Source: Rebecca billardiae RCC1528
Taxonomy: Eukaryota; Protista; Haptophyta
NCBI GenBank assembly: GCA_965240325.2
Contig: OZ251222.1
Coordinates: forward strand, 4,154,001-4,218,000
Length of the DNA: 64,000 nucleotides
Direction of reading: 5' to 3'
Numbering within the stretch: the first letter of the stretch is position 1; each line of letters opens with the position of its first letter. The notes below the pieces were generated by a model, which searched no databases, was not told the origin of the DNA, and worked only from the letters and a program-made list of their open reading frames with translations. The translations under genes and the position numbers were made by a program. Positions 1 through 64,000 of the stretch are shown one piece after another.

Positions 1-1071
1 TTGTCGAGCGCGCCGCGCCTGGCGCTGACAGCGGCGGCGGCGGCGGCCACAGTGACGACGGCGGCGATGAGAGGTCGGGCCCCAAGCCGGGCGGCGTGGA
101 CGTCGGCGCTTCGCTGCATTACCACGGCGGCGCGGCCGCGCCGCTCATGCTCGTCAAATCGAACCGGCCGTCCGCCCTGCGAGCGGCCCTCGAGAAGCTG
201 CCGCCGGGCTCCCAGGTGCTCGCGCCCGACGGCCGCGCCGTGCAGCTGCGTGCGGGCGTTCTGATCGCGCGCGTCACGGCGGTCGAGGTGTGCGGCCACT
301 TCTGCCGAGAGCGGCCGCACATGCTGGCGGAGGAGCCCGAGCTGCGCGGTGTGCCACTGCGCGCGCTCGTCGCTGGCGGCTTCCATTGCTGCGCGCTCAC
401 GTGCGCCGGCCAGTTGTACACCTTCGGCGACACGGTGTGCGCGCGTCCATGCGTGGCGGGCCGAGGCGGCACGTCCGTGCCGGGCACCGTGCCCGCTCGC
501 GCGCGCTCATCCGTCCCTCGCCCTCCGCGCGCGCTGCGCGCCGTTTCGTGCCGCGCCGCAGGTCGGCCGGGACCTCTCGAACGGGAACCTCCTCGGGCTG
601 GGCGCCGAGCCCATCCTGCTCGGCTGCCCGCCCCGGCGCGTGGGCTTCCTGGGCGAGGTGCGCGAGGTGAGCGCCTCCACGTACATGTCGGTTGCGATCA
701 GCGAGGGCGGCGGCGTGTTCACGTGGGGCGACTCGGACGGCGGCGCGCTCGGGCACAGCCAGCGCGAGTGCGACGTGCCGACGATGGTGAGCGCGCTCGC
801 GGGGCTCGACGCGGCGTACGCTGCCGCGTCGTACACCAACGGCGGCATCGTCACCGCCGAGGGGCGCGCCTTCATGTGGGGCGGCACTGACTGGGAGTAC
901 GGCATCACGCGCGACTCGGCAGTTGGCGCGCACGATGGGCCGCGCGAGCTGCGCTGGGGCGGCGTGCCCGCGTGCTACAAGTGCTCCTCGATGGCGCTCG
1001 CGCACCGCCACGGCTACCTGCTCTTCCGCAAACAGCGGGTGCACACATCTAGCAGTTCGCCTGCGCCATGA
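1..1071 (+). CDS. RCC1/BLIP-II repeat protein, 5'-partial; exons <1..434 and 562..1071 (intron 435..561)
   Basis: RCC1 repeats (LVAGGFHCCALTCAGQLYTFG, VSASTYMSVAISEGGGVFTWGDSDGGALGH, GIVTAEGRAFMWG) lie in two frames. A GT..CAG intron joins them in frame (FGDT|VGRDL). Confidence 0.8.
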
Positions 1072-1231
1072 TGGATTGACGATGACGGCCGCCGGATCGT
1101 CATCGCGCGGCAGCGGTGAGCGCGGATGCTGAGTGGTGACTCCGACTCGCGTCGAGTCCGACGTCCGAGTGGCGAGTTACCGACTCCGTCTCCGTCGTCC
1201 GCAGCATGCTGATGGGTGTCGTCCGATGGGC

Positions 1232-1280
1232 CGGTGACAGTTGGCGGGCGTCAATCTCGCGCCTGCTTGAGCTGGTGTGC
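1232..1280 (+). repeat. ~50-bp dispersed motif, second copy at 35465..35510
   Basis: cggtgacagttggcgggcgtcaatctcgc is identical at both loci and is followed by near-identical ctgcytgagctg(g)tgtgc. Confidence 0.8.
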
Positions 1281-1304
1281 TAACTACTACCTTATCCATA
1301 GTAT

Positions 1305-2284
1305 CTCTTTGTTGGCCGCGGGGAAGATACGCTAGCGTATCTTCGATGGCGCCCCGGCGCGCGTGAGCTCTGACGGCGCGTAGGAGGCGCGCGCGAGGGC
1401 GGCCGCGGGCGCGATTGATGCCTGGGACCTCAACGACAACTCACATGACGAGACATTCTCTTCTGATGCCGATGACGGCCCTCCAGAGGCGACCGCGCTC
1501 GACGACGGTCGTGATTTGGACGACTGCGGCGCTGCGCGGCGTGAGGCGGAGGAAAGCGGCGCGGCGCAGGGCTTCGAGTGGGCTGTGGCGATGGAGCAAC
1601 TTATCATCGTCAACGCCATCGCCCCGAGTGCCACCGCGCTGCCGCACGCCACGCCAGTTGCGCCAGTGCAAGCTACGCGCGGCCGCTGCGGCACGAGCCG
1701 GGGGCGTGGCCAGCAGCGCGGTGGCCGCGGTGCCTGAGCAGGGCGTTGCAGGTGCGACCAGCGCGCCGCTGCCACCGCGCGCTCGTCAACAGTTGATGGA
1801 GTCGCGAATGCCGTACGTCCCGCCGACTAGCCCGCCCTGTGTGCTGTCGCCGTGACCCCTCAATGCTGTTGGTCGTCCGACGACGAGCTGCCGAGCGCGT
1901 CGCTGAGCGTGTCGCTCAAAACGTCAGTCGTGGAGCTCTCTGACGTGCGCGGCGCTTGCTGCCCATTAAGTCAATCATGTTGGGCACCTCCTGGGGCACC
2001 TCTGGCTGAAGTCTTAGCCTCTGAGGTCTCGAACATAGCCGGCGCTAGCGTACTACCGGCACCCTCAAAAGGAAGATACGCTAGCGTCCTTCGACTTTTG
2101 GACGGTTCCGGCGGTCGGACGGTCGCCTGCGGCACCTGACGCCCAAACCCGAGCGGGTCCCAAGGTTTTCGAGGTCGCTGAACGCATTTGCCGCTGGGGC
2201 CGAGGTCTGAAAACCAAGCGATTGCGGCGTTTTTCGCGATTTTGTGGTCGGAAGGACGCTAGCGTATCTTCGGCCAACAAAGAG
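1305..2284. mobile_element. Putative non-autonomous TIR DNA transposon (MITE-like, ~980 bp)
   Basis: Left end ctctttgttggccg(cggg)gaagatacgctagcgt is the reverse complement of right end acgctagcgtatcttcggccaacaaagag. The gaagatacgctagcgt motif recurs internally at ~2072. No transposase and no clear TSD. Confidence 0.65.
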
Positions 2285-2356
2285 GTAATACTTAGTTACC
2301 GCCCTCCCCGCAAGTGTCGGCGGGCTGACGGCTCCCAACCGACACACAGCCGCGGC

Positions 2357-2515
2357 ATGCTCATGAGCACGGTGGACGGCGTGCAGCCGGGCAGCGTGGT
2401 GGTGCTGTCCGGGCTGACGGCGCGCGCCGAGCTGAACGGCGTGCGGGCGCGCGTCGTCTCCTTCGACGCGCCGAGCCGCCGCTACCGCGTCGAGCTGCTC
2501 GGCGCTGCCGCCGGT

Positions 2516-2549
<34 letters not shown>

Positions 2550-5413
2550 CGCGTCTGCTCGTGAGCCCGGAGCACCTCGTGCCGCACGCGATCTGCGTGG
2601 CCCTGATCGACGCCGGGCGCGGCTCCGAGTACGTGCTTGCGCTGTGTCTTGCGTGCGTCGAGCAGCCCGACCGCGCCCTCGCCGCGCTCGACGAGCTCGG
2701 CTGCGCGCTCGCGGAGCGCGGCTCCGAGGCCGCGCGCGCGCTGCGCGAGCGCTCGCTCGCGGCCACCGCGCCCGGCCTGGGCGGCGCGCGCGCGCTGCAC
2801 GGCGCGTGCCGGGGCGCGTGGACGGGTCTCATCTCGCGCCTGCTCGAGCTCGGCGCCGACCCGAACGCGCGGAAGGACAACGGCGCGACCGCGCTGCACA
2901 CGTGCTTGCACGCTTGCGGCCGGGCGCGCGCCGCCGGCGACCACGCCGTGTGCGCGCGCGCGCGCGAGTGCGTGCGGCTGGTGCTGGCGTGCGAGCGCAC
3001 GCGTGTGTCGGAGCTGAGCTCGCCGCCCGTGCTCGCGGGCTTCGCCGCGCTCTTCCCCGTGCCCACTGACCCCGGCGTGCTGCACGACCTCCGCCCGCCG
3101 CCCGACGCGGCCGGCAGCGCGCTCGCCGAGACAGCCGCCGCGCTGCTTGCTGGCGTCGACCCGAGCCCGCGCGGCGCCACGTTCAACGGCGCGGCGCTGG
3201 CGCTCGCACGGGGCGACGTGGACTGCGCGGAGCTGCTCGCGCTCTTCGGCGCGGACGTGGACGCGCCGTGGGGCGCCTTGCCGCCCTCCACCGCCGATCA
3301 GCTCAGCGCCGCCGCGGTTGCCGCCGCCACCGCGGCGGCGCGCACCGTCAGCGCGCGCAGGATGTCGGCCGCGCCTGCGCTTGAGTGCGTCGCGGCGCGG
3401 TTGCGGCTGCGCGCGGCCGCGCAGATCTTCGGGGCGGAGGGCCGCGCGGTGCGCGCGTTCCTCGGCGCGTGCGCGGCGCGGCGCGGCGTCGAGCCCGCGC
3501 GCGCCAAGCTGCACGCACGCCTCGCCTCCACCCTCGCCGCGTGCGACCGCGAGGGGAAGCGCCCCGAAGCGTACGCGGCCGCGACACTTCTGGAAGTTTC
3601 CACGCACGCCGAGGACGGCGCGCGCGCGGCGTGCTGGCGCGCGGCGCGCGTGCAGAGCGCGCGGCTCGGGGCGACCACGGCGAGCGAGGAGGGCACGGCG
3701 ATGACGCGCCTCGCGCTGCGCCTCGCCGAGCACGCCACCGCGCGCTGGCCCGACGCGGCGCAGAGCTGGCTCACGCTGTGCTGCGCGCTGCTCGGCTCAG
3801 CCGGCGGCGAGGTGCGCGCGAGATTGCAATCTCCGCCGAGCCGCGCACGCGTGGGGCGGACGGGCGGCTCGCGCGTGGGGCGGGGCCTGGGTGAGGGCTC
3901 GAGGGCAGGGCGAGGGCATGGTGCCCGCGCGTGCGGCGGACGGCCCGCCGCTCCGTCACGCAGCCCACAACACCCTAACCCTAACCTGAACGCTAACTCC
4001 CGCGCGCGCCCCGCGCAGGAGGCGGGGGCGAACGCCGAGCGGATTGAGGCCGCCGCCGAGCGCTGCCGCCGCGCGGCAGACGCGGCGGCGGTGGCTGCGG
4101 GAAGTGGCGGCGGTGGCCCGGTCGGCGCGGTGGAGCAGAGCGCCGTGCTGGCCGTTGCGCGCGCGGCGGTCGGCGCCGAGCTGGGTGAGTCCTGGGCGCC
4201 GGCGCACCCGGCCGCCGTCGCCGCGCGGCACGCGGCGTACGCGCGGCGCAAGCGCACGCGCGAGGCGACGCTCAGCGCGGCGCAGGCGGCGGCGAGCCGC
4301 GGCGAGTTCGACGCCGCGCACGCTCTCGCGACGGACGCGCTCGCGGACGCGCGCGCGCGGCTCTCAGACGTGCAGGCAGCAGACGCGGCCGAGGGCGTTG
4401 AGCTCGAGCTGGCGCGCGGCGCGGTGATGCGCGCGGCGATGATGCTGAGCGGAATCGAGGCGCAGCTCGCGAGGCTCGCGCTGCGCCGCGCCGCCGCCGC
4501 CGACGACGACAGCCCGTCGGCGGCGCGTCAGGGGCGAGTGTACGGGGCGCGCGCCGAGCCGTTTGCGACAGGCGCGCCCGCCGCCGCCGCGGAGGTGGCC
4601 GAAGCCGACCCTGCCGCCGGTCCCGCCGCCGCCGCCGGCGGCGGCCGCGCCGACGCGCGCGCCCGGCTGGCGCGCGCGCACGAGCTGATGGCCGCGGCGT
4701 CAGACGCGTGCGGCGGCGCGGTGCAGCCGCTGCTGCGCGCGTACAGTGGCGGGCTGCTGCTCGCGCTCGGCGGCGGCAGCGGCGGTGCCGGCGGCGGGCC
4801 CGCCGGCGCCGACGCAAACTGCCGCCGCGAGATTGTCCGCGAGATCAAGCGCCACCTCGCGCAAGCCGCCGCGACCGACAGCTGGGCGGTGCGAGTGAGC
4901 GCGACCGAGCTGCGCGGGCAGCTGGCGCAGTGGAGCGAGCTGCGCGGTGCGCTCGCGGGCGGCGGCGCCGAGGCGGAGGCGGAGGCGGCGCGCGCTGAGG
5001 TCGAAGTCGCGCGCGCGCTCGCGCGCGCGTTCGCAGAGCACGGCGCCGCCGTGCTCGGCCGGGCCCGCGACGCGCACGCGGGCGACGGCGGCGGCGGCGC
5101 GCGCGAGCGCTCGCGTGTCGCCGCGTGGGCCATGCGCGCCGCGCTCGAGCTCGATGCGGGCGTGGAGGTGCCGGAGGAGCTGAGCGCCGCCGCGCGCCGC
5201 GCAGTGCAGAGCGAGTGCGCCGTGGCGTGCGCGCACTGCGGCGAGCGCTCGCGCGACGCGGCCGACGCCGAGGCCGGTGGCGCGGCCGGCGGTGGCGGCA
5301 GGCTGCTGGCGTGCCCGTGCCGTGGCGCCTTCTACTGCAGCAAGGCGTGCCAGCGCGCGGCGTGGCGCGAGCACAAGCGCGTGTGCGCCGCGCGCGGAGC
5401 ATCGTCGTCATAG
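2357..5413 (+). CDS. Ankyrin-repeat protein with N-terminal SH3-like barrel and C-terminal MYND zinc finger; probable in-frame intron 3812..4018
   Basis: Ankyrin motifs LISRLLELGADPNARKDNGATALH and DCAELLALFGADVD. MYND CAHC...CPC...YCSKACQRAAWREHKRVC. The 207-bp GT..CAG segment with ccctaa repeats reads as an intron. Confidence 0.8.
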
Positions 5414-5799
5414 ATAGCGCCGCGGCGCAATGCGCTGAGCTCAGTCGGAGCGGCTCCGGGCACGTCCGACTGCTGAGTGCTGAGCTGAGCACTAGTAGTG
5501 CGCTCCGAAGTCGTTGACTCGAGGTCGATATACTCGTCCGCGCGGCCTAGCCGGCTGATGAGAATCTACTTATTCAACTTCTGCCGAACTTGCCGCTGCC
5601 CTGACTCAGACTCAGTCTCAGTGCCTCGGGGCAGTACTGTCTCACTCACAGTCTGCTGCTGTAGACTGAGTGCCGCGATAGTACAGTCCGGTGTTATTAA
5701 TCGGCGGTGATGTACTGTAGCCAGTCACGCGGTCCGCGACCACGTCCGGATGACACCGCACTCCGCCGCAGCCGTCCGGATCACTATATATATATATAT

Positions 5800-6671
5800 G
5801 TGGCGTTATAGGGAACCTATAACTGAGTGTCTATGAGCGACGCCAAGAATCCGGCTCGCACGGCATTCCTGCGTTGTCCTGTGCGCACCGCCGCGCGCAG
5901 GCGGAGTCCTGGTGCGCTGCCAATCTGGCCCACAGCGGCGCACCTGCAGGACTCGGTTGGTTACCGCTCACATCGGATCGATCAGGCTTCACTCTCGGGG
6001 GCGCCATGGGGCTGCTCACGACGAAGGCGCCGAGCTGGGCAAGGGAATCGCCTGCATCGGGCACTGCCGGGTGCACGCTCCGCTGCAGGAGGTGCACCGC
6101 AGTCGCCGCAGCCCCTCTGCTCGGTAAGGTCGCTGGCTGTCTGTGTGGCCCGGCTCCCCGCCTGATCGTTCGGCGGCGCGACGTCATCATCTGTCTTCGC
6201 CGCGTCGCCCCTCATGCAATGGTCTCTTGCTCTCGCCGCTGTCGCGTCAACCCGCACGCTTCATCGTTTGAGATACGCGCTCGCCTCGCGCCCGTGCGTC
6301 GCGCGGGTGCGGCGCACTCTGACGCGTGTCTGCTCGCCGCGCGTCGCGATCGATCGTGCGCGCGCGGCCGCGCAGTCCTCGTCTCTTCTATTTCTAAACG
6401 GGATTCATCAACGACTACTTGGACGCCCGCTCCAACTTATAAACGGGACTCGCGGGCGCCCTCTCGACCTCGGGCAGCAGCTCAACCGCCACGCCGCTGC
6501 CAGCGCCCGCTGTCGTTCGTTGCTCAAATCCCAACATAGCTAACCTGATCGTTCCATGATTGATCATTGTGGTCTGTCTACTCCACGACGCCGCGCGCCG
6601 CGACCATCCAGCTCCAGAGTCCATTCGTACCCGACGCCTTGTACGAGCCGGGCATGGCGGAGTGGCTAGAC
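5800..6671 (+). mobile_element. Repeat family A, copy 1 (872 bp; GTGGCG...CTAGAC), preceded by (TA)n
   Basis: Nearly identical to 6672..7447 and homologous to 25337..25747 (minus). 5' hairpin gttatagg-GAA-cctataac. Non-coding. Confidence 0.75.
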
Positions 6672-7447
6672 GTGGCGTTATAGGGAACCTATAACTGAGT
6701 GTCTATGAGCGACGCCAAGAATCCGGCTCGCACGGCATTCCTGCGTTGTCCTGTGCGCACCGCCGCGCGCAGGCGGAGTCCTGGTGCGCTGCCAATCTGG
6801 CCCACAGCGGCGCACCTGCAGGACTCGGTTGGTTACCGCTCACATCGGATCGATCAGGCTTCACTCTCGGGGGCGCCATGGGGCTGCTCACGACGAAGGC
6901 GCCGAGCTGGGCAAGGGAATCGCCTGCATCGGGCACTGCCGGGTGCACGCTCCGCTGCAGGAGGTGCACCGCAGTCGCCGCAGCCCCTCTGCTCGGTAAG
7001 GTCGCTGGCTGTCTGTGTGGCCCGGCTCCCCGCCTGATCGTTCGGCGGCGCGACGTCATCATCTGTCTTCGCCGCGTCGCCCCTCATGCAATGGTCTCTT
7101 GCTCTCGCCGCTGTCGCGTCAACCCGCACGCTTCATCGTTTGCCCGCCCGCCCACCCTCGGCCTCTGGCGGATATGGAAGCACTGCAGTGTCAGCGAGCC
7201 ATCAGCCTTAATCGACCTTGCTCAGTGACTGACGACTCGCGGGCGCCCTCTCGACCTCGGGCAGCAGCTCAACCGCCACGCCGCTGCCAGCGCCCGCTGT
7301 CGTTCGTTGCTCAAATCCCAACATAGCTAACCTGATCGTTCCATGATTGATCATTGTGGTCTGTCTACTCCACGACGCCGCGCGCCGCGACCATCCAGCT
7401 CCAGAGTCCATTCGTACCCGACGCCTTGTACGAGCCGGGCATGGCGG
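6672..7447 (+). mobile_element. Repeat family A, copy 2 (head-to-tail with copy 1, 3' end slightly truncated)
   Basis: Junction ctagac|gtggcg. Followed by (TA)n and a third start, gtggcgttata, at 7461. Confidence 0.75.
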
Positions 7448-7667
7448 GATATATATATATGTGGCGTTATATGACCGCGTTCCGCGGTCCCGTTTTCTGC
7501 ATAGAATCAACGCAGTTGGGGGCCCGCGGTGGCCGTGCAATCGCGGCTCTCCGCCGTAGTGGCAGTTCGCCAGTTGAAGTCGGTTCTGAGATGACTGAAG
7601 CTATATTAGTCCGACCGTCGCCCTGCCTGCGCGACCGCGAGACTCATTCACACTTATTCACACAATC

Positions 7668-9467
7668 TTCGAGCATGTCAAGGCGCACTCTGCTGACGAT
7701 GCTGCTGCGCGACACCTCAGCCCCACACACAACCCGGGGGACCAGCACTGCACTGTCAGCCAACACAGTGTGGCGGCTTTGCGCCAAGCAGGGATGAACC
7801 CCAAAACCCTGCTCAACGCATGCAGCGATGCGGGGGCCAAGCTCTGCTGCTCTGACCCCGCAACCCCCTGTGTGACTCACAAGAGAGGTGGCCACCCAAA
7901 TGCGGGTTCCCATGCAATGGTACAGCTGGCCGATGGAGAGCCAGTGGCAGGCCGAATCAAGCCCCTTGTGTATGACAGTGTGCTATCACAAAGGGCAACC
8001 CACCTGCAAGTCACCAAGTCCAGCTGTGACTTGGTGGGTGAATGGACCGGCGTGTGGCCAGAGGCCTCCACTGGCGTACTACGGACCTGGCAGGCCAACA
8101 CTGTGCCTGCCTACTACATACTCCACCACGGATATGAGTTCCTGCAGCCTGCTGCCTTGCGAGACCCGACGTTGCTCTCTGTGCGATTCCAGTCGGGGGC
8201 GGCATTTAGCGATGCCTGCCCCCTCTGCGATCATGCTCCACTGCTACATCCAGCGCCAGATACTGAGCACCACCTCTTCTCTGAGTGCCCTGAGGTCGAT
8301 GCCTACCGAATGGCTGCTGCCAGAAGCGTATCGCATGTAATTGAGCCATTCATGCAGGGACAGGCTGCAGCATGGAACTTGGCACGTCACTTGTGCTCTG
8401 GGGCTGCTCTCATGGGCAGGGTGCCCAGCACACTGAAGACCACTGTGGGGGGCAACGTGCATCTCGGCAGGACCATGCACGTGGCCTTACTGAAGGCAGG
8501 GCTAGGCATCATGCAGGCCCGCAAGGACGTGGACTCCCAGCTGTCGAAGGCAGGACGTCTCCTTCGACATGCCAGGGAGCTTCGGCCGCCGCCTGGGCAC
8601 GGCCCAGGGGGGCAGCCCCCACCCCCACAGGCACAGGCAGGCCCGGGAGGGGCGATTGCCATGAATAATCAGTTGCAAGGACCACCTGTCATCCAGCAGC
8701 AACCCCCTGCCCAGGCTGGCCAGGGCTGGCAGGCAGGCGCGGGGCAGGCCAACCTGCACCAGCCCATAGCGCGCGGTCACCACGTGCGCCCCCAGTCACT
8801 CTCGCAGGCGTGGCCCCTTCAGCGTGCTCGCCCCCTCCCTATGGTGATTGCGTGGCCTCTGCAGCCTGCCACACCTCTTGTGGCATGGCCGCTCCAATAT
8901 GCCACCCCGCTGGCTCGCAGCAATGTGGGTCCGCCGGACAATATGTTGACACATGGGGGCCCTGAGATGGAGGCAGACCCGGCTGCTGGCAGTCACACTG
9001 GTAACGGAGCTCACAGCGACCTTACACAGTCAGACACTGGACAGCAGGCCGCACAGCCGCCTGCTGGCTCTGCCAGGCCACCGGCAGCCCCCAGGCGCGG
9101 GCTGCCTCCTCCTAGTCAAGCGCAGCAGGACAGCCCCCCGCCCAAACGACACTGCCCACCCCGCCAGGCAAATGTGCCGCAGCGGAGCACGCTACCCCCT
9201 GCACAGCGCAGCAGGAAGAGGCGAGCGAACGACACCTCCCCAGGCGTATTAGCCATCGCCACCACTTTGCTTGCTTCCTACAGCGGCCCACGCCCGGACT
9301 TGATGCCCGATGTAGCACACATGTCTGACATGACCCCCTCTGCCTCCATAGCTGCACGAGTGAAATACAGGCGCCTCGCTGCCAGGGCCAGTGGCCCAGA
9401 CCCCTGCCCAGCTACTGGGCTCGATGACAGTCCCCTCAGCTCCCTTCCCCGCGCAGGGATCGGCTAG
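7668..9467 (+). pseudogene. Truncated retrotransposon ORF2-like reading frame (RT and endonuclease missing)
   Basis: ORF 7770..9467 extends in frame upstream to the insertion junction. It has three AWPLQ repeats in a Pro/Gln-rich C-terminal half. Confidence 0.65.
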
Positions 9468-9803
9468 TGGCTGGCCCTCTGCCCACACTGGGGCACCCTA
9501 GGGGGTGCCCCTGCTGCCGACTCGGCTCAAACTCGATGATCTTGAATTGCAAGGCCGTACACTGCTTGTACCTGGGACCACCCCACAGTGTTGGGCTCGT
9601 ATGCTGTTGGCAATGGCATACCCCCGCCCCCTCTGGAGGCGGGCTGTCCACAGTGGAGTGGTGTCAAGACACTAGGTGTCTCGGTCAGTGGTTTGAGGTT
9701 GGGTGAGGGTGGTGGTTGGTTGGGGGCTGGCCAGGGTAGGGCTGGAGGCTTCGGCCGCCAGCCTGATCACCCGGAGCCCGTTATTATAAAGGGGAATTTT
9801 AAA
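7668..9803 (+). mobile_element. 5'-truncated non-LTR retrotransposon (RNase H C-terminus, CCHC-type zinc finger, low-complexity tail, 3' UTR)
   Basis: Absent from the paralogous site (cacacaatc|acagcagc at ~27500). The frame is open from the junction and reads FEHVKAHS...LNACSDAGAK (RNase H-like HVKAH and N..D..AK), then CPLC...DTEHHLFSEC. Visibly CpG-poor relative to host genes. Confidence 0.75.
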
Positions 9804-11964
9804 ACAGCAGCGGACCTGAGACCGCACCCGGCACCGGTCGTCAAATCGGACGTCCGTCTGACAACTAGCTGCCAAATGTCCAACTGGCTGATCAGCTCGG
9901 ATCCGACCCGTCCGCGATCGTGCCATCGGCATCGGAATTACTACTAGTAGCTGCCAAACTGTGTCCAACTCTGGCTGATCAGCTCGGATCCGACCCGTCC
10001 GCGATCGTGCCGAGTGAGTCGTGCCGCGGAGCTCGGAGTACTGAAGGAGTCGGGTGTGACAGCAGGGTGCTTTAGCGCTGCGGCCCGTGCCAGCCAACGA
10101 CCAGACGTACTCTGGCCACTTGACCCGTTGCACGGGTGAGTGACCGTACGCCCTGCCTAGTGCCTACCGCGCGCGCCGCGCGACCGGCGACTCGGGGTGA
10201 TGGAGAGCGGATGGCGACAGCAGCAGCAGTCCTCATGAAGACGATGAAACTGGCGGCACGGGTGCACGAGGTGGCAGGCGAAAGCGCGCCGACGAGACCG
10301 CATTTGACACACCTGAGCCGCACGCGCGTGCCGTCGCCGACCGGCGAGCCCTGCAAACGCGCAACCGTACCGCGCGCGCCACGACGGCGCGGCACTAGCT
10401 GATGCAGGCCGTACTGCCGGCACTGCTTCTGCGATCATGCGCCACGGTCGCAGCTGACTGCGTGAGCAGCAAGCGGGAGGCGGGTCCGGAGGCACGTGCA
10501 GGCGCCGTCCCGCATATCCGCCATCGCCCATCGTGCCGGGGCACGTCACCTCCGACGATCCGGATGTGGCCCAGTCCGGACGTCACGCGATCCGGGAAGA
10601 CGAGTACGATTCGCTCGTAACGAACCGTTACACTAATGTCACGTCCAGCTGACGTCCAGATCGCACTTTACTTAAGGGAATCAGCTGGGCGCGGTTTTTT
10701 TTGGCCTGATAGACCTCTCAATGCGATCTCAAAAACTCGAAACTCGGTCTCCGCCAGCCCTAAAAATCGCCCCCCGTCCCTTTTTTTCCGCCGCCCCCCG
10801 TCCCTTTTTTCTTGCTGATCAAAGATCTTTTTGAAACGTGGTTCGGGCCCGCTGGTGCGGGCTCCACGCTGCGCGCTCCGCCCTGCACCGCGGGCCATAA
10901 CGGAGTTATAACCGAGTGTGTCGGGAGGCTGGAAAGGCGACGCGCAGCTGGTGGCAGGTGGGCAAGGGCCGCCATCGTCTTCTAGGTCCTGCAGGTAGTT
11001 GTAGCCGATTTCTGGAGCTCATCGGCCACGGAGCTATCCTTTATCATCATCATGGCGGCCGCTGGTCCTTTCATATCGGCCAACCACATCACTGGCTCCT
11101 CTATAAGTACCCGCTCCTCTGCTCCACTATCCGGCGTGCGAGATCATATCCAATCGCTCGATCATCGGTTACACGACCTTTCGGGCCGAGCTGCTCATCT
11201 CTCGGCCGCCCCTGCTTGCCTGTGCATCGCCATCAGCAAAGCCCGAGGTCCCATCTCGTCTGCGTTCTTTGCTTGTGCTCGTTGCGAATATATATATATA
11301 TATATATGTGTGTCCTCCTGCTGCACAAATATATAGCGCTTATGTATCACTACCAGCGCCCGGAGTAGCGTCCGCGACGCAGATGAATCGGTCCGGCCAC
11401 CTAATTTACTCTCAGGAACACCGTACTGATTCGTAAACAGAGTTGACTGACTGTTACTGAGGAGTCGTGTCGAAGCCGACGAGACGTACAGCACCGCGGC
11501 GCACGGACTTATTATAGATAGCAGAGTCTTACTGTTAATAGAGCTCTACCGTAGCTATAGCGCTAGAGTCGGATGCCCGCCAGGCCGCCACGGGCACCAT
11601 TAACGGTCTCATCTTGTCGTCGTCGTCATCATCATTTAATTACTAATTAAACTCGTATTGACAGTTTTCAGATATTGAATATCTGACGTCGTCGTCATAG
11701 TAATACTACTCATAATACGACTCACGGGCATTATTCGATTCCGTATACGGCGGAACGAGCGCGCGCTCATCGAGCATGCACGTGAGATACAGTATACATC
11801 AAGCCATCAGCCTCAGCGGTCTGACTGCACAGTGCAGTCTGCCCAGCAGTTCAGGGCAGCCTCAGAGTCGGCGAGAGAGTTGCCAGTTGGGCCCGCGGCC
11901 CCGCCACTCAGGACGGCACGGAGGCTCCAAGCCTGGCATCAAGAACGGTCCAGCGCTGAGCTGC

Positions 11965-12420
11965 TTACGTGCTCTGGCGCTGGTTGATGCGCTCTTTGAA
12001 CATACGGCCAGGCGGCAGGACGGTGAGCTCGCGCTCGTACTTACGCATGATGTCCTTGTCCGCCTGCGTCATCTGCGGCAGCTTATACACATCCGACACG
12101 CTCTTGTACGGCCCATGCGACGCGATGATGCCCGCAACTCGTGGGTACATGCCCTGGAGGCTCATGTAGTCCACAATCATGGCGTTGTTCAGGTCGATCT
12201 TGCTGCTCCGCGCTTGCTGCGCCTCGACGACCTCATCATCAGGGATCTGGTTATTGATTGACGAGACGGCGGTCGCTCCGGCGGCCTGCACCAGACCGTT
12301 CACGAGAAGAGCTGATGAGGCCAGCGCACTGCGTCGAGTCACCACTGTCGAGTGAGTCGTCGTACCTGATGGCGTTGGGCCGACGAGAGCCAGGGCAGTC
12401 ACCACCGTGGCGAGCAGCAT
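11965..12420 (-). CDS. psbU: Photosystem II 12 kDa extrinsic protein PsbU, nucleus-encoded
   Basis: Mature domain KIDLNNA...YMSLQGMYPRVAGIIASHGPYKSVSDVY...FKERIN. Presequence has a signal peptide MLLATVVTALA, a transit region, and TRRSAL...AAGA (Tat lumen signal). Confidence 0.93.
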   Translation of the reverse strand: MLLATVVTALALVGPTPSGTTTHSTVVTRRSALASSALLVNGLVQAAGATAVSSINNQIPDDEVVEAQQARSSKIDLNNAMIVDYMSLQGMYPRVAGIIASHGPYKSVSDVYKLPQMTQADKDIMRKYERELTVLPPGRMFKERINQRQST

Positions 12421-12832
12421 GATCGTGTCGTGCTTCTTGCGGACGGGCACAGGACGGACGTCCAGTCAGTCGTCCACGGCTTCGCCGCTCGCGGCGCCCG
12501 CCCCGCGCGGTCGAACGAAGAGCGCGTATCCGGTTTATTCATCAACTGCAATTAGCTGCGCATCCAATCCGGTGTAGTCCCGTGTCGGAACTTGCCGACT
12601 CTAGCCCGGACCGAGCAGGCCGGCCGTGGGGTCCAGGTCACAAGCGGTCCTCGTCACTTGGCACCGCCTCTCTAGGGGCAGATCGTATGTGTATCCCGAC
12701 AACGTGAACATTAGAGTGCCCTTTGCCGCACCGTCACCGAGGCCCACCAAAACCAACTGCGCAACATCCTGCGGCATGCACACTGACTGACGTCTCCCCG
12801 GTCGGACCTCCGACGGCCCCGGGCCGGGCACG

Positions 12833-14977
12833 TCAGCGGGTTGGGCGGCGGTGGGCCAGCGCGCTCGATGGGTTCGAGCCCGGGTCGCGCGGCGAGCCCG
12901 CCGGGAGCTCTTGCAGCTCCGGCGCCGCCGACACCGGCTCGACGGAGTACGTGCCGTCGCGCCGCATGTGCAGGTGCAGCTGGTGGAAGCGCATCACGCT
13001 CTCGCGGTGCGCGACCGAGAGCATCGCGATGCCCGCGTCGACGACGAGCTGCATGCAGGTCCGCTCGAGATTAGCGTCGAGCGCCGAGGTGGCCTCGTCC
13101 ATCAGCGCGAAGCGCGGTCTGTGGAACAGCAGCCGCGCGAACGAGACGCGCTGCTGCTCGCCGAGCGAGAGCACGTCCTCCCACGGCTCGAGTGTGTCGA
13201 GCCCAAACTGCTGCACGGTGCCCGCCAGCCCCACCTCGACGAGCAGCCGGCGCACGCGCTCGCGGCACGCGTCCGCGCCGCCGTGGCCAGGCGCGGTCGA
13301 GCCGCCGAGACTCGGCCGCGGCGAGCTCGCGTCCTCGGGCACCACGCCCGCCGCCGCAGCCCCGTTCGCCTTCGCCCCCGCCGCCAGGCCGCGCGCCTCC
13401 TCGCGCGGCAGCGGGTATGTCACCTGCTCGAGCAGGCTGCCCGGACACATGTACGGCTTCTGCGGCAGCACGAGCAGCCCGTCGTGCCCGATGTGCGCCG
13501 GGCGGAAGATGTCGCCCGCGTCGGCCTCCCACAGCCCGGCGATGCAGCGCAGCAGGCTCGACTTGCCGCAGCCCGACTCGCCCGTCACCACCACGGACGT
13601 GCCCTTGGTGACGGTGAGCGTGATCGCCTTGCCCAGCCGCCGCTTGCCGTCGGGCGTGGAGAAGGCGAGCGAGCGGCACGCGAGCGTCTCGGCCGAGTCG
13701 TGGGGCACGACGCTCGGCGGCGGCGCGGCGGCGATGGCCTCGAGCACGCGGTGCAGCTCGATCACGCGCTTGCTCAGGCCCGCGATCGTCGTGATCTCGG
13801 GCAGCAGCCCCGGCAGCGCCTGGATGGAGCCGGTGAGCATCTCGAGCGTGCCCAGGACCGCGCTCAGCTCCGCCACGTTGAACACGCGGCGCTGGCCGGT
13901 CCAGATGGAGGTGGCGGCGATGATCAGGCCGATGAGCGAGCCGCCCACCTGCGTGAACGTGATGCACACGATCAGCCGGAAGTACTGCAGCGAGAGCTTG
14001 CGCTGGTTCGCGATCAGCGCGCCGAACGCGCCCTCGAGACGCTCGCGCTCCGGCACGTCGCCGCGGTACAGCGCGATCGGCTCCGCGTACGTCTGCACGC
14101 GCAGGTGGCCGTGGCGGAAGTCGCCCTCGCGCGCCTCCTGCACGGCGGTCGAGCCGGCGATCGGGATCGAGACCAGCACGTTCACCAGGATCGTCAGCGC
14201 GTTGTACGCGTACGAGATGAGCGTGATCGACCAGCCCGCGCGCTGCACGCTCACGACCGTCGCCGCGATCGCGAGCGAGAGGTTGCTGAGCAGCGAGCCG
14301 AGCACAGAGCTGTACGGCGGGGAGACGCCGCCGCAGCACAGCTTCACAAAGTTGTTCACGTCGGACGCGATCCGCTGGTCCGGGTTGTCGCACTCGAAGA
14401 GCTGCACCTTGTAGAAGGCGTTGTCCTGCATGTAGGTGCGCTCCAGCGCGCGCGTCAGCGCGTCGCGCCAGCGGATGCCGGCGAGGAGCATCATGAGCGT
14501 CGCGGAGCAGCGCATCACAATGTACACGAGCACGATTCCGAGCGCCTGCGCCATGTCGCGGCCCAGCGCCGCGCCGTCGGCTGCCGCGCCGTGCGTGTCG
14601 CCGCCGGTGAGCTCGGAGACAATCCGCCCCGAGTAGACGGGCAGCGAGAGGCTGATGATCTGGGCGAGCACGGTGATGCAGCAGATGGCGAGCATCGTCG
14701 TGTTCTCCCAGTGCGAGCTGTTGCGATGCGCGATGCGCCACAGGCGCAGGATGTCGCGGAAGCGCCAGCCAAGGATGCGCGCGATGCGCTTCTGCGTCGA
14801 CGGAGCACCCGGGGACATCAGCAGCATGTTCAGCCGCGAGTTCCCGCGTGCGATCGCAGGCGTCTGCGGGCCGTGCTCCTCATCGAGCAGCGGCCGCGAG
14901 TTGGAGCGTATCGATGTCAGCTGCGCTTCGAGGGCGGCCGCGCCCAGCAGCTCGTCGAGCCGCGACGCCGCTGGCAT
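12833..14977 (-). CDS. ABC transporter subfamily D half-transporter (ABCD4/PXA-like)
   Basis: DNPDQRIASDV, EGDFRHGHLRVQTYAEPIALYRG (EAA-like), Walker A GESGCGKS, LPQKPY, signature LSLGEQQR, Walker B ALMDEATSALD, SVAHR. Confidence 0.92.
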   Translation of the reverse strand: MPAASRLDELLGAAALEAQLTSIRSNSRPLLDEEHGPQTPAIARGNSRLNMLLMSPGAPSTQKRIARILGWRFRDILRLWRIAHRNSSHWENTTMLAICCITVLAQIISLSLPVYSGRIVSELTGGDTHGAAADGAALGRDMAQALGIVLVYIVMRCSATLMMLLAGIRWRDALTRALERTYMQDNAFYKVQLFECDNPDQRIASDVNNFVKLCCGGVSPPYSSVLGSLLSNLSLAIAATVVSVQRAGWSITLISYAYNALTILVNVLVSIPIAGSTAVQEAREGDFRHGHLRVQTYAEPIALYRGDVPERERLEGAFGALIANQRKLSLQYFRLIVCITFTQVGGSLIGLIIAATSIWTGQRRVFNVAELSAVLGTLEMLTGSIQALPGLLPEITTIAGLSKRVIELHRVLEAIAAAPPPSVVPHDSAETLACRSLAFSTPDGKRRLGKAITLTVTKGTSVVVTGESGCGKSSLLRCIAGLWEADAGDIFRPAHIGHDGLLVLPQKPYMCPGSLLEQVTYPLPREEARGLAAGAKANGAAAAGVVPEDASSPRPSLGGSTAPGHGGADACRERVRRLLVEVGLAGTVQQFGLDTLEPWEDVLSLGEQQRVSFARLLFHRPRFALMDEATSALDANLERTCMQLVVDAGIAMLSVAHRESVMRFHQLHLHMRRDGTYSVEPVSAAPELQELPAGSPRDPGSNPSSALAHRRPTR

Positions 14978-15173
14978 GGTCGATGTCGTCGTGCGCGAGG
15001 ATCGGAGGATGACGCGATCGAGCGCGCTATTTCATCGACCGGCTGCCGCTCGCCAGGCTTCAGGTTGAAAGCGCCGGTCCGGACTTGGACGGCGGCGAAC
15101 TCCGGGAGCACCGAGCACTGGCTCCCCGGCGCGAGTTTTTCCTCGCGCCGGAGATCCGATTCATCAGCAACCG

Positions 15174-15794
15174 ATGGCGGCTGTGCACGGCAGCAGCACG
15201 CTCGCGCTAGCCCTCGCAGTGTCGTGCATGGTCGGTCGGGGGCTCGGCGAGGATACATGCGACGATCTCACGGTCGCCAATGTGACCAACGCCATGGGCG
15301 TCCTCTCCCAGAGGGCGTACTCCATCGAGCACCTCCCACACTACACGACGCGTGCGATCATGCAAACGGACTTGTGCAACCACATCAGCGGGGACGAGAC
15401 CCCCAACGCTTCCGGTGATCCCACCTCGGGCGGCGATGAGCTCGGGCTGAAATGTTTGACCGTGGCTAGGATAGATGCGGCCGTCGGGAACTGCTCGGAC
15501 ACGCCCTCGTGCAAGCCTCACCTCATTTCCCTCATCGGCACGGCTGGAACGACCTGTCGGCTCTTGGACAGCTACGGCTGTCTGCCAGGGTGGTGCACGG
15601 GCGGTGTGCTCGCCTCTTACTGGGCGGGTACATTCCCATCCCCCATGGACCATGTGTTGAAGGCCGCGCCATGGCTGGCAATCGTTGCCGCTGCTGCCGT
15701 CGCACTCGCAGTGGTGACGTCGCGGCATATCGCTGGCTGTGGACGCCGCCGCGGCGGCGCGGGCGCTTCGGCCGCTTCCTTGTCACAGTACTAA
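15174..15794 (+). CDS. Small Cys-rich secreted or membrane-anchored protein of unknown function
   Basis: Hydrophobic N-terminal signal, multiple Cys, NVT and NAS sequons, C-terminal hydrophobic helix followed by a basic RRR segment. Divergent from the ABCD gene. Confidence 0.6.
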   Translation: MAAVHGSSTLALALAVSCMVGRGLGEDTCDDLTVANVTNAMGVLSQRAYSIEHLPHYTTRAIMQTDLCNHISGDETPNASGDPTSGGDELGLKCLTVARIDAAVGNCSDTPSCKPHLISLIGTAGTTCRLLDSYGCLPGWCTGGVLASYWAGTFPSPMDHVLKAAPWLAIVAAAAVALAVVTSRHIAGCGRRRGGAGASAASLSQY

Positions 15795-15891
15795 TTAGCA
15801 GCGGCAGGGTCCGAATGCGTGCAGCAGCAGGGCTGCGAGCTGTAGATCGTCAGAAACTGCGACGCCGTCGAATAATACGCGTGTCACATGC

Positions 15892-15984
<93 letters not shown>
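15892..15984. repeat. (TAA)n microsatellite, ~31 units
   Basis: Perfect run seen directly. Confidence 0.97.
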
Positions 15985-15985
<1 letters not shown>

Positions 15986-16508
15986 TACTTAACAGTTATC
16001 GGTCAGTAAGTGAGTCTGACTATCACTATGCCTATGGCTAACTAACTGAGGCTAACTTGATAAGTAGCTGCTAACAGTGCTTGCTGGCCCAATAATCGCG
16101 CTCTGATGACTCAGATTACCATCTTGATTGACTCATCTCATTCCCATACATCTACGGGCCGGCATCATCCTGATTGAGGCCCTTCTGCCCTCCTGGACCT
16201 GTGTCCTGATGTAGTGCTGAGTTTTCACGAGCACCGAGCAGTCGTCAGTCAGTGTCTGAAGTGAGTCAGAGTGAACGGTCATGAACTCACAGCATGAAAT
16301 CATGATGCATGATTCGTCATCATCAATCATCATGATTCATGAATATGATAACGCGAACGGGCCGCCTGACTGCCCTGACTCTGGCCCTGGGCAGAACTAC
16401 GGGATCTGCAGAGTCTCGGCACAGTCGGCCTGCGTCTCTGACAGGGGTTAACCGAAGCCAGAGCCACTAATGACAATGTTGAATCGATTTTCGGCCCGAC
16501 TGAATCGC

Positions 16509-17711
16509 CTACTGCACGTGCTTGTGCAGCCAGGTGGTGATCATCGAGTCGTACTGCGCGGTGTGCGCAAACGCCTTGTCCGCCAGCTTCGCGCGCTGCG
16601 CCGCGTCCGGGCCCGCGGGCAGCGACTCGATGACAGACGAGTAGTCGGACGGGTCAACGACGATGCTCACGCGCTGGTGGTTCTTCGCCGACGCGCGCAC
16701 CATGCACGGCCCGCCAATGTCGATGTTCTCGACGCACGTCGCGTAGTCTGCGCCCTTGGCCACCGTGGCCTCGAACGGGTACAGGTTGACGACGACGAGG
16801 TCGATCGGCTCCCCACCGATCTCCTCGAGCTGCTTCAGGTCGGCCTCGATTGGCCGCGCCAGGATCCCGCCGTGCACGCGGGGGTGCAGCGTCTTCACGC
16901 GCCCGTCCATCACCTCGGGCGACTGCGTGTACTCTGACACGTCCGTCACCGCGATGCCAGCCTCACGCATTGCCTTGGCGGTGCCGCCCGTCGAGAGGAT
17001 CTTGACGCCATGCGAGGACAGCGCCTTCGCCAGGTCGGTGAGGTTCGCCTTGTCTGAGACGGACAGCAACGCGGTGCGCACTTTGCCCGCCATCATGGGG
17101 TTCGCCGGCGGCTCGGTGTACTGGTGCGTGCCCACCTGCTTGTGCAGCCAGGTGGTGATCATCGAGTCGTACTGCGCGGTGTGCGCAAACGCCTTGTCCG
17201 CCAGCTTGACGCGCTGCGCCGCGTCCGGGCCCGCGGGCAGCGACTCGATGACGGACGAGTAGTCGGACGGGTCGACGAGGATGCTCACGCGCTGGTGGTT
17301 CTTCGCTGACGCGCGCACCATGCACGGTCCGCCAATGTCGATGTTCTCGACGCACGTCGCGTAGTCTGCGCCCTTGGCCACCGTGGCCTCGAACGGGTAC
17401 AGGTTGACGACGACGAGGTCGATCGGCTCCCCACCGATCTCCTCGAGCTGCTTCAGGTCGGCCTCGATTGGCCGCGCCAGGATCCCGCCGTGCACGCGGG
17501 GGTGCAGCGTCTTCACGCGCCCGTCCATCACCTCGGGCGAATGCGTGTACTCCGACACGTCCGTCACCGCGATGCCAGCCTCACGCATTGCCTTGGCGGT
17601 GCCGCCCGTCGAGAGGATCTTGACGCCATGCGAGGACAGCGCCTTCGCCAGGTCGGTGAGATTCGCCTTGTCCGACACGGACAGCAGCGCGGTGCGCACT
17701 TTCTCCGCCAT
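16509..17711 (-). CDS. Tandem two-domain IMP cyclohydrolase (PurH N-terminal MGS-like domain x2), with no AICAR transformylase domain
   Basis: Each of two units, 618 bp apart, carries [41 protein letters not shown] and AQYD. The stop follows directly after unit 2. Likely start MAEKVRT at 17711. Confidence 0.88.
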
Positions 17712-18120
17712 TCCTGCGAGAGCGGCAGCGCGGTCGTCGGCTGGGTCGACGAGGTTGGACGTCGCGCGCTTTGACGCAGGAGTTGCGTCCGGGGAGCATG
17801 GAACCGGACAGTCACGAGTCAAATACCGGTAGTTAGCAGGGCCAGCCCGGCGTTTTGAAACAGTAGGGGCCTCTCGAGACTCGACGCGGAGAACCTGGGC
17901 CGGGTCGGGACGCCGCATGTTATCGCTGACGGCCAGTCGGCTTGGTCTATCCGTACCGATGCTGTCCGCACTTGCGGTCAGCCGAGCACGGCCCCTCAGG
18001 GCACCGACGGTGGGAATTGATAGTAGATAGACGGGCGTAGGCTTCGTAGTGGGACTGGGAGGCCGCGTGTGACGGCGGGTCACAGCAGGGACGTGCTCAG
18101 CAGCGGTCTGACCGAGCCTG

Positions 18121-19023
18121 TCACGACTCACGCCTGACGGCAGAGAAGGCAAGGCCCCTAGGCACGAGTTGCGCCGCGCGCGCGAAGTCGCCAAGCGCCC
18201 ACTCCCGCCCCGCCGGCAGCGCAGATGCCTCCACGCGCCCCGCGCGCTGCTGGAAGCAAAAGTAGCCGACGCACACGTGGTCAAACGCGCTCAGGCCGTC
18301 CAGTGGGAACGGGCTCTCGCTGCGAGCGGAGCCAGCCGCCTCCGCCGCAGCGGGGGCGTATCTCGCGCGGTCACACTCGAGCAGCACGTCGCCGCGGGCG
18401 AGGTCGCACTCCGGGATGTTGCACACGAGCAGGTGCTGGTGCTGCTTTGCCGCGCCGAGCGCAGCGCTCCGCTTGGGGACGACGTGGTGCTGCAGCCACT
18501 CCTCGTCGACCGCGGCTGCGGCGAAGGGCGGGGCGAAGCTGACGCACGCCACGGTCCACGGCGCGTCGCGAAGCGCCAGCTCCTCCGCGCCCCTGCGCCC
18601 GCTCAGCTCCATCGGCGCGAACGAGACCGTGTGCTCTGCGCCGTACGCTGCGCGAGTGTCGAGCGCGTTGCCGTGCAGGATGTGCGTCGCGGCGCCGCTC
18701 TCGTCACCCACACCGACGCAGACCTCGACCGCAGGGAGGAAGGGCTTCAGGACCGAAGGGAAGACGCCGTGATACTTTGCAAAGTTGCGCGCGCGCTGGT
18801 GGCCTCCATGGTGCACCCAACGCGCGTTTGGCTGGCCGGGCGCGTGCAGCTCGAGCAAGCGCTCGTGCAGTGCCTCCGTACTCAGCGGCTCCTCGCGCAT
18901 GGGCTCGCCGGTGGAGAGGTCAGTCGAGAAGGCACGCGGTGCATTTGCACGCGCGCGCGCCCCTCGTACCGCGCGAGCGCACGTGGCACGTCGCGCCGCC
19001 GCCAACAGCGCGCGAGACGCCAT
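18121..19023 (-). CDS. Mitochondrion-targeted PEBP-fold protein, mitoribosomal mL38-like
   Basis: Arg/Ala-rich presequence ending RAFST. PEBP-like HLLVCNIP...GDVLLE, YFCFQQ and C-terminal LVPRGLAF. Confidence 0.6.
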
Positions 19024-19157
19024 CACTCTCGATCGGCGGCACGTGTCGCCGTGTCGATCGTCTCGCGATCGTCATTATTTGTTTTATTTTCTGGTGCGCT
19101 GGTCTTTTTTTATCATCAGCAATCACAGCAGGCGCGGATGCAGCACGCGCGCGCCCG

Positions 19158-21305
19158 TCAGGGACCAGCGCCCTCGCCGACCGCGGCCCACGAAGGCAGG
19201 CCATGCCACTCGTCGGGAGGGATCCATGCCACCCCCGGTCCCAGCGTCATGTTCACGGGTGGCGGCGCCGGACACGGCACGCTCGCTCGCCAGACGGCGT
19301 AGATGCGCCACGGCACGAGCGTGCCGAAGACGAAGGCCACGTTGATGGCGACGTGCCACAGCTGGTGCGACGCACCGACGTAGTCGAAGGCCCCCGGCGC
19401 GCACGCCTCGGGCACGGCCGCCGACTTGACGAGCAGCCCGAGCGCAAACGTGCCGAGCGATGCGATCCAGTAGTAGATGTACGCCCACGGCGCGTCGTTG
19501 TGGTACCAGCCCTCGAGCTTGGAGAAGAGCTGGTAGAAGAGCGGCACGATGTTGCAGAAGCACACGAAGAGGAAGAAGGACATGGCGCGCACGCCCGACG
19601 ACGCCGTGCACAGCACGGCGATCGCCGAGGTGCACAGCAGCCCGGACGAGCACACGAAGAAGAGGTGCGCCAGCTCGGGCTCGCAGTAGAACGAGTTGTG
19701 CGCGCTCACGAGCGAGACGGCGAGGATGGCGGCGGCGATCGAGATGTAGTCGACGGACCACCAGAGCGCGTACGAGCGGCTGTCGGGCCCGCAGTAGAAG
19801 AGGTGCGCCGCCGCCGAGCACAGCGGGCGCACGAGCAGCGCGGTCACCAGCCCGCACGTGAGCAGCGCGCGGTCGACCTGCGGCAGCCCGGCGACCGCGC
19901 CGTCTGCGAGGAAGCGACGCGTCGCGAGCGCAAACGCCGCGGCGGGGAGCAGCTCGGTCCAGACGTTGAGGGTCTCGTTGTGCCAGCGGAAGAGCGAGCG
20001 CGCGGACGCCCACACCGAGAGGTTCACGCGGTACCCCGTCGGCACGTGCGCATACGCCGAGTAGTAGCCCGGCAGCTCGGACGCGCGCACGAGGCTGAGC
20101 GAGCCGTCCGCGCACAGCTCCGAGCCCGAGCGCGCGCGCGATGCGGCGGGCGCGGCGGCCGGGCCCTCGCGCTCCGGCGGCGGCGGCGCGCTCGCGGGGC
20201 CGGCCTCGCCCGCCTCGGTCGCGTGCACCACCGTCGGCGGCGCGTACCGCCCGACGACGCCCGACCCCGCGCCGGCCTCCGCGCCCGACCCGCCGAGCTC
20301 GGCGGCCGCGGCGCGCAGGGGCAGCGCCAGGCCGGTGCCGAGCAGCAGGTCTGCGAGCGAGGCGGCGCCCGACTCGTCGAGCGCGCGCTCCATCGCGTCG
20401 GTGGGCACGCGCGGGGCCGGCAGGCGGACGTGCAGCCTGTGCGCAAGCTCGCGCAGCTCGTGCAGCACGTCGTCGAGCGGCGTGTGCCGCCGCTCCAGGG
20501 CGACGACGTCCGCGAGGGCCAGGTCGCCGCCGATGCCGTCCGCGGCTGCGTCGCCGAGCGCGCGCGCGCCTCGGCTCCCGATGGCGCCGATGCTCCCGCC
20601 GAGGGCCGCGAGCAGGAAGAACTCGCGGCGATGATCGCGCTCGAGCCGCCGGCACGACAGCGCGGAGAGGACGGCGATGACGCCGACGCCCAGCTCGTAC
20701 CACGCGACGTACGCGCCGCGCGGCCGGCGCGTGGCCGCCGCCGCCGCGTGCGCGCCGATGATCAGCGCCGCCGCCACGAGCATGGACACGAAGCGGAGGC
20801 GCACAAGCGACGGGCCCGCGCCGATGAAGAAGAGTAGCGCGAGGGCCACCGGCGGCGCCAGCGGGTCGACCCGGGCGTACGCAGCGCGGCCGATGATGCA
20901 CCACGCGAGCACGGTCAGCAGCGCGGTGCCGATGGCGTCCAGGTTGATCGCGCGGCGCTGGTTCGTCGCGGTGAAGGCGGCGACGAGCGCCGCGGCGGCG
21001 ACGAGCGCGAAGGCCCACGCCTGCCCGGCCATCCTGCCGCGCTCGAGAGCCTGCCATGCCTCGAGCGATACCTGCAGCGGCAGGTACGCGCACGCCAGAC
21101 CGAGCAGGCCGGCCCGGAGCGGGCGGCCGCCAGTCTTGGCGCGATAGATGCCGTGCGCGCGCTCCAGAGCGACCGATTGGAACGCGAGCGTGATTGCGTC
21201 GAGCTGCGTGCGCTCGGCCAGGGCCTCCGCCCGCTCGGCCACATCTGCCGCGAGCAGCGACGAGGGTGGCGGCAGGAGCGGCTGCCGCCGCTCGTCAGCG
21301 TCCAT
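19158..21305 (-). CDS. PAQR/HlyIII (adiponectin receptor-like) protein with an extra N-terminal multi-TM module
   Basis: GYR...SLFRWHNETLNVWT, CSAAAH, VDY and GASHQLWHV. The N-terminal half has ~5-6 more hydrophobic helices. Start taken at MDADERRQ. Confidence 0.85.
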   Translation of the reverse strand: MDADERRQPLLPPPSSLLAADVAERAEALAERTQLDAITLAFQSVALERAHGIYRAKTGGRPLRAGLLGLACAYLPLQVSLEAWQALERGRMAGQAWAFALVAAAALVAAFTATNQRRAINLDAIGTALLTVLAWCIIGRAAYARVDPLAPPVALALLFFIGAGPSLVRLRFVSMLVAAALIIGAHAAAAATRRPRGAYVAWYELGVGVIAVLSALSCRRLERDHRREFFLLAALGGSIGAIGSRGARALGDAAADGIGGDLALADVVALERRHTPLDDVLHELRELAHRLHVRLPAPRVPTDAMERALDESGAASLADLLLGTGLALPLRAAAAELGGSGAEAGAGSGVVGRYAPPTVVHATEAGEAGPASAPPPPEREGPAAAPAASRARSGSELCADGSLSLVRASELPGYYSAYAHVPTGYRVNLSVWASARSLFRWHNETLNVWTELLPAAAFALATRRFLADGAVAGLPQVDRALLTCGLVTALLVRPLCSAAAHLFYCGPDSRSYALWWSVDYISIAAAILAVSLVSAHNSFYCEPELAHLFFVCSSGLLCTSAIAVLCTASSGVRAMSFFLFVCFCNIVPLFYQLFSKLEGWYHNDAPWAYIYYWIASLGTFALGLLVKSAAVPEACAPGAFDYVGASHQLWHVAINVAFVFGTLVPWRIYAVWRASVPCPAPPPVNMTLGPGVAWIPPDEWHGLPSWAAVGEGAGP

Positions 21306-21387
21306 CGCGCAGTGGCGGCAGGCCTCTTTGCCGGCACACAAGCTCGTCTGCACCGGACACCGCGCCGACAAGGCCCGCCCGCGCGGG

Positions 21388-22845
21388 ATGCTCGCGCGCG
21401 CCGGAGCGCTGCAGCTGGCGGACATGCCGCCGGAGGTCGTCGAGCGCATCGTGACGGCACTACCTCTGCGTGACCTCGTGCACGCCAACGCCACGGCGCG
21501 CGTCTTCCGCGGCGCGCCGGGGGGGCGCTCACCGGTCGAGCACGCGCTGCGCGAGCGCGCGCGCCGGCGCGGGCACGCGCGCGCGCTGCCGGCGGCGCTG
21601 CCGAGCGGTGTGCGCACGTGGGCCGAGGAACTTCTTGGTCGCGAACGTGTGCACGAGCTCGCGTGCGCGCACGCGTGCACGGTGGCGTGCTGCGATGCGT
21701 TCAGCGCGTTTGTGGACGCGCATGGAGGGCTGCACACGTGCGGCGAGGAGGAGTCGTGGGCGGAGGAGGCGGAGGAGACGATGTACGCCCCATGCGACGC
21801 GATGGGCCACCCGGGCGTGCCGGAGGTGCTCGTGCCCACACGTGTCGCGTCGCTCTCCGCGGTGCGCGTGTGCGCGGTTGCTGCCGGCAGCCACCACCTG
21901 CTCGCGCTGAGCGACGCCGGCGCGGTGCACGCGTGCGGCTGCAACGGAGTCGGCCAGCTCGGACTGGGAGACGGCGGGCTCCGCAGGTCGTTCGCGCGCG
22001 TGCGCGCACTGGCGGGCGAGACGGTCGTGTGCGTCGCGTCGGGCACCGCGCACAGCCTCGCGCTCACGGCAGCTGGGTGCGTGTACAGCTGGGGCCACAA
22101 CGACAGCGGCCAGCTCGGCCACGACGACACGGAGACGCGCTGGGAGCCGCGCCGCATCGAGGGGCTGCGCGGCGTGCGCCTGGCGGGCGTGTCGGGCGGG
22201 GAGGAGCACACGCTGCTGCTCTCGACGAGCGGCGGCGTCTTCTCGTGCGGCTGCGGCATCTCAGGCCGGCTCGGCCACGGCGACGAGCACGATCAGCACA
22301 CGCCGAGGCGCATCGAGGCCTTGGCGGCGCTGCACGCCGCTCACGTGAGCGCTGGCCGCGCGCACAGCCTGGTGGTTGACGCCGACGGCCGCGTGTACTC
22401 CTTCGGGGCGGGCGGATGGGGGCGCCTCGGCCACGGCGACGAGACCGTCCAGCCCGTACCCATGCGCATCGAGGCGCTGGCGGGCGTGCACGCCGTGCGT
22501 GCGTGCGCAGGCGCGGGCAGCAGCGTGGTGCTGGGCGGAGACGGCGGCGTGCACGCGTTCGGCGACAACCGCCGCGCCGTGCTCGGTCTGGGCGAGGAGG
22601 AGCTCCACTCCGTTCACCACCTGCCCGCGCGCGTGCTCGCGCTCGCGCACGCGCGCGTGGTGGGCTGCGCGCTCAGCGGCGGCCACGCGCTGTACGTCAC
22701 GGCGGACGGCAGCGCGCACTCATGCGGCGAGCACACCGCCGCGCTCGGCCACGGCATGAGCGCCGTCGACGAGCCGGACAATGTCGAGACGCCCACGTGC
22801 ATCGCGCAGCTCCCGCGCATGCGCGTGGCACCCGTCGAGTTCTGA
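21388..22845 (+). CDS. F-box plus RCC1-repeat (UVR8/HERC-like propeller) protein
   Basis: F-box-like LADMPPEVVERIVTALPLRDL. About 6-7 repeats of the type VAAGSHH.LAL...G.V..WG....GQLGHGD. Confidence 0.88.
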   Translation: MLARAGALQLADMPPEVVERIVTALPLRDLVHANATARVFRGAPGGRSPVEHALRERARRRGHARALPAALPSGVRTWAEELLGRERVHELACAHACTVACCDAFSAFVDAHGGLHTCGEEESWAEEAEETMYAPCDAMGHPGVPEVLVPTRVASLSAVRVCAVAAGSHHLLALSDAGAVHACGCNGVGQLGLGDGGLRRSFARVRALAGETVVCVASGTAHSLALTAAGCVYSWGHNDSGQLGHDDTETRWEPRRIEGLRGVRLAGVSGGEEHTLLLSTSGGVFSCGCGISGRLGHGDEHDQHTPRRIEALAALHAAHVSAGRAHSLVVDADGRVYSFGAGGWGRLGHGDETVQPVPMRIEALAGVHAVRACAGAGSSVVLGGDGGVHAFGDNRRAVLGLGEEELHSVHHLPARVLALAHARVVGCALSGGHALYVTADGSAHSCGEHTAALGHGMSAVDEPDNVETPTCIAQLPRMRVAPVEF

Positions 22846-23274
22846 CGCGCTGGACGACGTCGCTGCGCGTGCGCGCGCCGCACGCGTGTCCGCGCGTGCG
22901 CGTGGCAACCAGTCAGCGCTGTGCTGGCCGTCCAGGCGCCTGTCCCTGAGAAGACACGGCGGCGGCTGCAGCGTGGATGATCATGTCCATGATAGAGTAG
23001 CTGTCCACCCCATGCACAGCAACTGATTATTCGCTCGATTCTTAGAGATTCTACCAATCATCCTCCGCTTCCGCTGCCACGCGAAACGAAGCTGTCCTCC
23101 AAAACGAAGGCCTTCCACGGCGCGAGCGAAAGAACGCAGCGCAGGCTGATGGTTTCGATCTTGCTGGTTCATGATGAATCATGAGCAGCTTTCAGGCTCT
23201 CCTGTACCCGGACCGACGTCATCGGCCATCAGACGCCTTACGTATCGCCGATGCGGCACAACCGCGCGAGCAGC

Positions 23275-25183
23275 ATGCACAGGCGGCTGCTCGCGCTCCT
23301 GTGCGCGGCGGCGTCCGTATCCATGCGCTGCACGGCACTCCGTCCGCCCCTCCATGGGCGCGCCGTGCCTCGCGGGCGCGCGCTGAGCGCAGAGGTCGTG
23401 CGCAAAGTGCGCGAGGATCACAATGTGAATCTTCGCGTGGCGGCGGCAGCTACTGTGTTCGGGCTTGCGACAGTTTTGGCGCTACCCGAGGTCACGCACG
23501 CGGGCTTTGGCGCGCCAACCGGCGCCGTGACCTCGGCGCCGCCCATGCGGACGCTGACTGCTGACGACATTGCAAAGGTGTCCAGCCGCAAGCTGCAGCA
23601 GATCAGCGGCTCGAACGCGCCGACCACGGGCACCATCGACAGCCTACTCAACGAGCTACAGCTGCGCGCGGACCAGCTCACCGAGCTCGCGGACGAGGTG
23701 ACGGGGCGCCAGGGTGCGTCCACCGAAGCATCCGGCCTGAGCCTCGAGGACACGATCAAGGCGATCCGCGAGCAGCAACAGAAGGTGTACGCTGACCTCG
23801 AGCGCGGCCGCGAGCTCAAGCAGCAGCTCGAGGTGCGCAAGGAGGTGACGGCCAAGCTGGAGAAGCAGCCGACGTGGTACAACTACGCGGCGGCGCTCTG
23901 CGGGTCGATCTTGTCAACGCTCATCATGCACCCGATGGACACCGTGCGCGCCCCGTCCCCATGCGTCGTCGCGCCTCCGCAGCGACACGCGCGCACTCGC
24001 TCACCCCCCCCCCCCCCCGCCCCCCCCGCCCTCTCCCACGCCCGCGCTCTCCCGGGCATCGGCGCAGATCAAGACGCGCTACATGGCCGCGAGCCCGCGT
24101 TCCGAAGCCGAGCGCTCGGTGGAAGACCTGTACTCGCCGCCGCCGGTCGAGCCCAAGGTGGTGAAGCGCCAAAAGCAGTGGGGCTCACGCGTCGTCGAGG
24201 GGCTCGAGGGGCTGCGCGCCGCAGGCGGCGCGGAGGACGCGGCGGCGGGCGCGGCGCTCGGCGTGGCTGCATCGGAGACCGCTGCGGCCGAGCACAGCGA
24301 GCACGCCGAGCACGCCGAGCACGCCGAGCACGGGGAGCAGGCCGCCGCGAATGCGGACGCGGAGGGCGGCGCCGAGCTCGAGGCGGCCGTGGCCGGGGGC
24401 GAGTACGTCGACTACTCGCTGCAGGTCGAGGTGTACGAGGACGTGCTCGAGCCGTACGACCTCAAGGCGGTGCGCAAGCCGAGCGGCATCGCCTCGCTGT
24501 ACGAGGGCCTCCTCGGCAACATCCTCAAGGAGGGCCCGTCCTCCGCGCTCTACCTCGGCGTGTACGAGGACGTGAAGGTGAAGCTGCTCACCACCACGCT
24601 CGCCGCGCACCCGCTCGGCGTGTACTTGCTGGCGGGCGCGACGGGCGAGCTGATTGGCTCGCTGGTGCGCGCGCCGATGGAGGCGATCAAGTCCAACGTG
24701 CAGTCGGGCACCGACACGTCCACGTTCGCCGCCTCGCGCCGCGTGCTCCTGACGAGCGACGGGCGGGAGAACGTCGTGCGCGCGTGGTCGTGCTCGATCT
24801 GGCGCGACGTGCCGTTTGGCGCCATCCAGCTCGCTGTCTTTGAGCTGACCAAGACGTTCATCCTCAACTCGCGCGACATCTCGATCGACATCAACTCGTT
24901 GCAGGCCGAGGCGATGCTCGGCGCGTTCGCCGGCTCGGTCGGCGCCTTCGTCAGCACGCCCGCCGACGTGATCACCACGCGCATCATCACGCAGAAGCTG
25001 GAGGAGGGCGAGCGCCCAGACGGCATCCTCGAGATGGTGCAGCGCGTGTACGACGAGGGCGGCCCCAGCGCCTTCTTTGTCGGGTGGAAGGAGCGCGTGC
25101 TCTACTGGGCGCCGGCGATCTCGCTCTTCCTCTCGTGCTACTGCAGCGTGCGCCAGCTCGGCTTCAACTACTTCACGGACTGA
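23275..25183 (+). CDS. Mitochondrial carrier family (SLC25; SAMC/MFL1-like) protein with probable plastid presequence; intron 23944..24067
   Basis: Splicing restores signature 1, PMDT|IKTR. Signatures 2 and 3 are PMEAIKSN and PADVITTR. WRDVPFGAIQ present. N-terminal signal peptide plus transit-like region. Confidence 0.87.
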
Positions 25184-25246
25184 AGCGAGCGCACTAGTGA
25201 AGCCGCGGAGTCGGGCTGTCTGGCACTCGTCAGCAGTGCTGTTAGA

Positions 25247-25258
25247 ATATATATATAT

Positions 25259-25336
<78 letters not shown>
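25247..25336. repeat. (TA)n microsatellite flanking family A copy 3
   Basis: Seen directly. Further (TA)n tracts at ~5785, ~7449, ~11288, ~25748, ~44987 and ~48187. Confidence 0.95.
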
Positions 25337-25339
<3 letters not shown>

Positions 25340-25747
25340 TAGCCACTCCGCCATGCCCGGCTCGTACAAGGCGTCGGGTACGAATGGACTCTGGAGCTGG
25401 ATGGTCGCGGCGCGCGGCGTCGTGGAGTAGACGACCACGACGATCAATCATGGAACGATCAGGTTAGCTATGTTGGGATTTGAGCAACGAAGTACGAACG
25501 ACAGCGGGCGCTGGCAGCGGCGTGGCGGGAGAGCGAAGCCTGATCGATCCGATGATTGTGAGCGGTAACCAACCGAGTCCTGCAGGTGCACCACTGTGGG
25601 CCAGATTGGCAGCGCACCAGGACTCCTGCGCGCGGCGGTGCGCGCGGGAGGAACGCAGGAATGCCGTGCCTGACGCCGTGCGACGGTGCGAGCCGGATTC
25701 TTGGCGTCGCTCATAGACACTCAGTTATAGGTTCCCTATAACGCCAC
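25337..25747 (-). mobile_element. Repeat family A, copy 3 (internally deleted, 411 bp, both termini intact, (TA)n on both sides)
   Basis: The reverse complement reads tatat|GTGGCGTTATAGGGAACCTATAAC...GAGTGGCTAGAC|atatat. Confidence 0.8.
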
Positions 25748-27301
25748 ATATATATATGGCTCCGGCTTCGGTCCACCCCCCCCAGTCCGGTCACTGGAGC
25801 GTTTCATCTTGACATCACTGCAATCGCGGCGGGATCGCCGCCTCTGATGCCCGGATCTGGCTAGTTCAGACCCGCCGCTCCTTTTGGGAGGCCGCTCCGC
25901 GGCCCCGCGGAGCGGCTAGCGATATCCAGTGGAAAAGCGTTTCGGTCTTCCCGTGCGTGAAATCCGGATTCGCGGAGTTCAGACCGCGTGAACCTGATTT
26001 GCAGGCGGTTTGCCGTGTTCGCCGTCATGCTGGCAGGCATGCTGCCCGTGCCCATCGCGCCGCGCAGATCGCCGGTACCGCCCGCCCAGATTGTTGGCTG
26101 GTGGTGCAGCGCGGTGTGGCGTGGCACATGCTATCTTTGGGTCTCATCCGACGGCGATAAGGGCCGCCCACCCCGCCCTGCTCCACGTGTACGTGCACAC
26201 GGACACAAGGTAGAACGGGCCATGGAACAGTGTGACACGTGTGGCCCAAAAAGAGGGCTGGCCCCTCCGCGCTCGCACACGGGTAGCCACTCAGCTCACG
26301 GTACACATTGTCCCCCGCCATGCCAGCCACTCAAAAGTGTTGCCCTCGAAGGTTTTGCGAGGTGCCCGGCCACGCGTACGCGCGGTGCCCCACAGACCGC
26401 ACTCTTGGAACAGAAGCAGTGCGCGGCGAGCGCGAAGGGGGGGAGAGCACCGCTTACCAGGTGGAGGCGCGGGTGAAGACGGTTTCGCGTCCATCCGACT
26501 CGCGCGAGGGCCGCGCGCGCGACATCTGACGCGCTATAGCCGCGAGCGCGACGGCGGGTCGGCACAAGGGCGGGCGCCACGCCGAGGCCCTCGTGGCCGG
26601 ATCTCCTTTCAGGCCCTTGCTGGACTTTCCCAGCCGCTCCGCACGGAGCAATTTATTGTTCGTGGGTACCACGAAACGGCTGGGTCTGAACCAGCCAGTG
26701 CCCGGATGATCCGAGTACCGAGTACGATACTCGATAGCGCTCCTGAGTCCTGGCTCCAGCCACCGACTCACTGCTCACACTCATCATCAGCAGCTATTTG
26801 GGACCACAGTCAGGGACAGCCCGACTAGCCAGTGACCCTAATCCCTATGGGGGCGGGGGGCGCATTCAACGGAACCCCTGGGAAGTGGGAGCCATCAGAG
26901 GGCGATGAGGGACACGGGGTAACTACCAGTACCAGGGGCTCCACTGTCCGAATCGAAAGATCGATCTCCGCCGGGGCGGCGGACGAAGTATAACGTAGTC
27001 CTCCTCGAAGTAATAATCGACGTCTTCTCACGACTCGACGTGTAGTCGGACGCTGGTCGTCACAGTCGAACACGGAGGACTGGCCATATTAAATTCATAT
27101 CGTGCTATATATTCGTGAGACTGAACTTTTTTATTTTATTTTGGCGCTCCCGCCGGACCCGGACCGCGCGGTCTCTCGCACCCGTGTCTGGTACTCTCCT
27201 CCGGACTGCGCCGCCAGCATCGTACCTCGGCGGGCACAGCCCGCCGAGTGTGTGTACCTATCGTCCGCATCACACATCGGCGGACGACGATAGCTATAGA
27301 A

Positions 27302-28515
27302 ATGACCGCGTTCCGCGGTCCTTTTCTGCATAGAATCAACGCAGTTGGGGGCCCGCGGTGGCCGTGCAATCGGGCATCGCGGCCGTCTCCGCCGTAGTGG
27401 CAGTTCGCCAGTTGAAGTCGGTTCTGAGATGACTGAAGCTATTAGTCCGACCGTCGCCCTGCCTGCGCGACCGCGAGACTCATTCACACTTCACACAATC
27501 ACAGCAGCGGACCTGAGACCGCACCCGGCACCGGTCGTCAAATCGGACGTCCGTCTGACAACTAGCTGCCAAATGTCCAACTGGCTGATCAGCTCGGATC
27601 CGACCCGTCCGCGATCGTGCCGAGTGAGTCGTGCCGCGGAGCTCGGAGTACTGAAGGAGTCGGGTGTGACAGCAGGGTGCTTTAGCGCTGCGGCCCGTGC
27701 CAGCCAACGACCAGACGTACTCTGGCCACTTGACCCGTTGCACGGGTGAGTGACCGTACGCCCTGCCTAGTGCCTACCAGTACCGCGCGCGCCGCGCGAC
27801 CGGCGACTCGGGGTGATGGAGAGCGGATCATGGCGACAGCAGCAGCAGTCCTCATGAAGACGATGAAACTGGCGGCACGGGTGCACGAGGTGGCAGGCGA
27901 AAGCGCGCCGACGAGACCGCATTTGACACACCTGAGCCGCACGCGCGTGCCGTCGCCGAGCGGCGAGCGCTGCAAACGCGCAACCGTACCGCGCGCGCCA
28001 CGACGGCGCGGCACTAGCTGATGCAGGCCGTACTGCCGGCACTGCTTCTGCGATCATGCGCCACGGTCGCAGCTGACTGCGTGAGCAGCAAGCGGGAGGC
28101 GGGTCCGGAGGCACGTGCAGGCGCCGTCCCGCATATCCGCCATCGCCCATCGTGCCGGGGCACGTCACCTCCGACGATCCGGATGTGGCCCAGTCCGGAC
28201 GTCACGCGATCCGGGAAGACGAGTACGATTCGCTCGTAACGAACCGTTACACTAAAGTCACGGCCAGGCTCACGTCCCGTCCATCGATTACTTATGGAAT
28301 CAGCTGGGCGCGCTCTTTTTCGGCCTAATAGACCTCTCTATGCGATCTCAAAAACTCGAAACTCGGTCTCCGCCAGCCCTAAAAATCGCCCCCGCCCCTT
28401 TTTTTCCGCCGCCCCCCGTCCCTTTTTTCTTGATCAAAGATCTGTTTGAAACGTGGTTCGGGCCCGCTGGTGCGGGCTCCACGCTGCGCGCTCCGCCCTG
28501 CACCGCGGGCCATAA
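27302..28515. mobile_element. Repeat family B, copy 2 (uninterrupted, ~1.2 kb)
   Basis: High identity to 7471..7667 and 9804..10900. The shared sequence runs from atgaccgcg to gggccataa. Confidence 0.75.
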
Positions 28516-28563
28516 TTATAAGCAGTCTCACAGCCTGCGATGATGCGCAGTCCGGGCCAGTCG

Positions 28564-29868
28564 TCATCGCAATGTGACGTCCGCCCAGTCCCCTTCCGCC
28601 CGCGGCGCCTCGTCGCCTGCAATGGGAAGACCCCCAACGCCTGCCGCCGGGCCTGCCAGCCGCTGCCGCCGCCGAGCTGCCTTTGTCCGAACCTCTCGTT
28701 CGAGTTCTGTGAAGGTGCTCGTCGCCGCCCGCAGCTGCGCAGGGTTGCCGCCGAAGCTGGGGAGCGTGTGCATCTGCTCCGCGGTGGAAGGCGCAAGCAT
28801 GTTCTGCAGCAGGCCGAGCCCCATCTCGCCGATCAGCCTGGGCGACGGGTGGAAGCACGTGAGCCCGTCCATCAGGCTCATCTGCACCTGGAGTCCGCGC
28901 AGCATCGGCTGGAAGCGCACGACGAGTGACTGCCCATCGTCAAACTGCTCGGCCAGCTTAAGGAACGCCCGATTGAGCTGAGCTGCCCACTCGTCCGCGC
29001 CCGCCGCGCCGTTGTATTTATCGGCCCCGCCGCGCTTGTACCACATGTTGAAAGCCAACCTGCACCACGTCGAACCGCCTGCACCTGCCTTGAAGCTCTC
29101 ATGGATACGGCTCGGCTCATCCGCAAGCGCGATGATATTGACGTACGTGTACGGAAGCTCGCTGCGAACGAGCTCGAGGATCTGGCGAAGAGAATACCTG
29201 GCCTTCTTTGTGCTGCGCCTCGAGAACCACTGGTCGCCCCAGGCGGGGATGAACGTGAGCACCTTCCATGACGACAGGAGGTGCGGCGACTCCTTGTGGA
29301 CCCAGCGCACCAAGTTGCGTGCCTGCTCGTACATCGAGTTGTTGAACGTAGCCTTCTCCTTGAGGTCCTTGGTGACCATGAGCGGGCTAGCCGCCAGTCG
29401 TTTTCTGCCGATCAGCGCCGCGCCGTCCATGGCTGCATTCAACCCGCACTGAGCGCGCTGGTGGAACAAGTCGCACGGCACCTCAAACATGGTCGTCCCT
29501 TTCGAGATGCCCTCGAGCTGCGGGTTGAAGCGCTTGAGCAGCATACCGAGCGTTGTGATCTCCTTGGTGGTGGTGTGGCTTGTGTCGCTCGTCACAAACC
29601 CGCTCCCACATCCGAACGAGCCGCCGCGGTAGTCCCGCACCGCGAGCGGGGCCGTGGCGAGATTCGTCACGTCGGCTGCGTTCATGCCCGTCTGCCACGA
29701 GTCGCCGAGGCACATCACGGCGCTCACATTCGATGCCTTGATCCCAGCGAACGGCTTGCGTCTCTGCACGAGTAGTGGGTGCTTGGCGTCTTGCCCGAGC
29801 GCGACTGGCTTGGCAGACGTGGCTGCATACGTGGCCGCCAGCAGCGCGAGGCGCATCCTCGATCCCAT
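28564..29868 (-). CDS. Secreted SGNH/GDSL hydrolase, phospholipase B1-like
   Basis: Signal peptide, AVMCLGDS (catalytic Ser), LKRFNPQLEG.S.G, GLNAAMDGA, WKVLTF, LPYTYVNII, CFHPS. Confidence 0.78.
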   Translation of the reverse strand: MGSRMRLALLAATYAATSAKPVALGQDAKHPLLVQRRKPFAGIKASNVSAVMCLGDSWQTGMNAADVTNLATAPLAVRDYRGGSFGCGSGFVTSDTSHTTTKEITTLGMLLKRFNPQLEGISKGTTMFEVPCDLFHQRAQCGLNAAMDGAALIGRKRLAASPLMVTKDLKEKATFNNSMYEQARNLVRWVHKESPHLLSSWKVLTFIPAWGDQWFSRRSTKKARYSLRQILELVRSELPYTYVNIIALADEPSRIHESFKAGAGGSTWCRLAFNMWYKRGGADKYNGAAGADEWAAQLNRAFLKLAEQFDDGQSLVVRFQPMLRGLQVQMSLMDGLTCFHPSPRLIGEMGLGLLQNMLAPSTAEQMHTLPSFGGNPAQLRAATSTFTELEREVRTKAARRRQRLAGPAAGVGGLPIAGDEAPRAEGDWADVTLR

Positions 29869-30756
29869 GCTGACCCCTCAGCGGCAGAGGGTTGCCGCTC
29901 GGAACGCCCACTAAAAATCGGTGTTTATCGAATTATCGGCGCTTCCGGCTTCCCCCATGCAATATCGTCGCGCCCCAAACCGAACTCACAAACAACCTCC
30001 GCTCGGAAAATCCAGCCACCACAGGCACTGGCACCGTTGCCGCCGGCATCGGGCCGGGGCGGCACGCCGGCTGATGAGGAGCGGAAGAGCCCCTCTCGCG
30101 ACCTAGGGCTGCCTAGGCGGGCGCGACTAGACGTGCGCGATCGCGGCCACGTGATCGCTGTGGGTGCCGCACCAGTGCCGACAGGGGCCGAGCCCAAGGC
30201 GGGCCGATGAGGGGCCGCCAGGCCCAGGCGTCTCTGACTCAGTGACTCTCTGAGACGAGTCTGAGTGACGGTGATCAGCCGGTCGGTACTGCCGCTTGAC
30301 AATGACAGTAATAACTTTTAAATAACTACTAGCGGCGACGATATCATATGCGCGAGGGCGGGTTCCTGCCCCCTGCCAGGCCGGTACGCCGTCTGATCGG
30401 GCAAGAGTGAGCAAGACGCCCGCCCCTGACCCCCTGTTCGGTGTGGCCAGCTCACGGTCGACTGGCCAGGCCAGTCGCTGCCAGATCGATTAGTCAGCCT
30501 ATAATCAGCATAGACAAGTTATACCAGTAGTAGGCAGTACTCTCTCTCTCTACATATAACGACGTGGTATCATGCAACGACCGGCAAGCGTCAGGCTCAG
30601 AGTGCAGCAGACACATATAGTCTAGACTATAGAATGCGTCCGCGCCCGTTCCGACCAGGTCAGGCAGGCAGTGCGCCACCCGCAGCCCTGCCCCCCTACG
30701 GGAGCGGGGCCGGGATGGGCCTCTCTCTCTCTCCCTATCTATAACCAATCTCTCTC

Positions 30757-30757
<1 letters not shown>

Positions 30758-30846
<89 letters not shown>
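30758..30846. repeat. (CT)n microsatellite
   Basis: Seen directly. Confidence 0.97.
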
Positions 30847-30848
<2 letters not shown>

Positions 30849-30919
30849 GAAGAAGAATACAGTAGCTACCAAGAGAGCGCAGGCGAACTACGGTAGTAGC
30901 TATCCATATACATAATTGA

Positions 30920-31443
30920 CACTGCGCCTGAAGAGTCCTTGTCGCCGCTTGCCTGCTGCGTGCAGCAATTGCTCGGCCAGCAGTGTTAGTAGAGAGCACG
31001 CCTGCGCGTGCTAATGGCCAATGCCATTAGGTGGATCGAGCCGTAGTGAGTGCGCGTGCGGGCCTACTCCTACCCCGCGATGCGTCTCTCTACCAATGCT
31101 GTCGCAAGCCCTCGCGCGCGTCGTGAAACCTGTCGAATCCAGTCGGGCACATGCCCAGCATGCTTCATGAATGCTTGCGAACAATCAGCCGAGGAATGGC
31201 GTCAAATCGGCGCTATTTGAAAAAAAACTGGCCAGCATAATGTCGCAGTACCACCATGATAAGCTACTACGGCGGTGTCAGAGAGGCGCATAGGGTAAGA
31301 GTACCCGCACGCGCACTCACAACGGCTCGATCCGCCCGACATTGGCCATGCACGCGCAGGCGTGCTCTCAACACGGCTGCGGCGGCCGAGCACGCAGCAG
31401 GCAAGCGGCGACAAAGACTAAAAGAGAGGTGCAGACTGCAGTG
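30920..31443. repeat. Imperfect long inverted repeat / foldback (arms ~30933..31091 and ~31280..31420)
   Basis: ttgtcgccgcttgcctgctgcgtgc, gagagcacgcctgcgcgtgc and ggatcgagccgt.gtgagtgcgcgtgcggg all recur as reverse complements, in mirrored order. Confidence 0.85.
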
Positions 31444-31904
31444 CCAGTGGGCGGGAACAAGGTGTCGAAGCGTCTCCAGGCTCCAGCACACGGACGCACC
31501 TCCCACGAGACCATTTTCAATCCACGCCACCCCGCCCTCGCTGTCGGGACGCCCGTAGCGTGTACCACCCGTCCCAGCCCCCTACGTCAAGGCTCCCGAG
31601 TCCATGGTATTTGAAAATACCCGCAGCTATTCGTTACCAGCCCATTTCATAATCACTGAGCTCAAAACATTCCATGGAATGTTTTGAGCCCGCTGAGCCG
31701 AAGACGGGCTCACGGGCTTTCTGGGACGGGTGGGTACACGCGCAAGGCACGCGGGGCACGCACGTGCGGCCTCCATCATCGAGGGCGTCGAAAACACCGA
31801 CGCGAGTCGAAATCGCATGCAGCGACGGGACGTCTTGACGAAATCCGGAGCAGAGTGCGGACATCGTGATTCGACAATCTGGCGGTTCGGGCCGTTCGGG
31901 GCTG

Positions 31905-34900
31905 ATGTCGATAGCAACGCGCCCCGCCCGGCACTATCTCTTAGTGGCGCTGGCGACCGGCGCGCTGGTGTGTGTCCTCTCCTTCGGCCTTCTCAACTCG
32001 TCGGAGCGCGAGGCGATAAGCAAGCTCATCGCGCCCGCAGGGCAGGCACGCGCGAGCAACGACGAGGACGGCGGGCACAGCTCTGTGTTGCCGCCGACAT
32101 CCACGGCCGTGGCGGCACTCCCCGCCAGCGGTGCTCCGCCTGAGGAGGGCGCTACGCGAGTCGGCAGCGTCGGCAGCGTCGGCAGCGTGGGCAGCGTCGG
32201 CCCGATCCGGCCATCCGCTCGCGAGAGGCATCCCGCCGCACCCAGCGGCGATGCTGCTGCTGCGGCCCGGTCGCCCCCTGACCCGGCTGGGCTGGACATG
32301 ACGCCGGCGAGCAGGGAGGCGGAGGAGCTGCGGCTGCTCGCGATGGAAGGGCTTCGGATCGTGCGGCGCATCGAGCCCGGCCAGCCCGTCGAGGTGCACA
32401 TCTCGCTCTCGCACACGGAGGCAGGGCGGTGCACGATCGACGTGGTGAACGCGGAGCGGCTCGAGCTGCAGCAGCGGCCGTCTCGCGCGCGCGAGCGGCA
32501 GGCGCTGCTCTCGCTGTGCTCGCACCTGCTGTGCTTCGTGGAGCACTCGGCCGAGTCGTGCTTCGCGCCCTCGGAGCTCGAGCCCTCGCCGCTCGAGCAG
32601 ACGGTGCAGCTCTGCCGCGGCAGTACTCCCACTCGCCCCCCAGGGGCCGAGTGGGCGTACTGCCGCCCTCGCGCCGCGCAGCCCGAGGGGGGCGGGGGGC
32701 AGGGGGGCCGGAGGCGCGGCGCCAAGCCGCTGCTCATCACGCTGCTCGTGCCGCTGGTCTCGCCCGCGACGGGCGGCGAGCACGCGAACCTGACCGAGCG
32801 CGAGAGCGAGGTCTCCTCCTTCCTCGTCGACCTGCACCAGCAGCGCAGCATGGAGATCGTCGAGGTGCTCCTCCTCTCGACGCGTGAGCTGGAGGACGAG
32901 CCATGGCTGCTGCGCCGGCTGTGCGCGCCTGCTGACGCGCGGCACCTCGAGGCGGAGGGCGGGCAGGGGCCCGTGTACCGGCACCACCGGCTGCGCGCGA
33001 GCACGGGGGTGCACGCCATGCTCAACGCCGGCTGGCGGCTCGCCTCGGCCGACGTGATCACCGCGCTCCGCCTCGACGAGCGCCTCGCGCACGACGCGCT
33101 CGGCGCGAGGCTGGAGCGGCTGAGCGCGCGGCCGGTGTGCGCCGCGCTCACCTCCGCTGTGCTCGTCGAGCGCAGCGGCGCCGTGGCCTCCCTGGCGCAC
33201 ATGGACGGCGATGCCGACGCGCTCGCGGCGCCGGCGGCCGAGGGCGCGGCGCGCGCGCGCGACGCTGTGCTCCCGTTCGCGCGCATGCGAGAGCTGGGCG
33301 CCGTCGAGTGGTGGTCGCGCGGCCGGCTGCCGCCCAGCCTGCGGCCGCGCCACTTCTTCCACCTGGTTGCGAGCCCCGCGGCGAACGAGGCGGCGGACGA
33401 GCGGCGGCGGATCGTCGGCCGCGCGAGCCTTCCGCTGCGCTCGATCGCGTGGCGCCGCTCGCTCATCGACGCGGTCGGCCAGTTCGACGAGCGGCCGGAG
33501 ATGGCGGCGATCGCGGACTGGGAGCTGTGGCTGCGCGCGGCGGTGCGCGGCCACACCGTCTGCCACCTGGACACGCCGCTGCAGACGCTGCGCATGCGCC
33601 ACGCGGACACGGACGGCTGGGCGATGGGCGGAGCGGCGACGGCGCTCGCCTCCGCCCCGACGCCGCTGCTTGGCGCCGTGGCGGCCGTCGGCGGGGCGGC
33701 CCAGCCCGGCGCCACGCCCAGGCTCAGCAGCTCGGGCGCGCGCAGAGACCGCGCCCAGCCGCCCGCGCCGCTGCCCGAGAGCGCCGTGGTCGAGGCGTCC
33801 AGCCGCACCCTCGAGCGGTACCGCAAGTACATCGGCCTGGAAGTGCTGCTGCTCAACGAGAACCCGCTCGCCGGCATCGAGGGCAGCCACGTGCGGCTGC
33901 AGCAGCTGATCGACGAGCTGATGGCCTCGGGGCACCGGCTCACCTACGTCGCGCGAGACCCGGCATGGGCGCCGGGGATGGTCAAGGTGAGGCAGCGCCC
34001 CGCCCGCCCAGCGAGCGTGCGTGCGGCATGCGCCGCGCGCCGCCGCCGCGCCGGATGCGCGAGCGCTGGTGCGCCACCGCCTGTGGCGCGCTGCGGCGCG
34101 CCGAGGGGTGCGCCCGGCCTGACGCTGATCGCGCGCGCGCGCGTGCCCCATCGTTCCGCCACGCGGCCGCGGCGTGCGGCTCGCCCGGGCGGCTGGTGCC
34201 CCGTGCCATGGACAACCCGCCGCCTCCCGCTCCCGGCGTGCTGCTGCGCGCGCCGCCGCAGTGGGTCCAGTCGATGAGCAAGCTGGGCGTGCACGTGATC
34301 GCTGGCGACGTCCAGTTCGACAGCCTGCACAAGCTGGGCAGCTTTGACCTCGTGATCGTCTCCGCGTGGTACTGGCGGTGCGGCGCGCCGAGCGCGCCCG
34401 ACCTCGCGCACCTCAAGCTCGGCGGCGCGGCGCGCGGCCGTCTGGTGGTGCTGAGCGACGACCTGCACCACGTGCGCGCGCAGCAGCAGCGGCTCGTCAC
34501 GCAGGGCTGCAAGCTCTTCACCGCGCCGATCAGGGAGCGCGAGCTGCGCGACTACGCGCGCGCGGACGCCATCATCGCCGTGACGGCGGAGGACCGGCAG
34601 GCCATGCTGCCCTTCCTCCGCAACGCGCGCGCGGCGCAGCAGTGCGTGCGGCACGTGCCGATGATTGTGCCGGACTTGGCGAGCAGGCGGCCGCGGCTGT
34701 GGGGGCGCAAGTCCTTCCTGTATGTCGGCTCGCACCACTTTGGCAACCAGCGCGCCGTGCGCTGGCTGCTCGACGAGGTGTGGCCGCGCGTGCACCGCAA
34801 GATGCCGTACGCGCAGCTCTACCTGGTGGGCGCGGACATCTGGAAGGACTTTGCGCGCGGCCACCCGGCGGTGAAGGCGGCGGGCGTGGTGGACGACCTG

Positions 34901-35269
34901 GAGGAGCACCTGAAGCAGGCGCGCGTGCTGCTCCTGCCCACGCTGATTGGCGGCAGCGGCATCTCGACGAAGACGCTGCTCGCCCTGCAGCACCTCATCC
35001 CGTTCGTCACGACGTCGCAGGGCTGCGTGGGCGCCTCGCGCAACAGCACCAAGGGCGCGTTCCGCGTCGCCGACAGCCCGCGGGAGTTTGCGGCGCGCGC
35101 GCTCGACCTGTACATGGACCAGAACCACTGGACGCGGCAGGTGACGCACATGGAGAGGCACGTGAAGCGGTACCTCTCGGCCGACTCGCTGGCGAGCGCG
35201 GTGCAGGGCGTCGTCCACACCATGCTCGAGGGCACGTGCGTCTCGCCACGCTGGGGGTCGCGACGGTGA
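31905..35269 (+). CDS. Type II membrane bifunctional glycosyltransferase (GT2-like plus GT4/GT-B-like); intron 33987..34261
   Basis: N-terminal TM. GT-A features HAMLNAGWRLASADVI and VGQFDE...IADWELWLR. GT-B features EGSHVRL, LYVGSHHFGNQRAVRWLLDEVWP, GSGISTK, PFVTT..G and VADSPREFA. The AAG|GTGAG..CAG|TGG intron joins the two frames. Confidence 0.82.
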
Positions 35270-35485
35270 CACGGCGACGCCGACGCCGACGACGCGGTCA
35301 GGCGAGTTGTCGTCGGACCGCGCCCAACCAAGTCATACGACGGTGGGGCGAGGACGACGGGCGCTGGCGCGCCGCGAGGCGGCCGCAGCCCTCATCCAGG
35401 CCTCGCAGGCGGACGGCTGAACGATTTTTTCCGGCGGCGCTACCATCGGCGACGGCTTCATGGGCGGTGACAGTTGGCGGGCGTC

Positions 35486-35584
35486 AATCTCGCCTGCCTG
35501 AGCTGTGTGCGTCTCTTATTCTTAGTAAACTGTAGTACAGTTTACTAAGAATAAGAGACGCACACAGCTCAGGCAGGCGAGATT
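35486..35584. repeat. Palindrome with perfect 49-bp arms and a 1-nt centre
   Basis: aatctcgcctgcctgagctgtgtgcgtctcttattcttagtaaactgta-g-tacagtttactaagaataagagacgcacacagctcaggcaggcgagatt. Confidence 0.97.
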
Positions 35585-35765
35585 CAGTACGACCACTCTG
35601 GAACTCTTGCAGTCTTGGTCACACCCAGCCAGCCGCCCGGACGCCGGGCGGCTTTTTTTTACGCCCAGTTTAATTTCGTCCACGGCCTGAACCGACGGCC
35701 GGCCGTGAGCTTAGAGCGCGGGAGCGGCCGCCGACGACGGTGGAGACACGGCATCACGGCGCGGC

Positions 35766-38108
35766 ATGCGGGCCGTGCATCTGCCAGCTGTTGCGTGCCT
35801 CGTACTCGTCACGGCCGTGCCCGCCTCCGGATGGATGCGCAGCGACGCCGGGCCGCGTGTGCGCGCGCGCCGTCCAGCCGCCCCGTCGCGCATGACGGCG
35901 CAGCCGGCATCACCACCATTTGACTTTGCGCGCAGCCTGGAGCTCGCAGCTCTGGCGTTCGAGGCGTACCAGCCGCCACCTGCGGGCACGGCGGAGTGCG
36001 GCTCCGACACGACGACGGTCATCCTCCACTCGCCCGAATTTGCGGCCAAGATGTACGAGGGCGCGCTCGAGGTGCACGTCACCGAGACGTCCGGCCTGCC
36101 GCGCTGGCCAAGGCACACCCGCGAGGCGGTGCTCACGGGGCCGGCGTGCGATCCGTACGTGCTGCTCTCCATGGTGGACGCGCGTGCGGGCACGCGCCGC
36201 CGCTTGGAGCTGAGCCAGGCGCGCGACGTGATCCGCACGGACACGAGGTGGCGACGCAGCGGCGCCGGGGCGAGCGAATCGAGCGCGGCCCCGGCAGGGG
36301 AGGAGGGCGGCGACGCGCCGGCGGGCTCGGGCGAGGTGCGCCCGGCGGAGGCGTCCGACGAGACCAGCGCGGCCAGGCCCGCGCTGACCGGCGGCTGGCT
36401 CTTCGTCGAGCGCGCCGAGCGCGCCTGCCTCCGCCTCGAGCTGCGCGACCAGAACGTCTTGTGCGCGGACGAGAGCCTGGGCCACGCCTTCCTGCCGCTC
36501 TCCGAGCTGCAGGGCGCGCTGGCCGACGGGGACGGCGCGGCGGAGGAGCACGTGCTGAGCGTGGAGTACCCGGCGCCGGTGGGGCCCGGGCCGCTCCTCG
36601 GCGTGGCGAACGGCTGGCTGCTCGGCGGCGTCGCGGGCGGCGCGGCCGGCCTCGTGGCGGGCGCGCTGGGCGCGGCGCGCACGAGCTGCGCGACGGTGAC
36701 GGTGCGCTGCCGGTACGTGCGCGTCGAGGGCGGGGGCGAGGGCTCGGTTCGGAGGGTGCCCGGGCTCGCGCAGCCGCCCGCGTGGCCGCCCGAGCGCGGG
36801 CTCGGCGGCTCGGAGGGCATCGACTGGACGCAGCTGCGCCCCTCCGCGGGCGAGGCCGACCCGTCCCGGTTCGCGCCGCTCGCGTCGATTGACAACGCGC
36901 ACACGGACACGCAGGCGACGCTCTGGTGCGACGCCGCGCGGCGCGAGCTCGTGCTCGCGTTCCGCGGCACGGAGCAGCTGCGCTTCCGCGACCTGCTCGT
37001 CGACGCGAGCATCACGCAGGTCGAGTGGGGCTTGGCGGGCGCGTCGGCCGCCGCGCTGTGCGACCGCGGCGCCGGCTTTGCGCCGCGCGTGCACGCGGGC
37101 TTTGCGGCCGCGTGGCGCAGCGTCGCGCCGCGCGTCGCCGAGCAGATCGTCGCCGCGATCGGCGCGCGCGGCGGCGAGCGGGGCGGCGCGCCGGGGTTCG
37201 GCGCGGCGGACGAGGCGCGCGCGTGGACGCTCTACTGCACCGGCCACTCGCTGGGCGGCGCGCTCGCCACGCTGGCGGCGCTCGACCTCGCGCAGGGCGC
37301 GCTGCCGCTCGGCCGCATCGGCCTGTACACACTCGGCGCGCCGCGCGTGGGCAACCCGGACCTGGCGAGCCTGGCGGACGCGCTGCTGCCCGAGGCGTTC
37401 CGGCTGGTGAACGGGCAGGACGTGGTGACGCGCATGCCCCGCGGCGCCGCCTCGGCGATGGCCGGCCCGGGCGTGAGCGGCGTGCTCGACTACGCGCACC
37501 CCGGCCGCACCGTGCTGATCGACGAGCGCGAGCCGCTGTGCACCGTGGCGGGCGCGGGGCTGGAGGGCGTGTGCCCGCTCGAGGTGATCGACTCGCCGTT
37601 CGACGACCCGCTCCGCGCGAAGGCGGGCGCGGATGCGGTGGAGGGCAGCGCGCGCGGCCTCGTGTCCGGGCTCGAGCGCGCGCTCGAGCGCGCGCTGCGG
37701 CTGGCGCGCAGCGACATGCAGCGCGCTGGGCTCGGCGCGGAGCCCGCCCTGGCGCTCGCGGGCGGCGGCGGACAGGGAGGGGCGGAACCCACGCCGCGGC
37801 CTCGCGGCGCGTCCATCGTCGCGCTCGCCCGCACCGTGCGCCGCACGACGCGCGCGGCCGCCGCGGACGTGAGCGCGACGATCGCCAAGAGCACTGGCGG
37901 CCGCGTGCGCCCGAGCGACGTGCTCAAGGCGACCGCGGCGCTGTTTGGCGTGCAGGGCGCGTTCGTGGAGGCGGAGCTTCAGCTGCTCGGCGCCATCAGA
38001 CGGGGCGATGCCCTCGCGCATCACCTCGAGCCGAGCTACTACGCGGCCATGGAGCAGGCCGGCCGCGCGGCCGCCACGGACTCTGAGACGCCGGCGGCGA
38101 CAAAGTGA
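35766..38108 (+). CDS. Class 3 lipase with C2-like domain, probably plastid-targeted
   Basis: Signal plus transit-like N-terminus. C2 motifs DPYV and LELRDQNV...DESLG. Lipase motifs LAFRGTEQ, VHAGF, TGHSLGGALA, G.PRVGN, RLVNGQDVV and AHHLEPSYY. Confidence 0.9.
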   Translation: MRAVHLPAVACLVLVTAVPASGWMRSDAGPRVRARRPAAPSRMTAQPASPPFDFARSLELAALAFEAYQPPPAGTAECGSDTTTVILHSPEFAAKMYEGALEVHVTETSGLPRWPRHTREAVLTGPACDPYVLLSMVDARAGTRRRLELSQARDVIRTDTRWRRSGAGASESSAAPAGEEGGDAPAGSGEVRPAEASDETSAARPALTGGWLFVERAERACLRLELRDQNVLCADESLGHAFLPLSELQGALADGDGAAEEHVLSVEYPAPVGPGPLLGVANGWLLGGVAGGAAGLVAGALGAARTSCATVTVRCRYVRVEGGGEGSVRRVPGLAQPPAWPPERGLGGSEGIDWTQLRPSAGEADPSRFAPLASIDNAHTDTQATLWCDAARRELVLAFRGTEQLRFRDLLVDASITQVEWGLAGASAAALCDRGAGFAPRVHAGFAAAWRSVAPRVAEQIVAAIGARGGERGGAPGFGAADEARAWTLYCTGHSLGGALATLAALDLAQGALPLGRIGLYTLGAPRVGNPDLASLADALLPEAFRLVNGQDVVTRMPRGAASAMAGPGVSGVLDYAHPGRTVLIDEREPLCTVAGAGLEGVCPLEVIDSPFDDPLRAKAGADAVEGSARGLVSGLERALERALRLARSDMQRAGLGAEPALALAGGGGQGGAEPTPRPRGASIVALARTVRRTTRAAAADVSATIAKSTGGRVRPSDVLKATAALFGVQGAFVEAELQLLGAIRRGDALAHHLEPSYYAAMEQAGRAAATDSETPAATK

Positions 38109-39499
38109 GCTTCAATCGCTTGCTGAGCCAAGCAGTCAGCAGTACTTGTGCACCCGGTGAACTGAGTAAACGAATGTACGGTATCCTTCGCCTGCCTTAC
38201 GGGTATTTGTTCATCAAGGAAGGGAGTATTACGTATTCACAATGGCGCTGCGCGTCAACTTAGGCTGGAAACCTGTTTCTAAACGCACGATGGCACGCCG
38301 GGCCGGTGGCCCGAGCTCGGAATTCCGACGCTCGGCCATGGGCGCCACAGGGGCGCCGCGGCGGGGCTGACGACGCGCGCGCGTGTGCACGTCTGGGCAC
38401 GGAGTGCGCGCTGCAATGACTGTCCCGTCTGCAGCACCACGCCCCGCGCTGTGAGTGAGAGTGTGGCCCGCGCCCAAGCGAAACGCCGGACGGGCGGCAC
38501 TCCGCCGACCTTGCCGTCCGCCGACCAACCCGCGGCCGCCTGCTGCAGCTCGTGGAAGGCACGCAGTCGCGCGCTCGCGCGTGGATGGCGGCCCTGCGCG
38601 TATGCGCCCGCCGCGCGTGCCGCTTCATCCGCTGGCACCGCACGCGAGGGCGCTCGTCGCGCGCAGTCGGCAGCTCGAGCCCTCCGCCGCCCGACCGGGC
38701 CGGCGCCACACCTCGCGCTCGTGCTCGAGCTGAGAGCCCGCCGCGCGCCCCGCGTTGCTCGCTGGCGCCGCACGCGAGCCGTTCGTCGCGCGACCGACCG
38801 CAAGGACGAGGGCGACCCTCGCCGTCGGGCTCGTGGGCTCTCGCTCTCTGTCGGCTTCGGACCCGGGACGCCGAGGCCGCGCGAGGTTGCTCCGACGCTC
38901 GTATGTCAAATGCAAGATGATACCCGCGTGCCAATATCAGCGCGCCCTTTCGCTCGTGAAATGTCTAGCGAGAAAGTGACGGTTCGTGTGAATGTGAAGT
39001 GTGAACTCGCGACACGACGAATGGGCCGATGCGATTCGCGCGAATGTGAGTATGCAAAGCGCCGAACGACGAGCGGCTTTTGACCGAACGACGAGCGGTT
39101 TTTGTCCTATCGAGCGCGTAAGTGGGTACGCGAATTGCGTTTATGTGATCCGGCACCCGGTGACCAAGGGGGCGCGTCAAAAAAAGGCCTGCGACGGGCT
39201 GGTCCCCAGCGTGAGAAGTCGTGCCTTTGTTCTCGTGGGTTTCCGCCAGAAATATCTGATGACATGAATTAACGACGTGGTATATCTGATGATATCTGAT
39301 GACATTAATACGTTGAATGAACTTGAAAGTGCGACATCAGTAGCGCGGTACCTCCCAATTGACGAAACGGCAACGGTATCACTATCTCCGCTTTGTGAGC
39401 GAGAACGCGCCGGATAAGACTCGCTGCATCTTTCGCAACGTCGACTTGACGAACATGCCGCGCCTGCCAAGGGCGGGGGCAGGCCAGCACGGAGTCCGC

Positions 39500-42400
39500 A
39501 TGAGGGTCGCCCTCGCCTTGCTGGGCGTGCTCGTGCGCGCGGGCGCGCTCGATCCGCGAGCATGCCCCGCGGGCGGGCCGTGGACCAACGTGATCTACTC
39601 GGCCGGGGCGAACGACTCTGTTTCCGTGCGCTCCGACGCCATGCCCGCGCTGCCTCCGAGCGCGACGAGCGTGTGGCATTGTGGCGCGCCGGCGTGCGCG
39701 GAGGGCGAAGCGGCGGACGGCTTCGACGGCACGATCGTCCTCGCGGGGCCCTCGTCGCTGCACCCCGACGACATCCACTGGGCCGTCTCCAGCACGATGC
39801 GGCGCGCGGCCGTGCTCTTCCTCGAGTGGCTGCACACGGAGCGCGGTGGCGTGCGCGTCGGGGGCGCGCGGTTCACGATGTGCGCGTACTGGGTGGGCGA
39901 CGGCTCCTCCACGACGCAGGTGGCGAACGCGACGGCGCACGCCCTGCGCCACGCGCGCGCCGACTTTGCGCTCGCCGGCTACGCGTCGTCGCGCACGCTG
40001 CACGCGGCGCGGCAGGCGCACGCGGACGGCGTGCTGATGCTCACCGCCGGGAGCGCGGCGACGCACGTGCACGCGCAGTCGAACCTGACGTTCGGGCTGC
40101 TGCGGGCGGGCGAGGTCTGGTCGCGCCTCGCCGCCGACACCATCATGGCGCGCGCGAGGGAGATCGACGCGAGCGGCGACACGAGCAGCCGGTGCGCGGC
40201 GCCTTTGTGCGCGCGGAGCCTGCACGCGGCGGTCGTGCGCGAGGGATGCGACGCGCCGCCGGAGGCGACGGCGCCGATCGACTCGGAGACGGCGTGGGAG
40301 GCGGCGAACTTCACCGTGTACGGCGGCGGCTCGCCCGGCGCCCGCCCGCTCTTCCAGCTCTGCGCGGGCATGTCGGTCTCCGACGCGGTGTCGCTGCTCG
40401 AGCCGATGCGCGCGGCCGGCGTGAACGTGCTGGTGGCGCTCGTGTACAGCCAGGTGGCGGAGGTGCTGGTGCGCGCGCTGGCGGCGATGGAGTGGACGCC
40501 GTACGCGGTGTACGTCGCGCCGGGCAGCTCCGCGGCGTGGCACGACGGCCGCGCCGCCGGCGGCAGCGCGCTCGCCGAGCTGTACGCGCTGCGCTCCGCC
40601 GCGTGGTCGGCCGCGCTGCGCACGCGCGGCCAGGTGTCCAACCTGACCTCGCACGAGTTCGTCGCGCGGTACGAGGCGCGCTGGCCGGGCGAGAGCCCGG
40701 ACTACCGCGGCGCGGCGCAGTTCGCCGCGCTCTGCGCGCTCGTCCACGCCATCGAGGCCGCCGGCTCCCTCGACACCGCCGCGGTCGTGCGCGCGCTCCG
40801 CGGCCTGCGTCTGACCGAGTTCTACTCGCTCATCCAGTTCGACGCCAACGGTCAGAACGACGGCGGGCTGGTGCTGGAGCAGCTGCAGCAGGGCGGCGTG
40901 GTGGAGGTGGTCGCGCCGGCGCAGGGCGCGTCGGCGCCGCTCGTCTTCCCCGCGCCCACCCTCGCGCGCCGCGCGTGCGAGGCGCGCACCTCGCCGCCGT
41001 GCAGCGCTCGCGGCGCGTGCGACGACGCGGGTGCGTGCGCGTGCGGCGCGGGCTGGCACGGCGCGGACTGCGAGCGGGCTGGCCTCGGCGGCGGCGGCGG
41101 GGCGGGCGGCGAGGGTGACGCCGCGGAGGACGGCACCGCCGCCGGCACCACCACCGTCGTGACCAGCCCCCGCGACGAGCCGCTGCCCGCCATGCTGAGC
41201 GGCAGCGTGCTGATCGCCGTGCTGCTCTCGACGTGCGCGCTGTGCGTGTGCGCGTGCGCGCTGCTGCTGCACACGCGCCGCACGCTCGCCGCGCTGCGCC
41301 AGGAGGTGTCGAGCTACCGGCGCGAGGCGGCGGATCCGCCGGTGCCGCTGCTCGTGATCTCGGACGCGGGCGAGGACCTCGACGACGAGATGGCGCTCAT
41401 CATGCTCCGCTTCCTGCAGGACGAGCGGCTGGTCGAGCTGCGCGGCGTCGTCGCCAACCTGACGCCCGAGTACGAGCGCGCGCGGCTGATCCGAGGCACG
41501 CTCGACCTGCTCGGGCTGCCCAACGTGCCGGTGGGCGTGGGCACGGACGGCGGGAGCGCGACGCACGGCGCGGGCTTCCTCGACTCCGCGCCGTACGCCA
41601 CCGAGTCCCACTCCGAGCGCATCCACGCGCTCGAGCCCGGGCGCGCGCTGCTGCACCGCGCGCTGAGCGCCGCGCCGCCCAAGTCGGTCACGCTGCTGTG
41701 CATCTCGTCGCTCAAGGACGCGGCGCTCTTCCTGCGGGACAACGGGCGGCTGTGCGCGGAGCGGCTGGAGCGCGTGGTGGTGATGGGCGGCGTGGACACC
41801 GACGCGAGCGCGAGCGCGGGCGCGCTCGTCCCCGACTCGGCGCACAACAACGTCTTCGACTCGGACGCGGCCACGTACTGCCTGCGCGCGTGCGTGTCCC
41901 TCCACATCCCGCTCACGGTCGTGACGAGGCACGCGGCGTACGCGGTGCCGGTGCGGCGGGAGATCTACGACGAGATCGCGCAGTCGGGCAGCCCGATCGG
42001 CTGGCGGCTGCGCAAGGCGCAGCGCGACTCGATCGAGGATCTGTGGCGCCGCTGCTGCGCGCCCGACGGCTCGGCCGAGCGGCGCGGGCTGCCCGCGCGC
42101 TGCGACCGCCAATGGTTCGCAACCACCTTCTGCGCGGGGCGCGGGCGCGAGCGCTCGGCGGACGACCCGATCTGGGACCTGGTGGTGTCGTTCAACCTGT
42201 ACGACGTGGTCGCGCTGCTCGCGGCCGTGCCCGCCGTCGCCGCCTTCCTCTTCAACGCGGACACGCGCGCGCTCGGCGTGCGCAGCCGCAGCTCGGGCGA
42301 GGTGACGGTTACGTCCGCGGTTACGTCCGCGGTTACGTCCGCGCCCGAGCGGCCGGCGCAGTGCTCGCGCGCCGACAGCTCCGCCAGCCTCGGCGGCGGC

Positions 42401-43427
42401 GGCGGGGGCAGCGGGCGCTCCGAGGAGTCGGCGAGCCTCGAGCTCATCGGGCGCTCGGCGGAGGACACGGGCGTGCGCGACGAGGCCGCGCTCCGCGCCT
42501 TCCTGCACGCGGGCATTGCGCGCGGCATCGGGCTCGGCCGCGCGGCCGCGTGGCGCGAGCCGCTGCTGCTCGTGCTGCGGGAGCGCGCGGGCGAGCCGCC
42601 GCCGCCCGCGCTGGCGGCGACGCTGCTGTGCGTGCGCGCGCTGATCGAGTTCAACGCGGTGCTGTGCGCGGCCGTGGTCATCGTGCGCGAGCCCGGCACC
42701 GCCGCCGCCGCCGAGCCCGCCGCGCCGCGCGCGCACGGCGCCGCGGCGGACGCGGCGCAGGCCGCGCGCGCGCGCGCCGCGCTCGACCTTGCAGGCCTGG
42801 TCGCCGCCATCGGCATCAAGGCGGCCGTCGGGCCGATCGTGCTGGAGGAGGTGGCGGAGGAGGCGGAGGGGTGCGACGCGGAGGGCATGGAGCGCTCGGT
42901 CTCCGCCGTCCGCCGCGCCTTCGACGAGTCCCCGCCCGAGGCCCTCCGCGTCGTCCTCCCGACCGGCTGCCCGTGGGCGCTTGCGCACTTTGCGCGCGTG
43001 CACGCCAAGCTGTTCCGCGAGCGCACGGCGCAGGTGCTCGGGCTGGGCGAGTGGAGCGCGGAGGCGGAGGGCGACGCGGCGGGGCCGGGCGCGGCCGACG
43101 GGCTGCCGCTCACGCCCCCGAGCCCCGCCGCGCCGTGCACCATCGAGCCGCCGCCCACGTGCCCCGGGCGCGCGGCGTGCGAGCGCGCGGGCGCGGCGCT
43201 CGCGACGCGCTGCGTGCAGCTAGGGGTGCCGTTGCTCGTCGCGCCGGCGGCGCTCGTGCGCGCGTGCGCGATGCCGCGCGCGGTGTACGACGCGCTGCCG
43301 AGCGTGGCGGGCGAGTTCGGCGCGTCGCTGCTCCGCTCGACGCGCGCGTACGTCGAGCGCGCCGTCGAGGCCGCGCCCGCGCCCGCGGCCGACGCGGCAG
43401 CGGCCGACGCGGCCGACGCGGCAGCGC

Positions 43428-43458
<31 letters not shown>

Positions 43459-44833
43459 TCAGCTGCCGCCCGAGCGCGCGTGGGCCGAGGCGGAGTTTGG
43501 GCTCGAGCCCGAGCCCGAGCGGCAGGGCGGCGGGGCGGCGGGCGTGTGGTCGCGCGTGGCGCGCGTCCCCGCCGCCGGCCCCGTCCTCGTCCTCGCGGTC
43601 GTGCAGTCACGCGCCGAGCGGCCGCTGCTCTGCGAGGGACAGACCTGCCAGCTGCGCGGCGCGACGCACCGCTGCCTCGACGAGATGGGCTCGGTGGAGG
43701 CGGACGGCGCGGGCGACGGCACCGTGGGCGCGCTGGCGCACCTGCTGCTCAAGGCGGCGTCGCTCTCCGCGGTCGGCTCGCTCGCGGCCGCACCGCTCCC
43801 CTCGCGCCGACCGGCGCGCGCCTCCTCGCGCTTCCCCCGCCGCTCCAGCCCAGGCACGCCGGCCGGCGCCGTCCGGTTCGAGCTGGGCGGCGGCGGGCTC
43901 GCGAGCGGCGGCGGCGGTGCCGGGCAGGGCGACAGCGTCGGCATCATCTGCGAGGGCGTGGGCTGGGTGAGCCTGGCCGACGCCGTGCCCGAGTGGCTGG
44001 GCCACGGCGCGCCCGCACACCCGAGTGCCGCCCAGCACGCCGACGAGCCGCCCGCCGCGCAGCAGCGCACGAGCCAGCAGCGCAGCTCGACGCGCACCAA
44101 CTCGACCGCCACCTCCTCCTCGTTCGCGCGCGCCAAGGACGGCGCGCTGCGCCGAGCGCGCACCCTCTCGCTCGCGGCGGCGGAGGCGGTGTCCACGACG
44201 GATTCCTCGAGCTTCCGCCGGCCCGCGCGCCGCTCGCGCAACCCGACCTCGGGCGCGTTCGCCTCGGGCGTCTTCGCCTCGGGCCTGGTGAGCACGCTGC
44301 GCCGCGGCTCTGCCGGCAGGGAGCACGCGAGCGTCGGCGCGGGCGCGCCGCCCGAGCGCCGCAGCGCCGCGCGCCAGAGCGCGCAGGCAGCGGGCGGCGG
44401 CGGCTTCGCAAAGCCGAGGCGCGGCTCCGAGGCCGCGCGCGCGCGCAGGCACGAGCAGCTGCGGCGCGACGCCGAGTGCGCCAAGGTGGACGCCCTGCTC
44501 GAGGACGCGCGCAGCGCCGGCGGCCGCGCGTCCGGCGGCCCGCAGCAGCCGCGCCGCTCTCGCACGCCTTCCTTCTCGCAGGGCTCCGGCCGCGCCCGCG
44601 TCAACCCGCTCACCTTCACGCCCAGCACGAGCGCGCGCCGCATGGCCAACCGCAACACGTCGCTGCGCGTGAATCCCGGCGGGCTCGGCTCGCTGCTGGC
44701 CAACCTGCGCGACGAGGACGAGGGCGATGAGCGCGCGGAGGAGGACGACTCCGACGGCGACGAGGACGGCGCCGACGGCCCGACGGACATCGTCCGAGCG
44801 GTGGGCACGCCAGACGGCGTCGGGCCTGGGTAG
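39500..44833 (+). CDS. Single-pass receptor-like protein: Venus-flytrap (type I periplasmic-binding) domain, EGF, TM, XopQ/HopQ1-like nucleoside hydrolase domain, degenerate second copy, disordered tail
   Basis: Signal peptide MRVALALLGVLVRAGA. VFT motifs ADFALAGYAS, FVARYEARWPGESPDYRGA, AIEAAGSLD..AV..AL and FYSLIQFDANGQN. EGF CSARGAC....CAC..GWHGADCE. TM at ~41192..41270. Hydrolase motifs LLVISDAGEDLDDEMAL, VVVMGG, AHNN.FD..AA and FNLYD. Confidence 0.82.
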
Positions 44834-44986
44834 CTAGCGCGGTGCGCTGAGCTGTGAGTGACGATGACAACGGTGACGATGCGCTGCTACTGCTGCGCGA
44901 TTCCATAATATCCGTGCATGTCGCCCAGGCGGCCGCGGTTCAGATCGTGCCTCGTGGTCCCGCGGTCATCATCGGCGTCAGAGTCG

Positions 44987-45018
<32 letters not shown>

Positions 45019-45256
45019 GTAGTAGTCGTCGTCGTCGATCTACTACTGCTGCGCTGATATCGTCGTCCGATCATCATCGTCAGCGCGCGCGAGCATCTGA
45101 CTTATATGCTACGACGACCGAGCTCGTCGCGTCGTCTCTGCTCACGGCTATACTCGTGACGCGCGACTAGCTCGTCACTCGTCTGCTTATATCGTCTGAC
45201 GATGATGAATACGACATCATATCGTCATCGATCATCATCAACTATACTCGTCGCCA

Positions 45257-47551
45257 TCAGCATGACGATGATGACGCCGCATCATCGGCATCATCATCGC
45301 GCGCATCATTTGTTGACGATGCTGTGTCGTCATCGGGCGCGCTGCTGCGCCTGACACTGCCAGCCGCGCCGCCCTCCGTGACGCCCGCAGCCGCCTGCTC
45401 CGCCGCCTCTTCCAGCAGCGCCAGCACGCGCGCGGGGAGGTGGTCGTGCAGCGCGCCCGCGTGCAGCAGCAGCTTGGAGTAGTGCGCGGGCTCGGCGAGG
45501 CCCACGCTCACCTCGCATCGCAGGGCCAGGGGTGGAGCAGCTCCAGCTGGCTCGGCCGCCGGCGCCTGGGCGGGCTCGGCGGCGCCCGGCTCGGCCGAGG
45601 GGGGGGGGGCGTTGGCTGCGGGCAGCAGCGGGGCGGCGGGTGCCTCTGCCTCCGCCCCGTGCGCCGCCTCCACGCCCGCCGCCGAGCCGCCGGACGCGCC
45701 GCCGGCCGAGCCGGCGGCAGCCTGCGCGCCGGCCGCGCCCGGCCGGCCGCGCGGCCGCCACTCGGGCGGCACGTGCAGCTGCCACAGCCGGCCGGGCGGG
45801 AAGTGGTGAGAGAGCCCGCCGCGCGCACAGTCCCACAGCGGCGGGGCGCGGCGCGCGCGCGCGGAGCTGGGCTCGGTCGAGGCGGGGGCGGGTGCGTCGG
45901 CGGGTGCGTCCAGCTCGCGCTCCGCCGACGCGCTCTCCAGCTCGGCCGCGGCCGGCGCGCGCGCCGTCGCCGACGGCCGCCCCAGTACAGAAGCCTCGGG
46001 AGGAGCGTCGGCCGTGCCGCGCGGCGCGCCGCCGCCGAGCGCCGAGCGGACGAGTGCCGCGGCGCCCGACACGCCCGCCTCGATCCCCGCCGCGACGGGC
46101 GCCCACACCGACGCGCGCTCCAGCTCGGCGTGCAGGTGCACCACGTTGACCGCGCACAGCCTCGGCACGAGGTCTGCGCCCACGACCGCGGCCGTCACAA
46201 ACTCACCGAGCGCGCGCGCGGTGCGGAGGTCGGCGATGGCGGGCGGCGAGATGGCGAAGCACCGGGCGCGCGCGCAGGACGGGGGCAGCGCCGCCGCGCC
46301 CCCGCCGCCGCACCCCTCCGCCGCCGCCCCCGCCGACACGTCCGCCGCCGGCTGCCGCAGCAGCGCGGTCGCGAGCGCCGCCGTGCCCGCGCCGAGAGAG
46401 TGCCCGACCAGGGTGAGTGAGTAATCCGGGTACTCGGCGGCGAGCTCGGCGAGCGCGGGGCGTGCGGAGGCGAGGACCGCGCGCGCGGCGCGGAGCATCC
46501 CCGCGTGCACGCTGCCCTCCGCCGGCTCACCCCCTCCGCCCCCCTCGCCGCCCTCGCCGCCCTCGCCGCCCGCCCCCGCCCTCGGCCGCAGCCGCAGCGG
46601 CAGGCAGTCCGCCTGCAGATCAGCGAGCACGTCGTGCAGGGAGTGCGTGCCGCGCACGGCGAGGACGAGGGAGCGCCAGGCGTGGTCGACGGCGAGGTAG
46701 TGCGCGGGGCACAGCGCCGTCGACGCCCACCTCGCGAGGCGCACGTCCGCGTGCGCCAGCCCGGTCAGCCTGCGCAGCGCGCGCGTGTGCGCGCCGCCGT
46801 CCACGTGCGCGTAGCCGCCGTGCGCCGCGTACCCAAGGGCAAACGCGGAGACGGAGGCGAGGTGGCCCGAGTGCGCGGCGAAGCCGAACGCGGCATGCGC
46901 GTGCGCCATGCCGCGCGCGAGGCCCGCCAGCTCCGCCGCGCCCTCCCTCCCCACGCCCGCCGCGCCGCGCAGCAGCGGCTCGAAGGTGGCGGCGTAGAGC
47001 TCCGCGTGGCGCGGCGCGAGAAGCAGCGCGGCCGACGGGTCGGGCGGGAGGAGCGCGTAGCGCCGCGTGCGCCAGAGCGTGGTGCCGACGAGGGCGAGGA
47101 AGGCGCCGACGCTCTCGCGCGCCTCGGCCGACTCCTCGCCCGCCGCCGCCGCGCCGGGCGCGGCCGTCGGCGGCGCGCGCGCCGAGGGCGGCACGAGGTG
47201 CCAGTACCGCCAGCGCACGCGGTCGGTCGGGCGGCGCACGGCGCGGCCGCCCTCGCGGAGGGCACCGGCGCGGCGCGTCGAGGTGCCGTGCAGCCAGCCC
47301 TCCGCGCTCGTGCCCTCGTGCGCGATCGGGCGCCACACCAGCGCGTCCGCGCTCGCGGCCGACCGCGCGCGCGCTGCGCGCCGCTCCGCGCGCGTCGGCG
47401 CCGCGCTCCACGCGCTCGCGCCCCACGGCGCGCCGGGCAGGATGGAGACGAGCTGCTGCACCTCCACGAGCAGCGCCGCCTCGGGCACTTCGTCCTCCTC
47501 CTCCTCCTCCTCCTCGTCGCCGCGTGCGCCCGGCGCGTCGGCGTCGCGCAT
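45257..47551 (-). CDS. Class 3 lipase, sn1-diacylglycerol lipase-like
   Basis: HYLAVDHAWRSLVLAVRGTHSLHDVLADL, VHAGML, LVGHSLGAGTA, CFAISPP, GADLVPRL and LHDHLP. Start uncertain. Confidence 0.87.
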   Translation of the reverse strand: MRDADAPGARGDEEEEEEEDEVPEAALLVEVQQLVSILPGAPWGASAWSAAPTRAERRAARARSAASADALVWRPIAHEGTSAEGWLHGTSTRRAGALREGGRAVRRPTDRVRWRYWHLVPPSARAPPTAAPGAAAAGEESAEARESVGAFLALVGTTLWRTRRYALLPPDPSAALLLAPRHAELYAATFEPLLRGAAGVGREGAAELAGLARGMAHAHAAFGFAAHSGHLASVSAFALGYAAHGGYAHVDGGAHTRALRRLTGLAHADVRLARWASTALCPAHYLAVDHAWRSLVLAVRGTHSLHDVLADLQADCLPLRLRPRAGAGGEGGEGGEGGGGGEPAEGSVHAGMLRAARAVLASARPALAELAAEYPDYSLTLVGHSLGAGTAALATALLRQPAADVSAGAAAEGCGGGGAAALPPSCARARCFAISPPAIADLRTARALGEFVTAAVVGADLVPRLCAVNVVHLHAELERASVWAPVAAGIEAGVSGAAALVRSALGGGAPRGTADAPPEASVLGRPSATARAPAAAELESASAERELDAPADAPAPASTEPSSARARRAPPLWDCARGGLSHHFPPGRLWQLHVPPEWRPRGRPGAAGAQAAAGSAGGASGGSAAGVEAAHGAEAEAPAAPLLPAANAPPPSAEPGAAEPAQAPAAEPAGAAPPLALRCEVSVGLAEPAHYSKLLLHAGALHDHLPARVLALLEEAAEQAAAGVTEGGAAGSVRRSSAPDDDTASSTNDARDDDADDAASSSSC

Positions 47552-48440
47552 GTGCTTTCCGTCCTCTCGCAGCCGGCTGGTGCCGGCCGGCGGGCGCGAA
47601 TCAGCCGTCCGTCCTTGGGCAGCGCTCCGCCGGAAAAGCGGCAAACAGAAAAGAAAAGCCGCCACCAAAGCACAAGGTCGTCGCGAGGCGGCGGCGCAGC
47701 CGCAGCTGACGGGCGCGGCCGTGGATGTTTGGCGCGCCGTCGTCAACCGGAGGGCGGATGCGGGAGGTGGAGGGCTGAGTCGACATCATGATGACGACCA
47801 GGGGCAGGGGCAGACCGCGCGCGCAGGATTTCGTGACGACCGCCCGCATGATCGTGATTCACCTCGCGTGATGGCCGTGATCGCGGGCGGCCCCACTCTG
47901 AGTCAGTGGTAACGCTGCGACTGATGGCCAGAGAGGCCACTGCCGACGGTGCCGACGATGCGGACCAGTTGCGCCCGCGCAAGACTAGCAGGCGCGGACG
48001 ACGCAGTCTTATCTAGCTTGATCGAACTGGCTGAGTATAGCAACGTCGACGACGACTACTCAAAAACTGATGCGGGCCGTGTGCGCGGTACCGTTCGGAT
48101 GCGCGCGCGCTGCTGCGAGCACTGCCACTGGCCCACTGGCACTGATGAGACTGATATGGGCAGTAGCTACTACGGTGCTACTTAGTATATATATATATAT
48201 ATATCGATCTATATACTACTTAGACACATCGCGGTATATAATCTGAGATGTGCACGTAGCATATAATAGGCTAGTAGTAATGATGATAGCGTCGTCGTCA
48301 TTATTGTCGAGCAGCGGTGACATCACCTTGCTGACAATCGCAATGGAATACGGACGGATTACGGAGCGCGCGATGATGATGACGAATGCGCTGCTGCTGC
48401 ATCACGCCCACGCGGCCTCACCCGCCCTCGTCCGCGACCT

Positions 48441-51400
48441 TCACGACGGGATGCGCGGAGGCTGCGGCGGCGACTGCGAGCGCGAGCGTGAGGGCGCGGT
48501 CGACGCGCCTCGCGACGTGCCTCGGCTCCCGCCCGCCCCGAAGCCGGGCGGCGAGCGCGAGCGTGAGCGTGAGCGCGAGCGTGAGCTGGAGCCGGCGTGC
48601 TCGCTGCTGCCCACGCGCGGCGAGGCGGCGCCGCTGCTCGCGCCGCCGGCGCCGCCCAGCGGCGGCGGTGAGCGCGAGCGCGAGCGCGAGCGCGAGCGCG
48701 AGCGCGAGCGTGAGCGCGAGGCGGCGCGCAGGATGGCGGGCACCTCGCCCAGCCCGATCGGCTGCAGCGACGGCGAGCGCGAGCGCGAGCGGTCGCGCTC
48801 GCCCCTGGTGATGGCCTGCCGCAGCGCGCGCTCTCGGAAGCCGGCCGCGCCGGGCGAGAGCATGCGCCCGCCGTCCGCGCGGCTGGGCGGGGCCGGGCGC
48901 TGCGGCGTGACGCCGAGGACGCGCCGCCCGCCCGGCGCGGTCGCGTCGCGCACGATGCGCGCGGCCCCCGCCGCCTCCGCCGTCGGGCTCGGCCGGCGGC
49001 CGAGGAGGCGGCGCAGCCAGCGGCCGGCGCCAAGCTTGGGCGCGCGCGACCCCGCGCCGCCGCGCGCCGCGGCCGCCGCCTCCGCCGCCGCGTGCTGCCG
49101 CTCGGAGCGGCGGAGCAGGACGCCGGCGCCGGCGCTCGCGCAGGTGAGCAGGCCGAGCGCGAGCGCGACGGGCAGCGCGAGCGCCACGCGCACCGGCAGC
49201 TGCGCCGCCCAGCAGCCGAAGCGCAGCGGCGCGGCGCCGGGCGGCGGCGGCCCTAGGATAGCGTGCAGCGGCGAGCGCGGCGCGCCGCCGCGCGTCTGCA
49301 GCCGCAGCGTGGTGTGGTGGCGCAGCTGGTGGACGCGGAGCAGCGCGGCGGCGCGGCGCTCGCGCGTGCGCAGCGCGAAGAGCAGCAGGCACAGCAGCAC
49401 GAAGCCGTCCACCAGCAGGATCACCTGCAGCGGCGTGAGCGCGAACGCAAAGTCGATCGCGCGCGGCCGCAGCGTGACGCGCTGCTCGGACGAGGAGCTG
49501 AACGCTTCGTCCGCCGTCACGACGCCCACGTCGCGCGCGAGGGAGAAGAGCTCGAGGGAGAGCGTGCCGGCGGGCGCGCGCCCGCCCAGCCCCAGCGCGT
49601 CGCTCGCCGCGCCCGCCGCCGCCGCGACGAACCCGACGATCTCGCCCGCCGCCGCCCAGAGGCCGGACCCCTCGTCGAAGAGCGCGGCGAACGCGCCCGC
49701 GCCCAGCTCGGAGGGCGGCACGCGCGTGAGCGGCAGGCGGACGGAGGCGGCGGCGGGGAGGTCGGCGAGCGCGGCGGGGAGGGGCGCGCCGGTGGCCGCG
49801 TCCCACACGCGCACCGAGAGCACGCGCGACGCGAGCGCCTCCCCCGCCGCCGCGCGGTGCAGCTCGACGTCCCAGCCCGCGACGAGCACGGCCGCGCCGC
49901 CGGCCGCGCCGCCGGCCGCGCCGCCGGCCGCGCCGCCGGCCGCGCCGACGCTCAGGCTCTGCGGGAGCGTGGCGACGCAGCGCTCGGCGGCGAGCTGCTC
50001 GGGCGTGGCGAGCGTCGCGCCGGCGAGCGCGGCGGCGGGGCCCACCCACGCGCGCGCGCGCACCGCGCGCGTCAGCACCACCGCCGCCTGCTCCGACGGC
50101 GCGCGCGCGGCGAGGCTGGCGCCGAGTGCGGCGTGCGCCGACGCCTGCGCGCGCAGCATCCGCGCCGCGTGCGCGCCGCCGTCGGTGGGCAGGCCGGCGG
50201 CGGAGCGCATCGCCTCGCCGAGCGCGTGCTCGGCGGCGCACGCGGACAGCGCGCCGACCAGCGCGCGCAGCGGGCCGAGCGGCAGCGACCACGGCGCCGT
50301 CGCGCCGAGCGGCGCCGCGGCCGCGGCCGCGAGCGCGGCCGCGGCAACGTCGGCCGCGTGCGGCGCGAGGGCGTCGCACGCACCGTCGCCGAGCGAGCCG
50401 GGCGGCGCGGCGCCGGCGAGCGCGAGCGCGAGCGAGGCGTGGCGCGCGACGGTGGCGCGCGACGGCCGCGCGAGCGCGAGCGCCGCGCGCGCGCGCAGCG
50501 CGAGCCGCCGCCGCGCCTCGCGCGCGGCGGCGCACGGCGCGGCGCCGTGCGCGCCCGCGCCCGCGCCGCAGCCAAGCGCGGCGTCGGCCGCGTCGCGCGC
50601 GGCGCCGGCGGCGAGCAGGGCGAGCGCGGCGCCGGGGCCGTCGGCGCTGGCGAGCCGCGCGTCGACCGCCTCGATCGCCGCGTCGGACGCGTGCGCGCCC
50701 GCCGCACCCGCCGCGTCCACCACGCCCGCCGCCTCCTCGTCGCCCGCGTCGGCGGCGACGAGCGCGCGCGCGCCGAGCGCGCTGCTGACGACGCCGACGA
50801 CGGCGTGCGCGCCCGGTGGCAGCGGCACGCAGCAGAGGGACGGGTCGAGGGCGGGGGCGGAGAGCGGGAGCGCGGCGGACGCGGCGTGCGCGCTCGCGCT
50901 CGAGCCGCCCGCCGCCGCGCCCAGCCGCGCACCCTCCTCCGCCACCGCGTCCGCGCGGTCGGCGTCATCGTCGAGCCAGCCGCGCAGCGTGCGGCGCGCG
51001 CCCGCCGCGGCCGCGCCCGCGTTCGCTCCGTCGTCGGCCGCGCCCGCGGGCGCGCGCGCGCCGCGCTTGAGCCAGAAGGCGTAGTGCAGCGGCAGGTCGG
51101 ACGCGGGGTCGGCGGCGCTCCAGCGGCTCAGCTCGAACGCCCACACCGCCGTCCCCGCCGGCGCGCGCCCCGCGCTCGCCGCGCCCTCCGCGCGCGCCGC
51201 GCGCGCGTCGATCCTGCCTCCGAGCGGCGGCGGCGCGGTGCGCACGACCAACGTGGCGGCCGCGCTGTACCCGGAGTCGGTGGGCGCGCGGCGGAGGGAG
51301 AAGGCGTAGCTCGCGCCGGGCGCGAGCGCGTCGGCGCGCACGAGCAGCGTCGGCGCGCCCAGCGGCGAGCGCACCACGCCGAACCCCGCGTCGAGCGCGC

Positions 51401-53391
51401 CGAGCGAGCCGGCGGGCGGCGCGAGCGCCGCTCCCTCCGCGGTCGCGGCCGCGCGGCCGGCCGCGGCGCTCGAGTAGTCCGCGGCCAGCACGCTCCACTC
51501 GGCCGCGCCGAAGGGCTCGAGCGGCGCGGCGGCGAGCGCGGCGGCCTCGGACGCGGAGGCGGGCGCGAGCCCGCGCAGCGCGAGCGCGCCGCCGTCGTGC
51601 GCGAGGCCATCCGACGCGGGCGCGCCGTACAGCTGCGCGGAGGCGGCGGGCGCGTCGGCGGCGAGCGCAACGCTCACGCGCGCGGCCGCGCTCGCCGACT
51701 GCAGCGAGGCGCGCGCGCGCGCGTGCAGCGTGGCGGTGGCGGTGACGGTGAAGACGTACTCGCCGGGCGCGGGCATCGGCGCGTCGGCGCCCTCGGCGCC
51801 GCCCAGCGTGAGCAGCCCGCCCGCGCCCAGCCCGCCGAGCTCGAGCCCGGCGCACGGCGCGCCGCCCGCGTCCGCGCGCGCGCACGCCCACGCGAACGCG
51901 AGCGCGCCGCCGGACGCGTGCTCCGCGCCCGACGCGTGCGGGTCGAAGGAGGCGCGCGCGTCGAGCTCGAGCACGCCGGCGGCGCCGACGGTGCGCGAGG
52001 TCCCCCCCGCGATGCCCACCACCGGCGCCGCCTCCGCCGTGCGCACGCGCAGCGGCGCGGACGCGGTGCCGTTGCCGCCGAGCGCGCCGCCGCCGCCGCC
52101 GCCCGCCTCGGCCGCCGAGTCCGCGCCCGCGCGCGCGGCGCCGAGCGCGCCGTCAAGCCTCGCGCTCAGCCACGCGTCGAAGCCGAGCTCGGCGGCGGCG
52201 GGGTCGAAGGGGCGGCCGTCCACCTCGATCCACGCGAGCACCGCCGCCGTGTACGACCGCCCGGCGCGCAGCGCGCCCGGCGGCAGCCGCAGCTCGGCGG
52301 GCGCGGCCGCGGCGCCGAGCGCGGCCGCGGCCGCGGCGGCCGCGTCGTCGAGCGCCCCCCAGCGGCCGCCATACGCGGCCGCGGCGCGCTCGAGGAGCGT
52401 GGCGTTGGGGAGGGCGGCGAGCTCGGCGTCGGAGGCGGCGTCTCGCGCGTACAGCGCGCCGTCGCGCAGCACGAACGCCTCGCGCGCGTACGCCACGCCC
52501 GCCGCCTCGTAGTGCGTCTCGTTGAGCTCGGTCGCGCCGCCCGGCACCGCGAGAGGCAGGCCGCTGATGTTGAGCAACGCGTCGCGCGCGGCCGCGGAGA
52601 GCGGGGCGAGGGCGGCGGAGCGCGAGGGGGTGAGGCGTGCGAAGCCGAGGGCGGAGGCGCCGAGGGCGAGCGCGAGCGAGCGGTTCGCCAGCGCGCCCGC
52701 CGCGCCGAGCCCGTCGGGCGGCGCGCCCGACGCGTCGTCGCGCACCGCCCACGCCAGCCGCAGCGCGCCGCCCTCGGGCGCGCACGGCGGCAGCGACGCG
52801 GACGCGCCGACCGTGCCGCCGGCGAGCGCGCCGAGCTGGAGCTCGGCGGGCGCGTGCACGGTGAGGACGGGCGAGGTGGACGGCGGCGCGGGCGCGTCCA
52901 CGCCCGCCGCCGCCGCCCAGTCGCCCGCGCCGATGCGCACCTCCGCGTCCGCCGCCTCGCCCCACGGCGCGCGCACGCGCAGAGCCAACACGAGCGCGCG
53001 CGCCGCGCCCGCGCCGCCGCGCGCGGCCGCCGCGGCCGCGTCCGCCGCGGCGACGGCGGCGAAGGCGGCGGGCGGCAGCGCGAGCTCGAGGCTGTGCGCG
53101 CCGGCGCCCGCGTCCGCGAGCGCCGCGCGCAGCGCGCCCGCCGCGTGCGAGTGCGGCGGCACCGCCCACTGGTACGCCAGCCCCGCCGCGCCGCCGCCGA
53201 GTGACATCAGGGCGTGCACGCGCGCGCTTGCGTTGGTGTCGGCGCCGCTCGGCGCGAGCGCGGCGCCGGTCGAGGCGGGGGCGCAGGCCGCGGGCGCGGG
53301 CACGCGCAGCTCGCGCGGCGCGACGATCACGGCGCGCACGCCGCCCGCGCCCGCGCCCGCCGCCGCGCCGAGCGGGAATGGCGCGCGCGCG

Positions 53392-53442
<51 letters not shown>

Positions 53443-56400
53443 TCGGCGGCGTCGGCCGCGCTGCGCACGCGCGCGCGCGCGTCCGCGCGCGCGCACACGT
53501 TCACGCCGCCGAGCGAGCAGCCGACGACGCCCGGCTGGTCGGGCGCGAGCACGCCGGCGCGCACGCCGACGACGTCGCCCGGCCGGATCGGCGCGTCCGC
53601 GTGCGCCGCCGCGACGAGCGTGCGCGCGCCCGCCCACACGCAGCGCACGGCCGCGTCCGCGTGCGCGCGCGCGCCGCGCAGCCTCGATAGCGTGTGTCCG
53701 TCCAGCAACGCGCCGCACTCGAACACGCCGCCGGAGACGAGCGGCTGGGTGCGGTGCGCGCCGCGCGGGTCGAGCTCGAGCGCGAGCGTCGCGCGGTCCG
53801 CGCTCAGCGTCGCGCTGAGCAGCGCCAGCGGCCACGCGCCGCCCGCCTCGTCGAAGACGAAGGAGGGAGCGCCGGTGCTGTTGGCCGCGCTGCCGTTCGC
53901 CCAGCTGCCGCTGGCGGGGGCGTACACGGCGTCGATGCCGTTGAGCGCCAGCCCCACGCGCACGCCGCGCTCCGCGCCCGCGCGCAGCGCCTCGCACACC
54001 GCCATCGTGCCGTTGAGGAAGAGCGGCGCGCCCGCCCCTCCCGCCGGGCCGTAGCCGCCAAAGACACACACCGCCGCGCCGCCGCCGCCGCCGCTGCCGT
54101 TGCGCGCGGCGCCGGTGCCGTTGGCGCCGCTGCCCGAGCCCGGCTGGAGGAGCAGCGCGTCGAAGCCCGTGCCGCGCAGCGTGACGCGCGTGCCCGGCGC
54201 GCCGTGCGCGGGGTACACCTCCTCGATCGACGGCTGCGCGTACAGCGCCAGCGGCAAGGCGGCGGACGCCGAGGCTTCGGCTTCGGCAGAGGCGCGCGCG
54301 GCGGGCGCGCTGCCGGCTGGCACGAGCCGCACGCTGCCCACGCCGGCCTGCGCGGCGGGGGGCGCGTCGCAGGCGAAGTGGCCGTCGGCGGGGCTGCCCA
54401 CCGGGCGCGCGGGCGTGCGCACCTCCGCGCCCACGCCCGGCAGCCCGAACGCGCACTCGAGCAGCTCCCACGCGCCCGCGCCGCCGTCGGCCGCGGCGAG
54501 CGCGCGCCCGAGCTCGCTCGCGCGCAGCGCGAGCGCGGTGCCGCCCGCGCCGAGCGGCGCGCCCGCCGGCTCGGGCGGCGCGTCGAGGTCGGTGAGGCGC
54601 GCGCCGTCGGGCACGAGCGTGATGCTCGAGGGCGCGCAGCAGAAGAGCGCCTCGAGCTCGTCCAGCCCGGAGCCCTCGAGCGCGAGCGAGACGCGCACCG
54701 TCGCGCCGCGCACCGCGCTCGCGTTGGCGTGCGCGCCCGCGGCGGCGGCGGCGGCGCCGAGGCCGAGCGCGGCCGCGGGCGGCGCCTCGCACGTCGCGGA
54801 CGCGCCGTCGGGCGCGACGCGCGCGGGCGCGCGCGCGAGCAGCGCGCCGCCCTCCGCGGCGCGGAAGCGGCACTCCGCGCCGCCCAGGTCCGCGAGGCCC
54901 GCGCCGTGCACCGTCAGGTTGGACCCGCCGCCCGCGCCGCTCACGCGCGGCGCCACGCGCGCCACGCTGGCCACGTATTGCGTGAAGGGCGCGGCCGTGC
55001 CGACGGGCGCGCCGGCGGCGTCGAGCAGCGGCAGCGGCAGCGCGAAGCCCGCGCCGCCGCCGTCGGCCGCGCGCCACGGCGCGAGGTCGAGCAGCGAGAG
55101 CGCGCGCACGAGCGGCGGCTGCGAGCCCGCCGCGCCGAGCGCCTCCGGCGCGGCCGGCACGTCGCACGCGCACGCGCCGTCCGCGCCGAGCGAGCCGTCG
55201 GCGCCGGCGCCGAGGTCGGCGGCCGCCTCGTGCGGCGCGCGCGCGCGCGCGGGCACGAGCACGCCGTCGAAGGCGCACGCGAGCGCCGCGCAGTCCTCGA
55301 GGTTCGCGCCGCGCACGAGCAGCACGCCGCCGCCCTCGGCGGGCGCCGAGAGCGGGCGCACGCTCGTGAGACTGAGCGCGGGCGGGCTGGGCGGCGGCGG
55401 TGCGGGCGAGGGCACGGGGCGGCACCACGCGGTCGTCGGGCAGGCGGTCGTGGGCTTGCGCACCTTCGCCTGGCCGATGATGCGCGAGAGCTGCACCGTC
55501 GAGTCGAGCGCGCCGCCCGTCGCGGTGAGCGCGTCGAGCTGCGCGACCGCGAGAGCTGAGCGTGCCGCCTCCTCGTCGTCCGCGCCGCCGCCGCCGCCGC
55601 CTCCGCCGTCGCTCGTCGCGTTGGTGCCGTTGAGGTGCGCGGTGGCGTTGGTGGCGTTGGAGGTGGCGTTGGACGGCGGCGAGGGCGGCGGCGCGCCCGG
55701 CCCCGCCGCGTTGTACGCCGCGAAGATGCTCGCGAGCGCGGGCAGCACGTCCTCCTCCGAGTGCTGCTGCGCCGCGTTGATGCGCGACACCACCTCGGCG
55801 GCCGCGCTCACGTTCTGCACGAGCAGAGACTCGGACTCGGCGGCGGAGACGGCGGCGGCGGAGGCGCGCATCGTCGCGGCGACGGCGCGCGAGAGCGAGG
55901 GCATCGTCGCCGCGGGCGCCGGCGACGCGAGCCGCGCGTTCGCCGAGGCGACGATCGCGCCCACCGCCGTCTCGTTGCCAAAGTCGAGCGAGCAGCTCGC
56001 GCCGGTCGCGTTGCGCCGCACGTTGGCCTCGACCAGGTCTGCGATGTGCGCGGCGAGCGCGCGCTGCACGGCGAGCGCGGACTCGCGCATGCGGTCGGGG
56101 GAGGCGGTGGCGAGCGCGCTCGCGGAGCTGTAGCTCGCCTTCACGCCCGCGACGAGCGTGGTGAGCGAGTGCAGCGTCGACGCCTTGCTCAGCAGCCGCG
56201 CGTGCGCCGCGCCGACGTCGCCGCCAAACCACGCGGGCGGGATCGGGTCTTCGGAGAGCAGCGTGGCCGGGTCGAATCCGAGGCACTCGCCCACGACGGT
56301 GGGCGCGACCTCGTCGACGGTGGCGGCGGCGTCGGAGACGGCGAAGCCGACCCGCTTGATCTGCGGCGGCGTGAGCCCGCGCGACGCGATCGCCTCGATC

Positions 56401-56739
56401 GTGTCCTGCACCACCGTCGTCACGGACGAGATGGTGGACGAGCCGAACGGCGCGCGCAGCGGGATGCGCACGCGGAAGCCCGTGTCCGAGTCGACGCACG
56501 CCGTGTCCGCGTCGGTGGTGGCGATGGTGTACGGGCGCCGGCCGTACCGCGCGTCGAAGTTGAACTGCGCGAACGAGCCCACCGCGTCGGTGAGCGCGCT
56601 CGGCTCCTCGCCCGCGTCGAAGAGCCCGTCGCCGTCCAGGTCGACAAAGACGGTGCAGCCGCGCAGGTAGCCGTCGTACGCGTGGCCGACCGGGAGCGGC
56701 GGCGGCGAGGGCGGCGGCGTGGGCGGCGGCGAGGGCGAG

Positions 56740-56780
<41 letters not shown>

Positions 56781-59700
56781 GAAGGGCAGGGTGCGCGGCG
56801 GCGGCGGCGGCAGCGGCGGCGGCGCGGGCGGCGGCGAGGGCGGCGGCGAGGGCGGCGGCGAGGGCGGCGGCGCGGGCGGCGGCGCGGGCGGCGGCGAGGG
56901 CGGCGGAGACGGCGGCGGCGCGGGCGGCGGCGGGCTCGGCGGCGGCGAGGGCGGCGGCGCGGGCGGCGGCGGGCTCGGCGGCGGGCTCGGCGGCGCGCTC
57001 GGCGGCGGAGACGGCGGAGGTGCCGGCGGCGGGCTCGGCGGCGGCGCCGGCGGCGGGCTCGGCGGCGGCGCCGGCGGTGGGCTCGGCGGCGGCGCCGGCG
57101 GCGGGCGAGGCGAAGTCGGCGGGCTCGGCGGCGGGCTCGGCGGCGGCGCAGGCGGCGGGCTCGGCGGCGGCGTCGGCGGCGGGCTCGGCGGCGGCGCGGG
57201 CGGCGGCGGCGGCGAGGGCGGCGGCGCTGGTGGCGGGCTCGCCGGCGGCGGCGAGGGTGGTGGCGAGGGCGGCGGCGAGGGCGGCGGCGCGGGCGGCGCG
57301 GGCGGCGGGAACGGCAGTGCGCGAGGCGGCGGTGGGGGGAGCGGCGGCGGGGTCGGCGGCGGCGGCAACGGAGGTGGAGATGGCGGCGGGCTCGGCGGCG
57401 GGCTCGGCGGCGGGCTCGGCGGCGGGCTCGGCGGCGGGCTCGGCGGCGGGCTTGGCGGCGGCGCTGGCGGCGGTGACGGAGGCGGCGCTGGCGGCGGCGA
57501 CGGCGGTGGGCTTGGCGGCGGAGATGGCGGCGGCGTAGGCAGCGGCGGCGGCGGGCTGGGCGGTGGGCTGGGCGGCGGGGACGGCGGCGGCGCTGGCGGC
57601 GGGCTTGGCGGCGGCGACGGCGGTGGGGATGGAGGCGGGCTTGGCGGCGGCGAGGGCGGAGGGCTGGGCGGCGGAGATGGCGGCGGCGCAGGCAGCGGCG
57701 GCGGCGGGCTGGGCGGCGGGCTGGGCGGCGGGGACGGCGGCGGAGCAGGCTGCGGGCTCGGCGGCGGGCTCGGCGGCGGGCTCGGTGGCGGCGCTGGCGG
57801 CGGTGAGGGCGGTGGGCTGGGAGGCGGCGCTGGCGGCGGCGCTGGCGGCGGCGGGCTCGGCGGCGGGCTCGGCGGCGGGCTCGGTGGCGGCGACGGCGGC
57901 GGCGACGGCGGTGGGCTCGGCGGCGGCGACGGCGGCGGCGACGGCGGCGGCGACGGCGGCGGACTCGGCGGTGGCGACGGTGGCGGAGACGGTGGAGGCG
58001 CCGGTGGCGGGGAAGGCGGCGGCGGCGACGGCGGCGGGCTGGGCGGCGGGCTGGGTGGCGGGCTGGGCGGCGGGCTGGGCGGCGGCGCCGGCGGTGGAAA
58101 TGGAGGTGGCGATGGCGGCGGCGCCGGCGGGGGGCTCGGCGGAGGGGACGGCGGCGGCGCGGGCGATGGCGCAGGCGGCGGCGATGGCGGCGGCGATGGC
58201 GGCGGCGAGGGCGGCGGGCTCGGCGGTGGCGAGGGCGGCGGCGCTGGCGGGGGCGGCGATGGTGGTGGCGCGGGCGGCGGCGGGCTCGGCGGCGGCGAGG
58301 GCGGCGGGAACGGCGGCGGGCTCGGCGGCGGGCTCGGCGGCGGGCTTGGCGGCGGGCTCGGCGGCGGGCTCGGCGGCGGGCTCGGCGGCGGGCTCGGCGG
58401 CAGGCCCGGCGGCGGGCTCGGCGGCGGGCTCGGCGGCAGGCCCGGCGGCGGGCTCGGCGGCGGGCTCGGCGGTGGGCTCGGCGGCGGGCTCGGCGGCAGG
58501 CCCGGCGGCGGGCTCGGCGGCGGGCTCGGCGGCGGGGCCGGTGGCGACGGCGGCGGGAACGGCTCCGCGCGCGGCGGCGGCGGCGGTGCGGGCGGTGGCG
58601 AGGGCGGTGGTGACGGAGGCGGCCAGGGCGGCGGCGAGGGCGGCGGCGCGGGCGGTGGCTGCGTCGGCGGCGGCGAGGGTGGCGGCATCGGCGGCGGCGA
58701 GGGTGGCGGCACGGGCGGCGGCGCTGGGGGCGGCGAGGGCGGTGGGACCGGAGGTGGCGGGCTCGGAGGCGGCGACGGCGGCGGCGACGGCGGGGGTGAT
58801 GGCGGTGGAGGGCTCGGCGGAGGCGAGGGCGGCGGGCTCGGCGGCGGGCTCGGAGGCGGCAACGGCGGCGGGCTTGGCGGCGGCCGCGGCAGTGGTGGCG
58901 GTGGGCTCGGCGGCGGCGAGGGAGGCGGCGAGGGCGGCGGGGCCGGGGGGACGGCGGGCGGAGGGCTGGGCGGCGGGGATGGCGGCGGACTGGGCGGAAG
59001 GCTGGGCGGCGGGCTGGGAGGCGGCGAGGGCGGTGGTTGTGGCGGCGGCACCGGCGGCGGGCTCGGTGGATGAGTGGGCGGTGGGCTCGGTGGCGGGCTT
59101 GGCGGTGGGGCCGGCGGCGAGGGCGGCGGGAAGGGCTGCGTGCGAGGCGGCGGCGGCGGGGCCGGCGGCGGTGACGGTGGCGGTGACGGTGGCGGCGAGG
59201 GCGGCGGTGAGGGCGGCGGCAGCGGCGGCGGCGGGCTCGGTGGCGGAAACGGCGGTGGCGCAGGCGGTGGCGCAGGTGGCGGCGAGGGCGGTGGCATTGG
59301 GGGCGGCGGGCTGGGCGGAAGCGACGGTGGCGGGCTCGGCGGCGGCATCGGCGGAGGCGCCGGCGGCGGGGTCGGCGGTAACACCGGAGGCGGCGAGGGT
59401 GGAGGGCTAGGGGGCGGGCTCGGCTGCGGCGCCTCTGGCGGCGGGCTTGGCGGTGGCGACGGCGGCGGCAGCGGTGGTAGGCTGGGCGGTGGCGATGGGG
59501 GCGGCGACGGTGGTGGCTGTGGCAGCGGCGGCGGCGGGCTCGGCGGCGGGCTCGGCGGCGGCGCCGGCGCCGGCGATGGCGGCAGCGATGGTGGTGGGCT
59601 TGGTGGCTGCGACGGAGGCGGGCTCGGTGGCGGGCTCGGTGGCGGGCTTGGTGGCAGACTCGGTGGCGGCGATGGCGGCGGCGCGGGCGGTGAGGGCGGC

Positions 59701-62700
59701 GGGAACGGCTCCGTCCGAGGCGGCGGCGGCGGAAGCGGCGGCGGCGAGGGCGGCGGAGACGGCGGCGGCGAGGGCGGCGGCACCGGAGGCGGGCTTGGCG
59801 GCGGTGGGCTCGGCGGCGGCGATGGCGGCGGTGACGGCGGCAACGAGGGCGGCGGTGACGGCGGAGGGATCGGCGGCGGCCGAGGCAGAGGCGGCGGCGG
59901 GCTGGGTGGGGGCGATGGCGGTGGCGATGGCGGCGGTGCGGGCGGCGGCGACGGCGGCGGCGATGGCGGCGGCGACGGCGGCGGGGAAGGCGGCGGGGAC
60001 GGCGGCGGCGACGGTGGTGAGGGCGGCGGGAACGGCTCCGTCCGAGGCGGCGGCGGCGGAAGCGGCGGCGGCGACGGCGGCGGCGACGGCGGCGGCGACG
60101 GTGGCGGTGCCGGAGGCGGACTCGGAGGCGGAGGGCTCGGAGGTGGCGATGGCGGAGGCACCGGTGGCAGCACCGGTGGCGGCGATGGCGGCGGGCTTGG
60201 TGGCGGGGATGGCTGCGCACCCGATGGCGGCGGGCTCGGTGGCGGCGAGGGCGGCGGCGCAGGCGGCAGGCTCGGCGGTGGCGATGGCGGCGGTGATGGC
60301 GGTGGCTGTGGCAGTGGCGGCGGCGGGCTTGGAGGTGGGCTCGGGGGCGGAGACGGCGGCGGTGATGGCGGAGGCGAGGGCGGTGGCGACGGCGGCGGCG
60401 ACGGCGGCGGCGACGGCGGGGAGGGCGGCGGGAACGGCTCCGTCCGAGGCGGCGGCGGCGGAAGCGGCGGCGGCGACGGCGGCGGCGACGGCGGCGGCGA
60501 CGGTGGCGGTGCCGGAGGCGGACTCGGAGGCGGAGGGCTCGGAGGTGGCGATGGCGGAGGCACCGGTGGCAGCACCGGTGGCGGCGATGGCGGCGGGCTT
60601 GGTGGCGGGGATGGCTGCACACCCGATGGCGGCGGGCTCGGTGGCGGCGAGGGCGGTGGTGCAGGCGGCAGGCTCGGTGGTGGCGATGGCGGTGGCTGTG
60701 GCAGCGGCGGCGGCGGGCTCGGTGGCGGGCTCGGTGGCGGTGAAGGCGGCGGCGATGGCGGCGGCGACGGTGGCGCCGACGGCGGCGGCGACGGTGGAGG
60801 CGCCGGCGGCGGGGAAGGCGGTGGAGACGGCGGCGGCGACGGTGGTGAGGGCGGCGGGAACGGCTCGGTCCGAGGCGGCGGCGGTGGAAGTGGCGGCGGC
60901 GACGGCGGCGGCGACGGCGGCGGCGACGGTGGAGGTGCCGGAGGCGGACTCGGAGGCGGAGGGCTCGGAGGTGGCGATGGCGGAGGCACCGGTGGCAGCA
61001 CCGGTGGAGGCGATGGCGGCGGGCTTGGTGGCGGGGATGGCTGCGCACCCGATGGCGGCGGGCTCGGTGGCGGCGAGGGCGGCGGCGCAGGCGGCAGGCT
61101 CGGTGGTGGCGATGGCGGCGGTGATGGCGGTGGCTGTGGCAGTGGCGGCGGCGGGCTTGGAGGTGGGCTCGGGGGCGGAGACGGCGGCGGTGATGGCGGA
61201 GGCGAGGGCGGTGGCGACGGCGGCGGGGACGGCGGCGGCGACGGCGGGAAGGGCGGCGGGAACGGCTCCGTCCGAGGCGGCGGCGGCGGAAGCGGCGGCG
61301 GAGACGGCGGCGGCGACGGCGGCGGCGACGGTGGCGGTGCCGGAGGCGGACTCGGAGGCGGAGGGCTCGGAGGTGGCGATGGCGGAGGCACCGGTGGCAG
61401 CACCGGTGGCGGCGATGGCGGCGGGCTTGGTGGCGGGGATGGCTGCGCACCCGATGGCGGCGGGCTCGGTGGCGGCGAGGGCGGCGGCGCAGGCGGCAGG
61501 CTCGGTGGTGGCGATGGCGGCGGTGATGGCGGTGGCTGTGGCAGTGGCGGCGGCGGGCTTGGAGGTGGGCTCGGGGGCGGAGACGGCGGCGGTGATGGCG
61601 GAGGCGAGGGCGGTGGCGACGGCGGCGGGGACGGCGGCGGCGACGGCGGTGAGGGCGGCGGGAACGGCTCCGTCCGAGGCGGCGGCGGCGGAAGCGGCGG
61701 CGGAGACGGCGGCGGCGACGGCGGCGGCGACGGTGGCGGTGCCGGAGGCGGACTCGGAGGCGGAGGGCTCGGAGGTGGCGATGGCGGAGGCACCGGTGGC
61801 AGCACCGGTGGCGGCGATGGCGGCGGGCTTGGTGGCGGGGATGGCTGCGCACCCGATGGCGGCGGGCTCGGTGGCGGCGAGGGCGGCGGCGCAGGCGGCA
61901 GGCTCGGTGGTGGCGATGGCGGCGGTGATGGCGGTGGCTGTGGCAGTGGCGGCGGCGGGCTCGGTGGCGGGCTCGGTGGCGGTGAAGGCGGCGGCGATGG
62001 CGGCGGCGACGGTGGCGGCGACGGCGGCGGCGACGGTGGAGGCGCCGGCGGCGGGGAAGGCGGTGGAGACGGCGGCGGCGACGGTGGTGAGGGCGGCGGG
62101 AACGGCTCCGTCCGAGGCGGCGGCGGTGGAAGTGGCGGCGGCGACGGCGGCGGCGACGGCGGCGGCGACGGTGGCGATGCCGGAGGCGGACTCGGAGGCG
62201 GAGGGCTCGGAGGTGGCGATGGCGGAGGCACCGGTGGCAGCACCGGTGGCGGCGATGGCGGCGGGCTTGGTGGCGGGGATGGCTGCGCACCCGATGGCGG
62301 CGGGCTCGGTGGCGGCGAGGGCGGCGGCGCAGGCGGCAGGCTCGGTGGTGGCGATGGCGGCGGTGATGGCGGTGGCTGTGGCAGTGGCGGCGGCGGGCTT
62401 GGAGGTGGGCTCGGGGGCGGAGACGGCGGCGGTGATGGCGGAGGCGAGGGCGGTGGCGACGGCGGCGGGGACGGCGGCGGCGACGGCGGGGAGGGCGGCG
62501 GGAACGGCTCCGTCCGAGGCGGCGGCGGCGGAAGCGGCGGCGGCGACGGCGGCGGAGACGGCGGCGGCGACGGTGGCGGTGCCGGAGGCGGACTCGGAGG
62601 CGGAGGGCTCGGAGGTGGCGATGGCGGAGGCACCGGTGGCAGCACCGGTGGCGGCGATGGCGGCGGGCTTGGTGGCGGGGATGGCTGCGCACCCGATGGC

Positions 62701-64000
62701 GGCGGGCTCGGTGGCGGCGAGGGCGGCGGCGCAGGCGGCAGGCTCGGTGGTGGCGATGGCGGCGGTGATGGCGGTGGCTGTGGCAGTGGCGGCGGCGGGC
62801 TTGGAGGTGGGCTCGGGGGCGGAGACGGCGGCGGTGATGGCGGAGGCGAGGGCGGTGGCGACGGCGGCGGGGACGGCGGCGGCGACGGCGGGGAGGGCGG
62901 CGGGAACGGCTCCGTCCGAGGCGGCGGCGGCGGAAGCGGCGGCGGAGACGGCGGCGGCGACGGCGGCGGCGACGGTGGCGGTGCCGGAGGCGGACTCGGA
63001 GGCGGAGGGCTCGGAGGTGGCGATGGCGGAGGCACCGGTGGCAGCACCGGTGGCGGCGATGGCGGCGGGCTTGGTGGCGGGGATGGCTGCACACCCGATG
63101 GCGGCGGGCTCGGTGGCGGCGAGGGCGGTGGCGCAGGCGGCAGGCTCGGTGGTGGCGATGGCGGTGGCTGTGGCAGCGGCGGCGGCGGGCTCGGTGGCGG
63201 GCTCGGTGGCGGTGAAGGCGGCGGCGATGGCGGCGGCGACGGTGGCGCCGACGGCGGCGGCGACGGTGGAGGCGCCGGCGGCGGGGAAGGCGGTGGAGAC
63301 GGCGGCGGCGACGGTGGTGAGGGCGGCGGGAACGGCTCGGTCCGAGGCGGCGGCGGTGGAAGTGGCGGCGGCGACGGCGGCGGCGACGGCGGCGGTGATG
63401 GTGGCGGTGCCGGAGGCGGACTCGGAGGCGGAGGGCTCGGAGGTGGCGATGGCGGAGGCACTGGTGGCAGCGCCGGTGGAGGCGATGGCGGCGGGCTTGG
63501 TGGCGGGGATGGCTGCGCACCCGATGGCGGCGGGCTCGGTGGCGGCGAGGGCGGCGGCGCAGGCGGCAGGCTCGGTGGTGGCGATGGCGGCGGTGATGGC
63601 GGTGGCTGTGGCAGTGGCGGCGGCGGGCTTGGAGGTGGGCTCGGGGGCGGAGACGGCGGCGGTGATGGCGGAGGCGAGGGCGGTGGCGACGGCGGCGGCG
63701 ACGGCGGCGGCGACGGCGGGGAGGGCGGCGGGAACGGCTCCGTCCGAGGCGGCGGCGGCGGAAGCGGCGGCGGCGACGGCGGCGGCGACGGCGGCGGCGA
63801 CGGTGGCGGTGCCGGAGGCGGACTCGGAGGCGGAGGGCTCGGAGGTGGCGATGGCGGAGGCACCGGTGGCAGCACCGGTGGCGGCGATGGCGGCGGGCTT
63901 GGTGGCGGGGATGGCTGCGCACCCGATGGCGGCGGGCTCGGTGGCGGCGAGGGCGGTGGCGCAGGCGGCAGGCTCGGTGGTGGCGATGGCGGTGGCTGTG
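48441..64000 (-). CDS. Giant surface protein (>5100 aa, 5'-partial): extensin-like Ser-Pro stalk, DxDxDG module, IPT/TIG repeats, REJ/PKD-like region, TM, RS-rich tail
   Basis: Uninterrupted frame to the window edge. Contains SPPP repeats, DGYLRGCTVFVDLDGDG, IPT starts (LTSVRP..GG..LLVRGANL and PSIEEVYP.HG..GT.VTLRGTGF), and REJ-like LDARASFDP...FAWAC, LAPGASYAF, PPPLGG and DLPLHYAF. Hydrophobic helices lie near 49440..49110. Confidence 0.8.
56695..64000 (-). repeat. Coding Pro/Ser tandem array; regular 402-bp (134-aa) units with 426/438-bp variants from ~60000 onward
   Basis: The RTEPF anchor (aacggctc) occurs at 60031, 60433, 60859, 61261, 61663, 62101, 62503, 62905, 63331 and 63733. Confidence 0.92.

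Follow-up and report, generated by a model that had tools for sequence, protein, structure and literature searches.

A Venus-flytrap receptor-like protein with a putative cytosolic XopQ/HopQ1-like nucleoside-hydrolase domain in a haptophyte genome

The receptor-like gene and its coding frame

The window analyzed here is a 64,000-nucleotide stretch of Rebecca billardiae RCC1528 DNA. A receptor-like protein CDS, a single exon of 1777 aa plus stop delimited by its open frame and GC3 edges, is located at 39500..44833 on the forward strand, as are all the features described below. The reading frame runs without a break from 39359 to its stop codon at 44831-44833. In-frame ATGs stand at two positions, 39455 and 39500, and each start yields a signal-peptide-like N-terminus; if the ATG at 39455 is the true start, the protein would have a 15-codon N-terminal extension (39455..39499).

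As the GC content of the region is 67-80% and a 1232-aa antisense ORF of chance origin overlaps the receptor gene, ORF length is uninformative as proof of coding. However, GC3 in the ORF frame was 0.91-1.00 in 18/18 windows of 300 nt (39500 to 44899), compared with 0.55-0.63 upstream and 0.58 downstream of the ORF. Since this periodicity is found in one frame and has sharp edges, the entire 5.3 kb is a single coding exon, which confirms that the gene is intronless. An earlier note on this DNA had proposed a single 1777-aa ORF; the product from 39500 indeed has this length, with high GC3 throughout (0.91-1.00), and all motifs quoted in the note are present in the translation. Its domain coordinates also hold for the Venus-flytrap (VFT) domain (~39671-40960), the EGF-like module (40976-41077), the transmembrane (TM) helix (41207-41263) and the start of the nucleoside-hydrolase (NH) domain (~41312).

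Domain organization of the protein

The N-terminus reads as a signal peptide (residues 1-16, 39500..39547), with a hydrophobic core (10-residue hydrophobicity maximum 3.1, from residue 3) and A-G-A before the likely cleavage site. It is followed by a Venus-flytrap or type I periplasmic-binding-protein (PBP) fold of the LIV-binding-protein type (39671..40960, residues ~58-487), assigned by homologs and fold. The Pfam search of the protein gave no PBP match for this domain. Its sequence relatives, P0153 and 12 others, are only Peripla_BP_6/ANF_receptor proteins (E 7e-16), all of which contain PF13458/PF01094, and LIV-binding proteins were matched weakly among PDB sequences. The AF2 model is of moderate confidence (pLDDT 65, pTM 0.68), and Foldseek matched it best to binding proteins of the LIV type and to the GABA-B ectodomain, with E-values from 2e-15 to 1e-11 (8wch_A, E 2e-15, TMt 0.66; GABA-B ectodomain, E 9e-12). 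The relatives and the structural comparison together bear out the assignment as type I PBP/VFT made in the earlier note. The VFT ectodomain contains five N-x-S/T sequons against 1.08 expected, a number reached in 0.2% of shuffles, and the enrichment is confined to the ectodomain.

The EGF-like cysteine module (residues 493-526, 40976..41077) has six Cys with their spacing seen in the translation; the Pfam scores for EGF_Teneurin (22.4 bits) and EGF_2 (17.3 bits) are both slightly below the cut-off. Next comes a low-complexity Gly/Ala/Thr-rich stalk (residues 527-569, 41078..41206, pLDDT <50) and then a single TM helix (residues 570-588, 41207..41263) followed by a basic stop-transfer stretch. 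The helix has the highest Kyte-Doolittle 19-residue mean of the protein (2.73) and is the sole strong hydrophobic segment past the signal peptide. The topology shown by these features is that of a type I single-pass membrane protein with the signal peptide, VFT and EGF-like module on the non-cytosolic side, although the ectodomain may point into the lumen of an organelle and not to the outside.

In the cytosol, the TM segment continues through a short helix directly into NH1, a XopQ/HopQ1-like NH-fold domain (residues 605-925, 41312..42274) recognized by PF01156, NCBIfam, PDB and AF2 comparisons. PF01156 (IU_nuc_hydro) scores 43.9 bits, above the cut-off of 34.2. In phmmer searches of the PDB the XopQ chains were found with an E-value of 3e-34, compared with 2e-5 or weaker for classical NHs, with weak matches to those of Leishmania and Crithidia. 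Likewise, the AF2 model (pLDDT 93-98) matched 4p5f_A in Foldseek with E 1.5e-19 and TMt 0.85, whereas classical NHs gave E 1.7e-8 or weaker and TMt <=0.71. Placing the domain in the XopQ/HopQ1 branch rather than among classical NHs, as the earlier note had suggested from the motifs, is therefore well founded. The NCBIfam XopQ model matches NH1 with E 1e-47 and 163 bits; since the equivalog cut-off is 500 bits, NH1 is not a XopQ ortholog, and this score together with an identity of ~35-40% means that its substrate specificity may differ from that of XopQ.

The Asp cluster DAGEDLDD (residues 622-629, 41363..41386) corresponds to the Ca2+/ribose motif in the non-canonical form DXXXDXDD that PMC6019455 defines for HopQ1-like proteins. 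It starts 34 residues past the TM helix (27-37 in the relatives). NH1 keeps the family residue at 35/36 family-conserved positions and, with its metal/ribose Asp cluster intact, is predicted to be catalytically competent. It falls into the HopQ1-like clade of algae published in 2018.

The earlier note left 850 residues past the NH domain unassigned, and these turned out to contain a further domain. A Ser/Gly-rich disordered linker (residues 926-978, 42275..42433, pLDDT 36-46, 25% Ser) leads to NH2, a second, degenerate NH-like domain (residues 979-1424, 42434..43771). Alignment to the NH1 family with hhalign gave a probability of 99.2% and E 2.9e-19 over 296 columns, and most of the AF2 model has pLDDT 85-95. 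NH2 retains the conserved residue at 11/36 positions; all motif Asp residues are replaced, likewise the equivalents of N783, D787 and Y901/D902, and the domain is predicted to be an inactive pseudo-domain. The rest of the protein (residues 1425-1777, 43772..44830) is a disordered tail, rich in Ser, Arg and Ala and acidic at its end (by pLDDT <50 and composition); it is coding, since GC3 remains 0.91-0.96. BLASTP segments common to P0154 and P0002 (see below) delineate a short conserved tail motif (residues 1482-1500, 43943..43999). R-[RK]-x-[ST] sites occur three times in the tail where 1.05 would be expected, but 7.7% of shuffles contain at least as many, so that the excess lacks significance.

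Relatives and possible function

The source alga has a GC-rich genome, and the closest named relative of the receptor protein is from the haptophyte Diacronema lutheri. Three relatives, P0001, P0002 and P0154, have the TM helix at the same place before the NH domain. P0002 is the uncharacterised D. lutheri hypothetical protein KFE25_002800 (GenBank), and P0154 is an uncharacterised MMETSP transcript. P0002 and P0154 share the TM-NH1-NH2-tail core with the receptor protein (48% and 64% identical, respectively, over TM and NH1); NH2, which is 32-34% identical to the corresponding region of P0154, and the C-terminal motif are recognisable in both. Their ectodomains, however, are different, namely PBP_like_2 (phosphate-type PBP) in P0002 and OpuAC in P0154, and both proteins are paralog-level relatives, not orthologs. 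The ectodomain of P0001 comprises Laminin_G_3 and a cadherin-like domain. P0154, being a transcript that covers the ectodomain, TM, NH1 and NH2, shows that a relative transcribes the ectodomain-NH fusion as a single unit.

The best relatives of NH1 are 40-67% identical and derive from haptophyte, diatom and dinoflagellate data. Many algal NH relatives have tandem NH domains, usually one copy with the motif paired with one without it, and in further relatives the NH domain lies within signalling proteins (cyclase-STAND-TPR, protein kinase, NUDIX). The search for the same architecture called for in the earlier note recovered TM-NH1-NH2 proteins with other ectodomains, but no ortholog with the identical VFT-NH combination among 5.8 billion proteins. 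A constant TM-NH1-NH2 core with swapped ectodomains fits a modular sensor family.

The earlier note had proposed a new receptor-enzyme class. Indeed, no description of a receptor with a XopQ/HopQ1-type output domain was found in the literature searched. HopQ1-like proteins have, however, already been reported in haptophytes and heterokonts (Piechocki et al., 2018; PMC6019455), and therefore the receptor layout alone is new, not the presence of the domain in an alga. The small modular family had also been overlooked, one of its members being already the D. lutheri entry in GenBank.

We infer that the receptor protein is a sensor. The best explanation as a whole, to which we give about an even chance, is a ligand-controlled receptor in which NH1 hydrolyses an ADP-ribose-derived messenger and NH2 is a pseudo-enzyme. 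The flytrap would close around a small solute, probably amino-acid-like, and the closure would be relayed to NH1 through the EGF-like module, which is rigid, and then the TM helix. Because the catalytic loop begins 34 residues past the membrane, the signal could alter either NH1 activity or NH1-NH2 pairing. The ribosyl bond cleaved by NH1 would lie not in an ordinary nucleoside but in a small molecule derived from ADP-ribose, for which a cyclic isomer of ADPR, for instance 2'cADPR, is the most promising candidate. Bacterial XopQ is reported to hydrolyse 2'cADPR to ADPR (2026 preprint, bioRxiv 10.64898/2026.06.15.732069), and haptophytes have TIR domains with the catalytic Glu (bioRxiv 10.64898/2026.04.20.719644); no TIR gene is located within the 64-kb window. 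From such hydrolysis under flytrap control it would follow that an outside cue lowers, or stops lowering, an intracellular nucleotide signal.

It is also conceivable, though unlikely, that the protein is a membrane-tethered enzyme without ligand regulation, NH1 being constitutive near the membrane and the ectodomain serving nutrient capture, adhesion or sorting. Adhesion-type ectodomains (LamG, cadherin-like) do occur among the relatives, the majority of the NH relatives are soluble, and a TM helix adjoins the NH domain in 0/64 metagenomic loci. On the other hand, a TM-enzyme core that stays constant while its solute-binding ectodomains are exchanged is the usual mark of a sensor family, the spacing from TM to catalytic motif is short and conserved, and the pseudo-enzyme partner NH2 is conserved as well. 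Rather less credit is given to NH1 as a binding module for an ADP-ribose-like molecule, the protein acting as a scaffold or signalling via a phosphorylatable tail. XopQ was long held inactive and was crystallised with ADPR bound, inactive NH-like modules such as Sde_0182 exist (PMC8910321, review), NH2 appears clearly non-catalytic by residue loss, and the tail has its statistically insignificant excess of R-[RK]-x-[ST] sites. Against this, NH1 retains the full Asp cluster and 35/36 conserved positions, and XopQ is now reported to be highly efficient as an enzyme; the Asp cluster kept in NH1 has decayed freely in NH2, which argues for selection on chemistry in the former.

That NH1 is an ordinary purine/pyrimidine-salvage NH, merely membrane-anchored, is improbable: Pfam IU_nuc_hydro is above threshold and the Leishmania and Crithidia enzymes match weakly, but the motif is DXXXDXDD instead of the canonical DXDXXXDD, XopQ-type proteins match ~29 orders of magnitude better by sequence E-value and also better by TM score (0.85 vs <=0.71), and they do not cleave common nucleosides. 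Finally, it is very improbable that the ORF is a chance product of GC-rich sequence or that two adjacent genes were read through as one, for although long chance ORFs such as the antisense one occur locally and the exact product is missing from the gene-call collection, the one-frame codon periodicity is unbroken over 5.3 kb with sharp edges, all segments but the linkers have homologs or a confident fold, the P0154 transcript spans ectodomain to NH2, and the paralogs P0002 and P0001 were called as single exons (7227 and 7026 nt).

Comparison with known systems

The XopQ/HopQ1/RipB type III effectors of plant-pathogenic bacteria (PDB 4kl0, 4p5f, 7jlu chain B) represent the same NH-fold branch as NH1. 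The match spans the whole of NH1 (E 3e-34; TMt 0.85), and DXXXDXDD and other conserved blocks are common to both. While the effectors are secreted bacterial proteins, NH1 belongs to a membrane protein of a eukaryote, where its predicted location is cytosolic and a second, degenerate copy comes after it. The groups named for the algal HopQ1-like clade supply the best relatives of NH1, but that study covers the NH-like domain only, the word 'transmembrane' having no occurrences in it (PMC6019455).

The VFT of the receptor protein is closer to Peripla_BP_6 binding proteins of bacteria (25% identity to P0153) than to class C GPCRs. In the latter (mGluR/CaSR layout) the VFT is followed by a small cysteine-rich module linking it to the membrane. 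The receptor protein resembles class C ectodomains (GABA-B) in having a VFT and a cysteine-rich link, but has one TM helix instead of seven.

Receptor guanylyl cyclases and the receptor-type adenylyl cyclases of trypanosomatids consist of a signal peptide, a VFT/LIVBP-like ectodomain, one TM helix and a cytosolic nucleotide-signalling enzyme, and the receptor protein follows the same layout logic. Receptor guanylyl cyclases also contain a pseudo-enzyme (kinase-homology) domain beside the active one, which parallels the NH1/NH2 pair with a different order of active and pseudo domains. The cytosolic parts have no sequence relation, and whereas the cyclase receptors make a messenger by a class III cyclase, the proposed NH-fold hydrolase output would degrade one.

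Reading frame and genomic surroundings

The gene of the receptor-like protein (39500-44833, forward strand) lies in an open frame that extends from 39359 to the stop codon at 44831-44833 and contains in-frame ATGs at 39455 and 39500. Translation from the ATG at 39500 gives a product of 1777 residues, in agreement with the earlier note, and all of the motifs quoted there were found in this translation. The GC percentage of the window is high (59-85%) and long chance ORFs occur on both strands, one example being an antisense ORF of 1232 aa that covers the same DNA as the receptor gene. Because of such chance ORFs in GC-rich DNA, coding was tested by codon position. In the frame of the ORF, GC3 is 0.91-1.00 in all 300-nt windows from 39500 to the stop, while outside the gene it is 0.55-0.63 directly upstream and 0.58 downstream. 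As GC3 stays high throughout the ORF and falls at both of its edges, all 5.3 kb, with the low-complexity tail included, belong to a single exon read in one frame, and the gene is intact. Two shorter antisense ORFs within the gene (39979-40701 and 41314-41964, both reverse strand) have a GC3 of 0.99, which is probably a by-product of the extreme GC3 of the sense strand and not a sign of antisense genes. In an AT-richer stretch about 200 nt before the start codon, a ATATCTGATGA-like motif occurs three times (39253-39310); it may be an element of the promoter or the UTR.

The receptor gene is flanked by two class 3 lipase (PF01764) genes, one at 35715-38105 (forward strand) and the other at 45260-47785 (reverse strand). 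BLASTP similarity between the two lipases is no more than that expected by chance; they are not close paralogs, and a recent inverted duplication around the receptor gene was therefore rejected. Look-ups of exact products returned no entry for the receptor gene, translated from either ATG, or for the upstream lipase. Other genes in the window encode a MYND/ankyrin protein (2039-5410), an ABCD-type half transporter (12836-15031, reverse strand), an HlyIII/PAQR protein (19161-22292, reverse strand) and a mitochondrial carrier (23849-25180). These are ordinary eukaryotic nuclear genes, and their proximity confirms the eukaryotic nuclear context. The region 56000-64000 has a GC percentage of 81-85% and a GC skew of +0.28 and then +0.40. 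It includes a repeat at 59939-63992 (a 402-bp unit in approximately 10 copies, 87% match, with GGC/GAC-rich sub-repeats), and this repeat is contained in an ORF of more than 1529 aa and high GC3 that runs off the window (59411-64000, forward strand). No Pfam match was obtained for the ORF, which probably encodes a Gly/Asp-rich repetitive protein.

Domains of the receptor-like protein

The protein begins with a signal-peptide-like hydrophobic segment (residues 1-16, read from the sequence), followed by the core of the ectodomain (residues ~58-487). When the whole protein was searched against Pfam, no periplasmic binding protein (PBP) family was matched at E ≤ 1. Among 5.8 billion proteins, the only sequence relatives of the ectodomain are binding proteins of the branched-chain amino acid type with PF13458 (13 of 13 relatives) and PF01094 (12 of 13), the best of them, P0153, aligning over 91% of the ectodomain with 25% identity and an E-value of 7e-16. 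The AlphaFold2 (AF2) model built from those relatives has a pLDDT of 65 and a pTM of 0.68, with the lobes at pLDDT 80-97. In a Foldseek search of the PDB it was closest to LIV-type binding proteins (8wch_A, E 2e-15) and to the GABA-B ectodomain, and the best 50 matches consist of LIV-type binding proteins, AmiC, UrtA and GABA-B. Among the matches listed, TMt is 0.6-0.71 for ectodomain-only chains, and the structural identity of the model to its matches is 14-18%. The ectodomain thus has the type I PBP fold, recognized via homologs and structure and not via a direct Pfam match, and the Venus-flytrap (VFT) ligand-binding domain proposed in the earlier note is supported both by the Peripla_BP_6/ANF_receptor relatives and by Foldseek.

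Six cysteines in EGF spacing mark a putative EGF-like module (residues 493-526), the Pfam scores of which lie just below the cut-offs (EGF_Teneurin, 22.4 vs. 24.3; EGF_2, 17.3 vs. 22.1) and where model confidence is low. Next is the only strong transmembrane (TM) segment of the protein (residues 570-588). Five of the nine asparagines of the ectodomain are in N-x-S/T sequons (1.08 expected; 0.2% of shuffles as high), and in the cytosolic part this enrichment is absent. The ectodomain is located on the outside or in a lumen, there is one TM segment, and the nucleoside-hydrolase-fold (NH) domains are cytosolic.

The first of these domains, NH1 (residues 605-925), was identified by Pfam, by the XopQ model and by fold. 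PF01156 (IU-nucleoside hydrolase) scores 43.9 bits at residues 622-834 against a gathering cut-off of 34.2, and the NCBIfam XopQ model matches NH1 with an E-value of 1e-47. In phmmer searches of the PDB, the chains of XopQ, a type III effector of plant-pathogenic bacteria, were matched over the full domain with an E-value of 3e-34, whereas classical NHs reached only 2e-5. An AF2 model of residues 595-1510 based on 75 sequences has a pLDDT of 80 and a pTM of 0.79, with NH1 at pLDDT 93-98. Foldseek produced 108 PDB matches at E ≤ 0.001, and the best 50 of the 108 are all of the NH fold; XopQ structures have an E-value of 1.5e-19 and a TMt of 0.85, while classical NHs among those 50 have E-values of 1.7e-8 or weaker and a TMt of at most 0.71. 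The aspartate cluster DAGEDLDD (residues 622-629) conforms to DXXXDXDD, the variant that defines the HopQ1-like proteins (HLPs) (PMC6019455), and was counted in 127 of the 155 NH copies that the relatives carry; the canonical DXDXXXDD is absent. By motif, sequence and fold, NH1 belongs to the NH superfamily and, within it, to the HLP/XopQ branch, to which it had been assigned from the sequence alone in preference to the classical NHs. NH1 as XopQ proper was rejected, since the score of the XopQ equivalog NF041355 is 162.9 bits, below the cut-off of 500, and NH1 sits in a eukaryotic membrane protein that has a signal peptide and a TM segment of its own. BFVD yielded only distant giant-virus nucleoside hydrolases, and no PADLOC match was found for either NH domain.

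A degenerate NH-like domain, NH2, follows at residues 979-1424. Single-sequence searches of the PDB gave no match, and NH2 was recognized only through profile comparison and fold: a profile of four family members matches the NH1 family profile over 296 columns (99.2% probability, E 2.9e-19), and the domain is folded confidently in the AF2 model. The order of domains in the earlier note is correct as far as NH1, and NH2 had been missed. Only 11 of the 36 conserved family positions are kept in NH2; all of the motif aspartates have been substituted, as have the equivalents of N783, D787 and Y901/D902, and these losses point to a predicted pseudo-enzyme domain. Tandem NH relatives usually have one copy with the motif and the other without it. 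In the tail, a short motif (43943-43999, residues 1482-1500) is conserved in two of the relatives, P0154 and P0002; the remainder is disordered, and the tail's surplus of basophilic-kinase sites does not reach significance.

Relatives and layouts among algae

An exhaustive search with NH1 returned 1302 representative proteins, of which 294 have E-values below 1e-30. The named relatives come from one haptophyte, one diatom and one dinoflagellate, and many relatives are MMETSP or EukProt transcripts; this fits the algal HLP clade described in 2018 (PMC6019455). Most of the relatives are soluble. A TM-like segment directly precedes the NH domain in nine of 78 judgeable proteins, the query included, and the closest relatives are among these nine. 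One of them, the transcript P0154 (1559 aa), combines a binding domain of the OpuAC type with a TM segment, an NH1 of 64% identity and an NH2. In P0002 (Diacronema lutheri KFE25_002800, a single-exon gene call of 2408 aa) a PBP_like_2 domain is followed by the TM segment, NH1 and NH2, and in P0001 (2341 aa, single exon) Laminin_G_3 and cadherin-like domains precede the TM segment and NH1. The distance from the TM segment to the aspartate motif is 27-37 residues in these three and in the receptor-like protein. In this pattern the TM-NH1-NH2 core stays the same and the solute-binding or adhesion ectodomains are exchanged, as in a sensor family.

A full-length word-based search, which gave only five long relatives and none with the VFT in common, and the ectodomain search of 5.8 billion proteins both failed to reveal another protein that pairs this VFT with an NH domain. 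A metagenome scan with the protein alone gave no close relative. With an alignment, 64 loci with NH relatives were found, none of which has a TM segment adjoining the NH domain. In one metagenomic contig (L040:1-7437) the NH domain is preceded by approximately 2090 residues within an open frame of 2479 aa or more. Fusions of the NH domain to adenylate/guanylate cyclase-AAA_16/NACHT-TPR (cyclase-STAND-TPR), protein kinase, NUDIX, sulfotransferase or TerB modules occur in P0094, P0106 and P0120 and among the members of alignment A4, which suggests that the XopQ-like NH domain serves as a module of signalling or conflict systems in general.

Proposed role and comparison with known receptors

A signal peptide, a binding ectodomain, one TM segment and a cytosolic domain of catalytic type were found together in one polypeptide, and we consider this architecture nearly certain. 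The exchange of ectodomains over a constant core suggests a relay in which closure of the flytrap would reach NH1 by way of the EGF-like module and the TM segment, the catalytic loop of NH1 beginning 34 residues past the membrane, with NH2 as a putative built-in regulatory partner. XopQ was reported to hydrolyse 2'cADPR at its O-glycosidic bond, yielding ADPR (bioRxiv 10.64898/2026.06.15.732069), and haptophytes possess TIR domains that carry the catalytic glutamate (bioRxiv 10.64898/2026.04.20.719644). By analogy with these two reports, the receptor-like protein may carry out ligand-controlled removal of an ADPR-derived messenger, a predicted function that we propose tentatively, at somewhat short of an even chance.

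The first rival explanation, a constitutive membrane-tethered enzyme, shares the TM segment and NH1 with the proposed receptor and differs in the relay, for which the exchangeable ectodomains argue. NH1 could also be a binding-only module; against this, it retains the family residue at 35 of the 36 positions with a conservation of 90% or more among 75 relatives. Ordinary nucleoside salvage would be in line with the superfamily to which NH1 belongs; against it, XopQ was reported to be inactive on common nucleosides (bioRxiv 10.64898/2026.06.15.732069). Against an artefact stands the P0154 transcript, which spans ectodomain, TM segment, NH1 and NH2.

A more far-reaching reading, which we regard as doubtful though worth stating, is that these proteins found a new class of receptors acting by the predicted destruction of a TIR-type cyclic ADP-ribose messenger. 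In that case the intracellular level of a 2'cADPR-like signal in haptophytes would depend on extracellular solutes (amino-acid-, phosphate- or betaine-like) or on surface contacts. Nutrient and environmental sensing would then be wired to the TIR/ADPR pathway, and the XopQ-type hydrolase of plant pathogens would have an endogenous eukaryotic signalling counterpart. As the immune messenger 2'cADPR is reported to be cleaved by XopQ (2026 report), an endogenous, receptor-linked algal relative points to native turnover of ADP-ribose-derived messengers outside plants and bacteria. A gene set with diverse, recognizable ligand-binding ectodomains also offers a route to trace ADP-ribose-derived signalling.

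Algal HLPs are already known, and P0002, which has the same core, is present in GenBank without annotation. No description of a receptor-type NH/XopQ-like protein was found in the literature searched, in keeping with the earlier note. What is new is the output domain, in a protein laid out as a single-pass receptor enzyme; the receptor enzymes known so far use kinases, phosphatases or cyclases to generate or remove signals. The intact and degenerate NH domains provide a new example of a pseudo-enzyme paired with its predicted active paralog. In layout, including the pseudo-enzyme neighbour, the protein resembles the receptor guanylyl and adenylyl cyclases, but its output domain is not homologous to theirs.

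What the first reader, a model, noticed from the sequence alone, without database searches (positions are those of the whole stretch)
42560..43770. Degenerate second hydrolase-like domain: possible enzyme/pseudoenzyme pair
Seen: the segment repeats the order of domain 1. PLLLVL corresponds to PLLVIS, RARAALDLAGL to RLIRGTLDLLGL, ESPPEALRVV to AAPPKSVTLL, LFRERTAQVLGLG to LCAERLERVVVMG, CVQLGVPLLV to CVSLHIPLTV, AVYDAL to EIYDEI, and VWSRV to IWDLV. The DxxxDxDD motif is absent. Inference: a catalytically dead regulatory copy, analogous to the pseudokinase domain of receptor cyclases.
Basis: partly seen in the sequence, partly recalled or inferred. Interest (0 to 1): 0.7.

Follow-up and report, generated by a model that had tools for sequence, protein, structure and literature searches.

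The report
Dead twin of a XopQ-like hydrolase
An algal membrane receptor-like protein carries an intact XopQ-type sugar-nucleotide hydrolase domain followed by a strongly diverged copy of it that keeps the fold but has lost every metal-binding and catalytic residue, and this enzyme plus dead-twin pairing is old and widespread in related algal proteins.

Summary
Window 42539-43798 (ORF aa 1061-1480, "D2") is a diverged homologue of the preceding domain D1 (aa 655-1058).

- **Homology:** BLASTP gives E=1e-4. Smith-Waterman scores 94 against 42±6 for shuffles (0 of 1000 reach it). hhalign gives 98.9% probability, E=3e-17. The AlphaFold2 model (pLDDT 81, pTM 0.83) has XopQ as its top PDB match (4p5f_A, E=5.5e-13).
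- **D1:** it is a XopQ/HopQ1-like nucleoside-hydrolase-fold domain with the DxxxDxDD motif, the NN pair and the C-terminal YD intact.
- **D2:** all of these are lost, including the equivalents of XopQ D120 and D399, whose joint mutation abolishes 2'cADPR hydrolysis. A dead copy is therefore well supported.
- **Family:** about 25 protist relatives have an intact first and a dead second domain. Some have both intact, and a few have the first one dead.
- **Gene:** it is one exon (GC3 about 97%) encoding signal peptide, LivJ/ANF-type binding domain, EGF, TM helix, D1, D2 and a disordered tail.
- **Untested:** the "regulatory" role is inference. The closest analogy is the D1/D2 pair of receptor tyrosine phosphatases, not a pseudokinase.

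I rate it a new variant of a known kind, of moderate interest.

The parts
39500..44833 (+). Whole coding sequence: a single exon. Numbering in this report counts from codon 1 at 39359. The likely start is Met48 at 39500, alternatively Met33 at 39455. The stop codon is 44831-44833.
   Evidence: One uninterrupted ORF runs 39359-44833. GC3 is 95-100% in every segment, against 45-67% GC without periodicity in the flanks. Homologous blocks are collinear with P0010, P0012 and P0014.
39500..39547 (+). Signal-peptide-like hydrophobic N-terminus (aa 48-63).
   Evidence: Read from the translation. This is an inference from the sequence; no predictor was run.
39548..40975 (+). Extracellular type-I periplasmic-binding-protein-like domain (LivJ / ANF-receptor superfamily).
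   Evidence: The word search found P0131, a 'branched-chain amino acid transport substrate-binding protein' carrying PF01094, PF13433 and PF13458, at E=1.9e-16 with 25% identity over 87% of the query. Weak PDB hits to Leu/Ile/Val-binding proteins have E=0.011-0.07. Pfam itself gave no direct hit.
40976..41077 (+). EGF-like module (aa 540-573).
   Evidence: Pfam EGF_Teneurin E=1.4e-4 and EGF_2 E=6.5e-3, both below the gathering score. The cysteine pattern is visible in the translation.
41192..41272 (+). Single transmembrane helix (aa ~612-638).
   Evidence: Kyte-Doolittle 19-residue peak of 2.73 at aa 617-635, the only strong peak outside the folded domains. P0010 and P0012 have a helix in the same juxtamembrane position.
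41321..42532 (+). D1: intact XopQ/HopQ1-like nucleoside-hydrolase-fold domain (aa 655-1058). It includes a disordered insertion at aa 989-1020 (42323-42418).
   Evidence: NCBIfam XopQ E=1e-47 at 162.8 bits, far below the equivalog cutoff of 500. Pfam PF01156 scores 43.8 bits against a gathering score of 34.2. PDB XopQ 7jlu_B gives E=4.2e-34. The tandem AF2 model shows pLDDT of about 90-98 in the core.
41363..41386 (+). D1 Ca2+-site motif DxxxDxDD (D669, D673, D675, D676, equivalent to XopQ D116, D120, D122, D123).
   Evidence: The alignment to 7jlu_B (chain index minus 13 gives native numbering) and the key-column table.
41843..41851 (+). D1 H829-N830-N831, where XopQ has Y279-N280-N281.
   Evidence: The Tyr is replaced by His here and by Gln, His or Asn in the algal relatives.
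42200..42205 (+). D1 Y948-D949, equivalent to XopQ Y398-D399.
   Evidence: The D120N+D399N double mutant of XopQ is catalytically inactive (paper).
42539..43798 (+). D2: degenerate, catalytically dead copy of D1 (aa 1061-1480). This is the finding.
   Evidence: for homology. for the AF2 model (pLDDT 81.1, pTM 0.83) and the Foldseek top hits, XopQ 4p5f_A, 4kl0 and 7jlu_B at E=5.5e-13 to 1.6e-12. There is no Pfam, NCBIfam or PDB sequence hit.
42578..42607 (+). D2 loop after strand beta-1 where the Asp motif used to be (aa 1074-1083, RERAGEPPPP).
   Evidence: This loop is not conserved among the four closest D2 orthologues.
43574..43579 (+). D2 A1406-G1407, in the place of the Tyr-Asp (XopQ Y398-D399).
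   Evidence: The same position reads AG, AG, SG or EG in P0010, P0014, P0021 and P0012.
43799..44830 (+). C-terminal tail of 344 aa rich in Ala, Gly, Arg and Ser, presumed disordered.
   Evidence: Composition. No family hits. GC3 of 95% shows that it is coding.

Best explanation
**What the gene encodes.** It is a single-pass, type-I receptor-like membrane protein of a GC-rich alga, most likely a pavlovophyte haptophyte. Outside the cell it has a LivJ/ANF-receptor-type ligand-binding domain and an EGF module. Inside it has a tandem of two nucleoside-hydrolase-fold domains of the XopQ/HopQ1-like clade, followed by a disordered tail.

**The two domains.**
- D1 keeps the complete Ca2+ and ribose site. 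It is probably an active Ca2+-dependent ribosyl hydrolase acting on an ADP-ribose-type nucleotide, as XopQ acts on 2'cADPR. The substrate is inferred, not shown.
- D2 descends from an ancient tandem duplication of the same domain. It has kept the fold and lost all catalytic and metal-binding residues, so it cannot hydrolyse by the family's mechanism.

**Most likely role of D2 (inferred).** It is a structural and allosteric partner packed against D1, an intramolecular pseudo-dimer. It would stabilise D1 or couple its activity to receptor state, in the way the inactive membrane-distal D2 serves the active D1 in receptor-type tyrosine phosphatases.

**Shown versus inferred.**
- Shown: homology, fold, loss of key residues, and conservation of the pairing across many proteins.
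- Inferred: activity of D1, its substrate, D1-D2 packing, and any regulatory role.
For: **Homology of D2 to D1**
- BLASTP E=1e-4.
- Shuffle test z=8.3, 0 of 1000.
- hhalign 98.9% probability, E=3.3e-17.
- The D2 profile finds only XopQ-like family proteins among 1.84 billion representatives: 118 at E<=1e-3 and 50 at E<=1e-10.

**Fold**
- The AF2 model of D2 has pLDDT 81 and pTM 0.83, and its top PDB matches are XopQ and then classical nucleoside hydrolases.
- In the tandem model the secondary-structure elements of D2 follow the same order as those of D1.
- A pTM of 0.77 over 843 residues suggests a defined mutual arrangement of the two domains.

**Catalytic residues**
- D1 reads D-D-D-D / H-N-N / Y-D. 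D2 reads R-G-A-L / P-G-R / A-G in the automatic 96-domain alignment. This loop is poorly alignable. Read in register after strand beta-1 it is RERAGEPPPP. On either reading none of the key residues is kept.
- The XopQ D120N+D399N double mutant is inactive.

**Conservation of the pairing**
- About 25 tandem relatives have an intact first and a dead second domain.
- A branch with 100% SH-aLRT support separates 62 intact-like domains from 34 dead second domains. The window's D2 sits in a fully supported five-member clade with P0014, P0021, P0010 and P0012.
- Each of those five also has an intact D1 upstream.
- There are 41 invariant columns among the four closest D2 sequences, despite 25-40% identity.

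**Receptor context**
- A TM helix lies 15-20 aa before D1 in the window protein, P0010 and P0012, which have three unrelated ectodomains.

**Coding status**
- GC3 is 97% across D2.
- The orthologue P0014 comes from JGI assembly 3300016802, which I take to be a transcriptome. It carries the same inserts in frame.
Against: - There are no experimental data.
- The AF2 alignment for D2 alone contained intact domains, which biases the model towards the hydrolase fold. The tandem alignment is only partly independent of this.
- I had no access to PAE or coordinates, so D1-D2 packing rests on pTM alone.
- D2 evolves very fast (end branches of 1-2 substitutions per site) and has an unusual Ala/Pro/Gly-rich composition, which the tree tool flagged. 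Long-branch attraction could exaggerate a single origin for the dead domains, and relaxed constraint is a live alternative.
- XopQ itself is reported to be monomeric (PMC8910321), so a pseudo-dimer is not implied by the family.
- D1 has His where XopQ has Tyr279, and it scores far below NCBIfam's XopQ equivalog cutoff. The 2'cADPR substrate is therefore only a lead.
Confidence: 0.65

Rival explanations
1. D2 is a non-catalytic ligand sensor. It still binds a nucleotide or sugar in the old pocket or a remodelled one, and it allosterically gates D1.
For: The fold is retained with high model confidence. D2-specific polar residues are invariant in the four closest orthologues, including E38, N40, R161, E162 and H378 in D2-fragment numbering. 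NH-like domains used as sugar-binding modules are discussed for Sde_0182 (PMC8910321).
Against: All Ca2+ ligands that hold the ribose diol in this family are gone. The loop that carried the Asp motif is not conserved even among the closest orthologues. The NN segment is replaced by a variable Pro/Ala-rich insert.
Confidence: 0.15
2. D2 is an evolutionary relic under relaxed constraint. It is a spacer with residual fold and no specific function.
For: Branches are very long, composition is odd, and large low-complexity inserts sit in three loops. Identity to the nearest orthologue is only about 35-40% in D2, against 62-68% in D1.
Against: The domain has kept a full set of core secondary-structure elements and 41 invariant columns across proteins with different ectodomains. 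Dead second domains persist in about 25 divergent relatives. No stop codon or frameshift has accumulated, and codon bias is as strong as in D1.
Confidence: 0.15
3. D2 has acquired a new catalytic or binding activity at a new site (neofunctionalisation).
For: There are conserved D2-specific motifs not shared with D1-type domains, such as the L-R-A-L-I-E-F-N block and the conserved His near the C-terminus.
Against: D2 matches no other family in Pfam, NCBIfam or the PDB. No recognisable catalytic constellation is apparent.
Confidence: 0.04
4. The resemblance is chance or low-complexity noise, and there is no second domain.
For: Pfam, NCBIfam and PDB sequence searches see nothing in D2. The word search found nothing. 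The sequence is Ala-rich.
Against: Shuffle test 0 of 1000. hhalign 98.9%. Library-wide profile hits go exclusively to the same family. Foldseek finds XopQ at E=5.5e-13.
Confidence: 0.01

Closest known systems
XopQ / HopQ1, bacterial type III effectors (PDB 4KL0, 4P5F, 7JLU), recently shown to be Ca2+-dependent 2'cADPR O-glycosidases (bioRxiv 10.64898/2026.06.15.732069)
   Same: D1 shares the fold, the non-canonical DxxxDxDD Ca2+ motif, the NN pair and the C-terminal Tyr-Asp. D2 shares the fold only.
   Different: - This is a eukaryotic gene for a membrane receptor-like protein, not a secreted single-domain effector.
- D1 scores 162.8 bits against the equivalog cutoff of 500.
- His replaces XopQ Tyr279.
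- A second, dead copy follows D1.
- The substrate is untested.
Algal clade of HopQ1-like proteins (HLPs) described by Piechocki et al. 2018 (PMC6019455)
   Same: It is the same family. HLPs were reported in Aureococcus, Thalassiosira and Emiliania, with the non-canonical calcium site. The relatives found here are protist proteins from MMETSP and EukProt, plus one from Diacronema lutheri.
   Different: That study trimmed sequences to a single NH-like domain. It does not mention tandem domains, dead second domains or receptor-like architectures ('tandem' and 'two domains' occur 0 times).
Receptor-type protein tyrosine phosphatases, with tandem D1 (active) and D2 (inactive or weak) domains (my own knowledge)
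   Same: A single-pass receptor, a membrane-proximal active domain, and a membrane-distal paralogous domain that has lost catalytic residues but kept the fold.
   Different: The fold and chemistry are unrelated. A regulatory role for D2 is documented there and untested here.
Receptor guanylyl cyclases (NPR-A type), with ANF-receptor ectodomain, pseudokinase and cyclase
   Same: A type-I PBP/ANF-receptor-like ectodomain, a single TM helix, and an intracellular enzyme plus a pseudoenzyme (for the ectodomain).
   Different: There the pseudoenzyme is a dead kinase. It is unrelated to the cyclase and lies between the membrane and the catalytic domain. Here it is a paralogue of the catalytic domain and lies after it.
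Catalytically inactive NH-like module of Saccharophagus degradans Sde_0182 (review PMC8910321)
   Same: A nucleoside-hydrolase fold embedded in a multidomain protein and inactive on nucleosides.
   Different: Sde_0182 keeps its Ca2+ site, while D2 here has lost it. Sde_0182 is not paired with an intact paralogue.
Receptor-like TIR protein of Gephyrocapsa huxleyi (cogent1101_i1; PMC12489294)
   Same: The paper describes the same ectodomain plan: leucine-binding-like and EGF-like regions, one TM helix, and an intracellular NAD-related signalling domain.
   Different: The intracellular domain there is a TIR, a signal producer, not a XopQ-like hydrolase tandem.

Membership tests
Nucleoside hydrolase fold, Pfam PF01156 (IU_nuc_hydro) | Profile match above the gathering score. 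| tested here: met
   D1 scores 43.8 bits against a cutoff of 34.2. D2 gives no match at E<=1, so this feature is met for D1 only.
Nucleoside hydrolase fold, Pfam PF01156 (IU_nuc_hydro) | Three-dimensional fold (D2). | tested here: met
   The AF2 model has pLDDT 81 and pTM 0.83. Foldseek against the PDB returns 55 hits at E<=0.001. Every one shown is XopQ or a nucleoside/riboside hydrolase, with XopQ in ranks 1-4. The target-normalised TM-score for XopQ is 0.65-0.67. Caveat: the alignment used for the model included intact domains.
XopQ/HopQ1-like (HLP) clade | Non-canonical Ca2+-binding motif DxxxDxDD after strand beta-1. | tested here: met
   D1 has D669, D673, D675 and D676. In D2 the motif is absent (RERAGEPPPP), so the feature is not met for D2.
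XopQ/HopQ1-like (HLP) clade | C-terminal Tyr-Asp (XopQ Y398-D399), needed for activity. | tested here: met
   D1 has Y948-D949. D2 has A1406-G1407, so the feature is not met for D2. The D120N+D399N double mutant of XopQ is inactive.
XopQ/HopQ1-like (HLP) clade | Closer to XopQ than to classical nucleoside hydrolases. | tested here: met
   For D1 by sequence, XopQ gives E=4e-34 against E=2e-5 for the best classical NH. For D2 by structure, XopQ gives E=5.5e-13 against E=5.6e-6 for RihA.
XopQ equivalog (NCBIfam NF041355: a type III secreted effector) | Score above the equivalog cutoff of 500 bits, bacterial origin and a T3SS-secreted N-terminus. | tested here: not met
   The score is 162.8 bits. 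The gene lies in eukaryotic nuclear DNA next to zf-MYND/Ank, PAQR and class-3 lipase genes. The domain is preceded by an ectodomain and a TM helix.
2'cADPR hydrolase activity (XopQ function) | Ca2+-dependent hydrolysis of 2'cADPR to ADPR. | not testable with these tools
   Only the residues are conserved in D1, and XopQ Tyr279 is His here. A NUDIX fusion in the relative P0003 hints at ADP-ribose-type chemistry.
Tandem enzyme/pseudoenzyme module (works like RPTP D1/D2 or JAK JH1/JH2) | The two domains are paralogues, one with an intact active site and one with a degenerate one, and the arrangement is conserved in relatives. | tested here: met
Tandem enzyme/pseudoenzyme module (works like RPTP D1/D2 or JAK JH1/JH2) | The pseudoenzyme regulates or stabilises the active domain. 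| not testable with these tools
   The only evidence is a pTM of 0.77 for the 843-residue tandem model.
Receptor guanylyl cyclase-like architecture | ANF-receptor/LivJ-type ectodomain plus a single TM helix. | tested here: met
   P0131 (PF01094, PF13433, PF13458) matches at E=1.9e-16 over 87% of the ectodomain. TM peak.
Receptor guanylyl cyclase-like architecture | A kinase-homology domain and a cyclase domain. | tested here: not met
   Neither a Pkinase nor a Guanylate_cyc match appears anywhere in the ORF.

The most novel reading that the evidence does not exclude
Haptophytes have receptor-type 'erasers' of TIR-derived cyclic ADP-ribose signals. An extracellular ligand sensor (amino-acid-binding, phosphate-binding or lectin-like in different paralogues) controls a XopQ-like hydrolase through its dead twin domain. 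These proteins would mirror the receptor-like TIR 'writers' with the same Leu-binding plus EGF ectodomain plan described in Gephyrocapsa huxleyi. The bacterial effector XopQ would then be a stripped-down relative of an endogenous eukaryotic signal-termination module.
Probability: 0.15. Interest if true: 0.85.

Novelty: new variant of a known kind. Interest (0 to 1): 0.55.

Why it matters
XopQ/HopQ1 has only just been assigned a biochemical function: cleaving the TIR immune signal 2'cADPR. Its algal homologues were known only as a clade of single 'NH-like domains'.

This locus shows three further things about the algal proteins:
- They are built as tandems in which one copy is systematically dead.
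- Pfam and NCBIfam miss the dead copy entirely.
- In pavlovophyte-like algae the tandem is wired to the cytoplasmic side of receptors with interchangeable ectodomains.

That gives a concrete, testable system for two questions. The first is how a pseudoenzyme paralogue serves its active twin in a fold where this has not been described. The second is whether microalgae regulate ADP-ribose-derived second messengers through surface receptors.

If D2 turns out to be only a scaffold, the finding remains a useful annotation correction for a whole protein family.

Tried and rejected
- **Family and sequence scans of D2 alone.** Pfam, NCBIfam and PDB sequence searches gave nothing. The only hits were chance-level matches to HsaA-type oxygenases at E=0.006-0.46. 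My first scan of 'D1 alone' used an out-of-frame coordinate (41380) and is void. D1 was then covered by the full-length scan and.
- **Word search restricted to D2.** It returned nothing, probably because Ala-rich words swamped the candidate list. The later full HMM search shows that relatives exist.
- **Other fused domains that might hint at function.** Fifteen relatives were scanned. Only NUDIX in P0003, the ectodomain families of P0010 and P0012, and a sub-threshold aminotransferase hit turned up.
- **Other copies in the window.** A six-frame search with both HMMs found only this ORF.
- **Introns or untranslated inserts inside D2.** Rejected by the uniform GC3 and by in-frame inserts in orthologous assemblies.
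- **Prior description.** Literature searches found the HLP paper and the XopQ papers, but no account of tandem or dead domains or of the receptor architecture.
- **Not attempted.** I did not compute dN/dS, because the orthologues are too divergent (about 40% amino-acid identity in D2). I did not superpose D1 on D2, because model coordinates are not exposed.
- **Source organism.** It was not identified beyond 'eukaryote, closest relatives haptophyte (Diacronema lutheri) proteins'. The window's own protein was not in the searched collection.
Full report
**1. Gene and frame**

The finding lies inside one long ORF, 39359-44833 on the + strand (1824 codons). The window is extremely GC-rich, so long spurious ORFs occur in other frames. 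Three things identify the true frame:
- Homology supports it.
- Codon bias supports it. GC3 is 95-100% in every segment of this ORF, including D2, its low-complexity inserts and the C-terminal tail. The flanks have 45-67% GC with no periodicity.
- The neighbouring ORFs encode class-3 lipases, a PAQR/HlyIII protein and a zf-MYND/ankyrin protein, so this is eukaryotic nuclear DNA.

The nearest relatives are protist proteins, including Diacronema lutheri KFE25_002800. Nothing suggests human sequence.

**2. Architecture**

| Part | ORF aa | Evidence |
|---|---|---|
| Signal-peptide-like N-terminus | 48-63 | |
| LivJ/ANF-receptor-type binding domain | 64-539 | P0131 with PF01094/PF13433/PF13458, E=1.9e-16, 87% coverage; weak PDB hits to Leu/Ile/Val-binding proteins |
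| EGF-like module | 540-573 | sub-threshold Pfam hits |
| Transmembrane helix | ~612-638 | |
| D1 | 655-1058 | |
| D2 | 1061-1480 | |
| Ala/Gly/Arg/Ser-rich tail | 1481-1824 | |

**3. D1**

D1 matches NCBIfam's XopQ model at E=1e-47. The score of 162.8 bits is far below the equivalog cutoff of 500. It also matches Pfam PF01156 above the gathering score and the PDB XopQ chains at E about 4e-34.

I used the printed alignment to 7jlu_B, where chain index minus 13 gives native numbering. On that mapping D1 keeps:
- D116, D120, D122 and D123, as D669, D673, D675 and D676;
- N280 and N281;
- Y398 and D399, as Y948 and D949.

XopQ Y279 is His829 in D1.

A 2026 preprint shows that XopQ is a Ca2+-dependent O-glycosidase converting 2'cADPR to ADPR, and that the D120N+D399N double mutant is inactive (10.64898/2026.06.15.732069).

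**4. Is D2 a copy of D1?**

Yes, on five lines of evidence:
- **Pairwise.** BLASTP gives 24% identity over 150 aa, E=1e-4. Local alignment scores 94 against 42±6.3 for 1000 composition-preserving shuffles, with a maximum of 75.
- **Transitive.** The D2 sequence hits the second domains of relatives: P0014 at 85+81 bits and P0011 at 48 bits. It also hits intact domains of P0001 and others at the homologous position.
- **Profile-profile.** The comparison gives 98.9% probability, E=3.3e-17. That local alignment omits the N-terminal third. The 96-domain alignment pairs this third as well, and the predicted beta-alpha-beta elements occur in the same order in both domains.
- **Library-wide.** A profile of four D2-type domains, searched against 1.84 billion representatives, found 118 proteins at E<=1e-3. 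All are members of this family.
- **Structural.** The AF2 model of D2 has pLDDT 81.1 and pTM 0.83. Its best PDB matches are XopQ 4p5f_A (E=5.5e-13), 4kl0 and 7jlu_B, followed by classical nucleoside hydrolases.

The caveat on the structural line is that 29 of the 60 alignment rows were intact domains. The tandem model, built from tandem proteins only, gives the same element order for D2 with core pLDDT of 80-90.

**5. Is D2 dead?**

- Where D1 has the Asp motif, D2 has RERAGEPPPP.
- The NN segment is replaced by a Pro/Ala-rich insert.
- The Tyr-Asp is Ala-Gly.
- The former Asp loop is not conserved even among the four closest D2 sequences. This argues against retained binding at the old site.

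By the family's known mechanism D2 cannot bind Ca2+ or hydrolyse.

**6. The family**

Domain chaining and a key-column table for 96 domains show three kinds of tandem:
- **Intact first, dead second.** About 25 proteins. The second domain typically has Gln in place of the first Asp, and Ser, Asn, Thr, Ala or Gly in place of the last.
- **Both intact.** P0001, P0002, P0004 and P0005. P0006 and P0007 are near-intact.
- **First dead, second intact.** P0003, P0008 and P0009. P0003 also has a NUDIX domain.

Pfam sees only the intact domain in these proteins.

In a quick maximum-likelihood tree, a branch with 100% SH-aLRT support separates 62 intact-like domains from 34 dead second domains. The window's D2 lies in a fully supported clade with P0014, P0021, P0010 and P0012. 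Long branches and odd composition call for caution about a single origin.

Each of those five proteins also has an intact D1 upstream. The window protein, P0010 and P0012 share the juxtamembrane TM helix but have unrelated ectodomains:
- LivJ-type domain plus EGF in the window protein;
- Laminin_G_3 plus cadherin-like domains in P0010;
- a PstS-type PBP in P0012.

The D1-D2 tandem therefore behaves as a reusable intracellular cassette.

**7. How it likely works**

*Shown:* an intact hydrolase domain followed by a fold-preserving, active-site-less paralogue, conserved as a pair.

*Inferred:*
- D1 is an active Ca2+-dependent ribosyl hydrolase, probably acting on an ADP-ribose-type nucleotide. 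The grounds are its XopQ kinship and the NUDIX fusion in a relative.
- D2 packs against D1 as an intramolecular pseudo-dimer. The only evidence is the pTM of 0.77 for 843 residues.
- D2 serves as a stabilising or allosteric partner that couples ectodomain state to D1.

The rivals are a ligand sensor, a relic and a neofunctionalised domain. They are scored in their own section of this report.

**8. Comparison with the known**

The algal HLP clade was described in 2018 as single NH-like domains (PMC6019455). I found no description of the tandem, the dead copy or the receptor form in the held library.

Functionally the nearest analogy is the D1/D2 pair of receptor tyrosine phosphatases (my own knowledge).

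A G. huxleyi receptor-like TIR protein is described with the same ectodomain plan, a leucine-binding-like region plus an EGF-like region (PMC12489294). This motivates the speculative 'writer/eraser' reading.

**9. Verdict**

- Novelty: a new variant of a known kind.
- Interest: 0.55.

Noticed in passing
window 48441-63875 (-), especially 56697-63992: There is a giant ORF of 5144 codons. Its 5' part is an (SPPP)n extensin/HRGP-like proline-rich array with a 402-bp (134-aa) higher-order unit repeated about 10 times, running off the window end. This accounts for the 81-85% GC and the +0.4 GC skew of the last 8 kb.
   Followed up: partly
window 35766-38108 (+) and 45257-47746 (-): Two long ORFs with class-3 lipase domains (PF01764, E=5e-22 and 1e-18) flank the receptor gene on either side, on opposite strands. 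They are possibly paralogues.
   Followed up: no
window 19158-22259 (-) and 2222-5413 (+): One ORF has a C-terminal HlyIII/PAQR domain behind a long N-terminal extension. Another has ankyrin repeats and a C-terminal zf-MYND finger. Both are typical eukaryotic genes.
   Followed up: no
window 42323-42418 (ORF aa 989-1020): D1 carries a disordered insertion between its last beta-strands and its C-terminal strand and helix. It contains a short VTSA repeat and a Gly run, and its pLDDT is below 50. D1 therefore ends at about aa 1058, not where the HMM match stops (aa 975).
   Followed up: partly
P0003, P0008, P0009 (relatives): In these tandem proteins the polarity is reversed: the first domain has lost the Asp motif and the second is intact. 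P0003 also has an N-terminal NUDIX domain. Loss of one of the two active sites seems to have happened more than once.
   Followed up: partly
P0010, P0012 (relatives): The same TM-D1-D2 cassette is joined to unrelated ectodomains: Laminin_G_3 plus cadherin-like/Big_9 in P0010, and a PstS-type PBP_like_2 in P0012. Several soluble relatives begin with short hydrophobic segments or Met-Gly, which suggests membrane anchoring.
   Followed up: partly
L001:38-2164 and L001:1359-4901: In the contig encoding P0014, the ectodomain, the TM helix and the start of D1 lie in a different frame from the rest. This points to a frameshift in that assembly or a retained intron. The database protein is therefore N-terminally truncated.
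   Followed up: partly
whole ORF 39500-44830: Codon bias is extreme, with GC3 of 95-100%. Several spurious ORFs of more than 1000 codons overlap the gene in other frames (39305-43003 on the minus strand, 41233-44730 on the plus strand). ORF length alone is no guide to coding in this genome.
   Followed up: yes
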